From positions 1 through 64,000 of the forward strand of contig JALAGF010002905.1 of the NCBI GenBank assembly GCA_030167865.1: a DNA stretch of 64,000 nt. The letters run 5' to 3'. Shown here piece after piece: positions 1 to 64,000 of the stretch. Made by a program: the position numbers and the translations under genes. The DNA is from Craspedostauros australis. Its lineage: Eukaryota. Below the pieces are notes generated by a model, which did not search any database, was not told the origin of the DNA, and was given only the letters and a program-made list of their open reading frames with translations. The number at the start of each line of letters is the position of its first letter. Position 1 is the first letter of the stretch.

Positions 1-143
1 TGGTGAAGGTAGGGCAGCATGATGCCATCGAGAATTTTTCGCACCCACCACCTGACACACAGCAAGCCAAAACGACATTAAAAATAAAGTTCATACAAAT
101 TTAACTTCGATATTCAGAATAAGCGATAGCCAAGCGTCCGAAT

Positions 144-169
144 NNNNNNNNNNNNNNNNNNNNNNNNNN
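144..169. other. Assembly gap (26 N)
   Basis: Run of N characters in the sequence. Confidence 0.99.
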
Positions 170-1010
170 ATATGGTGTCGAGATATAACATCATAAGCAG
201 TTGTTTGGATGGTTTTGGGCGTGCTCTATTTTAGTCTACTTTATCACGACTCATCACGAGTAAAACTCCACAACTAGTGTTATCGTGAACAGTTTACGGT
301 TTGGCGCAGGTCGTACTACTACGAGCAGAGTAGCATACGACCCTCGAGCAAAGTCGTAGAGTATGACAGCATCCTCCATTCTTTTCTACCATAGCTTGGA
401 TGTGAAGAATAATACATCTTCTACATGTATTTACTCGCCTTCTGAATCAATTCCAGGCTGCCGAAGTCAAAGAAAAGCATCCAAGATTGCCTGCTCTGCA
501 TGGCACTGCTAGCTTCTCTCAGAGTTGTACGAACGTTGGACCAGTGCAGTACAAACTGCATGAGATAGCGCGTGTACTTCGTGCACCTGCATCACAAATG
601 GTGAGAGAGGACGAATCAGGCCTGTCGGTATGTGAGGATCCCTTGCGCAGAGGCTATCGCATCGTCTCCACAACAGCATGAGGAACAAGGCAACGCCGAA
701 GTCGTGGTGTCTTGATCGAGTCATGCATGTATCTTTTGCGCCCAACTCGTGACCGTCAGTCACACACAAAACAGTCATCGAAACAAGAGAGAAAAGCACA
801 CACGAGAAACTTGGGGAGATGAGAGAGAAGGGCAGCTCCGACGCGAACTCCCATCACACCAACAACGAAGGCTGCCACACCAGAACACCCACAAGAGAGC
901 ATCACCGCCATCCCTCCCTTCGCCTTCGTATCTCCTGCTTCTGGCTCCTCTCCGGACGGGTTCCTGACGATACCATCGTCGACGCCAACATTACCGATCC
1001 TATCCTATCC

Positions 1011-1043
<33 letters not shown>

Positions 1044-1116
1044 ACATCAGCAACAACGGCAACAACGACGACACCAATAGAGAAGACCGGCAGCCCCTCC
1101 CGACCAACATCCAATC

Positions 1117-3046
1117 ATGCCCGAAGAACAGACGGTGCAAATCACCGTGAAGCGAAGCGGGAAGAAGAAGAGCGGCTTCGAGGTGGAACAGCACGAAGAT
1201 GGCTACTTTTACATGTCCAAGGTCCCCAAGCATGGCAGTCAGGGCATCGAGGTCGGCGATCGCGTCATGAACATCAACGGCACGCACTTTCTGGATTTTT
1301 CAAGTGAGAAGAAGGCCAACGACCTCTTTGAGACCTTCAAGCTCGAGGTGTGAGTGTCGCTGCGAGAGGAGGCAGACAGCCTATGATTGCTGCATCAATT
1401 ATATGTTGGCGCTTCCATGTTGGTGCTTCCATGTTGGCGCATCGGAAGAGAGCGGCAAAGAATGCTTCACTATGCTGGATACTCTGCGGCTATTTGCATG
1501 TGCATGATACTGGACTGGAGTCGAAGCGTACTGCTCTTCTCTGTGCCTACGAGTACTTCTATGATTGACAATCGCGTCCTCACCTCTCTTTTGCCACATG
1601 CTTGCGTGAACCGCCGCGATCACTTGTCCTACTTACTTTCGTTCCGTTTCGTTTCATACATCATGCATTTGAATGATGAATCGGCCAATCTACAGCGTGC
1701 CAGCTGAAGACGATGAGGAGGAAAGTGAGGACGAAAGTGAGGCCGAAAGTGAGGACGAAGAAGATGACAATGAAGAAGATGAGTCGGAGAGCGAAGAAGA
1801 GGAAAGCGTGGAGGAAGAGAGCGAAGAAGAGGAAGTTAGCGACGACGACGACAGCGCCGAAGAAGAGGAAGATAGCAGCGATGACGATGACAGTGGCGTC
1901 GTTGTAAGTTCATGTCTGCGAGAGTTGCGACTATTCTTTGCGCGAGACAGACGCCGCATGTTATCCCTTTGGCAATGCGCTGAGTTTACGACAAGATGGC
2001 ATGACGCAAACGCAGAAACAGAATCTCACTATCTCCACTTGCTTCTCGTTCACCATTCCTCGTTCGCCCTTCATCCACGATCGATGATTCTGCATCCAGG
2101 TTCAACGGCGTAAACCATCTTCCAAAAAGCTAGCATCAGGCACAAAGGCCAGTGTAAGTGAGACAGGAGATACGATTGACGACTCGCATGTGCTGCAAGA
2201 GGCCTACCGCTACGCGTCACAATTTCGATGCGTCGGTTCCTCCAGTGCGTTGGATCCATGTCAATGCGATGTGAGCAGGAGTGCCGCCGTCCATTCAATC
2301 ATATCTCATCATTCACTTTTCATCACGACTATTCTACCTCCACCAAATCTCACGATGATGTGTACGATCCTTCATGTGACACGTCGGAACTGCCCTGAAC
2401 CTGCTTTGTCTTGCTCAACAGGCACCTGCCTCTGAGAATTGGAGTGATTCTGAAGGAGACGAAGATGATGAGGAAGAAGAGGAAGACGAGGAAGAAGAAG
2501 AGGTAAGGCCTGCTGCCAAAAACAAACTATGTCTTGACCTGGACAGTGTTTGTTGTCGCGCTGTTTCAATCCCAACCATAATCAAGCATAATGAAATGCA
2601 GCAACTTCTCACACGCGAGCGCCCAATGTCCAATTACATCGATTGTGGCGCGGTACCTGCATCTACATCAATCCATCCATCTATTCATCCATTCGTTCAT
2701 TTTGCAGGAGGAGTATGTCCGCCCAACCGGGAGATATCAACCCATGGACAGATTCATGGTCACGGTATCCAAGGGCGAAGATCCATACGACCCAGGTATC
2801 AGCATCGCTGCATACAAGGGCGACTACTACGTCTCGGAGGTATCCGAACGTGGTCCCTTCTACTCCACGGCCATCGACAAGGGTGACAAGATTCTGTCCT
2901 TGAACGGAAAGAAGTCGAGAGACATTGAAAGTGTTGAAAATGCCATGCATCTGATCGACAGCAAGCAGAAGACGACCGTGTTCGTAATGAGACCGGATCC
3001 CAACATGGACAAGGGCTACAAATGGTTGATGGCGAAGTTCCCATGA
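1117..3046 (+). CDS. Tandem PDZ-like domain protein with acidic linker, 5 exons (1117-1349, 1696-1903, 2100-2153, 2422-2502, 2708-3046), about 304 aa
   Basis: Two PDZ-like ORFs (SGFEV..GYFYMSKV..IEVGDRVMNING and PGISI..DYYVSEV..IDKGDKILSLNG) join in frame through GTGAGT/GTAAGT/GTAAGT/GTAAGG donors and CAG acceptors. The spliced length is 915 nt with no internal stop. Confidence 0.8.
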
Positions 3047-3562
3047 GTTGGCGATGATGTGATGACGATGTTGATGGCGGAGTGCATGAAGCCAGCCATC
3101 AGGCAGCAGGCAAGTAGGATACTCCGCAGCAAAACGAAAAAGAAGAAAAGTGACGCCGAAGCCGAAGGAAATGCGTGAACTCTTCGAATCGTGTCATTTT
3201 GGTATGCTCACGAGCAAACGAGGAGTCTCCGGAACGCAAACGGTGGGAGGATTCATGGAAGTCTCCAAACTGCCATTGGTGTGATATCGTACGTACGTGA
3301 ACTATCACAGAAGATCGACAGGAATTCCGAAGGCATCGACCGCGGAGGATATCGCTCTTGGCAACGGAGCCATCCACTGCAGCATGTTCTGCAGTACTCG
3401 CACGTAGATTGTGATTGTCAAGAAGAGGATGGTCGCGACGAGAGCCACCTAATATCCAAGGTCCATGTGTTTCAAAAGTAAGATCTAGCATTGTAATGTG
3501 CCGCGTTGTCGATCGAGATGGGCAGATCCCGTACGTACGTATGGATCGGTTGTTCACCACAT

Positions 3563-4829
3563 TTAGAAGGTCCACCAGTTCTTCTTCTCCTCAACTGGCT
3601 CTGGTGCAGGTTCTGGCTTCTTCTTGTTGAAAAAGCCGAACGAACCGCTGCCCTTCTTCTTGAGGTCCGAATCATCTGGCTTTCCTCCCGGTCGTTGCCT
3701 GTTTCAGATGTGGGTCGCGTGTTGAGTTGAGTTGTGTGTGGATGTATTTGTGCAGCACGTGGCAGAATTGGTGGATACGGATCAACGAAGTGTCGTGTTG
3801 ATGGGGCAAGGAAGAATGAAGGGTGAGCAGGAGGTTCACGGGTGACTGCTGCTCTTGAATATCATGATGAATTCGGAATCGTCGCCATGCGCTGAAGAAA
3901 GGTGCGGATGCCAACGATTGCAACATCTTCGCAAATCAGATCTCCATCCGAGTACGCGGCATGGTACGACTTACATGTACGGGATCTCGGCTGCGCTCTT
4001 GACACTCTTTGGGTCGACTGGGAACAGGTTCTTTCCGCCAGCCTTTTGCCAGTCGGCGAAAGAGCGAGACTTGAAGGAAGTGATTCCGGTCTTTCCCAAG
4101 TTCTTGCCTTTGGCCTTCTTCTTCTCGGCTTCCTTCATCTTTGCCCACTGTGCCTTGCTCATTCCGCTGCGTGTCGAAGAGAAGTATGCGTGTCCGTATT
4201 TATTGGCACGAGTATGTGAGGTAAGGCGGAATCGGATTCACGGCGGCCGTATCATGGTTGTGCGGATATTTGTGTATTGGGTTGTTTGTTTGTTGTTTGT
4301 TCGCCGTATGGGGAATGAGAATGATGCCGTGTGCAATCACCACCAGGCGAGCATGGAGTATTGATGATAGCGGATGATGCATACATCACACCAGGTATCA
4401 TCAAGCAGTCGGCCGATGATTTTGGGTGAAGAATCGAGAGTGATGTGGAATGAGAGAATGCGGATGAATGAATGAATGAATGAATGAATGAATGAGTCAG
4501 ACCTGCGAGTATCGGAATGACATCAGGTGCAGACGAACACATGACGGATGGACAATGCATCACCTCACAACCATCTCTCAACGCTGAGCGGAATACTTGT
4601 GCTCCTTTCACACCAGGCGGCCTCTTGAGGAGTTCGATTTGGCAGAAGCATCATGCAACGCAGCGGCGAACAGCTGTACGTACGATGGGATGTACTCCAT
4701 GGTGATGGAGTTGCTGTTGGCAACGGACTTCATCTGGGATCCACCGAAGCTGGAGGCTCCAGAGAAGGCGGCAACTGGTGCAGCGAGCACCAGCACCGCC
4801 ACGATCATGGCAACAACGTTCTTCATCAT
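3563..4829 (-). CDS. Small, probably plastid-targeted protein of unknown function, 3 exons (4829-4684, 4166-3975, 3698-3563), about 157 aa
   Basis: Signal peptide ending VAA-FSG followed by a Ser-rich transit peptide. GTACGT and GTAAGT donors with CAG acceptors give a continuous frame: MEYIPSGMSKAQWAK..FKSRSFADWQK..IPYMQRPGGKPDDSDL..KKNWWTF*. Confidence 0.82.
4466..4493 (+). repeat. (GAAT)7 microsatellite in intron 1 of the plastid protein gene
   Basis: Perfect tetranucleotide run read directly. Confidence 0.9.
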
Positions 4830-5644
4830 GGTTGCTTGCTGCTGGTTGTTGTTGTTGTACTTTTTGAGTGTGGATCGGCGAGGATCGTATCTGTGTTTGT
4901 GATTGTGAGCTGTTGGGAGGTTGTCGGAGTTCGGCTGCGTTGTGCTGAGGTGCATTGCGGTGTATTGCGTGACATGGCGTTGCGTTGACTTCCCCAACAC
5001 GCCCCCAAATGCCTGGCTCTCGTGTTGCAAACAACGTGTTGGAACACGGTTTTCGGTGATTGTTCTTGTTGTGTCTGCGTTCGTTTTTGATGGGTTCTTG
5101 CTGACTTCATTCGACACGTCATTGCTCGGATTCCAATCATGCATAATCGTTCGATTTGGTCGTCTTTGGATTCAACGGACCGCTATGAACTGATTGACCA
5201 CATCGAACCACACGAATGCACTCCTGGACGACAACGTTCTTGAAGGCAAATCTTTGCCAACGCGACGCAACGTGTGACCCACCGAACACGGAAAGCCTCA
5301 CGAATTCGGTCACGAAGTCGTATCGTTGCTTTGAGGTTTCGTTTTCGTTTTTGTCGCCGCGGGTTGTGTGTTTGCGTGTGTTTGTGATGGCGGAGAGGCA
5401 CGAGGAGACCCGAATGTGCGCGCGAGAGAGAAGGGAGAAGCCAAGACAAGGGAGTGAGCGGCCCTGGCCGCGATCTTTCGCCCACGACATGTGGAGACCG
5501 AGAGGGTGAGGCTGGAAGCGTTGCGTCAGTGCGAATGTAACCACTACGCCCCCACTACACTGTCAACACCACAGCCACCACCAAAAACACTCCACCAACA
5601 CAACTTACAAAAACCAGTTCAATCCCAAAGTCAAAATCAACACC

Positions 5645-6521
5645 ATGAAGACCGCTGTCCTTGCCCTCCTCGCCGGCTCCGCCGCCGCATTCGCCCCCGT
5701 CCCAACTCAGAATGCCAAGACCACCGCCCTCAATGAGTGCATCAGCAAGGATGAGATCCTGAAGGAACCAAACACCATCGAGTTCGGCACCATCTGGGAT
5801 CCGCTCGGCCTCGCCGACCAGGGTTCCGAAGAGACCCTCGCCTGGTACCGCCATGCTGAGATCAAGCACGGACGCGTCGCCATGGCCGCCTTCGTCGGCT
5901 GGTGGGCTGTCGCCGCCGGACTCCGATTCCCAGGAGAGATCTCCTACGGAGTCGAGTACTCTTCACTCCCATCCAAGGGCCTCGAGGCCTGGGAGGCCGT
6001 CCCAGGATGGGGCAAGGCACAGATGCTCCTCTTCATCGGATTCCTTGAGTGGGGTGATGAGTACTTCCACTCCGCCAAGGGCGAGCACTACCTCCGTGGA
6101 GGAACCCCAGGAAAGGTACGTCCATAGTTCATTGGCGTCATTGTTGTGCATCGTTGTGTATTGCGCGATATAATAGTTGCTTGGCTCGGTTAGTTGTGTG
6201 CTGTGTCCTCCACCAACCGACAATCCAGCCACTACATGCTTGAATACCTCGAAACTCTACCTCAAACTAAATCTGATGCCTTGCCTTGCCTTCTTTGTTG
6301 TCAACGCTTCGCGTCACCCCCTCCCTTTGCATTTACAATTGCAGAACATGGTCCCAGGACTTTTCGACCCATTCGGTCTGTCCAAGAACAAGAGCGAGGA
6401 GGCCCTCGCCCGCGGCCGTGATGTCGAGCTCAAGAACGGACGTCTTGCTATGATTGGATTCATGGGACTCTGGGCTGAGGCCGCCATCGAGGGATCCGTC
6501 CCACTCCAGCCACCGTGCTAA
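5645..6521 (+). CDS. Fucoxanthin-chlorophyll a/c light-harvesting protein, probably Lhcq-type, 2 exons (5645-6115, 6345-6521), about 215 aa
   Basis: AAAFAP presequence, WDPLGL, helix-1 [28 protein letters not shown] and helix-3 ELKNGRLAM. Phase-0 GTACGT..TTGCAG intron. LHC identity is secure; the subfamily is inferred. Confidence 0.93.
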
Positions 6522-7251
6522 ACTTGCTGCATGGAGGAGGGTGACTCACCTTCCATACTAATGCAGCGTCAAGGCGCAAGTGCAACACGAGAGAACCCGG
6601 AAGGGACCTCTCACTGCAACGCAGCACCAGCCGCAATAGCAAAAGCAGCGGCGACATGCCTGCAGTGCAACTCATGCAACCTTCATTTGACTTCAAGCGG
6701 GTTGATGCGCGGAGAAATCTAGCTAGAGCGATGAAACTGATGTAATTAAACCGACACCATACACTTTTCTGCGAACCAAAGAACACATCTACAACCCCCC
6801 ACCTTCTACGTCTCGGCTTTCGTCAGTGTGGCGCTGGTCTGTTCCGCGCAGGAGCGTGATGATGTCATCGGATGATGGGCGAAGTGCTCCTTGTGGAGGA
6901 TTTGAATGCATGCAAACGAAGCCGCTTGGCGAAACTGATTCTTCAGCTCTGGAGGAGCATCTTTGCCCATGTCATCATCTCTTGTCTTCGTTGTCACGCG
7001 TGGGTATTAACCCTGTACTCGAACGTCTACCATATATACTATTCGGGAACAAGCAATGGAGAGCATCAATAGGTATTGCACACGGAATGCAACATCAACA
7101 CTCATATAGTAGATCGTCCGAATTCTACTTGCAATGCATGACATCTCCTCGCACCTGTGCCCAATGACAAGCCATCATCATGCCGGTGCATTGCTTTCCT
7201 CTCTCAATTGGTAGAGAGAAACAGAAATTAGGACTCTATTACTCTAATCGA

Positions 7252-7995
7252 TCAACTCTGCTCTGCCTTAGCGACGATCGACTTCGGCATACCTTCTGTC
7301 AGGAAATCGTAGTACGCCAGCATGCGTGCGATCACGCAAACCGACTTCCATTCAATCGTGCCGTTGCGTTCCGAGATCTTCACCATCTCCCGCCCATGCA
7401 GTTCCTTGATGATGTCCCACATGGATGTGTATCCATCCTCATCCTCCTCGGGATCCGGAAGCAAGCTTTCCATCAGGTCCAACGTCTCCGCGTCGTGGAC
7501 GATGAGGTCGGTGCCGACTAGACCTGGAACAGCACTGTCGCTTTCATCACCCTCGCTCATCCCAATCACCGTTCGGAGCTTGGCCCGCAGTTCGTCATCG
7601 ACCACGGGCGATCCGGTCTGTTCGGCCTCATCGTTGTCGTCTTCGGTCCTGTCCATGTACCCAGACAGCATCAGGTACATCAGCTCGTTCACGTCCGTCG
7701 ATGACACCTCCTCATCCAGCAGATCCTTCATGAACTTCCAACGATCGAACTCCTCCATGTCCACGAATCTCTGCACATTGATGTCTCCTGGCGATACCTG
7801 CAACGCCTCCGCACCATTTTTGTCGGAGGCGCTCTGCAGCAACGGCGACATCACGAAGTGCCGGCTGCGTTTTGACATCAACGTTGGAGTGAAGGACACC
7901 GTTCGTTCCACATTCTGTACCAGCATCAGCACGGCCATTAGTAAAAACGAGATGGATACGCTGCTTGCATCGCGCTTCATTATTCGTTGTGCCAT
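7252..7995 (-). CDS. Hypothetical protein, likely plastid-targeted (247 aa)
   Basis: Single ORF with coding-like codon use. A hydrophobic N-terminus is followed by TVS-FTP, a basic transit-like stretch and an acidic globular region. No family recognised. Confidence 0.7.
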   Translation of the reverse strand: MAQRIMKRDASSVSISFLLMAVLMLVQNVERTVSFTPTLMSKRSRHFVMSPLLQSASDKNGAEALQVSPGDINVQRFVDMEEFDRWKFMKDLLDEEVSSTDVNELMYLMLSGYMDRTEDDNDEAEQTGSPVVDDELRAKLRTVIGMSEGDESDSAVPGLVGTDLIVHDAETLDLMESLLPDPEEDEDGYTSMWDIIKELHGREMVKISERNGTIEWKSVCVIARMLAYYDFLTEGMPKSIVAKAEQS

Positions 7996-8434
7996 TGTCG
8001 TCGATCTGTCTCCGTCTCTCTCTCTCTCTCCCTCTCTCTCTGCGGCTCTTTGTGGAATCCTCAGCTGCGCTACGAGTATTATGTCGGAGTTGCAGATCGC
8101 GTGGATGATGAGCGAACGTGTGTGACGAAGTGGGGGTTTGGGGAGTGCCGACGTTTCGGTTTCTGCGTTTTCCTCTTTTCGTGCATTTGTTTCTTCCTAC
8201 GTCATCAACCGTGACTGAATCGAATCCTGCATGAGAATATGCATGTGTCATCGAGTGTAGACAACAGGTCCATCTCTCTCTGTGGAGGGAGAGAGAGAGA
8301 GCAACCACGGAGACCATGGTACATGCTCCACTCATTCATTCAGAAACTATCATACTTTGAGTACTCCGCACTCGATTGATATCGCGTGAATGTCCAAGAA
8401 TCATCCTCTAAACTGTTGTCACTTCTTCATCAAT

Positions 8435-11400
8435 CTACGTGCGAACTCTGGCATACTTTGACTTGCTGAGGTCGCGTCGTGCAGGCCAGGCCTGGAAATC
8501 GTGCTTGTCGATGTAATGCTCGTCGATTCCTCGGTCTGTTCCCCCGACCACGTACCGAGCGTCGTAGACAGCATCGCCATCGCCGCGTACCGTCACCTTT
8601 ATGATATGCGCGATGCCGCCGTTGACATCCTTGCCTGCCCACGCATGATTCTTCACCATAACGAGGTCGCCGTTCGCGAACTTTGGCTTTGCTGTCGTTG
8701 TCACTGCACCATCCGCATCATTGGCTTGCTGCGCTTGGATCTGCTCTTGTGCTTGTGCCTGTCCTTGCTTCTTTTGTGGCGCTGGAGGAAGTCCTGTTGA
8801 TGGTGAATCGTTGCACGTTTCGCCCTTCATGTTCGTGTTCGGGCAGGCTGGACAGATCCAGCGTTGCATGCATTCTGCGTCCTTGCGACTCAATCCGACG
8901 CATTGCGCAGCGACTTCGTACCAGGATTGACACGTGTCGCATTGGATCCAGAATGGCTTGTTCTGACCATCGCTGTCGTGTCGCACGCCGCAGACGCATC
9001 CCAACCAGGCATTGTTGTCGTTCTTCCACTTCATTGCGTACCCAACTGACGAGAGCGATGAGTGGTTGGAATTGTTCGAGGGGCTTGGCGACTCGAGCTT
9101 GGCATTGGCATCATCGTCTATGCCATCGTCAGATTCTGAGATGGCCTTGCTTGCGTCAAGGTTATCGTCGCCAAAGCTGTTGCCAAAGCTATTGACCATA
9201 TTGGTGTGGCTGTGGTTGAAGTGGATGTCAACCATATCATCTGTGGTTTTGCCGTCCACATCATCCTGCTGGCCATCAGTCTTGCGGTTTGTGCTTGTGC
9301 CCATGTCGCATTCACCACCAAGTCCGAGGCGTTCGAAGGCGGCAACTGTTGGCGAGTCAGGATCACTCGTGTGCCGTCGCTCATCTAGCGTATATTCAGT
9401 GGAGGGCAGGAGCACACCACCGTTTGTCTGACTGTCTTGTGGGTGAAGTTGGCATGCACTCGCGTTGCTACCGTCCGCTTGACGTGCATTCCGCAATTCA
9501 TCAGCCACCAACCCTCCAACATCTTCCCAGCGCTGCCGTTGCCGTTGTTGACGAGTCGGCCGCAACTGATCTCCTTCATCATCGCTGTTGTGAACATGGG
9601 TGTGGGCATAGGCATGGTCGTGCTTGCCGTTGCCGATCTCGAACCAGTCAATAATGCGTTGATCGTTGCTCGCCAGATCCATCAGACGCAGCTGTTCTTT
9701 CTCTTGGCGTCTCTGTCGGTTTTCCTGAAGTTTGCTGAACCTGAAGCGAGATACGACCAGCGTCATCGTTGCGCAGGAGATCTCAAATTCAATGGCTAGT
9801 CCGTGCTCCGACATGTTGCCAACCTCCTTTCCATTCACCGATAGAATCATGTCATTGGGCCTCAATGCGGCCTGGCGGTTGTTGGTATCCGCCGCGCCTG
9901 CCAAGTAGGTCTGCGACGATTGAAGAAAAAATGAGCGAGGACGGATAGAGTACATATGAGCAAGATGCGCGGGTGTGTACGGTAAGCAATGCGCGGGATA
10001 GTGGCAATGATGGAAGAGGAGAAATCGCACAAGCAGTGAAGATCGCATGTGAGTCAACAACAACCAATCATGAAGACACACGACACAGGACACACGACGC
10101 AAACCAAATCATACCCCACGCGAACCCAACGAAGTCTCGATACGCCTCGAGCTCGGTTGCTCTTGTCCTCAACTCAACCCAGGTCAGGTCAACTCACCGC
10201 TGAACTGGCCGGTGATATAGGATCCACAGACGCCACCAAGCACGCGTCTCCAAATTCATGCTGATGCACCGCAAAACCCCATGGTCGCAGAGCTCGCTTA
10301 TCACGCGTCAGGACGATGACATCCAAACCTTCAGACGGGGTGATGTGCGACTTGGCGTAATCCATGTCGGAACGAAACGGGTTTGAGTTGAAGCGTTTGG
10401 AAGTGACGAAGACGGTGTCGTGATGATCCATTCCGATGGTGTCACCGAAGAGAACCACGTCGCCATCTCGATGACCGAAACGACCCCACGGATCATCATC
10501 CAAGGAAACCCATCTCGATTTAAGCTTCTTGAACTTGGTACTCGTAGTCTTTGCGGTCGATCGCAGCAGTGACGACGACGACTTAGAGAACCTCGATTTG
10601 CTGTGGGTCTTTCGTCGGGTATTTTCGTTGGTTTCATCCTTGCGACGTTTGAGTGCAGTTTTGGGAGCACTGCGCGCGATTTGAATTGTCGCAATGCGCC
10701 CTCGCTTCTGCGCTGGACGGTAAACGGAGCCATCATCTTCGTGGGCATCAAGATCTTCGCTTTCACTGCCGTCGTCCGGACCTTCATGGTTGCTTTCATC
10801 GCTTGGAGTGCCGGCGTCGTCACCTGGGCAACGGCGCTTGGATGCTGGGGTACGCGGACGTGTGGTCTTCTTCACGCTCCCGCCGGATTTGCGGGATGGT
10901 GTTGACTTTCGCTTTCTGGCACTGTCACCGACCTTGCGTGAGCTTGTTCCAACCGTTGCCCGGCCCGTTTGTTTCGGCTTCGATTTACGTCGATTCGCGA
11001 CACTCTTGCTCGTCCGTTTGGATGTCGCGGACTTGCGATGCCCCGCCTTGGTGTTGTCATCGTCACCATCATGTTCATCGCTTGGCTTTGATGCATTGGC
11101 GTCGTTGCGTTGGAAGGTTCTCTGCATGTACCACCGTTGCAGCCGTTGCTGGTTCTGGATGCAGGCCTTGTTGTGGCGAGGGGCGGCCATGGGAGATGAT
11201 CCTTCGTTGTTTCCTTTGTTGGATGCGGCAAGCGACCGTCCCGTCTGGTATTCTCGCTGACATGTCAAGCAACCATGATCCGCCATGCCCTGTTGGATCC
11301 GCTCCAAGATGTGTACTGCCCCGGATGATCGATGAGCGGGGTTCTCGGGACACCATGCATGATGGAATCTTGGCTTTGGATGCTGTTGTACTCCTGACTT

Positions 11401-13008
11401 CTTGCTCTTTCCAGCAGCAGCAGCAGCGGCGGCGGCGGCTGCCGTGCCGTTATGAATGTACTGGCAGAGCTGACAGAACGGGACGATGCTCGGATTGGTT
11501 TGCATTTTCTTGATGGCCTGCTTCTTTTTGGTGCTCGGTGACTTCTTGCCTTTGGTACGAATAGGAGGACACTCGGAATTGTCAAAAATGCTTGGTGGAT
11601 TGATGCGCCGTTTGCGTCGTTCCTGATGCTTCAATTGCAAGTGCTGGTGGTCAGCTAGCGCAGGTGTTTTCGTTTGCGGGAGATGGGTTTGGGGTGGTGG
11701 CGTGCGACTTTCATCCGCTAACGTAGTCTCGATGTCTGCGCGCAGCTGAACGACCCGGGGACGTCGGTTCTGTTTCTGCGTTTGCATCTGCCGATGATGG
11801 CGTTGGTGATGCTCAGTGGCGATCGGGTTGGTAGTGTGGACAGTGTGTGCTGCGAAGGCGAGGCCGTTGTTGTCGTTGTTGCGATTCGAGGGAGGCTTGG
11901 TACGTTGTCTCAGTTGTTCTCTCTGATTTCTTTCTTGTCCAGCTGCGGGCACGGCTAGAGCTACTGCGCAAGCATCTTGATTGAATCGTGGCGTTGTCTG
12001 GGCCTTGGTTCTCCGATCCGTTGGACGCATGCGCGAACGAGGGTCTGATGAAGGCATTGTTGGAGACGTTAGCTGATGTGCAGTCGCTCCCATATGGTTG
12101 CCACATGGTGGTTGGATATCAAGCTTGGCATCCAGCGATTGCTTTGGTTGTTGAGTGCCAGCATTTGGTGGATTGGGCTGAGCCTGCTGGTTGCTTCGAT
12201 TCTTTGCTTGGTTGGTTCGTTGTGCAACCGTCGGTCTCGTGACGCTGCTGGCACTCTTGCCAGTAGTTCTCAGCGGAGTCTTGGTCGCCTTGGTGGGCTG
12301 CTTCTTGCTGGGCTTGGTGCTGTTGAGACTCTGAGTTCGACTGCCGAGTAAATGTAGGTCAGAAGCAGGATACCGCAAGTCGTCCATGTTCTGGGAAAGA
12401 AGATGGAGGGTTTGTGTGGCAGGAGATGGCGCAGCGGGAGAAGGCTGCTGATGTTCATTGGGTTTCTTCGGGGAGGAAGTTCGCGGTGTGACTTCATCCT
12501 TTTGCTTGGGAGGCGACTGCGGCAACGCCGGTGATGGCAATCGCGATGACGCGGGCAACGGTACAAGCGACGCGAGCAACGATAGAGCAGCATTGTTGGA
12601 GACGGGCCGGGAGCCGTGTTTCTTGTTGTCACTGCCAACACCGCTGCTGTTGCCGCTGCTGTTGTTGTTCTTGTCGGTCTTGCATTCTTCGTCTGGAGAG
12701 TCCAAGAGGCTGATGGAGTTGAATTCCTCATAATCCTCCTCCTCTTCCACCACCTCGTCGTTATCGTGGTTCTCATGATGAGCTTCTTGCTGCGAAGTGT
12801 CTGCAGCCACCTTCGTCAATGGTTTCGACCGATGACTTGTCGTGATTGCTGCCCGCTGATCGCTTGCCACGCCGGTTGCCTTGCCGATGTCCAAGATGGT
12901 TGCCGAATCATCGTCATCGTCATCGTCGTCGCCATCGCCGTAAACTGGAAGCTGCTCATGATGATCCATGCGACGTGATCCTCCGTGGTTGACTGTTCCT
13001 TTCGTCAT
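8435..13008 (-). CDS. Large, probably nuclear protein: disordered N-half, PDZ-like domain, PHD-like finger and C-terminal Tudor-like domain; 2 exons (13008-10198, 9910-8435), about 1428 aa; start uncertain
   Basis: A phase-0 GTGAGT..CGCAG intron splits a PDZ domain (PWGFAV..CLVASVDPISPASSA|TYL..LRPNDMILSVNGKEV). PHD-like CVCG..WIQCDTCQSWY..CVGL..WICPAC. Tudor-like FANGDLVMVK..YDARYVVGG. Many basic NLS-like clusters. Confidence 0.78.
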
Positions 13009-13644
13009 GTTTGGCAGTCTCACAGTTGAGATTTGTGTGTCGATGGCCACACTGGGAATCTTTACTGAAATGGATTTTGCACTCATTCGTTGCGCGTACT
13101 CGCACGTATTATAGTTGTACCAGACACATCTGCCCATTTCGCTCATTCGTTCCTTTCTTGCTTGCCTGTTGTCGCAATCGCCTTGCCCGTACTCTCTGGT
13201 ACTTCGGCCCAACTTCGCGCCAAAAATAAATAGCGCGCCTCACGGGATCCTGGACCAATCTGCCCTGAGTTGACATGACCTCATCCAACTTGACTTGGTG
13301 TGGAACAAGATGCATGTGTGACTGACCAGATGTTCCCTGTCACACGCACACCGTTGCTTGTCGGAGACACCCATCAGACGCGTGCGAATGACGACAGACC
13401 CCCATCGTGTTGTACAGAATGGATCCGTTCCCTGTCACCCGTTTTGCACCTTTCCTCTGTTATGCTCCGTGTGATTCTCTGTCTCTGTCTCTGTACGAGC
13501 AGACAGAGCACCCTCTACCGTGCGATCTACTCTGTTCAAAGTCAACTGTCACTCACTGTTTTTGGTTCGTTGACTTCTTGGTCTACTACCAATACTCTAC
13601 TCGTACGTGTATCCGGATGTGTATGGTAGTCGTAGGCAATAGCT

Positions 13645-14214
13645 CTATTTCTTCGCTTGGTTCTGGGACTCCTTCTCCCAATCGCTGAAGGTCCTGGTGA
13701 CGACCATGCGTTCGATCTTCAAGTCGTCGTTCACGAGGAACCGCGTCTGGCCCTCCACATCCAATGGCGTGCCCTGCGGCGCGATGCCCTGCGATTCGCC
13801 GCTCCACGTGCCCTCCTCGTACCAGTTGGCCCACACCCAGCGCGACTTGCCATGCAGGCAGGTGGGCGGCAGATGGAACTTGACCAAGACGTCGGGATGC
13901 GCGGCCAGAAACTCCATGCACCGATCGCCCAGCTGATCCGGCGTGGCGGTGCGTTCCGAGTTCGACACGCCGCAGACGTCGCGGATCTTGGTGCCCGCGG
14001 GATCGAAGCAGCTCACGATCTGCTCGCGGCTCTGCTTCTGCACGCCGTCAAAGTAACGGCTCACCACCTCCTCGCGCAGCTTCTTGCCGCCACCCATTCG
14101 CAGTCGCAGGCGTTGCAGGGCGTTGGGCTTCACCGCGCTGGAGTAGGCGGCCGTCGTGGCCGCAAGGAGGGCGGTGGCTGCCACCAACACGAGTATCTGT
14201 TGCTGTGACTTCAT
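13645..14214 (-). CDS. SnoaL/NTF2-like fold protein with signal peptide and possible plastid transit peptide (alternative ATG at 14232)
   Basis: VVSRYFDGV..IVSCFDP..FLAAHPD..WYEEGTWSGE..GIAPQGTPLDVEGQTRFLV..KIERM fits the SnoaL-like pattern. N-terminal hydrophobic segment ends TAA-YSS. Confidence 0.75.
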   Translation of the reverse strand: MKSQQQILVLVAATALLAATTAAYSSAVKPNALQRLRLRMGGGKKLREEVVSRYFDGVQKQSREQIVSCFDPAGTKIRDVCGVSNSERTATPDQLGDRCMEFLAAHPDVLVKFHLPPTCLHGKSRWVWANWYEEGTWSGESQGIAPQGTPLDVEGQTRFLVNDDLKIERMVVTRTFSDWEKESQNQAKK

Positions 14215-14762
14215 GGTGCTCGAGGATTGCATGGATGAAGATGTGGTTGATGCTTCGCTAACTGGTCTGGAGGGGCGTGTTGGTTGATGGAAGGTGGGCG
14301 GAGGCTGCGCAGCGCAGAGCCACAAACAAGCAAACAAACGCGAAGAGGGAAGTGTGTCCAACGGATGTGGATACGAAAGAGGATCATGTGGTGGTCGAAC
14401 GTCAATGTCTTGTCGGACTCCATCCATTGTTGTCGGACATCCAAGTCCCGCATTGCTTTCTTTCGTGAATGAGACGTGAGCGAAGGAGATTCGCTGCGTT
14501 CTTGTCCGCTTCGGTTGCCGACGAACCCGCGTCACTCACCCTCGACGAACCAAGGCAACAACAAGACGCTGCAGTGATCACCTCACAATCGCAAGCGCAC
14601 ATCCATCACACCACTTGCGAAACCAAAAGGACGCCTCCCTCGCGGTCACACAGCCTCTCTCTCTCTCTCTGGGCCATCAACTGTGGGGTATTGGTGCTCT
14701 CCAACGAAGACAAACGAGAAGAAAAAAGACGTCAAGAGGCAGAGACATCACTCACAATTCCG

Positions 14763-16061
14763 ATGGTGACCACAATTGACGACCATTTATCGACAGCTCC
14801 GAGTGTGAGCGCAAGCGCACATACAAACGCACATACAAGTACCCTCCATCATCGACGCGCTCAACACAGCACTCAACAGCAACAGACACATCAGCAAATA
14901 AAGCAGCAATCACCAGAGAAGCAAAAGCATCCTCTGCACGACAACCACAAAAGCAAGAGCAAGGGGAAAGACAAGGACAAGGATAAAAGCAGCAGGATGG
15001 ATGTCATCAACTGGGCCAACGCGGCGACCTACGTCATGTCAGGCTGTCTGCAGCCCCTTCTGATGACTCTGATCGCCGAGGCCGGGCTGGGTGACTCAAC
15101 GGCACAGCTCTACATGATCTTCTACTACCTGGGACCGGCATCTGCCGTCTTCCAATGGTACTACGAGAGAGATCGGACGCCATGGCCGTCCAACACCAAG
15201 ATCCTGCATGCAGCGGGCATCGGCTTTTGGGACATCAGCGCGACTACGCTCAATTACACCGGCGCAGCGCTGGCGGGACCCACCATCTTCTCGATCATCT
15301 ATTCGTCTGTGACGGTCTGGACGGCCGTCTTCTCCAAAATTCTGCTGGGGCGCCAGCTCAACGGGTACCAATGGGTGGGGGTCGTAGCCGTGTTCGGAGG
15401 ATTGACCATCACTGCCACCAGTTCCACACATCTGGGAAGCGATGTCATCCGCGGTGTGGTGTTCGCAACCGTGGGATCTGCCATGCACGCGATGACGTAC
15501 GTCCTCAGCGAGGGCATCATGACGAAGGGAGGGGAGGCGAGCCTCACCGTCGCGCAGAACTGCACCATCCAGGGGACCTTCGCGCTGATCGTATTCTCGG
15601 TGTGGGAGATGGTCTACACGTTCCCCAGATACGACGAACTGATCGCGGAGCCGATGGAGGAGGCTGGGACGTCCATGATGTACGCGTGGCTGCTCCTCAT
15701 TTCCTTCTTCCTGGCGAGCATCGTCCATTCGTTGACATTCTACCACACCCTGCGCTACTTCATGGGAGGTGCGACGAGCGCGGGCGTCATGAAGGGACTG
15801 CAGGCGGTGCTTGTCTTCGTCCTCACCGACGCTGTGTACTGCGGCAGGCTTGGCGGCCAGGAGATGTGCTTCAGCTCGGCCAAGTTCATGTCCCTCGTCA
15901 CCGTCGTTGGTGGCGTGCTCATTTTCGGCGCAGCGACCAAGCAGGTCCACGATCGAGAGCAGCCATCGCGCGACGAATACGAGCCGATCCACAAGGAGGC
16001 GCAGCTGCAATCAACGATGACATTGGATTCGGAAGCGGGCCCATCGTCGCCGCTGATATAG
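14763..16061 (+). CDS. Multi-pass membrane transporter, DMT/EamA/SLC35-like superfamily
   Basis: About 9-10 hydrophobic helices. The motif IFSIIYSSVTVWTAVFSKILLGRQLNGYQWVGV is typical of DMT/nucleotide-sugar transporters. Start chosen at MVTTIDD. Confidence 0.8.
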   Translation: MVTTIDDHLSTAPSVSASAHTNAHTSTLHHRRAQHSTQQQQTHQQIKQQSPEKQKHPLHDNHKSKSKGKDKDKDKSSRMDVINWANAATYVMSGCLQPLLMTLIAEAGLGDSTAQLYMIFYYLGPASAVFQWYYERDRTPWPSNTKILHAAGIGFWDISATTLNYTGAALAGPTIFSIIYSSVTVWTAVFSKILLGRQLNGYQWVGVVAVFGGLTITATSSTHLGSDVIRGVVFATVGSAMHAMTYVLSEGIMTKGGEASLTVAQNCTIQGTFALIVFSVWEMVYTFPRYDELIAEPMEEAGTSMMYAWLLLISFFLASIVHSLTFYHTLRYFMGGATSAGVMKGLQAVLVFVLTDAVYCGRLGGQEMCFSSAKFMSLVTVVGGVLIFGAATKQVHDREQPSRDEYEPIHKEAQLQSTMTLDSEAGPSSPLI

Positions 16062-16722
16062 AACCGATCACGTCAACCAATCATTTCAACCTTCGATTGA
16101 TTCGAAGGATCGCATGGTCCCGAGAGTTCCGTAGGTGCCTACTCTCAGAGTAGAGCACAATGATAGTCGTATGGCAGAGTATGAAGCAGTGCTCCACGCT
16201 TTTCATATGGTATATCGTAGATAATCACTAATAGACACAGCCTCGCATTTTCTTGCATACGCGTACGAGTACAACGGGTAGAGAGGGAGTTGAGCGAGGA
16301 AGGAACACCATTGCTCTATGGTGCACCGTGTTGGCGCATCCGCGTCTGTGATGATGGAAGATTCAATCTTGATTCATCTCCTGTAGACTATCGCAGACGA
16401 CATTGTCTTGGTGTGAAGTTTGCGATAGTTGTGGTGTTTGGTTTCGCTCCCTCCACAACAACCACCACAGAAACCTGCGTGGATGCAACACGCGCAAGAG
16501 AGAGAGGATGGAACGAAGTTGAGATGCTGTTGTGCACAAATACCTGGACGAAACAGGCTTCCCTCTCTGCAACTTTCTTTTCTGGCCGAACAGGAACAGA
16601 TCCAACACCAACCCCTTGCATTGACGCAACCACACGGCTACGTTGCGCTCCACTACTGCTGCTACTGCTACCACTACTCAACTCTGCTTCCGTTGAACCA
16701 ACGCGACGATTGGAGACAAACG

Positions 16723-19700
16723 ATGCGGATCCGCAACAACCTCGATCACAATCGTGCGCAAGCGCAAAATCACATTCGCAACCAACAGCAAACGAGAGGA
16801 GCATCGAACAGAACAGCCGCAAGAACTCCGGCCACAGTCGGCAACGCCGCCACTCTCGCAGCAGACGGCCCCAGCAATCGCAAAGGAAGCGGCGGTATAG
16901 ACGACTGTTTCGAATACGCCATCGACTATTCCACGGGCAAAGCGTTGGGCGAGAAGCTGTGGGAGGAACGGCGACGTAGCAACGAACCGTACAGCTTCGG
17001 AACGTTGCCAACAGACCAGCAGACAAATCTCATCTCCATCGATCGAATAGAGCAGGTCATTGCCGATGCCACCAGCAACTTTCAGCAGTTGAGCACGATG
17101 CCGCCTGCGCCACCGCCCCTTCCTGTTTCCACCGCCAACATCGGTGCTGCTGCATCCGGTCCATTTCCTACTTCTGTCCCCAGTTTTTCCAATACGACGA
17201 GCGCCGCAGTCGCCAGCAGCAATAGCAACAGCAATAGCATGACTACGAACAGCAACTCACACAGCAGAAGCCACGTGAATGTGCAGAGCAACAGCAACAA
17301 CAACAGCAACAACAATGTCAACACCAAAACGCATACCAACACCAACACCGTCAGTCCCGTCACCAGCAGCAACTTCTCCACCAATCCATCGCGGTACGGT
17401 TCCGCGACTGCGCAGACTTCGCCATCAGCCAAATCGAACCAACCCGGAGGGTCGTCTCGATCCGCTCGCAGATCTCTTCCAACCGCAATGGAGATCGTCG
17501 AGATATACGACGATGATGACGATGACGACGATGAGTTTGGTGACTTTGATGAAGCCCTGGCGAATGTGGACATCGAGAACATCGTATCCACCAAGTCACG
17601 TGCATCCAACTCATCCTCTGCGCGTGCCAACTACGGTTCAACCTTCGATTCCAACACGACACGTGCCACGGCAAGCAACACATACACAAGTTCGTTCTCC
17701 AACCCAACACCCGCCCCTGCGACCAACAGCTACAGCAACACTTCATACGACAACAGCAATAGCTACGGCAACGGTGATTTCGGAAGCACGAACAATGGGC
17801 AAGCATATGGGTCAGCATACAATGCTTCGGCCATGACATCAGAGGGCACCTTCGGTCCTGCAACGTTCGATAAGAGCAGCGATGTGCCTCTATGCCCAGG
17901 TCATAATCGACCATGTCGCACTCTCACATCCAGAACATCTGCCAGCTACGGCCGTGAATTCTACAAGTGTTCGATGCAAGGAGACCAGGCCTGCGACTTC
18001 TTCGAATGGGCGGATGGGGATGATGGCACATGGGAGGCTGCGAATGGTGGTGGCGGAGGAGGCAGCCTGGATGCCTCGCCCATGACGTACGACTTCACGA
18101 AAGATATCACCCAGGAGAACAGGAGGAAGTTTGGACACCGCGCTTTCCGCCCAGGTCAAAAGAATGTCATCGAGGCATCGATGCAGGGGAAAGACGTCTT
18201 CGTGCTGATGCCGACGGGCGGTGGAAAGTCGTTGTGTTACCAGCTTCCTGCATGGTGTTGTCCGGGGCTCACCGTGGTGATCTCGCCGCTGCTATCATTG
18301 ATCGAAGACCAGGTGCTGTCACTGAGAAAGCTCGGCATAGAATCCGTCTTCCTCAGCTCGGCACAGGATTACCACAGCGAGCAGGCCGAGATCATCCGCA
18401 GATTGAATGAAACGACCGCGGATGATGGAATCCAGCTGCTGTACGTCACGCCAGAGAAGCTGTCTCGATCCGGCGTCATGAAGGGCATCCTGAGCCGGTT
18501 GTGCAAGCAGAACCTGATCAATCGATTCGTCGTTGACGAGGCCCATTGCCTCAGCGATTGGGGACACGACTTCCGTCCCGACTACAACCAACTGGGCTCG
18601 CTGCGCACGGATTATCCCAGGGTTCCGCTCATGGCTCTCACGGCGACGGCCAACGACAAGGTGGTCAAGGATTCCATGAAAGCGCTGAAGATGAGAGACC
18701 CGTACCTTTACAGATCATCCTTCAACCGTCCCAACTTGCGCTATGAGGTCCGCAAGAAGGACAGCAAGGTGGTGGGTTCCCTCGTCGACTACGTGTCTCG
18801 CAGACCATCCGATTCGGGCGTCATCTACTGCCTCAGCCGGAAGGACTGCGAGGTCGTTTCCGAGAAGCTGCAGGCCAAGCTGAGAGAGAAGAACTGCCGC
18901 AACGTGCGTGTCTCATTCTACCATGCCGAGCTGCCCCAAGACGAACGCGCACGGCGACATTACGATTGGTCGAATGGTACCATCAACGTCCTTTGTGCAA
19001 CCGTAGCCTTTGGGATGGGAATTGACAAACCAGGTGAGTGGATGGTGTGAAATGCCAAGACTGGCGTGGCCGATGATGAGCGATGAGCGATGAGTGATGA
19101 GTGATGAACGCTGATCAAGATGGACTGAAGCGTGGGGTGAAACATATATTTCTCGGTCACGATACGACGAAATCTGGCCAGTCAATGTCACTCATTGCAT
19201 CGCATTGCGTTGCGTCCCGTTGCACCACATTCTACTTTTCTCTCCAACATACGATTATTCTCCACTCGTATTGCACTCCTACCCCTCCTCCTCCTATTTG
19301 TACATGACCACGTGCATGCACTATACTTGCAGATGTCCGATACGTCATCCATTACTCCATGCCCAAGTCCATCACTCATTACTATCAGGAAAGTGGGCGT
19401 GCGGGGCGAGACGGAGAACAAGCCGACTGCATCCTGTACTACGCCTACAAGGACAAGTGCGTGCTGGAGCACATGATCCGAAAGTCGTCACCAAATCCCA
19501 ACAGCAGCAGCGCACGTCGCAAGATCGATCAACTGTACTCGTGCGCGAGGTACTGCGAGGATGTAACGCGATGCCGCCGCACAATGCAGCTGGAATTCTT
19601 CGGTGAGAGCTTTGACAGAGCCAAATGTAACAAGACCTGCGACAACTGCAAATCAGGGAGAGAGGTGGAGATGCGGGATCTCACGACGGACGCGAAGTGC

Positions 19701-21250
19701 ATTCTTGATCTCTTGGAGCAGGTCCGTTCGCAGCAAAAGAACAACGGCGTCACCTTGACGCAGCTGCTGCAACTATACCGAGGCTCGAAGAGCAAGACAG
19801 CGGTGAAGTATCTGAACACCTCTGTCTTGACGCACTACGGTAAGGGATCGTCGTACAAGATCGACGTACTGCAACGGATCGCACACACAATGGTGTTTGA
19901 AAAGCTGATTGTCGAAGTGAGCGCGACAAACACCGGAGGCTTCTTGTCCGATTATGCCGAGCCAGGAGAGAATGCGCGTTACCTTCTGGACAACACACGC
20001 AAGTTCATGATGGAGTTTTCCAAGAAAGCACGGACGACCAAGTCATCGACATCGACGACGACGACCACAAGGGCGGTGCCGGGCTCTTCCTCATCATCGT
20101 CCACCACAACGCCGAGAACAAACGCGGCGGCACGAAGGAAATCAGCACCATTGAAGGCTGGTGGAGAGAAGCCGAAGGCGAGGCGTGGTGCTCGTTCCAG
20201 ATCAGTAGGCGGCGATCACTCCATCAACGCCCCAGTATCTTCCAGCGGCACCAGCCAATACTTCCCCGGCCAACGCAATCAGCGGCACCAGAACAACCGC
20301 AGGTCAGGGATGGGTGCAGATGACAGTCCTGGTTTGCAATTTGCGGAAATCGTCATCGATGACGATGATGACGACAACGGCGACAGCATGCGAAACAACA
20401 CCAGCAGTGCTACCGATGATCACACTCCAGATTGGTTCTCCGCTCTAACCGACAATCCGCCTCCGTCGCTCTCCAAGGCAACGAGTGGCAAAGCCGATGG
20501 CGTGCTGCCCTATCAATTCACGAAGAAGCTCGCGGAAACAATCAAGACGTTGACCATGCTCTGGGCGAAGGAAGAGCAGACCTACGGCAACAACATCTTC
20601 TGTGAGTACTTTGTCTTGACATCTCTGCTCTGTACGAGCATGGTACACAGCCTCGCTGCATTCTTTGAGTACGACTTTGACGCACTTCCTTGGATCAGAA
20701 ATGGAACAACTCTGACTGTCATTGAATTTGTTTTTGGTTTATCTCTCGCTGGCCCCTGTCAACATGCATCTCTCCATCATCGTTATCACCATCGGCATCA
20801 ACAACATCAACAAAAACCCCACAACCCACCAAACATCCGCATCCACATCCACAACCGTATGTTCTAATAGACTGGCACATCATGAAGAGCGAAGAGACCA
20901 AGGTCATTGCTTCGAACGTCCCCACGACGAAGGAGGAGCTGGTGACTCTGGGCGTGCTCGGTGAGAACAAGATCAATCAATACGGTGACAAGCTGCTGCG
21001 CGGCATCAATCGGTTCATCGAGTCCAACGGCCTGGAGGGTTATCTGAAGAAGGCCAAGCCTGGATCCAAGCGTCCTCTGTCTGATGGAGGTGGCGGATCA
21101 GCAGCTGCAACAGGAGCAAGCCCAGCCAACCAACCCACCAAACGAAGGGCCATCGAAAGACCAGGTGCCAACAAATTATCGGACGCATTCTCCGACGATG
21201 AGGAATTTGCTACGGATATCGATTTTGGCGCCTTGGGAGACGGTTTCTAG
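16723..21250 (+). CDS. RecQ-family DNA helicase (BLM/Sgs1 type) with GRF zinc finger, RQC and HRDC; 3 exons (16723-19033, 19333-20601, 20871-21250), about 1319 aa
   Basis: Motifs [59 protein letters not shown] and [15 protein letters not shown] zinc site [11 protein letters not shown], and a C-terminal HRDC-like segment. Both introns are GTGAGT..AG and restore the frame (3960 nt). Confidence 0.95.
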
Positions 21251-21878
21251 AGAGAGAGCGTGTGTTGGCACAGCATTCTCTCACCGAGCCGGAGCAGTTG
21301 CACGCATATAGGTCTCGTATGTTCTATGGCACATGCGGAGATGTCCACGTTGACGTGTGTAGAGTCTTATAGTCCTGCGCACGCGCGTTGCGTACAAGCT
21401 AGCACCGTACACAATCGTCAATCTTGATCCAAATGCTAAACGCCCGGTCCGTTCTTGGCAACATGATTTTGTGGAAATCGAGACGAAGTGTGCTTTTGTG
21501 TCCAAATTGGATAATGTGAGTCCTGCTCGTGAATGGATCATTTCCAAGTGGAGGCTCGTGTTGAAGATGCGAACATCGATGATCCACGAAATGCGGACGC
21601 AGAGAGAACGCGAAGAACACACAACAGCTTCAACGCCATCACACACATCAACGACGAAATCCTGTCCCCCTTGGCATCAGCACCGCCAACGCCACAAACC
21701 ACAAGATCAACACAATCACCTGCCGACTGCCATCCACCACCATCATCATCATCATCATCGTCGTCGTCTTTGACAGCTTTGGCGACATTGACACCAGAGG
21801 AATAATAAAAAATAATAAGCACCACCACACCTTCGGAGAGTTGCAGACACCGATAGAGTACGACACTATACTCTACAC

Positions 21879-21910
21879 GATACGATACGATACGATACGT
21901 TACGTTACGA
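21879..21910 (+). repeat. Pentanucleotide microsatellite (GATAC)n decaying to (GTTAC)n
   Basis: gatacgatacgatacgatacgttacgttacga read directly. Confidence 0.8.
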
Positions 21911-22131
21911 GCCATAATAGGTGTGTCGAGAAGACAGTCTTCTTGAGAGCCATCCCATCACCTTCAAACTTGTGCGCTTGTGGGCATCACATTCGCCACG
22001 TTTGTCACAACACATCGTTGGATCCTTTTCCCGTTCAATCGGTCATTCGTCCTTCCATCCTTCGATTCACCGCTCGGCACGATTGCTGAAACATACAGAT
22101 ACACACTCAAATACACGCACACAAGTACAAC

Positions 22132-24751
22132 ATGAAGTTCAGTTCGAAGACATTGACAGCAGTGCTGCTGGTCGCATTCGCAAGCGATGCCACCTGCTTC
22201 ACACCGCAGCAGCATGCCGGCGCTTCCCCTGCCTTTGCTCCCACCAACAAGATTGTCAGCAAAAGCAACAGCGCCCTGCATGCCATGCCACCCATGATCA
22301 TCGGTGGAATGATCCGCAAGATGCGAGAAGAGCAGGCCAAAAAGAAGATGCCCATGGCATCGACAGAAGAACAGATCGATGCCGCACCAGGATTGCGGGT
22401 GGGAACCGATGCCTGGAAATGGCCGCCCGTGTGGCCATACGACCAGGAGTTCTTCACGCCCAAGGAGGACATCCCGGACAAGCCAGCGCCGCCGATAAAC
22501 CCCATGGCAGGCATGATGGGGGCTGCCGCCCAAATGTCGCAGACTCCTGAAGCACCGGCTGAGGAAGAAGAGGAAAAGGAGACTCTCGACCCGCTGAACT
22601 ACTGGGGTGTGGAAAAGGCGGACGTCAAGACCGACTTGGATCCCGAAGCTGCAGAGAAGTTGACCAAGTGAGTTATGACGAATCATGTGAAGATTCAATT
22701 GAGTTTCGTCTGCATCAGAGCCTGCATTTTGTAGTTGCATTTGTATTTGTGCAACTGTTGCTGTCTCTGTCTGTCTTTCTCTCTTGTTTTATGGCATGTG
22801 CGCCAACACCATCAATTCCCAACATTTCAGAATAGCTCACATCCAAGTCGCCACGCCTTCCAATTCTCATCAATTGTGAACCCCACTCCGCCCATACGCC
22901 CCATTCTTGTGCAACAACTCCCCTCCTTGCCTACTCGCATTCTCCGACATCTGCAGCCACTACACATACTACTTGAAGGATGGAATGTCCGTGTTGGAGC
23001 TCGGCGCAGCCGAAGAATCCTACCTCCCCAAGGACTTCAAGCCAAGCCGCCATGTGGGAGTCGGCGCAAACATGAAATTGATGAAGGAAAATCCATCCCT
23101 CACAGAACAGCTCGTGGTCGATCTCAACAATGTCGTCGAGGACCGCGATGTCGACAATGACGACCTCAGAGCCTTGGCGGTCGACCAATTCGACGTCGTC
23201 ATCATGGCGAACACCATCGAGTACCTGACCAACCCACGCGAAGTCCTGCGATCTGCCTGGTACCTCACCAAGCCAGGCGGTACCATGTTCATCTCATTCT
23301 CCAACAAAAAGGCATTCTCCAGCAAGTTCGTACGCGCGCAGACCAAGATGTGGCGGGATTTCAACGACGACCAGCACATGTGGATCGCTGGGTCCATGTT
23401 CCAATTCAGCGCCGGCGAAGGTTGGGAGAATTTGCTCGGATTCGACGTCTCGCCAGAGAGTGCCAAGGACGCTCTGGAGAGCGGTCCCTTGGACTTCATG
23501 AAGCGCGGTAAGGAGAACAACTACTACGTCGTGCAAGCCACGCGCGGTGTACAGGCAGACGTCATCGACGAGGCGGATCCAGAATCCTCTCTCAAATCCA
23601 AAATGTGGATGCTCCCCACCATCGAGGATCGCGACAAGCAGCTCGTCGCGCCACGTCTTGGTAGGGTCTACAAGTCCACGGAAGATGGCGAAGTCAAGGA
23701 AGCCATCTCGGAGAACCTGAACAAGCTCCCGGTCGTCTACGAAGCCCTCACAAAGATGGACCAATTCTCCTTCACATTCCAAATGCAATCGCAGCTTGCA
23801 ACAGATCTCATCGTGAATCCTTTCTTCGATGCCAACGATGAGCAGATGAATGCTCTCAAGCAAGGTACGTTCATCATCATTGATCGTGCGGCGCTGTCCT
23901 ATTCCTTTGGTATCGTCTCCTGATGCTCCGTCCTGTGACAAGAGCAGAATGGAGTATTGCGGCTTGAATTGCTGTGATTTTATTCGATGTGGTTGTATGT
24001 CTCCCACTATGCACGCACGCATGACCATTGATACTTCTATTGCTTCGTCACATCTTTCCCCACCGCATTCATGCACTCACATACTGTATGCACATACGTG
24101 CTCATACTCACTGAAAATATGGAAACATTGGACTATTGAAACATTCCTTCCAACTCGCTCACCACCTTCATTTCAATGACAACGACGACAACAGGGCTCG
24201 GATTGCGAACACCATCACCTGAATTCTGGCAACCGATCGGCGAACAGACCGGAGCTATGAACATTGATGATAAGATCAACCTCCTGGCCTACCTCGTGCC
24301 ACGATTCGGCACAGGTGACGCAGAGCAGGACAAGGCACTGAAGAACGTCGCATCGGGCTTGAAGCCAACCTTTGCCTTGATCCGGTCCAAATGCCCCTCC
24401 ATGGAGGAAAGCGACGTCCAATTGTTGGGAACTGAATTGCTTTCTGCCGAGATCCTTGTGCCTGGCCGATCCACCCTCGACGAATTCGCGGCATGGATCA
24501 GCGCGATGACGCCGGCTGAGATGGAGGAGGTACTGGCCAACCGCAAAACGATAACGTCGGAGGCCAAGTCCGAGCTCGATGCGTACAAGCAGCAGGTGGA
24601 GGAGGACAAGAAGAAGCGCGAAGAGCTTCGAAAACAGTACGAGGAGCAGGTGCAGAAAGCAAGAGAGGAACGATCCATGGCCTTCAATCCAGCCAGTGGC
24701 AAGTTCCAAGAGATCAAGAAGGAAGCCAAGGAAACGACGGCATCCAAGTAG
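22132..24751 (+). CDS. Plastid-targeted class I SAM-dependent methyltransferase-like protein with long helical C-terminal extension; 3 exons (22132-22667, 22957-23864, 24195-24751), about 666 aa
   Basis: Signal peptide plus ATC-FTP. Motifs VLELGAAEESYLP, GVGAN, VVDLN, FDVVIMANTIEYLTNPREVL and LTKPGG..ISFSN. GT-AG introns give 2001 nt in frame. Confidence 0.85.
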
Positions 24752-25139
24752 AGCAATACTTGTGTACGGTAGATCGTGCATCCTCTTTTCGAGTAACACC
24801 GAGGTTGTCATGAAATACACATAGGGTCCATGCGAATACAGTAGAGTACTCCATTACTGGTAGTCCGATACTGCCTCTCGTCTGTGACACGCTGTTGTAT
24901 TGGAACACTTTGTACGAGCGTTAAGATTGCCTCTGTCCTCGATTTGTCCAATGTGGCAGGTAGAGCAGCGCACCGTTGTGTGTCCTATCTTGTGTACGAG
25001 CTACTCTATCTACTGTTGGAGTAGGATGAGATTGCATCGTGCGCATGTCGCAATTGTGCTGGGCATCCATCCACACACCATAGCAACAGACAGGGCTCCC
25101 ACACTGTCCAGACCCCATCGTCGCCACAATGCCTGTGCC

Positions 25140-26450
25140 CTACTCGTATGGAATATCAGGTGCCTTTGCTATTCGCGGACTGTTTCCACCCCGTCTCCCA
25201 TTGCCGTGGTTCTCCAACCTCATGGCGGCAGAGAACGCTGATTTGTCAAAGAATCCTGAAGGTCGTTTCAAGGTCTGACGCACCTCCACCCAGCAATCGC
25301 CATCATTCAATCGATCGTCTTCATTCGCAACCTGCTGCCCGTCCAGAAGCGTGTTCGTGGATTGCAATTCATCGATGGAGCCTGCCAGGAGCGATTCCTG
25401 CGCTTCATGGAACGCGCTGGAGACACCGTGCTTGGAGCAGAGTCGGATATCCAGACCGTACCAATCTCGATGGCCCAGCATCCATTGTCCAGATCCCAAC
25501 CCGCCAAAGCCGATGCGTGATACACGCACATTCGAGTCGTCGTACGACGTTGGTACATTGTTGGCATCACCGGGTGTTTCGTTGCGATGGAATACGAAGG
25601 AAGGTGCGGCGATGGAATGATCCACCGATGCAGATGGGAGAGGACGAGCGCACACGGTGCTGCCATGCCACCTGTAAACGCCTGTGCACGGTCTTGGCAA
25701 GTCGGACGATGACATCTTGGTGAGGACATTGTCACTGCCGCCGCCATTGTAGGTTGCGAAGTCATGGAACGGAATGACAATCTCCTTGAGGGATCCCTCC
25801 GAAAACGCAAGCTCTCCATCAGTGGCACTGTCCTCGATGTGTGGCAGATCCAACAGCGGCATGCCATCCGTGGCGATGTCTGCCAGGATCTCAGCGCTGC
25901 CGATGGGTCTGCCAGAAACGATGTTCTTCATTTTCATCCTCAGAACAGATTTTGCGGACACATGTTCTGACAGTGTCTTTCGGATTGCGCCGATGGTAGC
26001 TGCAGTATCGTTGTTTGGTTGCTGAGATTGTTCATTTCCTCCTTTGGTGGTGCGGTGGGTACTCGCACTCCGGTCATCTGTTAATGACAGCAACGAAAAT
26101 GGCGCAAGGGGTGCCTCCATTGATTGGGACGACGACGATAGTGTTGGTGTTGACGTAGCGGTCGGAGCGGTTGCTGCAAGCCGCCGTCGCTGTGAATCCT
26201 TCTCGATTGACAGAAAATGGAACATGGTGCCCGATTTTGCGCACCTGGAAGCAACCGACTTGCATGAGAATGAAAGGCCAGGAACCCACGACTGGAACAG
26301 CCGATCCAGTTCATCATAATCGCTTGATGCGAGAGTCTGAGGCTCCAGAGACAGCACCGCACGAAGCGCATTCTGAGCTCTCAACGATGCCCCGTACGAT
26401 GGTGATAGCAACGTCACCACTGGCTTCAATGACCTCGCTGTTGATCTCAT
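25140..26450 (-). CDS. Hypothetical protein (436 aa), possible mitochondrial presequence
   Basis: Long single ORF; the first ~35 residues are Arg/Ser/Leu-rich and acid-free. No family recognised. Confidence 0.65.
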   Translation of the reverse strand: MRSTARSLKPVVTLLSPSYGASLRAQNALRAVLSLEPQTLASSDYDELDRLFQSWVPGLSFSCKSVASRCAKSGTMFHFLSIEKDSQRRRLAATAPTATSTPTLSSSSQSMEAPLAPFSLLSLTDDRSASTHRTTKGGNEQSQQPNNDTAATIGAIRKTLSEHVSAKSVLRMKMKNIVSGRPIGSAEILADIATDGMPLLDLPHIEDSATDGELAFSEGSLKEIVIPFHDFATYNGGGSDNVLTKMSSSDLPRPCTGVYRWHGSTVCARPLPSASVDHSIAAPSFVFHRNETPGDANNVPTSYDDSNVRVSRIGFGGLGSGQWMLGHRDWYGLDIRLCSKHGVSSAFHEAQESLLAGSIDELQSTNTLLDGQQVANEDDRLNDGDCWVEVRQTLKRPSGFFDKSAFSAAMRLENHGNGRRGGNSPRIAKAPDIPYE

Positions 26451-26475
26451 GGCGCAGCAGTAGCATGGAACTCGT

Positions 26476-26520
26476 AGTTGATCGGTCGGTCAGTTGATCG
26501 GTCGGTCAGTTGGTCGGTTG
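26476..26520 (+). repeat. 16-bp tandem repeat (AGTTGATCGGTCGGTC x2 plus a partial copy) just upstream of the 26450 start
   Basis: Read directly. Confidence 0.8.
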
Positions 26521-27855
26521 GAAGAGTCTGGCGCAGAGTGTTGGACTCGCCACAAGTGCGTACAGTAGGTGGTTGCTCCTTCTCTCGAATAGATGATTGT
26601 GTCTCTTCTACCACCTACAACTGTGGTGGGCAGTGCACCACACGGTACATCTCCCAAGCATGCTGCCATCGGTGTCGGCACACCCCACCTTTGCATCTTT
26701 TGAGTCATCCGTGAAGAAAAGACAGAACACAAGATGACACGCGCCAAGCAGCATTCATGGAAGCTGCGGTAATAACCATTCAGATCACGAGTATATTTGT
26801 TTCAAGTCGTCCATGAATTCCCACATGAATCACATAAACGTTCAGCTAGCTGTCAACGGCTACACTGTTATAAACATATACAGACATGATATATTGATAT
26901 GTTTTGCACGCCCGGCGACCTAACCGGCGTGAATTTGAATTCATACACAACGACCAGATCATGACAACGAAACGAAGAACAGATGACGACGCGACGCTCA
27001 CGAAAACAAACGGCCAAACATGTCAACAAAGGTGCGACCGCGCGAACATGTTGCGCAGACAAGAAAAGAATCTACCGCGATATTTTCAAAGGCGATCAAT
27101 TCGTCGAGGGAATCAAAAACATCAACATCAACATCGATCGCGGCACACCATCATCTGTATCAGCACAAGCAGAAGTGGGAGCGGCAGCGGCAGAAAGCAC
27201 AACTGTAACAACGACATTCCCAGCACCGGACACACCCAGACCCAAGAGCCTGCATCGGCAACAACGGCAACTGTGAGCAAGGCGTGCCAAGATTTCCTTC
27301 TTCACATCATTCACAAAGGCAACAGGAAACAGGAAACGGGAGCAATCCTACCACTGCGCAACGCCGACCGGGCAACCCCAACCAACAACTAACAACCAAC
27401 AGCGAACAACGAACAACACCTCCACACCTCCACACCTACTCATACCGACATATAAAACATCAACCACAACAAGTTGATGGACCACCAGCACCGACGACAC
27501 ACACAATCCCAACATCACCGGTAGTTCACACCCAGAACAACCAGCCGCAGCCTTCAGAGCAGCGACACCAACAGTAGCACCACCATTTGCTGACCAGGAA
27601 CGCGCGCTCATCGTTTGCGTTGCGTTTCTAACCAAAGGCCTAACCATCAAGGATCGAGAAGTCTCCGTCAGGGGCAGCGGCATCCGCGCTCGACTTAGCG
27701 GTAGCCGTGCCCCGAAGCTTGCCGAGAAGGATACAAACCAGCACTCCTCCTTCTCCAGCAAGGTCCTCAAGTGGACGAAGAAGGTGTCAGGCATCGCGTG
27801 CGGAGGATCGAACACTCTGCGCAACATCGAACCCAGCGACTCTTTCCAAGAAGCC

Positions 27856-29515
27856 ATGGAGCGTCCTCAGCCAGAACGGCCGACCAAGAAGAGCACCATC
27901 GTGGGCAAGCCTTCGCAGACCCACGTGTACCCTCTGCCACAGAACAGGAGTCACGATGCTGCCTACCAGTCAAAGATCACGAAGGTCGAAAGCCGCGACA
28001 GTCGCGACACCCTGGGCACCGCCACCACGGCGTCAGCAACCTCCTACTCCATCGATGAGGCCAATTCAGATGTGTCCGAGGCCGGCATGGAGGTGGTCAT
28101 GTCCTCCAAGGGCGAGAGCATGTCGGTGAGCCCAGCGGAACGCTACACAACCCACTCCTTCCCAGCCGGCAAGCACACCTTCACCATCGACACGCGCTAC
28201 TCGTTGATCCGCACGGTCGGCTCCGGCGCGTACGGTGTCGTCATCTCCGCCCACGACGACAAAGGCACTGAGAATGTGGCCATCAAGATGGTGCCAAGAG
28301 CGTTCAACGATGAGATCGACGCCAAGCGCATCCTCCGCGAAATCAAGCTGCTCAAGCACTTCCACCATGAGAACATCGTGGGCATCTGTGACATGATGCC
28401 ACCCACCTCCAAGTACGTCGAGGACTTTCACGATGTGTACATCGTCTCGGACCTCATGGAGACCGACCTGCATCGCATCATCTACTCCAAGCAGAGCCTG
28501 TCCATCGATCACGTGCAATACTTCATCTACCAGGTGCTGCGTGGCTTGAAGTACATCCATTCGGCGGATGTCATCCACAGAGACCTCAAGCCATCCAACC
28601 TTCTCGTCAACTCCAACTGCGACCTCAAGATCTGCGACTTCGGCCTGGCCCGCGGCATCAACCAAGGATTCAACCAGCAGCCAGGCAGTACCATGCTGCT
28701 GACAGAATACGTCGTCACAAGATGGTACCGTGCTCCTGAGATCATGCTCGCTTGTCACGAATACTCGAAGCCAGTAGACATGTGGAGCGTCGGTTGCATC
28801 TTCGCGGAGCTCATCAAGCGCAAGCCATACTTCCCTGGCGATGACTACATTGATCAGGTAAGTGTTTCGTCGTGTCGCCATTTTCATGCAATGCATTGGG
28901 CGTCCAAATGCTTAAGAGCATGCAGACAGACAAGCACTGTGTTCTGTTATGGAGGCTTGACCCACAGTCCTTCGATCGCTTCCTCTCACCTTGCCGTATC
29001 CACTCTTTTCACAAACTGATGATTGCAACGTATCCTGTATCTACTGCACCACATCACACCACAACGCACCACATCAACACCACCGATGTGAGTAGCTGTC
29101 GATCATCGCTGACAAGCTCGGCAAGCTAGATGAGTCTGAGCTCGATTTCGTGACATCCGACAAGGCACGTCGGTTCATGAAGAGACTCCCGAACAAGAAC
29201 CCAACGCCGCTCAGCGTGCAGTTCCCCAAAACACCCACCAAGGCCCTTGAATTCATGAGAGCCATGCTACAGATCCACCCCAAGAAGAGAATCACGGTGG
29301 AGAAGGCTCTGGCACATCCATTTCTTCATCAGCTGCACAACCCGGACGACGAGCCAGTCGCCGAGGCACCATTCGACTTCACTTTCGAGAAGGAGAAGCT
29401 GAATCGCACACGATTGCAGGAGCTCATCTGGCAGGAGGCCGGCCACTTCCGACCATCGTGCCTGCCCGTTGCACCAAGACGAATGGACCGATCGATGCAG
29501 AGGAAGGACCCGTAG
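27856..29515 (+). CDS. Mitogen-activated protein kinase, TEY type; 2 exons (27856-28857, 29096-29515), at least 473 aa; N-terminus may extend upstream
   Basis: [65 protein letters not shown] and LHNPDDEP (CD domain). Phase-0 GTAAGT..TAG intron. Confidence 0.96.
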
Positions 29516-30747
29516 ACATTTTGCAGAGCACCCGCTGCACAACAAGCGGGGAAAGCATGCAATCTGCTTTCCTGAACAATGCAGAAGCTCCATTTAGTTG
29601 GAACTCCTGCGAGCACAACCAGAACACAACGCTTCAAAGTGGAAGCAGGCACCAGCAGCCCTAGCAGGCAACAGAGGAGCACCCACATCATTTGTGCTGT
29701 GCCTTGGACGCCATGAGATCGTCGCCGATCCGTTCCGTGAGGCGGCTTGTCGCAGATGGGCATTCGTTACGATGACATTAACTTGGATGTCACGCGTACT
29801 GCCAGCATCAGCGCGCCCCAAAACACTTCGAACGAAAGCGACGATTACATACGAGAGGGCATGAATACCCGTACGAGTACGAGTACCGAGTACGGGCACC
29901 GTCCAAATGACAACAACAAAAGCAAGGGCAGCAGCAACATCAACAGTATTTCGAGGATGCCAATACCAATCGTTAACTTTTCGTAGGCATCAGACCAATT
30001 CATGTACTCTATCATTTATTTCTTGTCTTTCAGTGCCCTGGTTTGGTTCCCGTTGTTGATGTCGTGGCATACATTCTGCATAACTCTGCAAGGCGATGGA
30101 CTGAGTCTCTGGAGCACCATGCAAACTCGAGAATTCTTGATTGAAGATCATCTTGCCCCTACCAGTCAGCTCTGACTTGATCGTTGGCATCATCACTCCA
30201 TCATCATCAATATTGTCGCATCACGCCATTCGGACTCGCCATGCAGCACTCACCTTCCAAGAGTCACGAGAGAGGGTATCGAACTTTACCTGCTTCAGCT
30301 CCAATTACATCACGAACATTGAGAATACAATTGTTATGAACCATTCAGAGGTCGGCTGAGATGTTGTAAATCGTGATATACTTGTACATAAATGGCTGGC
30401 TTTGTCTCTCTCTCTCTCTCTCTCTCTCTTTTCGCTTTTCGCTTTTCGTTGTATGTACGAGTTGGCAGCATGTGGATTCATTCCTCCATTCATTGTTACT
30501 CCTGCGAGAGATCCTTTCCTGCGCCACTGGCTTGCCTCTGTCCAACGTTTAACTGTCGTGTGAACCACTCTTATGTTCGATGTAGCCCCCCTCTCAGTCA
30601 ATGCATACCTCGTACATATACGAGACAATACGTGTGCTAGTGCAACCGTGTGTCAATTCCCCATCCCCTTCCCATTCCACCCCGCGCATCGCATAGCATA
30701 GCATAGCATCCCGGAGGTCGGCATCCAATGCCGCCGCCCGGTGATGA

Positions 30748-33700
30748 TTAATGACAGAATGCGTAGCTCCAGCATCCTCGACTGGGTGCGATGGCGGCGT
30801 CGTCGAGCGCTATACTCTCGAGGATGTCATTCGCATCTTCATCCAGCAGGCTTTGTTTCATTGCAACGCCGTCCTTCTCGCTGGCTGCTGCTGTGGTATT
30901 TGTGATAGTGGCAGTGGTGTCCCCAGTGCTCTGTTTCGAGACGTCGAGTTTGCTTGTGACGACAGCATAACGCGTGGCTTGGCCGACTTGACTTGGAGCT
31001 GTGGGGAAGCTGGTGCCGACTATGTTGATGTTGTTGCTGCTTCGGCTGCTGATAGTACTCTTACCAGTACCGGTGCTCTTCGTACCAATACTGTGATTGT
31101 CGCCGCCGGCCTGAGGTTCGTTGTTCTTGGAGGCGGTGGTGCCGCTTGTGTTGCAAGACTCGTCGCTGACAGCTGCTTTCGTCGCGAGTTGACGCATCGC
31201 TGTCTTGTGGATGGCCAGAAGCATTCGCTTCTCATTTTCCGCGTTCCAGCCCATCTTCTCGCGGAATTGACGCTGCTCCTCTTCCGAGGCAAACTCCATC
31301 GACTCTTCGATGGTGATCTTGGCCTTCATTCGCTTCACGATTTCAACAAGCAGCCTCTTTTGCTTTTTCAACAACTTGCGTTGGTGGGCGGACGTAGTAT
31401 CGCTGCCATGCGCAACCCCCGCAGCTCCAATTTTTACTTCTGCATCGGCATTCACAGATTGGGAATGGCCGTCGTTGGTTCTATTGCTCTCGAGCAATGC
31501 GGTAGAGTTGTTGCCCTTGTAGTCGTTTGCCCGTTGCTTCGCTGACTTCGCTTTCGCCTTGGCCTGCCTTCGGTAAGCAGCGCCGAAACGTCTAGACGCT
31601 TTGGCACGCTTCTGTGACGACACTGATCCTATCTTTGATACTTTGGGGGTCTTTGAGGCCACAGTTGCTCCGCTCATCTTCGGCGTGGGCGGCACGCTTC
31701 CATTCTTCGTTTGCCGATTCTTCGGCGACGTCGACGATGCTGACGTTGATGATGATGTGCGGTTGCTTGCATCCAGTGCATTGACGTCGAATGTCGTTTG
31801 CTGCATTGTGTTCGATGTGCGCTTGGGGTCCATGTTCGCGCTGCTGCTCGCGGGATCCTCCGACGCATCTCTGGACCTGGACGACGCCGTTTGGGATGTG
31901 GCGCTGGAATTGTCCGATTTTTTCGTTGTGACGCCAAGGGAATTTGATTGCGATGGCGAACAGTGGCGGGGATGCTCCTCTTCATCTTCGATGATGGCCT
32001 TCCGCCTGCGGAACAATCCGAACAGCCGGCGTCTCGACTGTTTTGTTTTGGGCTTCCGCTGCTGCTGCTTTTTCTTCTTCCTGTTCTTTTTGTTCTTCTT
32101 GCTCACTCGCGCGGCGCCAGTAGTGACTGCATCCGCCTCACCCAGTGCAAGTCTCTGGCGCCGGGCGCCGCGCGGACGTCGTTGCGAAGCTTCACCTTGA
32201 TTTGATGACTGCTGTTGCTGCTTCCGAGTCTGCTGCTGTGTGGCCGTCATCCCGCCTGCGATCACACCCGGTTTGGGCAACCGTGATGGGATAGAGCTGG
32301 AGCTGGAAGCGGCGGATGACGAGTTATGGCTCGTCGTGGTCTTGGCATCTGAGCCCTGCTCACTTTTTCGCTTTGGCGGCACCGGCTTTGGTTGGAGACG
32401 GTAGGTCAGCGCTGTTCGGTCCCTGCGATTCTTCTCCAGGGTTCGTCGCATGATGGAGGCTGCGGCATGTTCACTCTGGCTGCGGATGGAAACGTCATCA
32501 AGCAGTGTGACCTCGAAACCTTGGGTGGCGAACATATCATCCGTTTTCTTTGTTTCCGGTTGCTGAGCGCAGCTCTGGTTGTTGGGCGAGCGCACTGTGC
32601 CGGCATTGACGGTGGTTTCGCTGTCGATGGATGTTGCAGGGACCACGGTCTGCTCCACTTTGATGGACACGGTGTCTTTGCTGATCGTCACGTCCTCTCG
32701 AAGCACCTTGTCATTCTCTGCTTGTGCAACGGAGGATTCTGAGGCTTCTCCGTCCATCATCCCCGAACCGGCTGTGCTGGCATCATCCACGCGCTCCTTC
32801 CGCATCATGTTCCGCCTTGCTGCTTGCCACAGCAAACGTCGCTCCTCCAGAGACATCGTCGCGGCGCTCTTGGGGCTTGTGACGGACAGCTCTGCGTTGT
32901 TGGCCACATCGTAGATCTCGGACAATGCCACAGACCGCTGCTCCTCAGTTGCTATCGTGCTCGTGTCGGTGATGGTGGTGTGGTCATCATCCTTCGGAGA
33001 AAGAGTCTGCCCAGGCGCTCGTGAGGCAATCGACTTCAGAAGGATGCTGGCGTTGATCGACCCGGCTCCATCCTCGATGGTGAACAGGCTGGGATTGTTT
33101 TTCACGAAAGAGATCGTCTCTTCGTCAAGATCCGACCCCGACGAAGCGTAGGATGGTGACGAGCGGTATGAGGATTCGTCATCGGAGTTCGATGATGATG
33201 ATGATGATGATGACGAAGATGATGACGGGGACATCATGCCGAAGTCATCATCATTGAGGTGAGGCTCTCGGTGACCATCGCTGACGAAGTCGTCACACCT
33301 GCGAGTACTGCCATCGAGATCATCATCATCATCATCATCATCGTAACGAGTCTCGTCGTGTGTGTCGTCGTTGGTCACACCTGTCTCGTACGTTCCATAC
33401 GTGCTGTACGTCCCATCGGTGCCGTACGTTCCACGGGTGTCGTACGTTCCAAGGGTGTTATAAGTCCCGTCCGTACCATACGTACTGTAAGTCCCATAGG
33501 TGCCGTACGTGTTGAATGTGTCGTACGTGGCTTCTCCCATGGTATTACTATTGGCAACACCATCAATATCTGACTCAGAATCGTCGCTGTCACTGCTGCG
33601 GCTGCCTGTATCGCTCGGATTGTTGTTGGTACCGCTGTCGCTGCTGCGGCTGCGGCCATTATCGCTGTCATCCCCGCTGCTGCTGCTCTCGCTAGAGTCA

Positions 33701-34113
33701 TAGTTCGTGTTCTCGTTGGAATATCCATCATCGCGTCTTGATCTGAAGAAGTGCCTCCTGCGGCCTCCAAGACGGGGGCTTCGAAAGCGATTACGCTTGT
33801 GCTTGCGACGACCAAACTTTCTTCGTGATCCGCGCGCTGTGCTTGCATCCTCCTCATCGCTTGAGGAGTAGTTGCCATCGTCATCGTCATCGGAGTAGTC
33901 TTCACCGTCATCGTGGCGACGTCGAGATGATGTCTGCTTCCATCGCTGTTTCTCTCGTCGATCATTCACGTCTCTTCTTGCCCTTGGGAGATTCTTTGGC
34001 AGCGAGCTCACCATGGACCTCACGCTCATAGTAGCCCTGCCCGAGTTTGATGCGGAACTCGCATGTCCCTTCGACCTCTTCTTGCGTGATTTGCCTGGAA
34101 GAAGCTTCACCAT
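30748..34113 (-). CDS. Large low-complexity, probably disordered protein (1121 aa) with Arg-rich and Asp/Ser-rich blocks and a T-x-x repeat
   Basis: 3.4-kb uninterrupted ORF from an ATG. No globular family recognised. Confidence 0.75.
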   Translation of the reverse strand: MVKLLPGKSRKKRSKGHASSASNSGRATMSVRSMVSSLPKNLPRARRDVNDRREKQRWKQTSSRRRHDDGEDYSDDDDDGNYSSSDEEDASTARGSRRKFGRRKHKRNRFRSPRLGGRRRHFFRSRRDDGYSNENTNYDSSESSSSGDDSDNGRSRSSDSGTNNNPSDTGSRSSDSDDSESDIDGVANSNTMGEATYDTFNTYGTYGTYSTYGTDGTYNTLGTYDTRGTYGTDGTYSTYGTYETGVTNDDTHDETRYDDDDDDDDLDGSTRRCDDFVSDGHREPHLNDDDFGMMSPSSSSSSSSSSSSNSDDESSYRSSPSYASSGSDLDEETISFVKNNPSLFTIEDGAGSINASILLKSIASRAPGQTLSPKDDDHTTITDTSTIATEEQRSVALSEIYDVANNAELSVTSPKSAATMSLEERRLLWQAARRNMMRKERVDDASTAGSGMMDGEASESSVAQAENDKVLREDVTISKDTVSIKVEQTVVPATSIDSETTVNAGTVRSPNNQSCAQQPETKKTDDMFATQGFEVTLLDDVSIRSQSEHAAASIMRRTLEKNRRDRTALTYRLQPKPVPPKRKSEQGSDAKTTTSHNSSSAASSSSSIPSRLPKPGVIAGGMTATQQQTRKQQQQSSNQGEASQRRPRGARRQRLALGEADAVTTGAARVSKKNKKNRKKKKQQQRKPKTKQSRRRLFGLFRRRKAIIEDEEEHPRHCSPSQSNSLGVTTKKSDNSSATSQTASSRSRDASEDPASSSANMDPKRTSNTMQQTTFDVNALDASNRTSSSTSASSTSPKNRQTKNGSVPPTPKMSGATVASKTPKVSKIGSVSSQKRAKASRRFGAAYRRQAKAKAKSAKQRANDYKGNNSTALLESNRTNDGHSQSVNADAEVKIGAAGVAHGSDTTSAHQRKLLKKQKRLLVEIVKRMKAKITIEESMEFASEEEQRQFREKMGWNAENEKRMLLAIHKTAMRQLATKAAVSDESCNTSGTTASKNNEPQAGGDNHSIGTKSTGTGKSTISSRSSNNINIVGTSFPTAPSQVGQATRYAVVTSKLDVSKQSTGDTTATITNTTAAASEKDGVAMKQSLLDEDANDILESIALDDAAIAPSRGCWSYAFCH

Positions 34114-35331
34114 CTTGCGTCCTTCGTTTCGGTGATGACGGAGGTCCTGGCGTTGTGAATCTTCTGAAGCACGCCGGAGGAGTATGCTCGGGGGGTACCT
34201 CGTCTGCGTCTCAGGATGACTTCGATTGATGCAGCTGCTGTTGTGTTCGTGGGTCCTCAGTCCTCAACCGACTATTCTCGTGTCGATGAGGCTTGCTCTG
34301 CTCTGCGGTCAAGATGATGATGATGATGATTACAATGGAGTTCATTCAATTCTTGTCCGTGCTGGCGAAGAGATGGCGATGTCACCTTCGATGAAGATGT
34401 CGATGTCGCTGTCGACGCTCTCAGTGATGGTACTGCTGTTGCTTTGAAGGATGGTCGTGCCTCGGTTGCAGCTGGCGCGATTGATGCATGTGATACATTT
34501 GATGCAGGTGGTGAGAGACGCAGCACATAGCATACCAGGCGTAGGGTTGTTGATGATGCTGCTCTTGTTGTTGTTGCTTTGTTGTTGCCGAACAGATGCT
34601 TCCGCTTGCTCTTCTTGAGCAGAATCGACGATCAATCGCCGAGCCAGCGAAACGATTCTGGCAACGGTTCTTTGTTGACGCGCGTTCGAAAATGGAGGTT
34701 TTGGCGATTCAAACAGTGGCAATTGCTGATCGCCAGGCTCGTCTCGCCGGGTAGTGAGACACGGATACGACATCGGTCTCGAACACAAAGAAGAAACGGT
34801 CACAATTCGTGTGTTGTCTGTCTGTTTTGTGCTGCACCCGAAATGGTTGGATGTCTGTGTGTGATTGTGGTCTGTCGTTCGTGCACACAGAGGTCTCAAC
34901 CCGGATTGCGCTGGGTTCACGAACGTGACTGACATGTCTTTTCAGCGTTACTTTGCAAAAAACTCCTCAACAAGGACGCCAATAACTGTCACAATCATGT
35001 AAACTTGTGTCGGAAGAAGGAAAAGGAAGCGATGCGAACCTTGTTTTTGCCTCCTTTTCTTCGCGCTATCGTATTTTCTACCCGAAAACAAATGAAAAGC
35101 GAAATTGTGACGACACGACACGATGCAACTCAACGGAATGCAACGAATGAACGACCACACAACCAATCCAGAAGCACGGTCGCAACTCCACACTGGCTCC
35201 ACCGTTGATTGCATTCCTCCTGCTCTTGTCGATACTTTCCCATACATGCACGCTGAAGATCAATTGCTCCACCAACATCCACGGAGTCAACGGGAAGGAA
35301 AGGAAAAGAGGAGATAAGTAGAGGAGACAGC

Positions 35332-36471
35332 ATGGCATCGACATCGGTGGTCCGGATGGGGCCGTTCCATGACAACGTCAGCGCCAAAGTGCTGCAGGCG
35401 GCGGTCGTGTCGCATTTCCAGAACCTCAATCCAGCCGCGTCCTCGCCTCAGGAAGGGAACGGCGATGCTGCTGATGAAGTTGCTGGCGACAACTCTGCAG
35501 AAACCATCGATGCCACGATCACCATCAGCAACAAGTACTTCGATGCAAAGATTCTGTTCCACGGACTGCAGGAGGAGCTGAACGAGGACATCCGACCAAA
35601 GTCGACGGAGGATGGCATGATCCTGTGCTTCCCCGCGCTGGAGAGCAACCCTGACATGGGAGCCGTCAGCAACGTCACCTTCGATTCGTTGGACGCGGTG
35701 CACCAAAAGGCCAGCGCTCTGAACACGTGCGGCGAGACGCTGCGGCTGTGCGTCGGCGTGAGCTTTGACGACTTGTCGCCATCCGAAATTCGTGGCAAGG
35801 ACCACGAGGGAGAGTACTCGCGGCGCATCATGTGGTGCCTGGATCATGGATACGAATACGTCGAGGCCAACCTCTCGGCGGAAGGTCAGGCGAAAGGTCA
35901 TGACGATCGAGACAAGGAGGGGTTCGCCCGCATCATCGAAGCCATTCAGGGGACGGTGTGGGCGAGCGCCGTGATGCGGAAAACGAGAAAAGCCTCCACA
36001 ATGCATGCAAGCACGACAACAGCTGCGCCGTCTGGTGAGAACACCGCCCAATCCAACCAAGATCAGCATCACCAACAGCAGCAGCAAGAGAAAAATCAAG
36101 GACAAGGGCAGCAGGCAGAAGAGAAGGAGGAGAAGAAAACGGCCAAGTCGGAAGAGGCAAGCAGCCAAGCCGATGCTAAGATGGTGGCCCCACCTACCGT
36201 GAAGCAATCATTCAACGAATCGAAGACAGAGGGCGAGGACGAGGACGAGGACTCGGAAAAGCTTTTCGACCAGATGGACAGACTTCTGCAGGAGGCGTCG
36301 CAGATCCGGGATGCATCTCGCGCTGGCGCAATCTCCGACGACGAACGACGAGAACGTGCCGGTGATGCGGCAATGTCGCTCATGAACTTGATGAATCAGC
36401 TTGGAATGGACGATGATGACGATGCAGACGTATCCGATTCGGATGATGACAACTCTTTGCAGGGCAGTTGA
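35332..36471 (+). CDS. AAGAB: Alpha/gamma-adaptin-binding protein p34-like (AAGAB/Irc6 family)
   Basis: ISNKYFDAKI, WCLDHGYEYVE, EGFARIIEAIQGTVW and C-terminal SDDERRERA match the family pattern as I know it. Confidence 0.8.
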   Translation: MASTSVVRMGPFHDNVSAKVLQAAVVSHFQNLNPAASSPQEGNGDAADEVAGDNSAETIDATITISNKYFDAKILFHGLQEELNEDIRPKSTEDGMILCFPALESNPDMGAVSNVTFDSLDAVHQKASALNTCGETLRLCVGVSFDDLSPSEIRGKDHEGEYSRRIMWCLDHGYEYVEANLSAEGQAKGHDDRDKEGFARIIEAIQGTVWASAVMRKTRKASTMHASTTTAAPSGENTAQSNQDQHHQQQQQEKNQGQGQQAEEKEEKKTAKSEEASSQADAKMVAPPTVKQSFNESKTEGEDEDEDSEKLFDQMDRLLQEASQIRDASRAGAISDDERRERAGDAAMSLMNLMNQLGMDDDDDADVSDSDDDNSLQGS

Positions 36472-37046
36472 AATCGGTGCGCTGTTGTGCCATGAGGCCA
36501 CGATGTCACAATGTCACGATGCCATTCAGAACGAAACCAAGACGAATCAAGCTGAATGGGAACATGCAGAGTTACTGAGCATTCCAAGAGCTGTTCATAC
36601 GAATCTAGAGTATTTCAGTTGCCGTGCTCAACATGGAATACATTTTAGAATGTATTGGTGCATGGACTCAGATGACATCGATCTGTGGTGATATTCAACG
36701 ACCAGGAGCGTGCGTTCAACAAGCCACTATTCTGTGCACTCCACACCTCGATCGTTTGTCAACCATGTTTCGAAAGGGTTCGATGTCTGGGCGTGTTTCG
36801 GAGCCATTCGTGACTCGTTGACCTCCAACCACAAGAAAATGAGGAACGAACATTGCGCTGCCATCGTCGCCTTTTTCGACATCTTTCTTACAGAATACGC
36901 GTGCCGATAGGCCACCACACGTTTCATACCCTGAGAGGTTGGGGAGCATAACACATTAGTCACATACTGTCACATACTATCACATCCACCCACTCACGCA
37001 CGCGCTCACGCACGCACTCACGCATATCGACAGAAGGCAAGAGAGA

Positions 37047-38963
37047 ATGGAACTGCCATCGATCGGACACTGGAAGCAGGGCGATGAGGAGGACATCTCC
37101 GAGATTCACGATTGCCTCTGCCCGAATTGTGGGGAGGGCAACGCCAAGACGCTGATGCTGCCCACCATGGTGCCTGGCTTCCGCGAGATCATCATCGCCA
37201 CCCTCATCTGCCCCGACTGCAACTTCAAGAACTCCGAGGTCTCGTTCGGTGGCGAGATCCAACCGCAAGGAACGCGCATAACGCTGGCCGTCCAATCGTC
37301 GGACGACATGAACCGTCAGGTGCTCAAGAGCGATTCGGCGACCGTGCTCATTCCCATGCTGGACCTCGAGATCCCATCCACCACGCAGCAGGGCAGTCTC
37401 ACGACCTTGGAGGGTGTGCTGTCCAGGGTGATGGAGAATCTCACCGAATTGCAACCGCAGCGTTTGCAGATGGGTGATATTGACAATTTCCACCGATGCC
37501 AGGCCGTCATCGATAAGATCAAGCGCATCATCGGCGAAGGTGACGATGACGATGATGATGATGACGATGAAGAAGAGGAGGAAGGGCCCCTCTTCCCATT
37601 CGAATTCATCGTCGACGATCCTGCCGGCAACTCCTTCATTGAGAACCCGCATGCGCCCAAGCCTGATCCCAACATGACGAGCAAGAACTACGATAGAACG
37701 CCAACCCAGGACATGGCCTTGGGTTTGCAGCCATCGCAGGCGGCTGTCGAAGAAGGCACCATCAGCGACGCTAACCCAGCCCACAAGAATATTGCCAATG
37801 CCGCCTCCAACAAGGCCGTCGAACTGGACAAGCAGCAGGAATCCACTATCGGCCGACAGGAGGTCATGAAGTTCCCAACCGAGTGCTCCAACTGTCACAA
37901 GTCTGCCGAGACCACGATGTGCGTCACCGACATCCCGCACTTCAAGGAGGTCATCATCATGAGCCTGATCTGCGATGCATGCGGGTACAAATCGAACGAG
38001 ATCAAGGGCGGCGGCGCCATCCCCGAGCACGGTTGCCGCATCACCCTCACAGTCCGATCGCAGGCTGATTTGGCGCGCGAGGTGCTCAAGAGCGACACCG
38101 CCGGAATTCAGATACCCGAAGTGGAATTGGAACTGCAGGAGGGTGGGTTGGACGGCGTCTACACCACCGTGGAAGGTCTCATCGACAAGATCCGCGATCG
38201 CTTGGAAAAGGCCAACCCCTTTGGCTCCGGAGATTCCGCGACCAAGCAGCATCTCTCCAACGATGGTGGCGCATACTCCAAGCCGAGTGCGACGACCGTG
38301 CGGTACATGGAATTCCTGCAGGAATTGAGAGACCTCTCGGCCGGCAACGTCTTCCCATTCACCCTCATCATCAATGACCCGCTGGCCAACTCCTTCGTGG
38401 GACCGATCCCGGACGACGCTATCGCGCTTTCGTTGCAGGCTGAAAAGGATGGCAACAACGCCTGCTTCGAGGTCTATGTGGACAAGGGCATGGAGATTGA
38501 GCAATTCGAACGCACATTCGATCAGAACGAAGATCTGGGACTCAACGACATCCAAACGGAGAATTACAACGCCGAGGTCAGCGACTACGGAACGGACAAA
38601 TTCGCAGAGCTGCCCGATCGCATCCGCAAGGTCGACATCCGCGGCCCGGATCATCCGCATGAGGTTGGCAAGGCTCCCGTGGAGGGTGACACGACGGTGA
38701 TGGGCGCCAAGAGCGCCAACTTTAGCGTCCCTTCGATTACGCAACGTGGCGAGCTCAAGACATCAGCAGCTGCTGCAGCAACAACAAAAACGGAGGACGA
38801 TGACACCGAGGCACTGCGAACGAAGATTGAAACGATGGAGAATGAAGATGATGCATTTGTTGCTGCCGCCACGTTCGATGCCAGTAGGGAGGGCATGGTG
38901 TTCAAGCAAGGTACCAAGGGACTGGGTTACTACACCGACAAGCCATTGACCGAGCTGCAGTAG
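37047..38963 (+). CDS. ZPR1: ZPR1 zinc finger protein (two ZnF-A/B modules) with extra C-terminal tail
   Basis: CPNC..PGFREIII..CPDCNFKNSEV, DMNRQVLKSD, DDPAGNSFIENP, CSNC..DIPHFKEVIIM..CDACGYKSNEIK, TTVEGL, DPLANSF and RTFDQNEDLGLNDI. Confidence 0.95.
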   Translation: MELPSIGHWKQGDEEDISEIHDCLCPNCGEGNAKTLMLPTMVPGFREIIIATLICPDCNFKNSEVSFGGEIQPQGTRITLAVQSSDDMNRQVLKSDSATVLIPMLDLEIPSTTQQGSLTTLEGVLSRVMENLTELQPQRLQMGDIDNFHRCQAVIDKIKRIIGEGDDDDDDDDDEEEEEGPLFPFEFIVDDPAGNSFIENPHAPKPDPNMTSKNYDRTPTQDMALGLQPSQAAVEEGTISDANPAHKNIANAASNKAVELDKQQESTIGRQEVMKFPTECSNCHKSAETTMCVTDIPHFKEVIIMSLICDACGYKSNEIKGGGAIPEHGCRITLTVRSQADLAREVLKSDTAGIQIPEVELELQEGGLDGVYTTVEGLIDKIRDRLEKANPFGSGDSATKQHLSNDGGAYSKPSATTVRYMEFLQELRDLSAGNVFPFTLIINDPLANSFVGPIPDDAIALSLQAEKDGNNACFEVYVDKGMEIEQFERTFDQNEDLGLNDIQTENYNAEVSDYGTDKFAELPDRIRKVDIRGPDHPHEVGKAPVEGDTTVMGAKSANFSVPSITQRGELKTSAAAAATTKTEDDDTEALRTKIETMENEDDAFVAAATFDASREGMVFKQGTKGLGYYTDKPLTELQ

Positions 38964-39056
38964 CACGGAGCATGGAACATGGAACATTAAGCATATACTC
39001 GTCGCAAACATGCGAGTATTGACTGCAGTATAGTATATTGCAATGGCGACTTCTCA

Positions 39057-39094
39057 CTCTCTCTCTCTCTCTCCAGAGAGAGAGAGAGAGAGAG
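39057..39094. repeat. Abutting (CT)n and (AG)n microsatellites forming an inverted repeat
   Basis: A 17-nt CT run at 39057-39073 and a 20-nt AG run at 39075-39094. Confidence 0.9.
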
Positions 39095-39293
39095 CAATGC
39101 CAAATACGAATCCGTCACTAAATGCTCGCACCAAAGAGAGAGAGAGGAAGTATGAGTACGAGTGGAGTATTTGTGTGTAACTTAGCAGTACTACTCATAA
39201 TTAAGTTTGTGAGATGGCGAGTTGAGTATACAGAGCAGTACGTAGAGGATGTGGATTGGTCCATTCCATTCCTCTCTCCGAGTATTCTACTCT

Positions 39294-41222
39294 CTAGAAA
39301 CCATCGTCGAAGTCATCATCGAACATGCCACCCGGCGCTCCCTCCCTCTGCTGCTTCTCGACCATGGCCCGAAGGATGGCCGCCTGCATGGGATTCAGCA
39401 CGGTGCCCATGCCCTCCTTCCCGTCCAGGACGCCAACGTGAACGGCACAGCCAAGGGCGACGGCCTCGTCAGGGTCGACGGTCCTCTGCGGCACCACGCC
39501 GGTCAAGGCAGCGATCAATCGAGAAATGACAGGCATCCGAGATGCCCCACCCACGAGCACGACCCTCGAGATGGGACGTCCCGAGATGCCATCCTCACGG
39601 ACCTTCACATCGGACTTTGCAACACTTGCGGCTCTCTGTGCCTCCGCTCGGTACTGCCGTTCCTGCTTCGATACGTTGCGGGCCTTCTTGCGTCCCTTCT
39701 GCTGCGCCTTCTTGATGGCCTTCATCTGGTCCGTCTGTTCCAGCAAGGCAAGCGCCTCCGCGTCCTCGCCCTCGCTCGTTGCAGCGATCATCTCTTCCTC
39801 CTCCTCGCGCATCGCCTCTTCCATCTCCATCGCAGATTCCACCAGGGACGGACGTGTATCGCCCGGCAACAAGGCACCAGCCATGATGGCGACCTGTCGG
39901 ATCGGTGTCAGCAAGCCCTGCAGCTCATCGGCGCACAGCAGCTCCATCTGACGACGCGTCAATCGGTGATGCACGTGCGTGGCGTTCTTGTATTCGGGAT
40001 CGAACTTGGCATCCTCCACGATGATGGTGTTGCTATCCATAGCGGTGCTCCATCCTTCTTCCGTGCGGGGCAGGGCCAGATTGGCAGCGCGGTTGTTGGA
40101 AAGGTAAATGCGAATGTGTTCCGCCGCAGCCGACAGGATACCCATCGTCGTGCCGGATGTGGTCGGCGTGCGCGATGTGGTCTTGAGGAACTGGTAGATT
40201 TTGGCGTCGAAATTGACGCCCCCCAATTGTGAATCACCGGCGGTGCAAACAACTTCGGTGAGACCTTCGCCGACGAGCAGCATGCTGACATCGTAGGTTC
40301 CGCCGCCGAGATCAAAGACTAGCACCAGCTCTTCTTCGTCGAGATCCTTGTCGACACCGTATGCCAGCGCTGCAGCTTCGGGCTCACGCAACAGTTTGAC
40401 CTTGTCGATGCCGGCCATGTTGGCCGCTTGCGTGGTGGCTTCGCGCTGGGCATCGTTGAAGTAGGCCGGGACGCCGATCACGGCACGCGTGATTTCCATG
40501 TTGGTACTTTGCTTCGCCACGTCCAGGAGCTTGATCAGGATTTGGGACGAGATGGCGATTGGCGAAACGGTGTTGTCACCATCTTCATCTTCATCATCAT
40601 CATCATTGCCGCCCATGATCGATCGCAGCATGATGGGGTTGTTGCGCCCATCGTCCAGCTGCTTTTGAAGGGACGGCGCCTTCTTATGCTTCGAGGATTT
40701 CTTCTTCTTCCTGGTATCCTCAATGAGCAGATGAGGAACGACCTTCATGAGCTCGGGTGACAGATACTGACTGCCCATGCCGATGACGCGCTTGACGTGA
40801 TGGTACCCAATCTTCCCCGACTGCTGCTCGGCTTCCACCGCGTCGTTGCCCACGAGGATCTGAGCACCGCCACCGCCCGATGCGTCGCCCTTCGCGAAGG
40901 TGACGATGGATTTCATTGTGCGACCGTTGTTGGGGACATCGATGATCGTCGGGACATCATCATCCTTCAAGAATGCAATGGCGGAGTTGGTCGTTCCCAG
41001 GTCGATGCCCACGCCGATCTCCTTGCTTGCCATCCAACGTGATGTCGGATGATGCGAACGCGGATACGACTGTGCATGGTTGCCATGTTCGTTCCGCGTG
41101 ATCAGGCTTGGGGCGTTCCTGTCGATGACGAAGCCATCTATCCTGGTGACTGCAGAATAAGAATGCAAGGCCAGCAAGGCGACGACAATCCTCTTGCTTG
41201 TTGACATCTTGGTTGTTTGCAT
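39294..41222 (-). CDS. Hsp70/DnaK-like protein, nucleotide-binding domain only, with probable bipartite plastid presequence (alternative ATG at 41207)
   Basis: GIDLGTTNS, VPAYFNDAQREAT, EPEAAALAYG, VFDLGGGTYDVS, LGGVNFD, LVGGASRMP and VDPDEAVALG. The ORF stops about 50 aa after the last motif. Confidence 0.88.
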   Translation of the reverse strand: MQTTKMSTSKRIVVALLALHSYSAVTRIDGFVIDRNAPSLITRNEHGNHAQSYPRSHHPTSRWMASKEIGVGIDLGTTNSAIAFLKDDDVPTIIDVPNNGRTMKSIVTFAKGDASGGGGAQILVGNDAVEAEQQSGKIGYHHVKRVIGMGSQYLSPELMKVVPHLLIEDTRKKKKSSKHKKAPSLQKQLDDGRNNPIMLRSIMGGNDDDDEDEDGDNTVSPIAISSQILIKLLDVAKQSTNMEITRAVIGVPAYFNDAQREATTQAANMAGIDKVKLLREPEAAALAYGVDKDLDEEELVLVFDLGGGTYDVSMLLVGEGLTEVVCTAGDSQLGGVNFDAKIYQFLKTTSRTPTTSGTTMGILSAAAEHIRIYLSNNRAANLALPRTEEGWSTAMDSNTIIVEDAKFDPEYKNATHVHHRLTRRQMELLCADELQGLLTPIRQVAIMAGALLPGDTRPSLVESAMEMEEAMREEEEEMIAATSEGEDAEALALLEQTDQMKAIKKAQQKGRKKARNVSKQERQYRAEAQRAASVAKSDVKVREDGISGRPISRVVLVGGASRMPVISRLIAALTGVVPQRTVDPDEAVALGCAVHVGVLDGKEGMGTVLNPMQAAILRAMVEKQQREGAPGGMFDDDFDDGF

Positions 41223-42139
41223 CGCTTTGTGACGATGGATGATGGATGATGCACAATGGATGATGGATGATGGGCGACAGATGCCAAAGAAGGAAGCATC
41301 AGCTCATTTTTTGGTTGGTTGGCGTCTCCGTTGATTCGGATCACGCACGAGTCCCGCAACCCCATTTTCGCCAGATTATCGTTGCTCTAACTTTGTTTTT
41401 AATAGCCTTATCTCGACGATTCGCTCGCCACCCCAGACGACATGTAACCAAGATGGCGGCACTATCATCATCATCATCATCATCGAATAGAGATCAGTAA
41501 CTTCTTGAGCTCTGTCTTCATCCATGGCTTGCATGTCTATACTCGTTTAGGTCCAACATCAAGATTGGTTGGGAACAGAATCGAGCCTCCTCACGATGGT
41601 GGATGCAACTCGCAACTTCCATCCATTGTGCCCCTGCAATCCCATGACCAAATGACATGCGGACATGATGAGCACCCTCCATGTCACCATCACTCACCAA
41701 TGTGAAGCGGAATGATCTTCATGTTTGTTCTATCACAGGATACTAGTGTACAGTTAGAGTATGATACCGCGTGGTGGATGGATCACGAATGTGTCCGACG
41801 TGTGTCTCTGCGCGGCAGCATTCGCACGGATAGCAGAGGATCAGCACCACAGAATATATTCCCCGAAACGTTCGCTGTCCATCGCTCGACGTATGCTGTC
41901 GTACGAGCTGCTAGAAGCACTCCATACGAATGGCTCGTATACGTAGAGTACTGTCTGCGGCAGTCGTTGTTGGCGGTCGAAACATGATGATGTCCCGAAC
42001 TTCGCAGTGCGGTGCGTTGGGTCGCACCGCATGGCGTTTGTCTTTTTTCCCTTGCTCCTGACCAAGTCAGCTTGCTTTGCATGAAAAGTCTTTGAAGTAT
42101 GTATGGTGGTGTATTCGAGGGTGAGGTCTCTCGCCCACT

Positions 42140-43075
42140 CTACGAATCAAAGCCGTGATCGAAGCGCGTGTCGTGCAGGTACTGCTTGACGTCAAAGCTT
42201 TTCGTCTTGTTGCCACCCACAAGCATCCACGGCGCTGCTTGATCGAGGGAGACGAGGTCACCGAATTCCTGCTTCTTCTGGCGTTCCGAGTTGACGAACT
42301 GCACCTTCTTCCTCGTCTCCGTGCCGATGAAGGGCTTGAGGAGGGACCAGAAGAAGAGGAAGGACGTGGGCGTGTTGAGGAGGTATACTCTCTTGACGCG
42401 ACCCGGGTAGTTCTGTCGCAGCTTCTCCATGAATTCGTTGCTGAGCGACATGGGGGCGGCGTGATGTGACTTGAAACCGGTGTAGTTGCCGATGACGGTG
42501 ATCTGCTGCTCCCTGCCCTTGCTCTGTCGTTCCGTCGCGGCGATGGCGCGTTCGAAGTTGTAGAGACTCTCCTTGATGAACCACTCCTGATCGAAGTCCT
42601 TCGTTCTGGCGGCGTAGATGGTGTAGATGGCACGACCGCACTTGTCGTGGCCCATGACGAAGACGCGACCAGAATCCATCCGTGACTCGAGCTTTTCTCT
42701 GTACGTGGCGTAGCGGGCGGCTGTGTCGGCATCGAGGTTGAGGTCCTTGGCATGGAAGCAGAGCCTGAGACCGTCCACATCCGTCTCCTTGCGGAATTTG
42801 ATGGCGTTGCGGTACTTGCCCATGGCCACGTCGTACTGACCCTTCTTGGATTCCAGATGTCTCATGGCCATGGCCTTCGCGTGCTTGAGCTGCTCCTCCT
42901 TGAGGTTGTCGGCATCTCCGGTCACGGACTTCCACAGGTAGTCGAAGGATGACCGGGCGGCGCATTCGCGTTCCTCCTCCGTCAGGTCCTCCACCATGCG
43001 CGTCGTCAGCGCCGCGAGGTCCGATTCGGAAACATGCCTCGATGAGGATGAGAAGAAGCTGATTCCTCCTGTCAT
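42140..43075 (-). CDS. CRAL-TRIO/Sec14-like lipid-binding protein (about 311 aa)
   Basis: GHDKCGRAI, LRQNYPGRVKRVYLLNTP..FWSLLKPFI..ETRKKVQFV. Start at MTGGISFF; the longer ORF extension looks like 5' UTR. Confidence 0.9.
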   Translation of the reverse strand: MTGGISFFSSSSRHVSESDLAALTTRMVEDLTEEERECAARSSFDYLWKSVTGDADNLKEEQLKHAKAMAMRHLESKKGQYDVAMGKYRNAIKFRKETDVDGLRLCFHAKDLNLDADTAARYATYREKLESRMDSGRVFVMGHDKCGRAIYTIYAARTKDFDQEWFIKESLYNFERAIAATERQSKGREQQITVIGNYTGFKSHHAAPMSLSNEFMEKLRQNYPGRVKRVYLLNTPTSFLFFWSLLKPFIGTETRKKVQFVNSERQKKQEFGDLVSLDQAAPWMLVGGNKTKSFDVKQYLHDTRFDHGFDS

Positions 43076-46000
43076 TGTCTGTACTGGCGTTTGCGTTTGC
43101 CTTTGCGATTGCCTTTGCGTTCGTGAAAATGTGAGTGCGCTTGTCTTAGATGCACCTGAGTGGATTCTGTGAGATGCAATGGATTGGTTGGTTCGTCGCT
43201 TCAGATGGGTCGACAATGTCCTCGTGTTCGTGCTCTTGCGTTTGGCAAGAAGATGCTGGATGCTTGTGCTTATTGGTATGCTTGCGCTTGGAATGGATGG
43301 TGTTGGTGTTGGTGTTGATGTTAATGCTGGAGTACTTGCATGTGTTGCGGGATTGTAAAATGTGATCAGTGGTGCGATCGTGACACGCGCGATGTGAACG
43401 AAGAGGAAAACGGGGATGGTGGTTGCAGAAGAGAAACAGGAATGTGTCCACTCTCTCCGGCGTGGGTGAGTGAGTTGGTGTGTGTCTCTTGGAGGAGGTG
43501 TTGGTGTCGGCCTTTCGGTTCTGGAAACCAATCGCAGGGAAGGAGAAAAGGAAGAGAGAAAATCGATGTGCGTCCACGTGCGCATTCGTGTGGGTTGGAA
43601 TGACCTTGTTAGCGTGCAACAGAGTGGAACGTGCGGAAGAAGCAGGTACAAAGTGCACGATGGGCAAGAGAAGAAGACTCGTTTTGTCACTCCATCGCGT
43701 GTTTTCGCTCCACTTGGTGCTGACGGGTGTCGGTTTTCATCCGTTTGTTCGGAACTCAGGCGGCCACCCGTTATTTCCGCTCTTGCGCAAACAGAGAGTC
43801 GTTATCGTTAACGTTCGACTAACATCCAATTCAGTTGTTCGCGTACTTCCGGACGGGCAGCACATCCGCATCTGTGCGATTCGTCTCGATTGTTTTTTGC
43901 AATTTTTGTTCCGAAACGATCCGAGAAGTTAACCTTGCCTCCGGATGTGGTGGGGTGAACGCAACTATGACATGTGTGGAATAATCACGAAACGTCCTTT
44001 GTGCCGACCGGCGCCAGTCCGTACGACATCTCGCCGGGTGTTCGATGCGGTCAAGCCGGACAAAATAGTTTGGAAATAGTTTTTCCGAAACGATCACGAA
44101 GCGCCTTTTTTCCTCACAAAATCAGACGTGGATGTATCCGCAAACAAAACCACGAACAGGGCTCTTCACGAAACAAGGACAACAAGGAGGACATCAACGA
44201 CCACAACCCCACCAACACCGACAGGGAGAAAGCAAACCATTCCTCCATCAAACTTCTCCCATCGACTTGGATGGTTGGCATCATGCCACATGCCATACAC
44301 AGCTCGTGCTCCAGAACGATCACGAGAAGGATCGGAGACTGCAACGATAGAGTAGAGTGCTCGCACATTCATGCATTCATCCATCCATTCTGTTCTGTAT
44401 CTCTGGAGTAATTGGAAAGTCGCGCAGAGTACAGGACACTTGGCTATCTCCGACATCACGCCGATGTCGGTGGAAAGGCGAAAAGAGAAGCAAGGCACAG
44501 AGCCTGGTTGGATCACTCTGCTCAAATAGTAGTAGCTCGTACGAGGACGCGCAAACCATGCCCGGATCGTGTCATTGCAACCACAAGACACGATTGCACA
44601 AGTTGTTCCCATTCTCGTCTTGACCTTGTGGTGCGGAACAATCCATTCGCACACATCCTGGGCCTCCTGTGGTCAACTTGCCAACCTCATGTGAACAGGT
44701 TTGATAATTGCAGACAGAACGGTGCAAGCGGTTGCAATGTGAACAGTATTGTGTTGGGTCGCAGAATTTAGGTTGTACACAAGTATCCACTTGCGCTCAC
44801 AGACGACACCAAGCCTTGGGAACAATCGACTACGCCGTGAATGATTCGAATGGTCACGATCCTCGTCGCAAGAGTCATGGGACGTATGAGTATAACAGGA
44901 GGAGCAGAGTATGGCAAGGCGAAGCGAGGCACTCGCAATGCGAAGGGAGTACTCAGGCTACGCACGGTATGGTACGCATGTTGTACCATGTTGCACCAAG
45001 GTGGTGGATGATTGATTGCGGGCTCCCGACGTAGGAATCGCAAGTCCGCATGGGATGCAACTGTTGCTTTTTGTCGTTTTCCCAATTTGTTCGCAGCAGA
45101 CCTCGCTTTTGTCACGGAGAGGTGGCTGCATGCGAATCCTGTGCAATTACATGGATTATATAATAACATGCCTTGGCAAAGTATTGCGGTCGTTGTGCAG
45201 ATGACGGTACGCTTTGGGGCAAATGATAGTGTGCTCCATGAAAGTCATGGCGTCGTCACGGAACCTGGATGAGAATCCCATGTTCAAGACTGCAGAGCAC
45301 ATGATAGTCTCTGCCCATGTAGTTGCATTGATGATGGTAATGCGTTGCCGTCGGAGCACGTTGAACGGTGTGCAGAGGAAGAACTTGGACTGTTCACACT
45401 GACACGAGAGCTGTCATCGACCAACGCCGTCTCCACAGCAGACTTGAAGCAGACCGTCCGTCGGAATGATGGCTGTGATGATGACGATACGATTCTGTGG
45501 CAGATGTGCCCATGGTGAAGATGCGAACGATGGATGGCATGCTCACTTGAGGTTGCAGGATGCTGTCTTGGCCTCTGGATTTCTGCAATGAAGACGATCT
45601 TGCGGCGTGGAGGAGTGCAACATAGTCGTACCCGTGGGTACCAACACCAACGTCAACCTCAAGCCTGGCTGCGGCCCAAACAACGGTAACGGCAACAAGG
45701 AGAGGAAGAAGAACAAGAACTGATTCCCAATCGTTGACAGGCTGTTGATGAAGATGATGAACGAAACCGTGAGATCCAATCTCCTCTCTTGGATTCAATC
45801 ATCGGTTCAACCGCAACTGTTGAACATGGATGTTTTGCTTGTGCGATGAAGATGAACATCGAGAGGAACGAATGATTGGATGTCAAAGTTCAGGAGTTTC
45901 CGCCAGTTCATTCCACAATCACCAGTCCCGTTTGAAGTTCATTGGGGGCTGGGTCACGGTTGAACCGAATCTTGAACGTGGCACATGTCTCTTGATGCCC

Positions 46001-46255
46001 TTTTTCCTTTCCGTCGTGCGTACTACCGCAACAGTTTCAGTTGCTCTCTGTCTGTCGTTCCCAACCAGCCAAAGAGAAAGAGACACGACGTTGCGAGATG
46101 GATGTCAACAATCTCCACCAAAGCGTGTGTGTCCTTGCGTGTACCTTGTACCACTTTGGTATTGACGAGTTACCGTTCTGCGAAGTCTGTCACCAATCAA
46201 TCATAAAACCAACCTGTCGATCAACTCCATCAATCAACTACTCAACACCATCAAA

Positions 46256-46879
46256 ATGAAGCTCGCCATCGCCGCCCTCCTCGCCGGTTCCGCCGCCGCA
46301 TTCGCCCCATCCCAGTCTGCCAAGACCACCTCTGCCCTCCAGGTCAGCGAGCTCGAGCTTGGTGTCACCGAGCCACTCGGTGTCTACGACCCACTTGGAT
46401 GGTTGGAGACTGAGCCAGAGTCCTTCGAGCGCCGTCGTGCCGTCGAGCGCAAGCACGGACGTGTTGCCATGGCCGCCGTCGTCGGATGCATCGTCCACAA
46501 CAACCACATCGTCTTCGACGGATACCTTTCCCCATCCGCCGGCCTCAAGTTCTCCGACATCCCAACCGGAACTGACGGAATCCGCGCCATCCCAACCGCC
46601 GGACTCGCCCAGATCTTGGCCTTCTTCGCCCTTGTTGAGCTCGCATGGATGCCAGCCTCCAAGTACGACGGAGACTACGGCGTTGGCTACTTCGGTTCCA
46701 ACATCGAGGACCCAGAGGAGAAGGCCCGCAAGCTGAACGTCGAGCTCAACAACGGACGTGCCGCCATGATGGGTATCTTCGGAAACATGGTTGCCGAGCA
46801 GCTCACTGGCCAGACCATGTACGAGCAGTACGCCGCCGGACACATCTCCCCATTCGGTGATGGCCAGGGTGTCTTCTAA
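46256..46879 (+). CDS. Light-harvesting protein, Lhcf15/red-shifted-antenna-like, copy A (207 aa, intronless)
   Basis: AAAFAP presequence, YDPLGWL, FERRRAVERKHGRVAM, ELAWMPASKYDGDYG, ELNNGRAAM and C-terminal GHISPFGDGQGVF. From memory this resembles Phaeodactylum Lhcf15. LHC identity is secure; the subfamily needs checking. Confidence 0.93.
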   Translation: MKLAIAALLAGSAAAFAPSQSAKTTSALQVSELELGVTEPLGVYDPLGWLETEPESFERRRAVERKHGRVAMAAVVGCIVHNNHIVFDGYLSPSAGLKFSDIPTGTDGIRAIPTAGLAQILAFFALVELAWMPASKYDGDYGVGYFGSNIEDPEEKARKLNVELNNGRAAMMGIFGNMVAEQLTGQTMYEQYAAGHISPFGDGQGVF

Positions 46880-47879
46880 GCAGCTGCATGCTCACGCATC
46901 ATCTGTATGTCGACAACGACATGGCCTCTGTAAATACTCAAAATAGATTCTAAACTTTTGCACGCCAACACAATTCTCATCTCCTTTCTCGCGTGATGCA
47001 TTTGTAGGATTCCAGCAGCACGTGGAGCGCTGTGTTGACAATCGTCGACTGGATGGCTTCCGGAAAACAGCAGTCAGCGTGCCTTCCAATAGTTGCGCAA
47101 TACCGAAAACAGGAGACACCAGCTGACAATCGCAGTGCGATGACATGCTCTGGGGAAGTGTGCCAAATCCAAATGCATCAACCGCCTGTCTCTGCCTTTG
47201 ACTATTCTTCAAGGAAAGAGGGAGGCGTGGTGTATGGTACCAGACGGATAGAGGATAGCCCTCTTCTGTTCATCGAAATGTTGTCCTCATGGTGGTCCCT
47301 TCCGTCGCTGCGCCTGATTCTCAACTCACTCAAGTTGAAGTTGTCAACGCAACCGACGCAACGCGCAGCACATGCTCCTTCGCATCAGTTCACCAGTGAC
47401 TGCTGATTGTCCTTCCATCTTCATCATCTGCGACGCATGCTCCGAACCGTGAAGCACGGTATGCATTGCCACAGAGTACGAGCTACGAGTACGAACATAC
47501 AGAGTAAAGCAATACAGTCAATGAGTGTTGGTGCGGTACCCTCCCTAACATTCAGGAGCATTGACTGAGCAGGTCGCCATCCAGTGGCGGAATACCTACA
47601 AGCTATTATACATACGCACTTGTGGAGACCACAGGGCAGGAAGCTGCCGTCCCGTTCTAACCAACAGCGCAGCCCTCTCCAGCCACAACATAATAACAGC
47701 ACAGCTGCAGTCAATGTGATGAACCAAACGAGGACTACTGCTCTGATAGGCTCTTTGTGTGTGTGTGTAAACTTGTGTTTTTGGTTGAAACTAGTCAAAC
47801 TTATGCTGGTATTTTATGGACATGTTTCGAGGCTGTTCTGCGTGGGTGAGGACACCGCTACAAGAGGTCAGCGACTAAT

Positions 47880-48503
47880 TTAGAAGACACCCTGGCCATC
47901 GCCGAATGGGGAGATGTGTCCAGCGGCGTACTGCTCGTACATGGTCTGGCCAGTGAGCTGCTCGGCAACCATGTTTCCGAAGATACCCATCATGGCGGCG
48001 CGTCCGTTGTTCAATTCGACATTCAGCTTGCGGGCCTTCTCTTCTGGGTCGGTGATCTCACGTCCGAACCAGCCGACGCCGTAGTCTCCGTCGTACTTGG
48101 AGGCTGGGAGCCATGCGAGCTCGATGAGAGCGATGAAGAGGAAGATCTGGGCGAGTCCAGCGGTTGGGACGGTGGCGATTCCAGCCATGCCGGTTGGGAC
48201 ATCAGAGAACTTGAGGTCGTTGGATGGGGAAAGGTATCCGTCGAAGACGATGTGGTTGTTGTGGATGATGACTCCCACAACGGCGGCCATAGCGATGCGT
48301 CCGTGCTTGCGCTCGACGGCACGACGGCGCTCGAAGGCCTCTGGCTCAGTCTCCAACCATCCAAGTGGATCGAAGACACCGAGTGGCTCAGTGACACCAA
48401 GCTCGAGCTCGCTGACCTGGAGGGCAGAGGTGGTCTTGGCAGACTGGGATGGGGCGAATGCGGCGGCGGAACCGGCGAGGAGGGCGGCGATGGCGAGCTT
48501 CAT
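47880..48503 (-). CDS. Light-harvesting protein, Lhcf15-like, copy B (207 aa), inverted paralog of copy A
   Basis: Same length and motifs as copy A; 185 of 207 residues identical by manual alignment. Confidence 0.93.
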   Translation of the reverse strand: MKLAIAALLAGSAAAFAPSQSAKTTSALQVSELELGVTEPLGVFDPLGWLETEPEAFERRRAVERKHGRIAMAAVVGVIIHNNHIVFDGYLSPSNDLKFSDVPTGMAGIATVPTAGLAQIFLFIALIELAWLPASKYDGDYGVGWFGREITDPEEKARKLNVELNNGRAAMMGIFGNMVAEQLTGQTMYEQYAAGHISPFGDGQGVF

Positions 48504-49189
48504 GGTGATCGGTATTTGGTATTGGTTGTTTGGGTGGTTGTTGGAGTTATGGTGTGATGAAGGGAAGCTCCTGTGTGTTTCTTGTTAGGCGTCTTCATCG
48601 GAAGGGGCTGGTCTCGCTTCCCACAGAGACCATGGCGGCCGACCAGGGTACACCAGAGCACGAACACACAGAGGTGTCAAGGCACAAACACACACACACA
48701 CCGAAAACAAGGTGAGGGGATCTTCACGTTTCCTCGTGGAAAGCGGAAGGATACGGTTCAACAACAGCAACAGAAAAGGACAGACGAAAGCGTTCAAGGT
48801 TGGCGCCTTCGGAGTCTGACCTTCGACCGATGCATGACGCTTCAAAGAGGGGATTTCTTTACCCCTAAAACTTATCAGGGGGCATATCTTCTTGGATGCG
48901 CAGAATCCCCCAAAATGAGAAATCAGAAAAGAACAACCAGTCGGAGTTTGCTGAATCATCGCAACTCACCTCCACCACCTTCTTCTGTGGATCGGTTTGT
49001 CATGCCGCCATCGCCATCACCATTGCCATCGGAGAGCGCAGTCATCATTGTCGTACCTCGTTGTTCGCGTTGGTCTCACGGGTGCTATCGTTCTGTCATA
49101 ATTCAGCATCGACTGTTGTGTCGCACAAGAGGCTTTCTGTACCCGCACGCTGGCGCTCGTTACCGAGAGCAGCACCAATTGAACACATC

Positions 49190-50509
49190 ATGAGTCAAGC
49201 AAGAACCCTCTTTCACAGAGTCGTGGACGGCTTCATCTTGAAGCCAAAGACGTTCACGCAGACGGCGTGGTCTGCTGCGTTGGGGTTGGGTTCCCTGTTC
49301 GATGAGAAGAGCAGGAAGTCCTTCAAGCACTATCTGGATGAGGGCGTGATCAACGCGGACGTGATATCGCAGGCCACCACAGGACCCATCATGATGCTGT
49401 CCCTCCTGCACGAGCTCAACAGCCCGCTCTTCAAGAAGTACGATGTAGATCCCAAGCAGTTCCTGGAGGGCGTGGCGCCAGCACTGGAGAACTTCCACAA
49501 CACTTCGGGCGCGTTGGAGAACCAGCTGTGGCGCACGCATCAGATGAATCTTGTCGGGGCTACCGAGACGAAGGACAATCAAAGTGCGGCTGCCAAAGCG
49601 GACGCCACAGTTGATGGCAAAGACGACAGTGGGGAGGAGACGAAAAAGGAGACAAAGGATGCCAATGGCATCGATGCCGCAAAGAGCCAAGGTGAGGGAG
49701 GACCAGAAAAAGAGCTGTTGGAATTCATGACATCGTCGGATTTCTTTTCTTCGAAATCCAAAATGTCGAAGAACGAAGCTGAATTGGTGCTGAATCACAA
49801 CTGGTCGAATGAGGCCCAAAGTGACCCTGACTCGCTCGCTGGTCAGCTCTCCAGGATGACCACCAAGCAGCTGTTCCAACTGCACGAGCTTTCCGCCAAG
49901 ACCACCTTCCTGCTCCAAAATCACACCGGGACGTACGAATTCAAGGAGGGCAGCTGCAACATCGACAACGTCGCACTGCTAAGCGCGAGAGCATGCCGCG
50001 AGGTCGAACACAAAGACGCTATTGATGAAGCCAACTCATTCAAGCATTTCGAACCCATCGATTTCAGCATCGACGCCAGCGACATGAAGGACGACGAAAG
50101 GGTCGCTGCGCAGTTCGAGGTCCTCTACAGTCTGACGCAGTCTTTCTTCAAAAAGAAGAGACCGAATGAGCTGAAAATGGATATCAACGATGCCACGAAC
50201 CTTGTTCGTGCGAGTAATGGTGCAGATGCAGAGAGCGAAGCCAATGAAAAGAAAGACGAGAAAGGCTCGACGATATCTTCATCGTCGACGTCGTCGTCGT
50301 CATCAGCCTCACCATCGTCAAAATCAAAAAGCTCATCAAGCGGAGATGATGGCGACGACAGCGTGGAGAAATCTCTTCTCACGACCACAAGCGTCAGCGT
50401 TGTGACGATTGAAGGATTTCTCAACGGAGGACCTGAAGATGAGCCAGGGTGGCGAATGGTGATGACTAGACCAGCACACGAGTTCCCTGACATACGTGCG
50501 TCAATGTGA
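49190..50509 (+). CDS. Hypothetical protein, weakly Tim44/MAIP1-like; start uncertain (upstream in-frame ATG at 48896)
   Basis: Long ORF with coding-like codon use. YDVDPKQFLEGV..A near the N-terminus and a C-terminal VTIEG..WRMV recall Tim44-like folds. The family call is weak. Confidence 0.6.
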   Translation: MSQARTLFHRVVDGFILKPKTFTQTAWSAALGLGSLFDEKSRKSFKHYLDEGVINADVISQATTGPIMMLSLLHELNSPLFKKYDVDPKQFLEGVAPALENFHNTSGALENQLWRTHQMNLVGATETKDNQSAAAKADATVDGKDDSGEETKKETKDANGIDAAKSQGEGGPEKELLEFMTSSDFFSSKSKMSKNEAELVLNHNWSNEAQSDPDSLAGQLSRMTTKQLFQLHELSAKTTFLLQNHTGTYEFKEGSCNIDNVALLSARACREVEHKDAIDEANSFKHFEPIDFSIDASDMKDDERVAAQFEVLYSLTQSFFKKKRPNELKMDINDATNLVRASNGADAESEANEKKDEKGSTISSSSTSSSSSASPSSKSKSSSSGDDGDDSVEKSLLTTTSVSVVTIEGFLNGGPEDEPGWRMVMTRPAHEFPDIRASM

Positions 50510-51107
50510 TGATGATGCTATTGCTGCGAATGATACAAACGATGCAAGGTAGTTCCGCATTGACTCCGAGAGGTCGGAGAAAGACGCCGTCCTGTCGGAA
50601 ACACGGCCCAGACGGAACTCTCCTACCAGAGGAGATACTGTGGTGAGCCAACAAAAGATTAAAAACAATCCACAGAGCAATGGCCACCATTCCTTGTCTA
50701 TGAGTGCTTATCCCAGCATCCATGTGTTTATTGTACTCTTCCTCCATGGTCTATCCAGTAGATACGTTGTCATCACTTCGCTGCGATTCGTTGTTGATGA
50801 TGGAGCAACGATTCCACGTGGAAGTGAGACTTTCCGTGTCCATGTCGAAGGTCGTCGGTCGTCCGTATCTGCGATTCTCACCTTGTCGTTTTCGTTTTCC
50901 TTCGATGAGGATCCATTGCATTCCATGGCTTCGCCTGTCTCCTGTGACGACCACCAGCCACCCACACAATCGAACTTCCATCCATCCATCGATGCACAAC
51001 TTGGCAACACCATCAGAGCCGAGAGTATTGCAAAGGCAGGAATCTTTCGCACTTGTGACGATCCACATCACATCATCAACAGCAAGCGTCCAACAGAGGT
51101 CGCAATC

Positions 51108-51572
51108 ATGGAACCCCAAGCGCTCCCAAAGCCATCGCAACAAGATGGCGACAGCGGCGTCAGCCATGCCCCACAGACGCAAGGACAGCTGAATGCGTTG
51201 CTACTGGAGGCCGAGTACCTCCAGCTTGTGTCTTCGATCCGGGCTTTGTTTCAGAGCAATCAATTCCTCGAGGAGGAACTGCGCAAGGATCCAAACGATG
51301 CGGACTACCTGCAAGCCGTGCGTGAGAACGTCATCGCCATGCAAAAGAAGCGCTTTCGGTTGGTGCAGATCGTCACGGATGTACGACGGCAGGGCACGAG
51401 CAGCGTATTGGATATACCGCAGGATATACAGGCAATGAACATCGACGCATGGGTGAAGAATTCGGTTGGGATGGCGACTGTGGAGGAGGATCGAGAAGAG
51501 CAAGTAGACGCGACGCAGCAAAATGAAGCAAAGGAAGCTGACGGGGCCAGTGATGCTGGGGTGTATTTGTAG
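51108..51572 (+). CDS. Small coiled-coil protein, possibly Tma17/Adc17-like (about 154 aa)
   Basis: LVSSIRALFQSNQFLEE..DPNDADYLQAVRENVIAM resembles the L..SI..L..SN..L..D..AI.EN pattern I associate with fungal Tma17. Confidence 0.6.
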   Translation: MEPQALPKPSQQDGDSGVSHAPQTQGQLNALLLEAEYLQLVSSIRALFQSNQFLEEELRKDPNDADYLQAVRENVIAMQKKRFRLVQIVTDVRRQGTSSVLDIPQDIQAMNIDAWVKNSVGMATVEEDREEQVDATQQNEAKEADGASDAGVYL

Positions 51573-51964
51573 TCTGCGCTCTCTCTCTCTCTCTTCCCAA
51601 GTACAAGGACATCATCATAAAAAAGAAGCGTTGGGTACTGTGAAATATAAAACAAAGTCCTGCACCAAGGACAGTGCTCATGCTGCAGACGTAGAATAGC
51701 CACGGCGGCGACCAAAGTGGAGCACTCTATTCGGCGCTCTTCTGCTTTCAAAACGTGCTGATTGCACGATCCAAGTCAAGCCCATCGTTTCCAACTCGAC
51801 GCGATGGCCAGAGCAAAACATGGCAGAGGACAAGAGCATAAAATTTCATTAATATTGCTCTGCATACGACGAGTCGTCTGAGATCTGCTATCCTACATCG
51901 CAATGCATTGCATGTCATCTACGTTGCTCGTTTTTGGTTGGCCCAGTTTAATCCCATTCCAGCT

Positions 51965-53884
51965 TCACTTGCTGCTGCTGCTACTACTACTCTTCTGTGT
52001 ATCTTTTTCTTCTTCTCCTTCTCTTTCTCCCAAGGATATCAGGCTCAGTTCACGTTTGCGCGGCGTGATGAATCGCAGCTGCGATCGCGATTTGGCAATC
52101 AGAGGATGGCGCTTGTCACTCTTGCGGAACTTGATGTACACTTCTTCGTCGTCACGTTGGTGAGACTGTCGCAACCGCATGGGTTCTTCCGCTGGCATTT
52201 GCAACATCTTCATTTCGGCAGCTGCCTTGGCCTGGGCGGCGATTGCGGGGTTCAGGTGGAACTTCAGTCCGGCGACGGCCCATGCGGAAGAACCGAACGG
52301 ATTCGACAGTTCAGGGTCATCCACATCGGCACGCTGTTCTCCCGACGTGATGACATCCTGTTCATCATCGAGGATCTGATGTACTGTGGGGTACTTTTGC
52401 AGTATCTGCCGTGCCAAAGCAATCAACGGCACGCTCGTGCTGGCAGGCGTATGCAGGGAGACGTCCATGATGCGCTTGACGAATGCTGCCACACGCACCA
52501 TGGAGAATTCGCGGCGTTTCAAGAAAGCCGACGTCAGGCAGTCGATGACTGTGGTCGTGTTCGCCTTGCTGTTGGATTCCGTGATCAGTCGTGTGATCTG
52601 CGTGTACAGAGGCGTGATGTACTCCTTGATGTCTATGTTCAGTTCCTTGCCGGGACCCTGCAGCGTTTGGAAGGCGGTCAGGACACAGTTGAGAGACGCC
52701 TCCAATGGGAGCTTGTCGACGTCGGCCAGGAGCTGCTTGAGAATCTCCAGCAGATCCAGCACGGTGTCAATGTTGATGAGATGCGCGAACTTGGCAAGGC
52801 CCTCCAAAGCCGGTGGCAGCAGTTCCCGCTTCGAGTCGGATTCGAACGATTTCAGAATGCGAAAGTAGGTCAGCACCACCGTCTGTAAAGTCTCTGATTG
52901 GCACCGTGCCAGCATGATCTTGTCGATGCTGGCAGAACTTTCCTTCAATTCATCCTCGATTTCCGTCAGCTCCTTGTCACGCCGCCGTTTCTTCTTGTTG
53001 GCGCTGGTGGCTAGCTTGGCCGCGATGGCCTCGTCGATGTGCACCCGCAGCGGGAGCTTGGCGAATGTGCGAAGGACCGAATTGCGCAGCGATCCTTTGT
53101 ATTCACGAATCAATTTGGACACCATCCGAGAAGTTTCCAACGCGACGTCGCCCTGCGCGTCGTTCTGGAAGATGTAGGCGATGGCCTCGCAGCATGCGTC
53201 GCTGACCTGCTCACTGCGCCTGTGATTCATCTGCTTGACGACCATAGTGATGACGTTAGAACGGAAGTTGAAATGATACGCGCTCTTCGCCAGCTCGCAT
53301 GCCGAGAGGATGGCGGTGGTGGCGACCTGCGACGGCTGCTTGCCTTTCCCTTGCAACGTCTTCCACGCCTTTTCGATGAGCTGCAGGAACTGCTGGTAGT
53401 GCGTCAACAGGGCTCGTTCGTAATCCCACATCTGCTTCGTTTCCTTGGTGACCCTCGTCGCCTGCTCGGCTTCTGTCGGCGGTCGGATGCGATAGGACGG
53501 GATGATGTCCTTGAACAGCGCGAGGACTGACATGATCGCCAGGCTCGCGATGTACTCGTCGTTGCCATTCTTGTACACTCTGCCGAGATCCAGAAGCTTT
53601 TGCATTTTGGACGGCAGCCGGAGCACCTTCTCGCCTTCGTCGGACGGGATCTTCGTCCGCTCCATGGAGAACGCCTTGGTGGGATCCTTCATGATGTCCT
53701 CGCTGATCTCCGCGATCATGTCGCATTTCTCCTCCGGTGATATCGATTCGTAGGATAGCAGCGCATCTTCCAATTCGTCAGTGTTGGCATCATCGCCATC
53801 ATCGTTACTCTGCTGTTTCCCCCTTTCCTCCTGCTCTTCCTGCTGCTGCCGCCGCCCTCCTTTTCTTGGCCGTCTCTTTGCCAT
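51965..53884 (-). CDS. NOC3: Nucleolar complex protein 3 (CBF/Mak21 family)
   Basis: LFKDIIPSYRIRP, WDYERALL..YQQFL, HFNFRSN, ALEGLAKFAHLINID, RVAAFVKR and DDPELSNP. Confidence 0.92.
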   Translation of the reverse strand: MAKRRPRKGGRRQQQEEQEERGKQQSNDDGDDANTDELEDALLSYESISPEEKCDMIAEISEDIMKDPTKAFSMERTKIPSDEGEKVLRLPSKMQKLLDLGRVYKNGNDEYIASLAIMSVLALFKDIIPSYRIRPPTEAEQATRVTKETKQMWDYERALLTHYQQFLQLIEKAWKTLQGKGKQPSQVATTAILSACELAKSAYHFNFRSNVITMVVKQMNHRRSEQVSDACCEAIAYIFQNDAQGDVALETSRMVSKLIREYKGSLRNSVLRTFAKLPLRVHIDEAIAAKLATSANKKKRRRDKELTEIEDELKESSASIDKIMLARCQSETLQTVVLTYFRILKSFESDSKRELLPPALEGLAKFAHLINIDTVLDLLEILKQLLADVDKLPLEASLNCVLTAFQTLQGPGKELNIDIKEYITPLYTQITRLITESNSKANTTTVIDCLTSAFLKRREFSMVRVAAFVKRIMDVSLHTPASTSVPLIALARQILQKYPTVHQILDDEQDVITSGEQRADVDDPELSNPFGSSAWAVAGLKFHLNPAIAAQAKAAAEMKMLQMPAEEPMRLRQSHQRDDEEVYIKFRKSDKRHPLIAKSRSQLRFITPRKRELSLISLGEREGEEEKDTQKSSSSSSSK

Positions 53885-55496
53885 TGTGATGGTTCTGCTT
53901 GTCGCCGGTTGGGGTGTTGGATCGATCGATCAATCGATGGGTGGACGGAGAGCGCGCGATTCAATCGGGCTTATCTCGTTTGAACTGCGTTGGGCAGGTT
54001 TGGATTGAACGGAAGTGAGGCAACTGGTTACGTATGGTGCTCGCACAAACATATTCACTGGCGCCGTTGGAGGTTGGTGCTCTGTCTGTTGATGCTCTGT
54101 CTGGTGGTGCTCATCTGCATGTTCGGTGTTTGATGGCTTCTCACAATTTGGTTTTGCTTTTTTGCGTTTTGGTTTGCGCTTTGGTTTGTTGGTCAAGTAT
54201 CTCCGTCTGTCAGGCGACCAGTGTTGCAGGCTATTGAGATAAAGATAGTTTACGTCCTTAATCTGCATGAGTGGGCATCCCACTTTCCAGAGATGTGTAC
54301 ATTCCGGTGCGAGTAGATTGCAGCCCCGTCGTAGTCATAGAACACTTGTCTCGTCTCACCAACTGCTGTTACTTATCACAAGTGGAAAAGACAGTCCTCT
54401 CTCTCTCTCTCCAGCGATGCCCTTTCATCAATGGCATCACATCCATGTTGGCGCGCATGTCTGTGGACGAGCATAGTCGCAGGATCCAACCCGAGGCTGT
54501 CCCAAGTCGAGAAACAGCTCAAGAAGGAACGACAGTAACTGCCTGGGCAGATGCAACTGACAACAATGGATGCATCGCGATAGACAACACGCACTCCAGA
54601 GTTCGAGGATTCAGGAGCGCCGGCGACGTTGCCTGCAGAACGATGTTCCTCGTGCATCATCTTCCTTTGTGGACGAGAGCACATGGCAAACTTCGCGGCT
54701 GCTCGAACAAGAGACTGCGAACAACGATAAAGTACCATCATGTTCGATGCTGGATACGCCTCCAGTGTGGAGCGTCTCGGGTCTTCGCACCATCTATCCG
54801 GCAACGGTGGAAGATGCAAGAGATACGGAAACAAAATGATTTTAATTTTTACAGCTTGTGTTTGCAATTGGTGGTTCGAGTTGGAGTCAACATCAGGGCA
54901 TTACCACCAACGCCAACACCAACCCAAACACCAACGCACGTTTTTTGTGGTGAATTGGAGCCATCCACAAGCTGGTGTACTCGTACACACCCATGATTGG
55001 ACGGTGTGTGTTGGTCCACTGGCTGACTGACTGACTGGTTGGGTTGGCGGTACTTATCCTGGCTTGGTGCGAGATGGTTGGTTGGGCACATGATTTCACG
55101 GTGAAGAGGTGGGATAGGAGCGGGACAAGAAAACCACATGATTGCGGCGATCCACCAGTCAATGTGACGAACTGGAATCCAGGCACTCTTGTGAGTATGC
55201 ATCCTCATTGTTGACATGCACAAATGTGTGTCTATGGCCACATGTGAGATGCCTCCCTTTCGCCGGTGCGTGGATGCGAATTCGTTCCACCATTTTCAGT
55301 TGGTGTCACGTCCTTTTGTTTCTATCGCAACCGCCCCTGCTGCTGTTGTTGTCGACGCCGTCGTGGTTGTTTCGCAAACTCTGGGTACGAAGAGATCATG
55401 AAGTGGTATGGTTAGAGTGCTTCTGGTTTGGCAGGGAACAAGAGCGATCGGAAGAAGTCGTGTTGCGCAGAACGGATCGCTCTGTTCGACTCAACT

Positions 55497-57203
55497 CTAG
55501 CAACAGTTGCTCTTCTCCTGCTGTGGAGCTGTGAGTGGGAACGCCTCGCGTTCTGGCTGCGGAGCGCTCTTTGGCAGCTTCTTTGCGATCTCGACGAAGA
55601 GGGCCTTGACGTTGTTGGCGTTCTTGGCAGACGTCTCCAGATGAAGAATGCCATTCTCATTGGCGTATGCGTTGGCCTCCGCAAAATCGACCTTGCGTCG
55701 TGCCTCCAGATCGGCCTTGTTTCCTGCAAGGGCGATGACAACGTTTGGATCCCCGCGTCTTTGCAATTCCTTCACCCATGACTTGGCACCGGCGAACGAA
55801 TCTAGGTTTGTGATGTCGTACACAACAATTGCGGCGGACGCTCCACGGTAGTACATGGGTGCGAGAGATCTGTATCGCTCTTGTCCCGCAGTATCCTGTT
55901 GTGGACGTCAACGCAGGCACATTCGTGAAGAGGGGACAAATAGAAGACACGGAGAGGGTTGGAAGGAGTTAGAAGGGTTGCAACAGAGGAGACGCAGCAC
56001 GGTACGACACAACATGGCGTGATGGGGCAAGGGAGATCAAGGAATGTTGGCATGCGCTGTGGAGGTCGGAAAGTTGGAATCGGCTGGTTTTCAATGCATA
56101 TCCGTTCTGTGTTCGACGGAAGTCGCACCCGGATGTGACCTCTTCAAGTTTCCCGTGTCTGTCTCCGCGGAGAGGAAAGACGTCAGCAACTATTCTGACT
56201 TGCTGGTTGTCACAAAGCGTCGTTTTGTCCCTGGTTGGATGCGGTGCAACCCATGGCGCAGCGAACTTACCCAGATTTCGAATTTTACGGTGGAGTCATC
56301 AAGTTGGACGGACTGTGTCAAGAAAGCAGCTGATGGTGGAAAGACGAAGGTTGTGTGTTGGTGATGGTGTCGTTGGTGACGTTCATGTCCCGTGCAAATG
56401 TACGAGCATTTTGTTGCGCATGCATTGTGATCGTCATGGTTGCAATTCATTGCGTTGAGTTGTCACAGAGCGTAGTGGTTGATGTTGTTGCGATGAAGAA
56501 TAGAGCAGAGTAGAAGAGTATGGCGAAGTGTGTACCGCACAGTATGACGTTGATTGTGCACCAAGGTAGAGTAGAGTGCAGAAAACAGTCCGTCAAGGTG
56601 ACCACGACAACGCCGAGAGACCGACACAAGGACGGGAGGAAAGGCGGGAAACCGAAGGAATTCGTCATTGCGTGGGGAAGTTTGGGTGAGACAGAAGGAA
56701 ACAGAGCATCAAAAGGGGGCGTGAGCGTTGTAAATCTCCGACCGTTCGTTTGGACCGCAGGCAGCGATGATCGCGGCTGAAGCGAAGCAGACAGTAAACC
56801 ACGCCGCTGGTGCTGGCACTTGATGCCTGTTGTCGGCTTCGTTTTTGTTCTCGATGTTGCTCCTCTTCGCCATTCGTGTTCCTTGTCGCCGTGAGCAGAA
56901 CACACAGGACTGAAGCTGCGGAGCTGGTGCTCATTGCCATACACTCCGATAGTGTCAAAGGAAATTGGATGCACCAAGCAGGACGGGCATGATGGGCACA
57001 ACGGCAATCAGGATGGGACCACCAGGATGACAAAGAGAACGACTCTTCGAAGCGCAGAGCGGACTGCTTCGCCACTTACCGCCTATTGTTGGTTCTTGGA
57101 ACTCGAAGAATTCATCTCGCACGAATCGAACCACCAGACAAGACTTTCCGACTGCTGTATCTCCCAGAAGGACGAGCTTGAAGTGATGAACGCCGCTTGT
57201 CAT
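55497..57203 (-). CDS. RAB5: Rab5-family small GTPase; 3 exons (57203-57080, 56329-56271, 55895-55497), 193 aa
   Basis: [62 protein letters not shown] and C-terminal CC. Both introns are GTAAGT..CAG (582 nt spliced). Confidence 0.95.
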
Positions 57204-58071
57204 TGTGATGCTTGATTTCTCTTGGTGCCTCAGCGTATGAATTGGTGTGTGTGTGATGTTGACGCTGTCGATGTGCTTTGGGTGCAAGGGCTATCGGAAA
57301 GACGGTTGCTCCTATTTCCTCGTGATGTGAGCTGTGCTGGATTTGCTGGCGTGTGTGTGCTTTTTTGTGCTCCCTCTGGCTCCTTGTTCTTGTTGTCGTG
57401 GTGGTGGTTAAGTTGCAGCACGCCAACTGTGCTACTCGCACAGAGTCTTAGCTGTTCGTGGGAAGCATCGTGAGAAGAGGGCTCTGCGTGTTGCCGCGTG
57501 TTCGCTGTCACGCGAGATCATGTTCGCAGCGTGTGTGTTTGTGTGTGCCGTGTTCCTGCGCGCGTGGGCGGGATTTGATACCAACCCACGACACCACCGT
57601 GTCACCACAAGACTCAGAACGCCGGTTGGAACTGTTCGTTGCGAATTTGTTCGAAGAGAGAAGAAAGAACGCAGAGGAGGCACATGAATCTTGTTACGTT
57701 CTGGAGCAGTCGATTGAGTCGATTTGAATTCGTTCGAGAACTCGTGATGTCACATGTCTCCATCCACGACTTCGCGATTCCTCTCGTCACATTTGACCGT
57801 TGACGAACAACGAAAGAGCAAGTCGGCGGGAGAGCGGAGAAGTTCCCACCACGCACACCACCCACACCAAATGTCCGCGACTATGACCACCGAGCGTCCC
57901 CCAACTCATTCATGTCACCATCTCGGCACCTCCCACTCTGTTGTCCACCATCTGCGTTCCGATCGTCAATCAACAATTGTAGCGCAACCGGCAGCATCAA
58001 CGCCAACACTGCCACTCGACTAATACTGTTACTCCACTGCTATCGCTGCTACCGCTGCTACCACTGCGACC

Positions 58072-58869
58072 ATGCTGCCATACCAACAGAGCCGGCGACT
58101 GAACGAGGCGAAGTACATCAAGAAGTACAAGCGGTCGTTGCAGCTCAACATCCTGCTCGCCGCCATCGTCATCACCCTCATCTGGGACAAGTTCGTGCTA
58201 CGAGGCAGCTTGGCAACCGCGGCCAACAACAGCAATGCCAATGCCAATGTCAATGCTAACACGCCCATGATACTGTCGATGGAAGACAGCAAGCTGAAGA
58301 TCGACCAGCAGACCTGGCACGGCGGACATCCGCCGAAGACGCACAGCGGTTCGTGCTGGTGCTCCGACACGAACTACTGCCTCTGCACGCCCAATTCTAC
58401 AATCGACCTCATCGTCGCCACCGGCAAGCATCAGGAGTACGTGTGGCTCGTGCGACGGCAAGATACCAATCAGCTCGCAACGATGGGCGGATTCGTGGAA
58501 CTGTCCGAAAATGCCGAGACGACGGTGCGCCGCGAACTGCAGGAGGAGATGGGCCTGACGCTGACCACGTCGTTGTCATTGCTGGGGGTCTTCTCCGATC
58601 CGCGGCGCGATGATCGTCGTCAGACCTCGTCGACCGTGTTCGTGGCGCAGATTGCCGAAGACGTGACGCCGCATGGTGGGGATGATGCCAAGGAGGCCGT
58701 GCGAATTCACCTCGATGAGATCGAGGATCATGATTACTTCTCCGACCATCTGACAATCCTCATGGACTACCGTGACATGGTGCGCAAGTCGCAGGGCAAG
58801 GAACCCAGCGCAAGACGGAAACAAGGAATTGCATCAGACGTCGCCAGAACCTTGTGTCATTCGCTTTGA
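58072..58869 (+). CDS. Nudix hydrolase with N-terminal transmembrane anchor (265 aa)
   Basis: Nudix box GGFVELSENAETTVRRELQEEMGL, plus SDPRRDDR and GGDDAKE. Hydrophobic LNILLAAIVITLIW follows a basic stretch. Confidence 0.88.
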   Translation: MLPYQQSRRLNEAKYIKKYKRSLQLNILLAAIVITLIWDKFVLRGSLATAANNSNANANVNANTPMILSMEDSKLKIDQQTWHGGHPPKTHSGSCWCSDTNYCLCTPNSTIDLIVATGKHQEYVWLVRRQDTNQLATMGGFVELSENAETTVRRELQEEMGLTLTTSLSLLGVFSDPRRDDRRQTSSTVFVAQIAEDVTPHGGDDAKEAVRIHLDEIEDHDYFSDHLTILMDYRDMVRKSQGKEPSARRKQGIASDVARTLCHSL

Positions 58870-59642
58870 GCGCGACCGCAACGATTATCACAGCAAGACA
58901 ACCGAGGTGATCGTCACAGGTGGCCCCTTCCGGCGGTTGCAAGTTCGCTCGCTGAGATTGCATCCGGCCTGCCATTGTGTTACATGCGCTTGTATTCACC
59001 ATGCATACCGGTACGGATGATGGAGCATCCTGAACACTTGGATCTCAACCAATAGATCTCAAGCAGGGCGCCAGTACTTTGAATCAGCGTTTCCTGACTG
59101 GTACAACACTGACCACAAGTAGGTACTCTGCCACATCGTCCCCATTGTATCATGAGATACGAGAGGAGCAGAGCAATTGGCAGTGTACTCGTATTTGAGG
59201 ATCTTGGTGAAGCGTCGCCTGAAGCAAGATGGAGCTGGGTGATAGAGGAAGGTGCGGTAAATAATAGACTATCTTCTGCAGTAAATGTATTTAATTGTAC
59301 ATTACCACGATACCCCATCAAGGATTCCAAGTTGAAGCAAAGCGAGACAGGGGCAGAGAATGCAGAAGGTGTCACATCCAACCAACCAGATCCAACAACC
59401 CGTTCGGCTGTCGAGACATCTCCGCCACCGACCAGTCTGCCCCCGCCACACTCGCACTCTGTTGGAGCCATCAACCTTCACCAAGGCATCCCCTCCTTGA
59501 GTTCCACACAAGAGAGAGCCATCAAGCAACACGCACTCACTCACGCACAGCGTCTAGAGGACGAACACTTCGGACTCACATACCCATTTCCAACCACATC
59601 CTCGATTGGTATAGTACATCACAAGTCGCGCTAGACTCCATC

Positions 59643-61076
59643 ATGGTTTCCTTCTTGGATGCTTCTTGGGTTCGCGAGCGCGTTATCGCAGTCGCGAGCT
59701 TGGCCGTCATGACAGCTATCGCGGCGCCATCAGCTGACGCATTCCAAACTCAGCACGCTGCAATCAACAGAAATAGACATGGGCACGTGGCCTTCGGTCA
59801 TTCGAAACATTTCTCACAAGCACGTCCAAGTGCATCCATCGGCACAAGGCTGGGTCTCGTGACGGATTCTTCTACAATGAAAGCGGTGTCGTCCACCACG
59901 GATGTTGCTCTCAATGTTCGCATGGATGGCGAGACTTCGGCTGCCGCAGCGCAATCTCTCGATTGGTCATTCTTGGACGCCGTGTACTTGATCACGTGCC
60001 CCAACGCCGATCCCAACAATGAGCGCGTCGAAAAGACGAAGGGGTTGCTGCAGGAAGTTGGCTTGCTGGATCGTCTGCAGGTCAAAGAATTCGACACCGA
60101 CGACGAAAATAGAATACGCGGATGTTACACTTCGCATCTGTCCGTCCTGCGCGAGGCACAGAAGCAATTCGCATCGACGGACAGCACCAGGACGGCTGGC
60201 AACCCATTCGGTAATATATTGCAGTCCATATGGAAGACATCCGACAAGCGTGACACTGCTAGCGGCAACCCAACATCCTCCGACAACAATTCTCAACGCA
60301 GCACTTCACCAGCCCGACGAATTCTGGTGTTGGAGGACAATGTGGCGCTCGCCAATTCCATGTCCAGCGGTGCCATCGATGCCGTCAATCAATTCACTCT
60401 TGGGAGCAGCAGCAGCGGAGATGACGGCAGCGACGATAGCAATGGCAGCGATGACTGGGACATCATCCACCTCTCTTACATCCCGTACGTCCCAGACCTC
60501 ACAGTCTCCAAATTGAAAAACAACAAGAATTTTGTCCGATTGACGACGGGCGGCTTGGGCTCGGCACTCGGTACAACGGCGTACATCATCAACACCGACG
60601 CCATCAACCGCCTCATCGCAGAGGATGATGCCAACGGCTTCTTCGCGCCCATCCCCGACATCATGGCCAAGCTCTTCCCAACAACGCGCTATGCCACCAA
60701 CCCCATCCTTTTCACCCGCGCGCCCAACACAAAGAGCCTGGTCAATCCACAGTTGGACGATCTGCGACAGCTGCTGTTCCAGCCCGTCGTCACGTCCTTC
60801 GTCCAGTCGCTCCTCATCCAAACAGGATTCACGACGAACACCATGCTGCAGGTCATCGTGGTGGCGCTGCTGGCAACGACAGCCGCGAGCGCAACGTCGT
60901 CGTACCATGCCGTCATGTCCCTCATCAATACCGGTTCCTACGACGGGCCCATCGTCGTGGCGTTGCTCAGCTCGCTCTTCACCTTCTTTGCATTGGGGAT
61001 CATCATCCAAGGGGCGTTGCTGGCACCCAAGCCTCCAGCTGATGCTGATGCTGATGTGGATGACACCAGCAATTGA
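59643..61076 (+). CDS. Glycosyltransferase family 25-like protein with bipartite presequence and two C-terminal hydrophobic helices
   Basis: AVYLI..ER, GCYTSH, ILVLEDN, WDIIHL and GTTAYII occur in GT25 order. N-terminal signal ends ADA-FQT. Confidence 0.72.
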   Translation: MVSFLDASWVRERVIAVASLAVMTAIAAPSADAFQTQHAAINRNRHGHVAFGHSKHFSQARPSASIGTRLGLVTDSSTMKAVSSTTDVALNVRMDGETSAAAAQSLDWSFLDAVYLITCPNADPNNERVEKTKGLLQEVGLLDRLQVKEFDTDDENRIRGCYTSHLSVLREAQKQFASTDSTRTAGNPFGNILQSIWKTSDKRDTASGNPTSSDNNSQRSTSPARRILVLEDNVALANSMSSGAIDAVNQFTLGSSSSGDDGSDDSNGSDDWDIIHLSYIPYVPDLTVSKLKNNKNFVRLTTGGLGSALGTTAYIINTDAINRLIAEDDANGFFAPIPDIMAKLFPTTRYATNPILFTRAPNTKSLVNPQLDDLRQLLFQPVVTSFVQSLLIQTGFTTNTMLQVIVVALLATTAASATSSYHAVMSLINTGSYDGPIVVALLSSLFTFFALGIIIQGALLAPKPPADADADVDDTSN

Positions 61077-62045
61077 GGGAACAATGACACCAACAGCGCA
61101 GGCAATGAATGATGGTATTCGTATCTTTGCAGATTTTCTGCAAAGTGCATCACAGGAACAGGTAGCATGTCTGCATCGGATTGCAAAGCAAGGTATGGTA
61201 CGTGGAGTAGAATAATGGCGGCTGCTAGTGCTAGCAATCAGCCTACGAGCAACACGACAGTAGAAACGAAGTTATGTATGGTACCAAGCATCGCCCCATC
61301 TTATCCTCCATCATGACGGAACTCATGGTGCGTCATACTACTCGTAGGCCCACCTAGCATGCATGTACGTATGGTCCGAGTAAGTGAGTCGTGAGCAGTT
61401 CTTGTGGAGGCCATACACGCACACACGAAGAGAAGATTGTCATTCTGGAGGATGTCTTGACCGCAGAGTTGTAATTTCCCAACAGACGACAGACGATCAA
61501 CACTTACTTCCGATCATTGATTGCGAGCTTGAAGTTGACTACTCTACTCTACCGTATCGTATTACTCTACTGATCTCAGTTGGCGATGCCGTCCACGCAA
61601 TCATCCAACCAGCGATCAATCATCTGATGCTTTCAGCAGACAAGATGTTTCCATCCATCATCCTTTCCTTGTTCCGTTGTTCAAATTCCATTCTTTGCCT
61701 ACCCGTTTCTTCCCATTTCTGTCCATTCCATTCCAATTCTTGTCTGCCTCAAGTGCGATAGCTGTGACACTTGTTACTGCTGCTGTTCTTGTCGTTGTCG
61801 CTGTTACTGATGTTGCCGATGGATGGTTGATTTACCGGCTCTGCTGTTTGATCAGTAGTTTGGTTTCTTCCTTTTTCTTTTGGGTGTTTGTCTGTTTGTT
61901 TCCACTGTGTTGTTCAGTACTGTGCTTTGCTTTGCTGTGCCATGTTCGCTCATAGGCTCATCCATTTGCTATCCATACTGTCATCTGTCCATCGATGCTG
62001 TCTGTTTTCTGTTCCCGAACGTACGTATACATGCGCAAGTGCTGT

Positions 62046-64000
62046 TTACCAGATGGCCCCATGGGCGTGACGTTGTGGCTGTGGTTGCTGCTGTGGTTGC
62101 TGGTGGTGCTTCATCGTGGGTTGTCCAATGGCACCGATTGCCGATGGATTGTTGGTACCGTTCCACTGCGCGCCTGGAAGACCGCCTCCGGGAGCGCGAA
62201 TGCCCCCAGGAGCGCTTGGTTGGATTGGGTGCTGCAAGCCGTTCCAGCCACCGCCTCCGCCACCACCGTTTCCGGCCATAGTCCCACCTCCAATTGTACC
62301 GAACGCTGATCTGTTGCTGCCTCCACTGGTAATGTGGACTCCAGGCAAGAGGCTCTGCAACAAGGCGATGTCGCTCTTTCCGCTGCCGACGCCCAGCGCG
62401 GCAGACCCTGTCATGGGACTCGGCGTGCCAATCGTCACGCCGCCGATGAGACCATTGTTGCGTGATGGTACAATGGTCGATCCGTTCAAGGCTTGAACCG
62501 GGACGGACGTAGCGTTGAGCGCGGTCAGTGGAGATGGCTTCGGGTTGGGAGAGAAGCCAGCCCAGGAGTCAGTGCTGCCACGCAGGGAACCCGAACCGGT
62601 TGGAAGGTTGATGCCAAGCATGGAGGCCAACGCCGAGCTTCCAGACCCATTGTTCATCGGTGCACCTGCGAAGCCGTTGAAACCTCCAGGAGTTGGGGCG
62701 AGGTTGACGCCCCCGCTTCCGATCGCCTGCCCATTTGGCCAGAGGTACGCAGACGAAGGTGGCGGAAAAACTGGATCGTTGCCAATCGGCACCCCGTTCC
62801 ACTTGTCTTTGGCGCTGCCGCCTGCGGCTCCTATGGACGGAGGATTCACGTTGGATTTCAAAGTTCCAGTGAAGACCTCGCCTCCGAGGCCGCCCAGGCC
62901 ATCCTCGGGTTTCATGGGCGGGGGTGCCGTGATTGGGGCACCTTGTCTGGCATTCACACCGTTGGTTGCAGCCATGGATGGAACAGAAACGCTGGTCGCT
63001 GCGATGACCGTGCCACCTATCAACGCCGGGGCGTTGTTTGCCGCTGGGGGCTTGACTTGGCGGGCGCCGTTGCTATTGCTTTGAGCGATGCCGGCAGCAG
63101 CATTTGTAGTTAGATTTGCATTCGCGTTGGCGCTGCCGTTTGCACTGGCACTGCCATTGCTGCTATTCTTGCCGGCGCTGTTGGATGCGGCTTTGGCGAC
63201 GGAAGCTGCTGCATTGCGGGCTGCGTCCTTCTTCTTGTGAGTGGATGTGCGTAGGGAGGCAAGCTTTGTGGTCGTTGCTGTGTCCTGCTCATTCGACTGT
63301 GCCTTCGTAGTGCTTTTCGCCGTCGACGTCCGTTTCAGCGGGGTGAGCTGTGTCAACGCCGAATGCGCGGACGGTGCACTCGCTCCAGCCGGTTTGCTGC
63401 TGTGGACGCCTGCAACGACGGATGCCACAGTGGCTCCTGGCGGTGGTACGAGGGTGTTGCTATTGGCTGGCTCTGGGGCACCGAGCGTAAGGCTTGCGGC
63501 AGACTTTCGAGACGCCACTGCCGGAGCTGCAGATGGGATCGCGGCGCTGCCGGTTGCAATCGACACCGCGGAGGCCACACTTGCATTGGCGCCTGTTGAG
63601 CTGGACCGAGCGAGTTTGGCGGACGCCACTGACGGTGTCATGGCTGCGTTTGACGCAGCGTGGCCACTGCCGGAGATTGGCGGAAATGCGGCTCCCGACG
63701 TCGACGATCTTGCAACAGAAGCGCTCGATGGGGGCGGTGGAACAAGAGCGAGCTGAGGCTTGTGTGGCTCGTCGAAAGTCGGGGGCGGGAAGACGGGGGA
63801 AGAGCTTGCGCGTCCAGTTCCGGATGGGCCACCTCCACCGACCTTCTTGCGTGGAGTGGAGCCATTGCCGCTGACGGATGCAAGCGCTTGCTTCATGATT
63901 TGCTGCTGACGTGCCAGCACATCTCGTCCGCTCGTGACATACCCTGCTTGAATTTCTTGCTTCGTAAATGTGTCTTCGATGTCGCCCATCTCGTGCAGGT
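62046..64000 (-). CDS. CNOT4: 3' part of a CCR4-NOT subunit 4 (Not4/MOT2)-like gene; 5' end lies beyond the window
   Basis: The frame is open to the window edge and begins LHEMGDIEDTFTKQEI, matching the end of the Not4 CCCH finger (YLHExG..ED.FTK.E). A long Ala/Ser/Gly/Pro low-complexity tail follows. Confidence 0.7.
   Translation of the reverse strand, partial: LHEMGDIEDTFTKQEIQAGYVTSGRDVLARQQQIMKQALASVSGNGSTPRKKVGGGGPSGTGRASSSPVFPPPTFDEPHKPQLALVPPPPSSASVARSSTSGAAFPPISGSGHAASNAAMTPSVASAKLARSSSTGANASVASAVSIATGSAAIPSAAPAVASRKSAASLTLGAPEPANSNTLVPPPGATVASVVAGVHSSKPAGASAPSAHSALTQLTPLKRTSTAKSTTKAQSNEQDTATTTKLASLRTSTHKKKDAARNAAASVAKAASNSAGKNSSNGSASANGSANANANLTTNAAAGIAQSNSNGARQVKPPAANNAPALIGGTVIAATSVSVPSMAATNGVNARQGAPITAPPPMKPEDGLGGLGGEVFTGTLKSNVNPPSIGAAGGSAKDKWNGVPIGNDPVFPPPSSAYLWPNGQAIGSGGVNLAPTPGGFNGFAGAPMNNGSGSSALASMLGINLPTGSGSLRGSTDSWAGFSPNPKPSPLTALNATSVPVQALNGSTIVPSRNNGLIGGVTIGTPSPMTGSAALGVGSGKSDIALLQSLLPGVHITSGGSNRSAFGTIGGGTMAGNGGGGGGGWNGLQHPIQPSAPGGIRAPGGGLPGAQWNGTNNPSAIGAIGQPTMKHHQQPQQQPQPQRHAHGAIW

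What the first reader, a model, noticed from the sequence alone, without database searches (positions are those of the whole stretch)
46256..48503. Convergent inverted pair of Lhcf15-like antenna genes with identical ends and a divergent pigment-binding core
Seen: two intronless 624-nt ORFs face each other tail-to-tail. The first 113 nt, covering the normally fast-evolving presequence, are identical. The last ~120 nt differ at only 2 synonymous sites. All 22 amino-acid differences fall in residues 44-151, clustered in the loop after helix 1, helix 2 and the following loop (e.g. TDGIRAI vs MAGIATV, LAFFALV vs FLFIALI, YFGSNIE vs WFGREIT). Known: Phaeodactylum Lhcf15 forms a red-shifted oligomeric antenna under red-enriched light. 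Inference: the ends are homogenised by gene conversion between the inverted copies while the middle is kept different. That could give two spectrally or structurally distinct subunits, possibly a hetero-oligomeric far-red antenna.
Basis: partly seen in the sequence, partly recalled or inferred. Interest (0 to 1): 0.8.

Follow-up and report, generated by a model that had tools for sequence, protein, structure and literature searches.

The report
Paired diatom antenna genes, partly homogenised
Two neighbouring diatom light-harvesting genes of the photosystem II tetramer type (not the far-red Lhcf15 type) represent two old protein variants whose first 113 bases were recently copied from one gene to the other.

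Summary
Two intronless 624-nt ORFs lie tail-to-tail, 1000 nt apart. They have 59 base differences, none in the first 113 nt. There are 22 amino-acid differences, all at residues 44-151.

The Lhcf15/far-red reading does not hold. Both proteins align without gaps to Chaetoceros gracilis Lhcf1 (Fcpb1), the subunit of the FCP tetramers on photosystem II (E 1e-121 and 3e-116). Both carry V63xxxH67 where Lhcf15 is reported to carry GxxxN. Published trees place PtLhcf15 with CgLhcf9 in a clade apart from other Lhcf subclades.

The two cores are old types, not a recent split. Copy B's core sits in a clade with proteins named from Fragilariopsis, Pseudo-nitzschia and Craspedostauros. Forcing A and B to be sisters is rejected (AU p 0.015). 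The same tail-to-tail arrangement occurs in four metagenome contigs.

Gene conversion at the 5' end is supported: 0 of 30 synonymous sites differ, against dS 0.28 in the core (permutation P 0.003). The identical protein at the 3' end is explained by purifying selection; a 3' tract is not significant.

All seven side-chain chlorophyll ligands are kept in both copies. The differences include sites that tell apart position-specific tetramer subunits in C. gracilis. Position-specific subunits are therefore the likeliest function; this is inferred.

The parts
46256..46879 (+). Copy A: intronless CDS, 207 aa, fucoxanthin-chlorophyll a/c protein with the canonical (A-type) core of the CgLhcf1 subfamily
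   Evidence: ORF. PF00504, 111 bits. Best solved relative 6j3y_11 CgLhcf1, E 1.1e-121, residues 1-207 to 1-207. Core groups with P0001, P0013 and F. cylindrus P0019.
47880..48503 (-). Copy B: intronless CDS, 207 aa, same subfamily, with the B-type core (MAGIATV / FLFIALI / WFGREIT)
   Evidence: ORF. PF00504, 110 bits. CgLhcf1 E 3.4e-116. Core lies in a 28-row B-type clade, SH-aLRT 95, and in an 18-row set at 99/82. 183 of 184 residues identical to transcriptome protein P0135.
46256..46368 (+). Copy A arm of the identical 113-nt 5' tract: presequence plus the first mature codons. Inferred recent gene-conversion tract.
   Evidence: No difference before nt 114. 0 of 30.3 synonymous sites differ. 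Permutation P 0.0028. The deposited mature chain 7vd5_11 starts at the residue aligned to position 31.
48391..48503 (-). Copy B arm of the identical 113-nt 5' tract
   Evidence: Same calls as for the copy A arm (3, 19, 48).
46385..46708 (+). Copy A divergent core, codons 44-151: end of the N-terminal loop, helix 1, lumenal loop, helix 2 (helix C) and the stromal AC loop
   Evidence: All 22 replacements lie here. dN 0.14, dS 0.29.
48051..48374 (-). Copy B divergent core, codons 44-151
   Evidence: B-specific states are shared with B-type proteins of other diatoms.
46880..47879 (.). 1000-nt spacer holding both 3' flanks. The two halves share no homology.
   Evidence: distance between arms. (no similarity downstream of the stop codons).
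46760..46879 (+). Last 120 nt of copy A. Two synonymous differences from copy B. A possible short 3' conversion tract, not significant.
   Evidence: nt 582 and 603. dS 0.085 for codons 169-207. P 0.21.
47880..47999 (-). Last 120 nt of copy B
   Evidence: Same calls as for the last 120 nt of copy A (3, 19, 48).

Best explanation
**What the locus is (shown).** It is a conserved tail-to-tail pair of nuclear genes for plastid fucoxanthin-chlorophyll a/c proteins. Both belong to the CgLhcf1/Fcpb1 subfamily, which builds the FCP tetramers bound to photosystem II in Chaetoceros gracilis.

**The two copies are old types (shown).** Copy A carries the canonical core. Copy B carries a distinct core that is conserved in several raphid pennate genera.

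**What happened at the ends (shown / inferred).**
- In this lineage, a recent non-reciprocal transfer (gene conversion between the inverted copies) made the first 113 nt identical. This stretch covers the targeting presequence and the first mature codons. The pattern is shown; the mechanism is inferred from it.
- The identical protein at the C-terminus is mainly due to purifying selection on helix 3 and the C-terminal tail.
- The type-specific core residues are held apart by selection. dN/dS is about 0.07 within each type and 0.47 between A and B.

**Function (inferred by analogy).** Both copies keep every side-chain chlorophyll ligand. They differ on the lumenal loop, on helix C and on the stromal AC loop. 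In C. gracilis, helix C and the AC loop contain residues that decide which paralogue sits at which tetramer position. The same region holds residues that make subunit-subunit and tetramer-core contacts. A and B are therefore most likely position-specific subunits of hetero-oligomeric PSII antenna complexes, expressed from unrelated promoters. They are not a far-red antenna.
For: **Family**
- PF00504 is found in both copies.
- Both give full-length, gap-free matches to CgLhcf1, at E 1.1e-121 and 3.4e-116. Fcpb2 and Fcpb4/Lhcf7 follow.
- E64, H67, H81, Q119, E128, E163 and N166 are named as ligands in PMC8976053 section 7. All seven are present in both copies, as are R69, R168, W131, D152 and E155.

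**Old types**
- Of the 120 proteins from the first search, 63 are A-like, 22 B-like and 35 intermediate at the 22 sites, by my thresholds.
- In a 134-row tree of residues 38-151, the 28 B-type rows including copy B form one clade (SH-aLRT 95). Copy B's best identity is 95%, to P0085. Copy A's is 95%, to P0013.
- In a careful tree of 58 rows that I chose from the 134, copy B lies in an 18-row set at 99/82. Holding A and B together costs 38.1 lnL, AU p 0.0151.
- Named B-type proteins are P0114 from Fragilariopsis kerguelensis, P0158 from Pseudo-nitzschia australis, and P0135 with organism name cut to 'Craspedostau'.
- Core dN of copy B is 0.05-0.075 to B-type loci and 0.12-0.22 to A-type loci. 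Copy A shows the converse.

**Arrangement**
- Of 78 metagenome loci, 7 hold a B-type copy. Four of these (L012, L018, L020, L062) show a second copy tail-to-tail 0.5-0.7 kb downstream. L018 and L020 encode the same proteins.
- The other three B-type loci end 240-580 nt after the stop codon.

**Conversion**
- dS is 0 (0 of 30 sites) in codons 1-37, 0.28 in codons 38-151 and 0.22 in codons 152-207.
- With codon bias allowed for, 11.5 synonymous-different codons are expected in codons 1-37 and 0 are seen. Permutation P is 0.0028.
- The presequence is not constrained at base level elsewhere. The L005 pair has dS 2.45 there. Between species, dN in codons 1-37 is 0.11-0.35 over the full-length comparisons.

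**Function**
- In C. gracilis, residues 110, 122, 124-126 and 151 tell Fcpb1, Fcpb2 and Fcpb4 apart.
- K151-E155 and N148 make inter-subunit contacts, and F122 docks the S-tetramer to the PSII core.
- A and B differ at 110, 122, 124, 148, 149 and 151, and at 132 next to W131.
- The tetramer is built by helix A-to-helix C contacts.
Against: - No direct evidence exists for oligomer state, position or spectral properties in this organism. The functional step rests on analogy to a centric diatom whose own paralogues are not B-type.
- Core dS between A and B (0.28) is far below dS to same-type orthologues (0.65 or more). Either shared codon bias or older, patchy conversion inside the core is needed to explain this. 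It was not resolved. Observed synonymous-different codons were 14, against 25.8 expected at saturation.
- The type labels were defined from the same residues that drive the core tree, so 'one clade' is partly circular. The AU test and the nearest-neighbour identities are not.
- The core alignment has only 114 columns and many forks are unresolved.
- The partner of the B-type copy in L018/L020 is an intermediate type, not A-type.
- The structure model of copy B was poor (pLDDT 42). Helix limits are therefore rough.
Confidence: 0.65

Rival explanations
1. First reader's reading. The pair is Lhcf15-like and encodes two spectrally distinct subunits of a hetero-oligomeric far-red (F710-type) antenna.
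For: - The pair is real and its cores differ.
- CgLhcf1-type tetramers and pentamers show a red-broadened Qy band and a stronger ~690 nm emission component than FCP dimers and trimers (PMC11589303 passages). Mild low-energy chlorophylls are therefore a property of this subfamily.
Against: - The best solved relatives are CgLhcf1, Fcpb2 and Fcpb4, not an Lhcf15 relative.
- Passages of the Kumazawa preprint, the CgLhcf9 preprint and PMC3592843 place PtLhcf15 with CgLhcf9, PtLhcf13 and PtLhcf14, described as independent from other Lhcf subclades.
- Lhcf15 is reported to have GxxxN at the a403/a603 site, the proposed red-shift marker. Both window copies have V63xxxH67, the ordinary [I/V]xxxH form.
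- F710 is reported as an oligomer of Lhcf15 alone, not a hetero-oligomer (PMC5607283 passages).
Confidence: 0.04
2. The two proteins are interchangeable in complexes. The pair is kept for dosage or for differential regulation from two unrelated promoters, and the core differences have no structural role.
For: - The upstream and downstream flanks share nothing, so regulation can differ.
- All seven chlorophyll ligands are identical.
- Most replacements are conservative hydrophobic swaps.
Against: - B-specific states are conserved across genera under strong purifying selection. Core dN is 0.05-0.07 at dS 0.7-1.0 between copy B and B-type loci.
- Ten sites discriminate the types in more than 60% of each group.
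- Several of these sites are the ones with documented positional or contact roles in C. gracilis.
- Differential regulation and positional roles are not mutually exclusive.
Confidence: 0.2
3. A recent duplication followed by fast, positively selected divergence of the core in one copy. The ends simply have not yet diverged, and no gene conversion occurred.
For: - The ends are near-identical.
- Core dN/dS between the copies is raised, at 0.47.
Against: - A and B as sisters on the core is rejected (AU p 0.0151).
- Copy B's core is 95% identical to proteins of other organisms and 81% identical to copy A.
- Synonymous divergence is not uniform: 0 of 30 sites against 19.5 of 83.
- dN/dS stays below 1.
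- The same B-plus-partner arrangement exists in other diatoms.
Confidence: 0.03
4. The identical ends reflect purifying selection alone (on targeting signal, mRNA or protein), with no sequence exchange between the copies.
For: - For codons 152-207 this fits. dS is 0.22, near the core value, with dN 0.008.
- Across 40 aligned relatives, much of helix 3 and the tail is invariant.
Against: - It cannot explain zero synonymous change in 37 codons (P 0.0028).
- The same region has dS 1.0-2.5 between paralogues or orthologues elsewhere, and the highest dN of the gene.
Confidence: 0.05
5. An assembly artefact: two alleles or two dispersed paralogues wrongly joined as an inverted pair.
For: - The window holds one N run, but it lies at 144-169, far from the pair.
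- No long-read check was possible.
Against: - Both flanks and the 1-kb spacer are unique.
- The tail-to-tail arrangement with a B-type member recurs in four independent metagenome contigs.
- The 22 differences follow type-specific states seen in other genera, not allelic noise.
- Contigs of run X1 match both copy-specific cores without a mismatch.
Confidence: 0.02

Closest known systems
Chaetoceros gracilis Lhcf1 (Fcpb1) and its close paralogues Fcpb2 and Fcpb4/Lhcf7, the subunits of the S- and M-tetramers of PSII-FCPII (PDB 6J3Y, 7VD5/7VD6, 8WCK/8WCL)
   Same: - Same length (207 aa) and gap-free alignment.
- By my count of the alignment printed, copy A differs from CgLhcf1 at 25 of 207 residues, 13 of them in the mature part.
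- Same seven side-chain chlorophyll ligands, the Glu-Arg locks, W131, D152 and E155.
- Same principle of near-identical paralogues that differ at residues 110, 122, 124-126 and 151 and take fixed positions.
   Different: - No solved C. gracilis chain has the B-type core.
- Neither window copy has K151. Copy A has E, as Fcpb2 does, and copy B has T.
- The organism here is a raphid pennate by its nearest named relatives. No PSII-FCPII structure with this subfamily from a pennate turned up among the solved chains.
- Oligomer state here is untested.
Phaeodactylum tricornutum Lhcf15, the sole subunit of the red-shifted F710 oligomer
   Same: - Both are Lhcf-subfamily FCPs of a pennate diatom.
- Both belong to antenna that associates with PSII, according to the literature passages.
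   Different: - Lhcf15 is reported with GxxxN at the a403/a603 site. The window proteins have VxxxH.
- Lhcf15 is placed with CgLhcf9, PtLhcf13 and PtLhcf14, apart from other Lhcf subclades.
- F710 is a homo-oligomer.
- I could not obtain the Lhcf15 sequence, so no direct alignment was made.
Segmental gene conversion (concerted evolution) between duplicated LHC genes, as named in the title and abstract listing of the Symbiodinium LHC paper PMC4351107, and, from general knowledge, between inverted or tandem duplicates in many gene families
   Same: Part of the coding sequence has been homogenised between neighbouring paralogues, while selected differences persist.
   Different: - Here the tract stops within the coding sequence, between nt 113 and 114, and starts at the start codon, where homology begins.
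- The retained differences define two types older than the genera compared.
- I saw only the search listing of PMC4351107.

Membership tests
LHC superfamily (Pfam PF00504, Chloroa_b-bind) | Profile match above the curated cut-off | tested here: met
   111.1 and 110.3 bits against a cut-off of 22.3, residues 34-181.
CgLhcf1/Fcpb1-type FCPII (tetramer-forming Lhcf branch) | Full-length, gap-free similarity to the solved tetramer subunits, well above other Lhcf branches | tested here: met
   - E 1.1e-121 (A) and 3.4e-116 (B) to 6j3y_11, residues 1-207 to 1-207.
- The next branches are far weaker: Fcpb3/Lhcf6 at 1e-69 and PtLhcf4 (6a2w_A) at 4e-26.
CgLhcf1/Fcpb1-type FCPII (tetramer-forming Lhcf branch) | Side-chain chlorophyll ligands E64, H67, H81, Q119, E128, E163 and N166, and Glu-Arg pairs E64-R168 and E163-R69 | tested here: met
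   All are present in both copies. Residue list from PMC8976053 section 7 and a Kumazawa preprint passage.
CgLhcf1/Fcpb1-type FCPII (tetramer-forming Lhcf branch) | Full-length AC loop and C-terminal helix D, which PMC10599620 says are needed for tetramer assembly | tested here: met
   - There are no gaps relative to CgLhcf1 across residues 133-207.
- The requirement itself is from a literature passage.
- The helix at 188-193 comes only from a low-confidence model.
CgLhcf1/Fcpb1-type FCPII (tetramer-forming Lhcf branch) | Assembly into tetramers bound to PSII | not testable with these tools
   Needs native PAGE with mass spectrometry, or cryo-EM.
PtLhcf15 / CgLhcf9 clade (red-light-induced FCP; F710 antenna) | [A/G]xxxN motif at the Chl a403/a603 site of helix B (reported for Lhcf15 as GxxxN) | tested here: not met
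   - Both copies have V63-E-R-K-H67. Motif from PMC11522437 passages.
- Equating H67 with the a403/a603 ligand rests on the shared ExxHxR helix-B motif. This is an inference. In CgLhcf1, H67 ligates c302.
PtLhcf15 / CgLhcf9 clade (red-light-induced FCP; F710 antenna) | Phylogenetic placement with PtLhcf15, PtLhcf13, PtLhcf14 and CgLhcf9 | tested here: inconclusive
   - No Lhcf15 or CgLhcf9 sequence could be obtained, so no direct tree was built.
- Indirect evidence: the window proteins are nearest to CgLhcf1. Literature passages call the CgLhcf9/PtLhcf15 group independent from other Lhcf subclades.
PtLhcf15 / CgLhcf9 clade (red-light-induced FCP; F710 antenna) | Induction by red or low light, and 710 nm emission | not testable with these tools
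   Needs culture experiments.
Gene conversion between paralogues | Synonymous divergence differs significantly between segments of the same gene pair | tested here: met
   - 5' end: 0 of 30 synonymous sites against 19.5 of 83 in the core, P 0.0028.
- 3' end alone: P 0.21, inconclusive.
Gene conversion between paralogues | Different segments support different trees | tested here: met
   - Core: A and B are not sisters (AU p 0.0151).
- First 113 nt: A and B are identical, while same-type proteins of other organisms differ there.

The most novel reading that the evidence does not exclude
The window may show one instance of a family-wide rule in raphid pennate diatoms.

- Lhcf1-type antenna paralogues would exchange their presequence and C-terminal segments by recurrent gene conversion.
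- Three core modules would be kept in type-specific, occasionally recombined, combinations: the lumenal loop (106-112), the helix C face (121-132) and the AC loop (145-151).
- The conserved B-type, always found beside a partner gene, would then be a so far undescribed docking or position-specific subunit of pennate PSII antenna oligomers.

Supporting hints:
- Different-core proteins with transcript ids from one numbering run share identical ends (P0114/P0029, P0043/P0107).
- Mosaic module combinations occur in about 10 of 188 rows.
- P0135 is a B-type protein with the copy-A state at residue 44.
Probability: 0.3. Interest if true: 0.55.

Novelty: new member of a known kind. Interest (0 to 1): 0.35.

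Why it matters
- **A misfiling is corrected.** This is not a far-red antenna locus. It should not be used as a marker for red-light acclimation.
- **A structural hypothesis follows.** A conserved two-type gene pair of the tetramer-forming FCP branch exists in raphid pennates. Among the solved chains, this branch appears only in C. gracilis entries. The B-type differs at residues that in C. gracilis set subunit position and core docking. The concrete prediction is that B occupies a fixed site in a hetero-oligomer.
- **A clean evolutionary example.** The locus shows conversion limited by selection in a highly expressed, codon-biased gene family.
- **The degree of surprise is modest.** Paralogue specialisation in FCP tetramers and gene conversion between duplicates are both known.

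Tried and rejected
- **Whole-genome search for further copies.** No genome is held for this window. Copy number in the genome is therefore unknown.
- **Direct comparison with PtLhcf15 or CgLhcf9.** No sequence was obtainable. The figures that hold the published trees are not held either.
- **Exact look-up of both window proteins in the protein collection.** Neither is present.
- **Sequencing runs.**
  - One coded run (X1) was listed. No RNA holder is on record, and its kind is a guess.
  - Its contigs lie on both coding sequences. They match 46508-46680 (copy A, 26 of the A/B-differing sites) and 47970-48251 (copy B, 44 of them) with no other letters.
  - There is no cover on the spacer and flanks. 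That is no finding, because contigs cannot show level, strand or absence.
  - The run may be related to the source of the assembly, so I use it only as weak support that both versions exist.
- **Structure prediction of copy B with a 40-row alignment.** Mean pLDDT 42.3, pTM 0.21. This is too poor for a fold search or for residue contacts. Only the rough helix order was read from it (55-86, 106-111, 114-130, 153-184, 188-193).
- **Complex prediction.** Not sent. A pass would mostly reflect likeness to the solved C. gracilis tetramers and could not separate hetero- from homo-oligomers.
- **Donor of the 5' tract.** Presequences are not type-specific among relatives, so direction could not be inferred.
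- **Earlier findings of this scan.** Nothing for this genome or sequence.
- **Literature on gene conversion among diatom FCP genes.** The search 'gene conversion' + fucoxanthin + diatom + light-harvesting gave 5 papers. By their titles and abstract starts, none concerns diatom FCP paralogues. This is a limited library search, not proof of absence.
Full report
**1. The observation**

ORFs of 207 codons lie at 46256-46879 (+) and 47880-48503 (-), facing each other tail-to-tail. The repeat finder reports them as a 630-nt inverted repeat, 90% complementary, with 1000 nt between the arms.

A base-by-base comparison gives 59 differences. The first is at CDS nt 114. After nt 504 only nt 582 and 603 differ, and both are synonymous.

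Outside the coding sequence the copies are unrelated. Ungapped identity of the flanks is 26-50%. The best local matches in 600 nt upstream and 500 nt downstream are words of 8-12 nt with E 0.18 or worse.

**2. What the genes are**

Both products match Pfam PF00504 (111 and 110 bits against a cut-off of 22.3).

Against all solved structures, the best match of both is Chaetoceros gracilis Lhcf1 (also called Fcpb1 or FCP1; 6J3Y, 7VD5/6, 8WCK/L). E is 1.1e-121 for copy A and 3.4e-116 for copy B, aligned 1-207 to 1-207 without gaps. Its close paralogues Fcpb2 and Fcpb4/Lhcf7 follow. Other branches are far weaker: Fcpb3/Lhcf6 at 1e-69 and P. tricornutum Lhcf4 at 4e-26.

The deposited mature chain 7vd5_11 starts at the residue aligned to position 31. 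Codons 1-30 are therefore the targeting presequence. From memory, the AAAFAP stretch is the usual diatom signal-peptide cleavage motif.

Because numbering is shared with CgLhcf1, I could check the residues that Nagao et al. 2022 name (PMC8976053, sections 7 and 8 read). The seven side-chain chlorophyll ligands are E64, H67, H81, Q119, E128, E163 and N166. All are present in both copies, as are the helix-locking R69 and R168 and the contact residues W131, D152 and E155.

The neighbouring genes are ordinary nuclear genes: NOC3p/CBF, CRAL-TRIO, Hsp70-like and ZPR1. The nearest named relatives are pennate diatoms:
- F. cylindrus P0019, 89% identical to copy A.
- P0135, a protein whose organism name is cut to 'Craspedostau', identical to copy B at 183 of 184 residues.

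**3. Not Lhcf15**

I could not obtain the PtLhcf15 sequence.

First, passages of three sources place PtLhcf15 in one group with PtLhcf13, PtLhcf14 and CgLhcf9:
- The Kumazawa et al. preprint (10.1101/2021.09.06.459020; passages and sections 8 and 12 read).
- The 2026 CgLhcf9 preprint (passages).
- Nymark et al. 2013 (PMC3592843; passages).

[quoted passage not shown] CgLhcf1 is named as the tetramer subunit of PSII-FCPII. The window proteins are nearest to CgLhcf1.

Second, PMC11522437 (passages) proposes an [A/G]xxxN motif at the Chl a403/a603 site of helix B as the marker of red-shifted antennae. It states that Lhcf15 has GxxxN, whereas ordinary FCP has [I/V]xxxH. Both window copies read V63-E-R-K-H67.

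Third, F710 is reported to consist of Lhcf15 alone (PMC5607283 passages). The published model is therefore not a hetero-oligomer.

One nuance remains. CgLhcf1-type tetramers and pentamers have a red-broadened Qy band and a stronger ~690 nm emission component than FCP dimers and trimers (PMC11589303 passages). That is not a 710 nm antenna.

**4. Two old types in a conserved arrangement**

Scoring the 120 best database relatives of copy A at the 22 differing sites gave 63 A-like, 22 B-like and 35 intermediate proteins, by my thresholds. Ten sites separate the two groups in more than 60% of each: 44, 70, 96, 107, 110, 112, 121, 122, 127 and 145.

Three tree-based results bear on the age of the types.
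- A quick ML tree of residues 38-151 had 134 rows: the 2 window proteins, the 120 database proteins and 12 locus translations. All 28 B-type rows, copy B included, fell in one clade (SH-aLRT 95).
- In that tree, copy B is 95% identical to P0085 over these 114 columns and copy A is 95% identical to P0013. A and B are 81% identical to each other there (22 differences in 114).
- A careful tree of 58 rows placed copy B in an 18-row set at 99/82. I chose these rows from the 134 to fit the time limit, dropping 76.
- On that tree the AU test rejects A and B as sisters (lnL difference 38.1, p 0.0151).

The labels were defined on the same residues, so the 'one clade' count is partly circular. The AU test and the identities are not.

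Named B-type proteins come from three genera:
- Fragilariopsis kerguelensis (P0114).
- Pseudo-nitzschia australis (P0158).
- The Craspedostauros record (P0135).

These belong to Bacillariales and Mastogloiales. No solved C. gracilis chain is B-type.

At the DNA level, 7 of 78 metagenome loci carry a B-type copy. Four of them (L012, L018, L020, L062) show a second copy tail-to-tail 0.5-0.7 kb downstream. L018 and L020 encode the same proteins. The remaining three loci end 240-580 nt after the stop codon.
- The partner in L012 is A-type, 95% identical to copy A over residues 101-207.
- The partner in L018/L020 is an intermediate type.
- Many A-type loci with 4-kb flanks have no partner.

**5. 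Gene conversion: where it is and is not shown**

| Segment (codons) | Synonymous differences | dS | dN |
|---|---|---|---|
| 1-37 | 0 of 30 sites | 0 | 0 |
| 38-151 | 19.5 of 83 sites | 0.28 | 0.133 |
| 152-207 | 7 of 36 sites | 0.22 | 0.008 |
| 169-207 | 2 of 25 sites | 0.085 | 0 |

These are Nei-Gojobori estimates.

The genes are strongly codon-biased (GC3 0.74-0.77; Pro is always CCA and Phe always TTC). I therefore compared the number of synonymous-different codons with the number expected for independent draws from the pooled usage.

| Segment (codons) | Expected | Seen |
|---|---|---|
| 1-37 | 11.5 | 0 |
| 38-151 | 25.8 | 14 |
| 169-207 | 9.2 | 2 |

A usage-weighted permutation of the 21 synonymous-different codons gives three values:
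- P 0.0028 for none in codons 1-37.
- P 0.21 for two or fewer in codons 169-207.
- P 0.0002 for both together.

The presequence is not constrained at base level elsewhere. The head-to-head pair in L005 has dS 2.45 there. Between species it has the highest dN of the gene, 0.11-0.35 over the full-length comparisons.

My reading is as follows.
- The 5' 113 nt were homogenised recently. The tract starts where homology starts, at the start codon, and ends between nt 113 and 114.
- The identical C-terminal protein is what purifying selection gives. Much of helix 3 and the tail is invariant across 40 relatives.
- A short 3' tract is possible but not shown.

One thing is left open. Core dS between A and B (0.28) is well below dS to the nearest same-type orthologues (0.65-1.0, or saturated). 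It is also below dS in the partner pairs of other contigs: 0.81 in L012 and 2.4 in L018. Shared codon bias explains part of this. Old or patchy conversion, purged at the type-specific residues, is the alternative.

Within types, selection is strongly purifying. For copy B against L041 or L062, dN is 0.05-0.07 at dS 0.7-1.0. Between A and B, dN/dS is 0.47.

**6. Hints that this is recurrent**

Several pairs of proteins with different cores share their ends.
- P0114 (B-type) and P0029 (intermediate) have transcript ids from one numbering run; P0114 is named F. kerguelensis. Their presequences and C-termini are identical, down to lineage-specific residues.
- P0043 and P0107, likewise from one numbering run, share identical ends.
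They share near-identical presequences, or an unusual C-terminal residue.

Scoring three core modules in 188 rows gave 52 b-b-b and 40 a-a-a rows (the window copies included), and about 10 clear or near-clear mosaics, such as b-a-a, b-b-a and a-a-b. The sample is biased by how the searches were made.

P0135 is B-type but has Y44, the copy-A state. Either the tract reaches further in that strain or allele, or the transcript assembly is chimeric across the identical 113 nt.

**7. Likely function**

By position, the 22 replacements fall as follows. Helix limits are rough because the model had pLDDT 42.

| Region | Residues that differ |
|---|---|
| Before helix 1 | 44 |
| Helix 1 | 56, 70, 78, 80 |
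| Lumenal loop and short helix | 95, 96, 102, 106, 107, 110, 111, 112 |
| Helix C | 121, 122, 124, 127, 132 |
| Stromal AC loop | 145, 148, 149, 151 |

In the 2.5 Å C. gracilis structure, several of these positions have documented roles.
- Fcpb1, Fcpb2 and Fcpb4 are 92-93% similar and are told apart at residues 110, 122, 124-126 and 151.
- The S-tetramer holds three Fcpb1 and one Fcpb2. [quoted passage not shown]
- K151-E155 salt bridges, N148 and W131-Chl a308 link neighbouring subunits.
- F122 of Fcpb2 docks the S-tetramer on the PSII core.

The tetramer is built by helix A-to-helix C contacts and needs the long AC loop and helix D (PMC10599620 passages). Both are retained here without gaps.

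A and B differ at 110 (R/A), 122 (A/L), 124 (F/I), 132 (M/L), 148 (S/R), 149 (N/E) and 151 (E/T). I therefore think the two proteins are position-specific subunits of PSII-associated FCP oligomers. This step is inference by analogy, and I put it at about 0.5.

Differential regulation from the unrelated promoters is compatible with this reading. On its own, it is the main rival.

**8. Expression and assembly**

P0135 comes from an MMETSP record. From memory, MMETSP records are poly(A) transcriptomes, so a B-type message almost identical to copy B exists in a Craspedostauros culture.

Contigs of the one run found (X1; kind guessed, not on record) match both copy-specific cores exactly. This shows that both versions exist in another data set. 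It shows nothing about level.

Misassembly is unlikely, given the unique flanks and the recurrence of the arrangement. No long-read test was possible.

**9. Verdict**

- It is wrong on family and on spectral role.
- The locus is a new member of a known kind.
- The conserved B-type with its partner gene gives a testable structural prediction for pennate PSII antennae, and is a tidy example of conversion limited by selection.
- Interest is moderate to low (0.35).

**10. Limits**

- No genome was available for copy number.
- No Lhcf15 or CgLhcf9 sequence could be obtained.
- Supplements and figures with the published trees were not seen.
- The core alignment has only 114 columns.
- No close relative's DNA was at hand.
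- All functional statements are by analogy to C. gracilis.

Noticed in passing
window 5645-6127 (+): A third LHC-like ORF of 160 aa, 39% identical to copy A over residues 1-128, with a similar AAAFAP-type presequence. The ORF stops before a third helix, so an intron or frameshift is likely.
   Followed up: partly
P0135 versus window 47883-48503 (-): A transcriptome protein (organism name cut to 'Craspedostau') equals copy B at 183 of 184 residues. The single difference is Y44, the copy-A state. Either the converted tract is longer in that strain or allele, or the assembly is chimeric across the identical 113 nt.
   Followed up: partly
proteins P0018, P0163, P0107, P0112, P0175, P0176 and others: Mosaic combinations of the three core modules (loop 106-112, helix C 121-132, AC loop 145-151) occur in other diatoms' proteins, in about 10 of 188 rows. 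This could reflect recombination between the types, or ancestral intermediates.
   Followed up: partly
L005:168-1475 and L026:3-1510: Head-to-head pairs of the same subfamily. In L026 the two copies differ at one synonymous site over the 51 codons that both retain. In L005 they are fully diverged, with presequence dS 2.45.
   Followed up: partly
L054:891-1908: An intermediate-type copy has a partial tail-to-tail partner. The partner's last 63 codons differ at only 2 of 36 synonymous sites, so this looks like another homogenised 3' end.
   Followed up: no
window 46880 and 46883: Contigs of run X1 leave the window sequence directly after copy A's stop codon, with two different continuations. One contig on 46436-46515 carries two C-to-T differences, one of which is the copy-B state. 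Further paralogues or alleles with the same CDS end probably exist.
   Followed up: no
window 35332-53884: The neighbours are ordinary nuclear genes: adaptin-binding-like (weak), ZPR1, Hsp70-like, CRAL/TRIO and NOC3p/CBF. The 537-aa and 290-aa ORFs next to copy B have no Pfam match.
   Followed up: partly
window 144-169: A run of 26 N, the only gap in the window.
   Followed up: no
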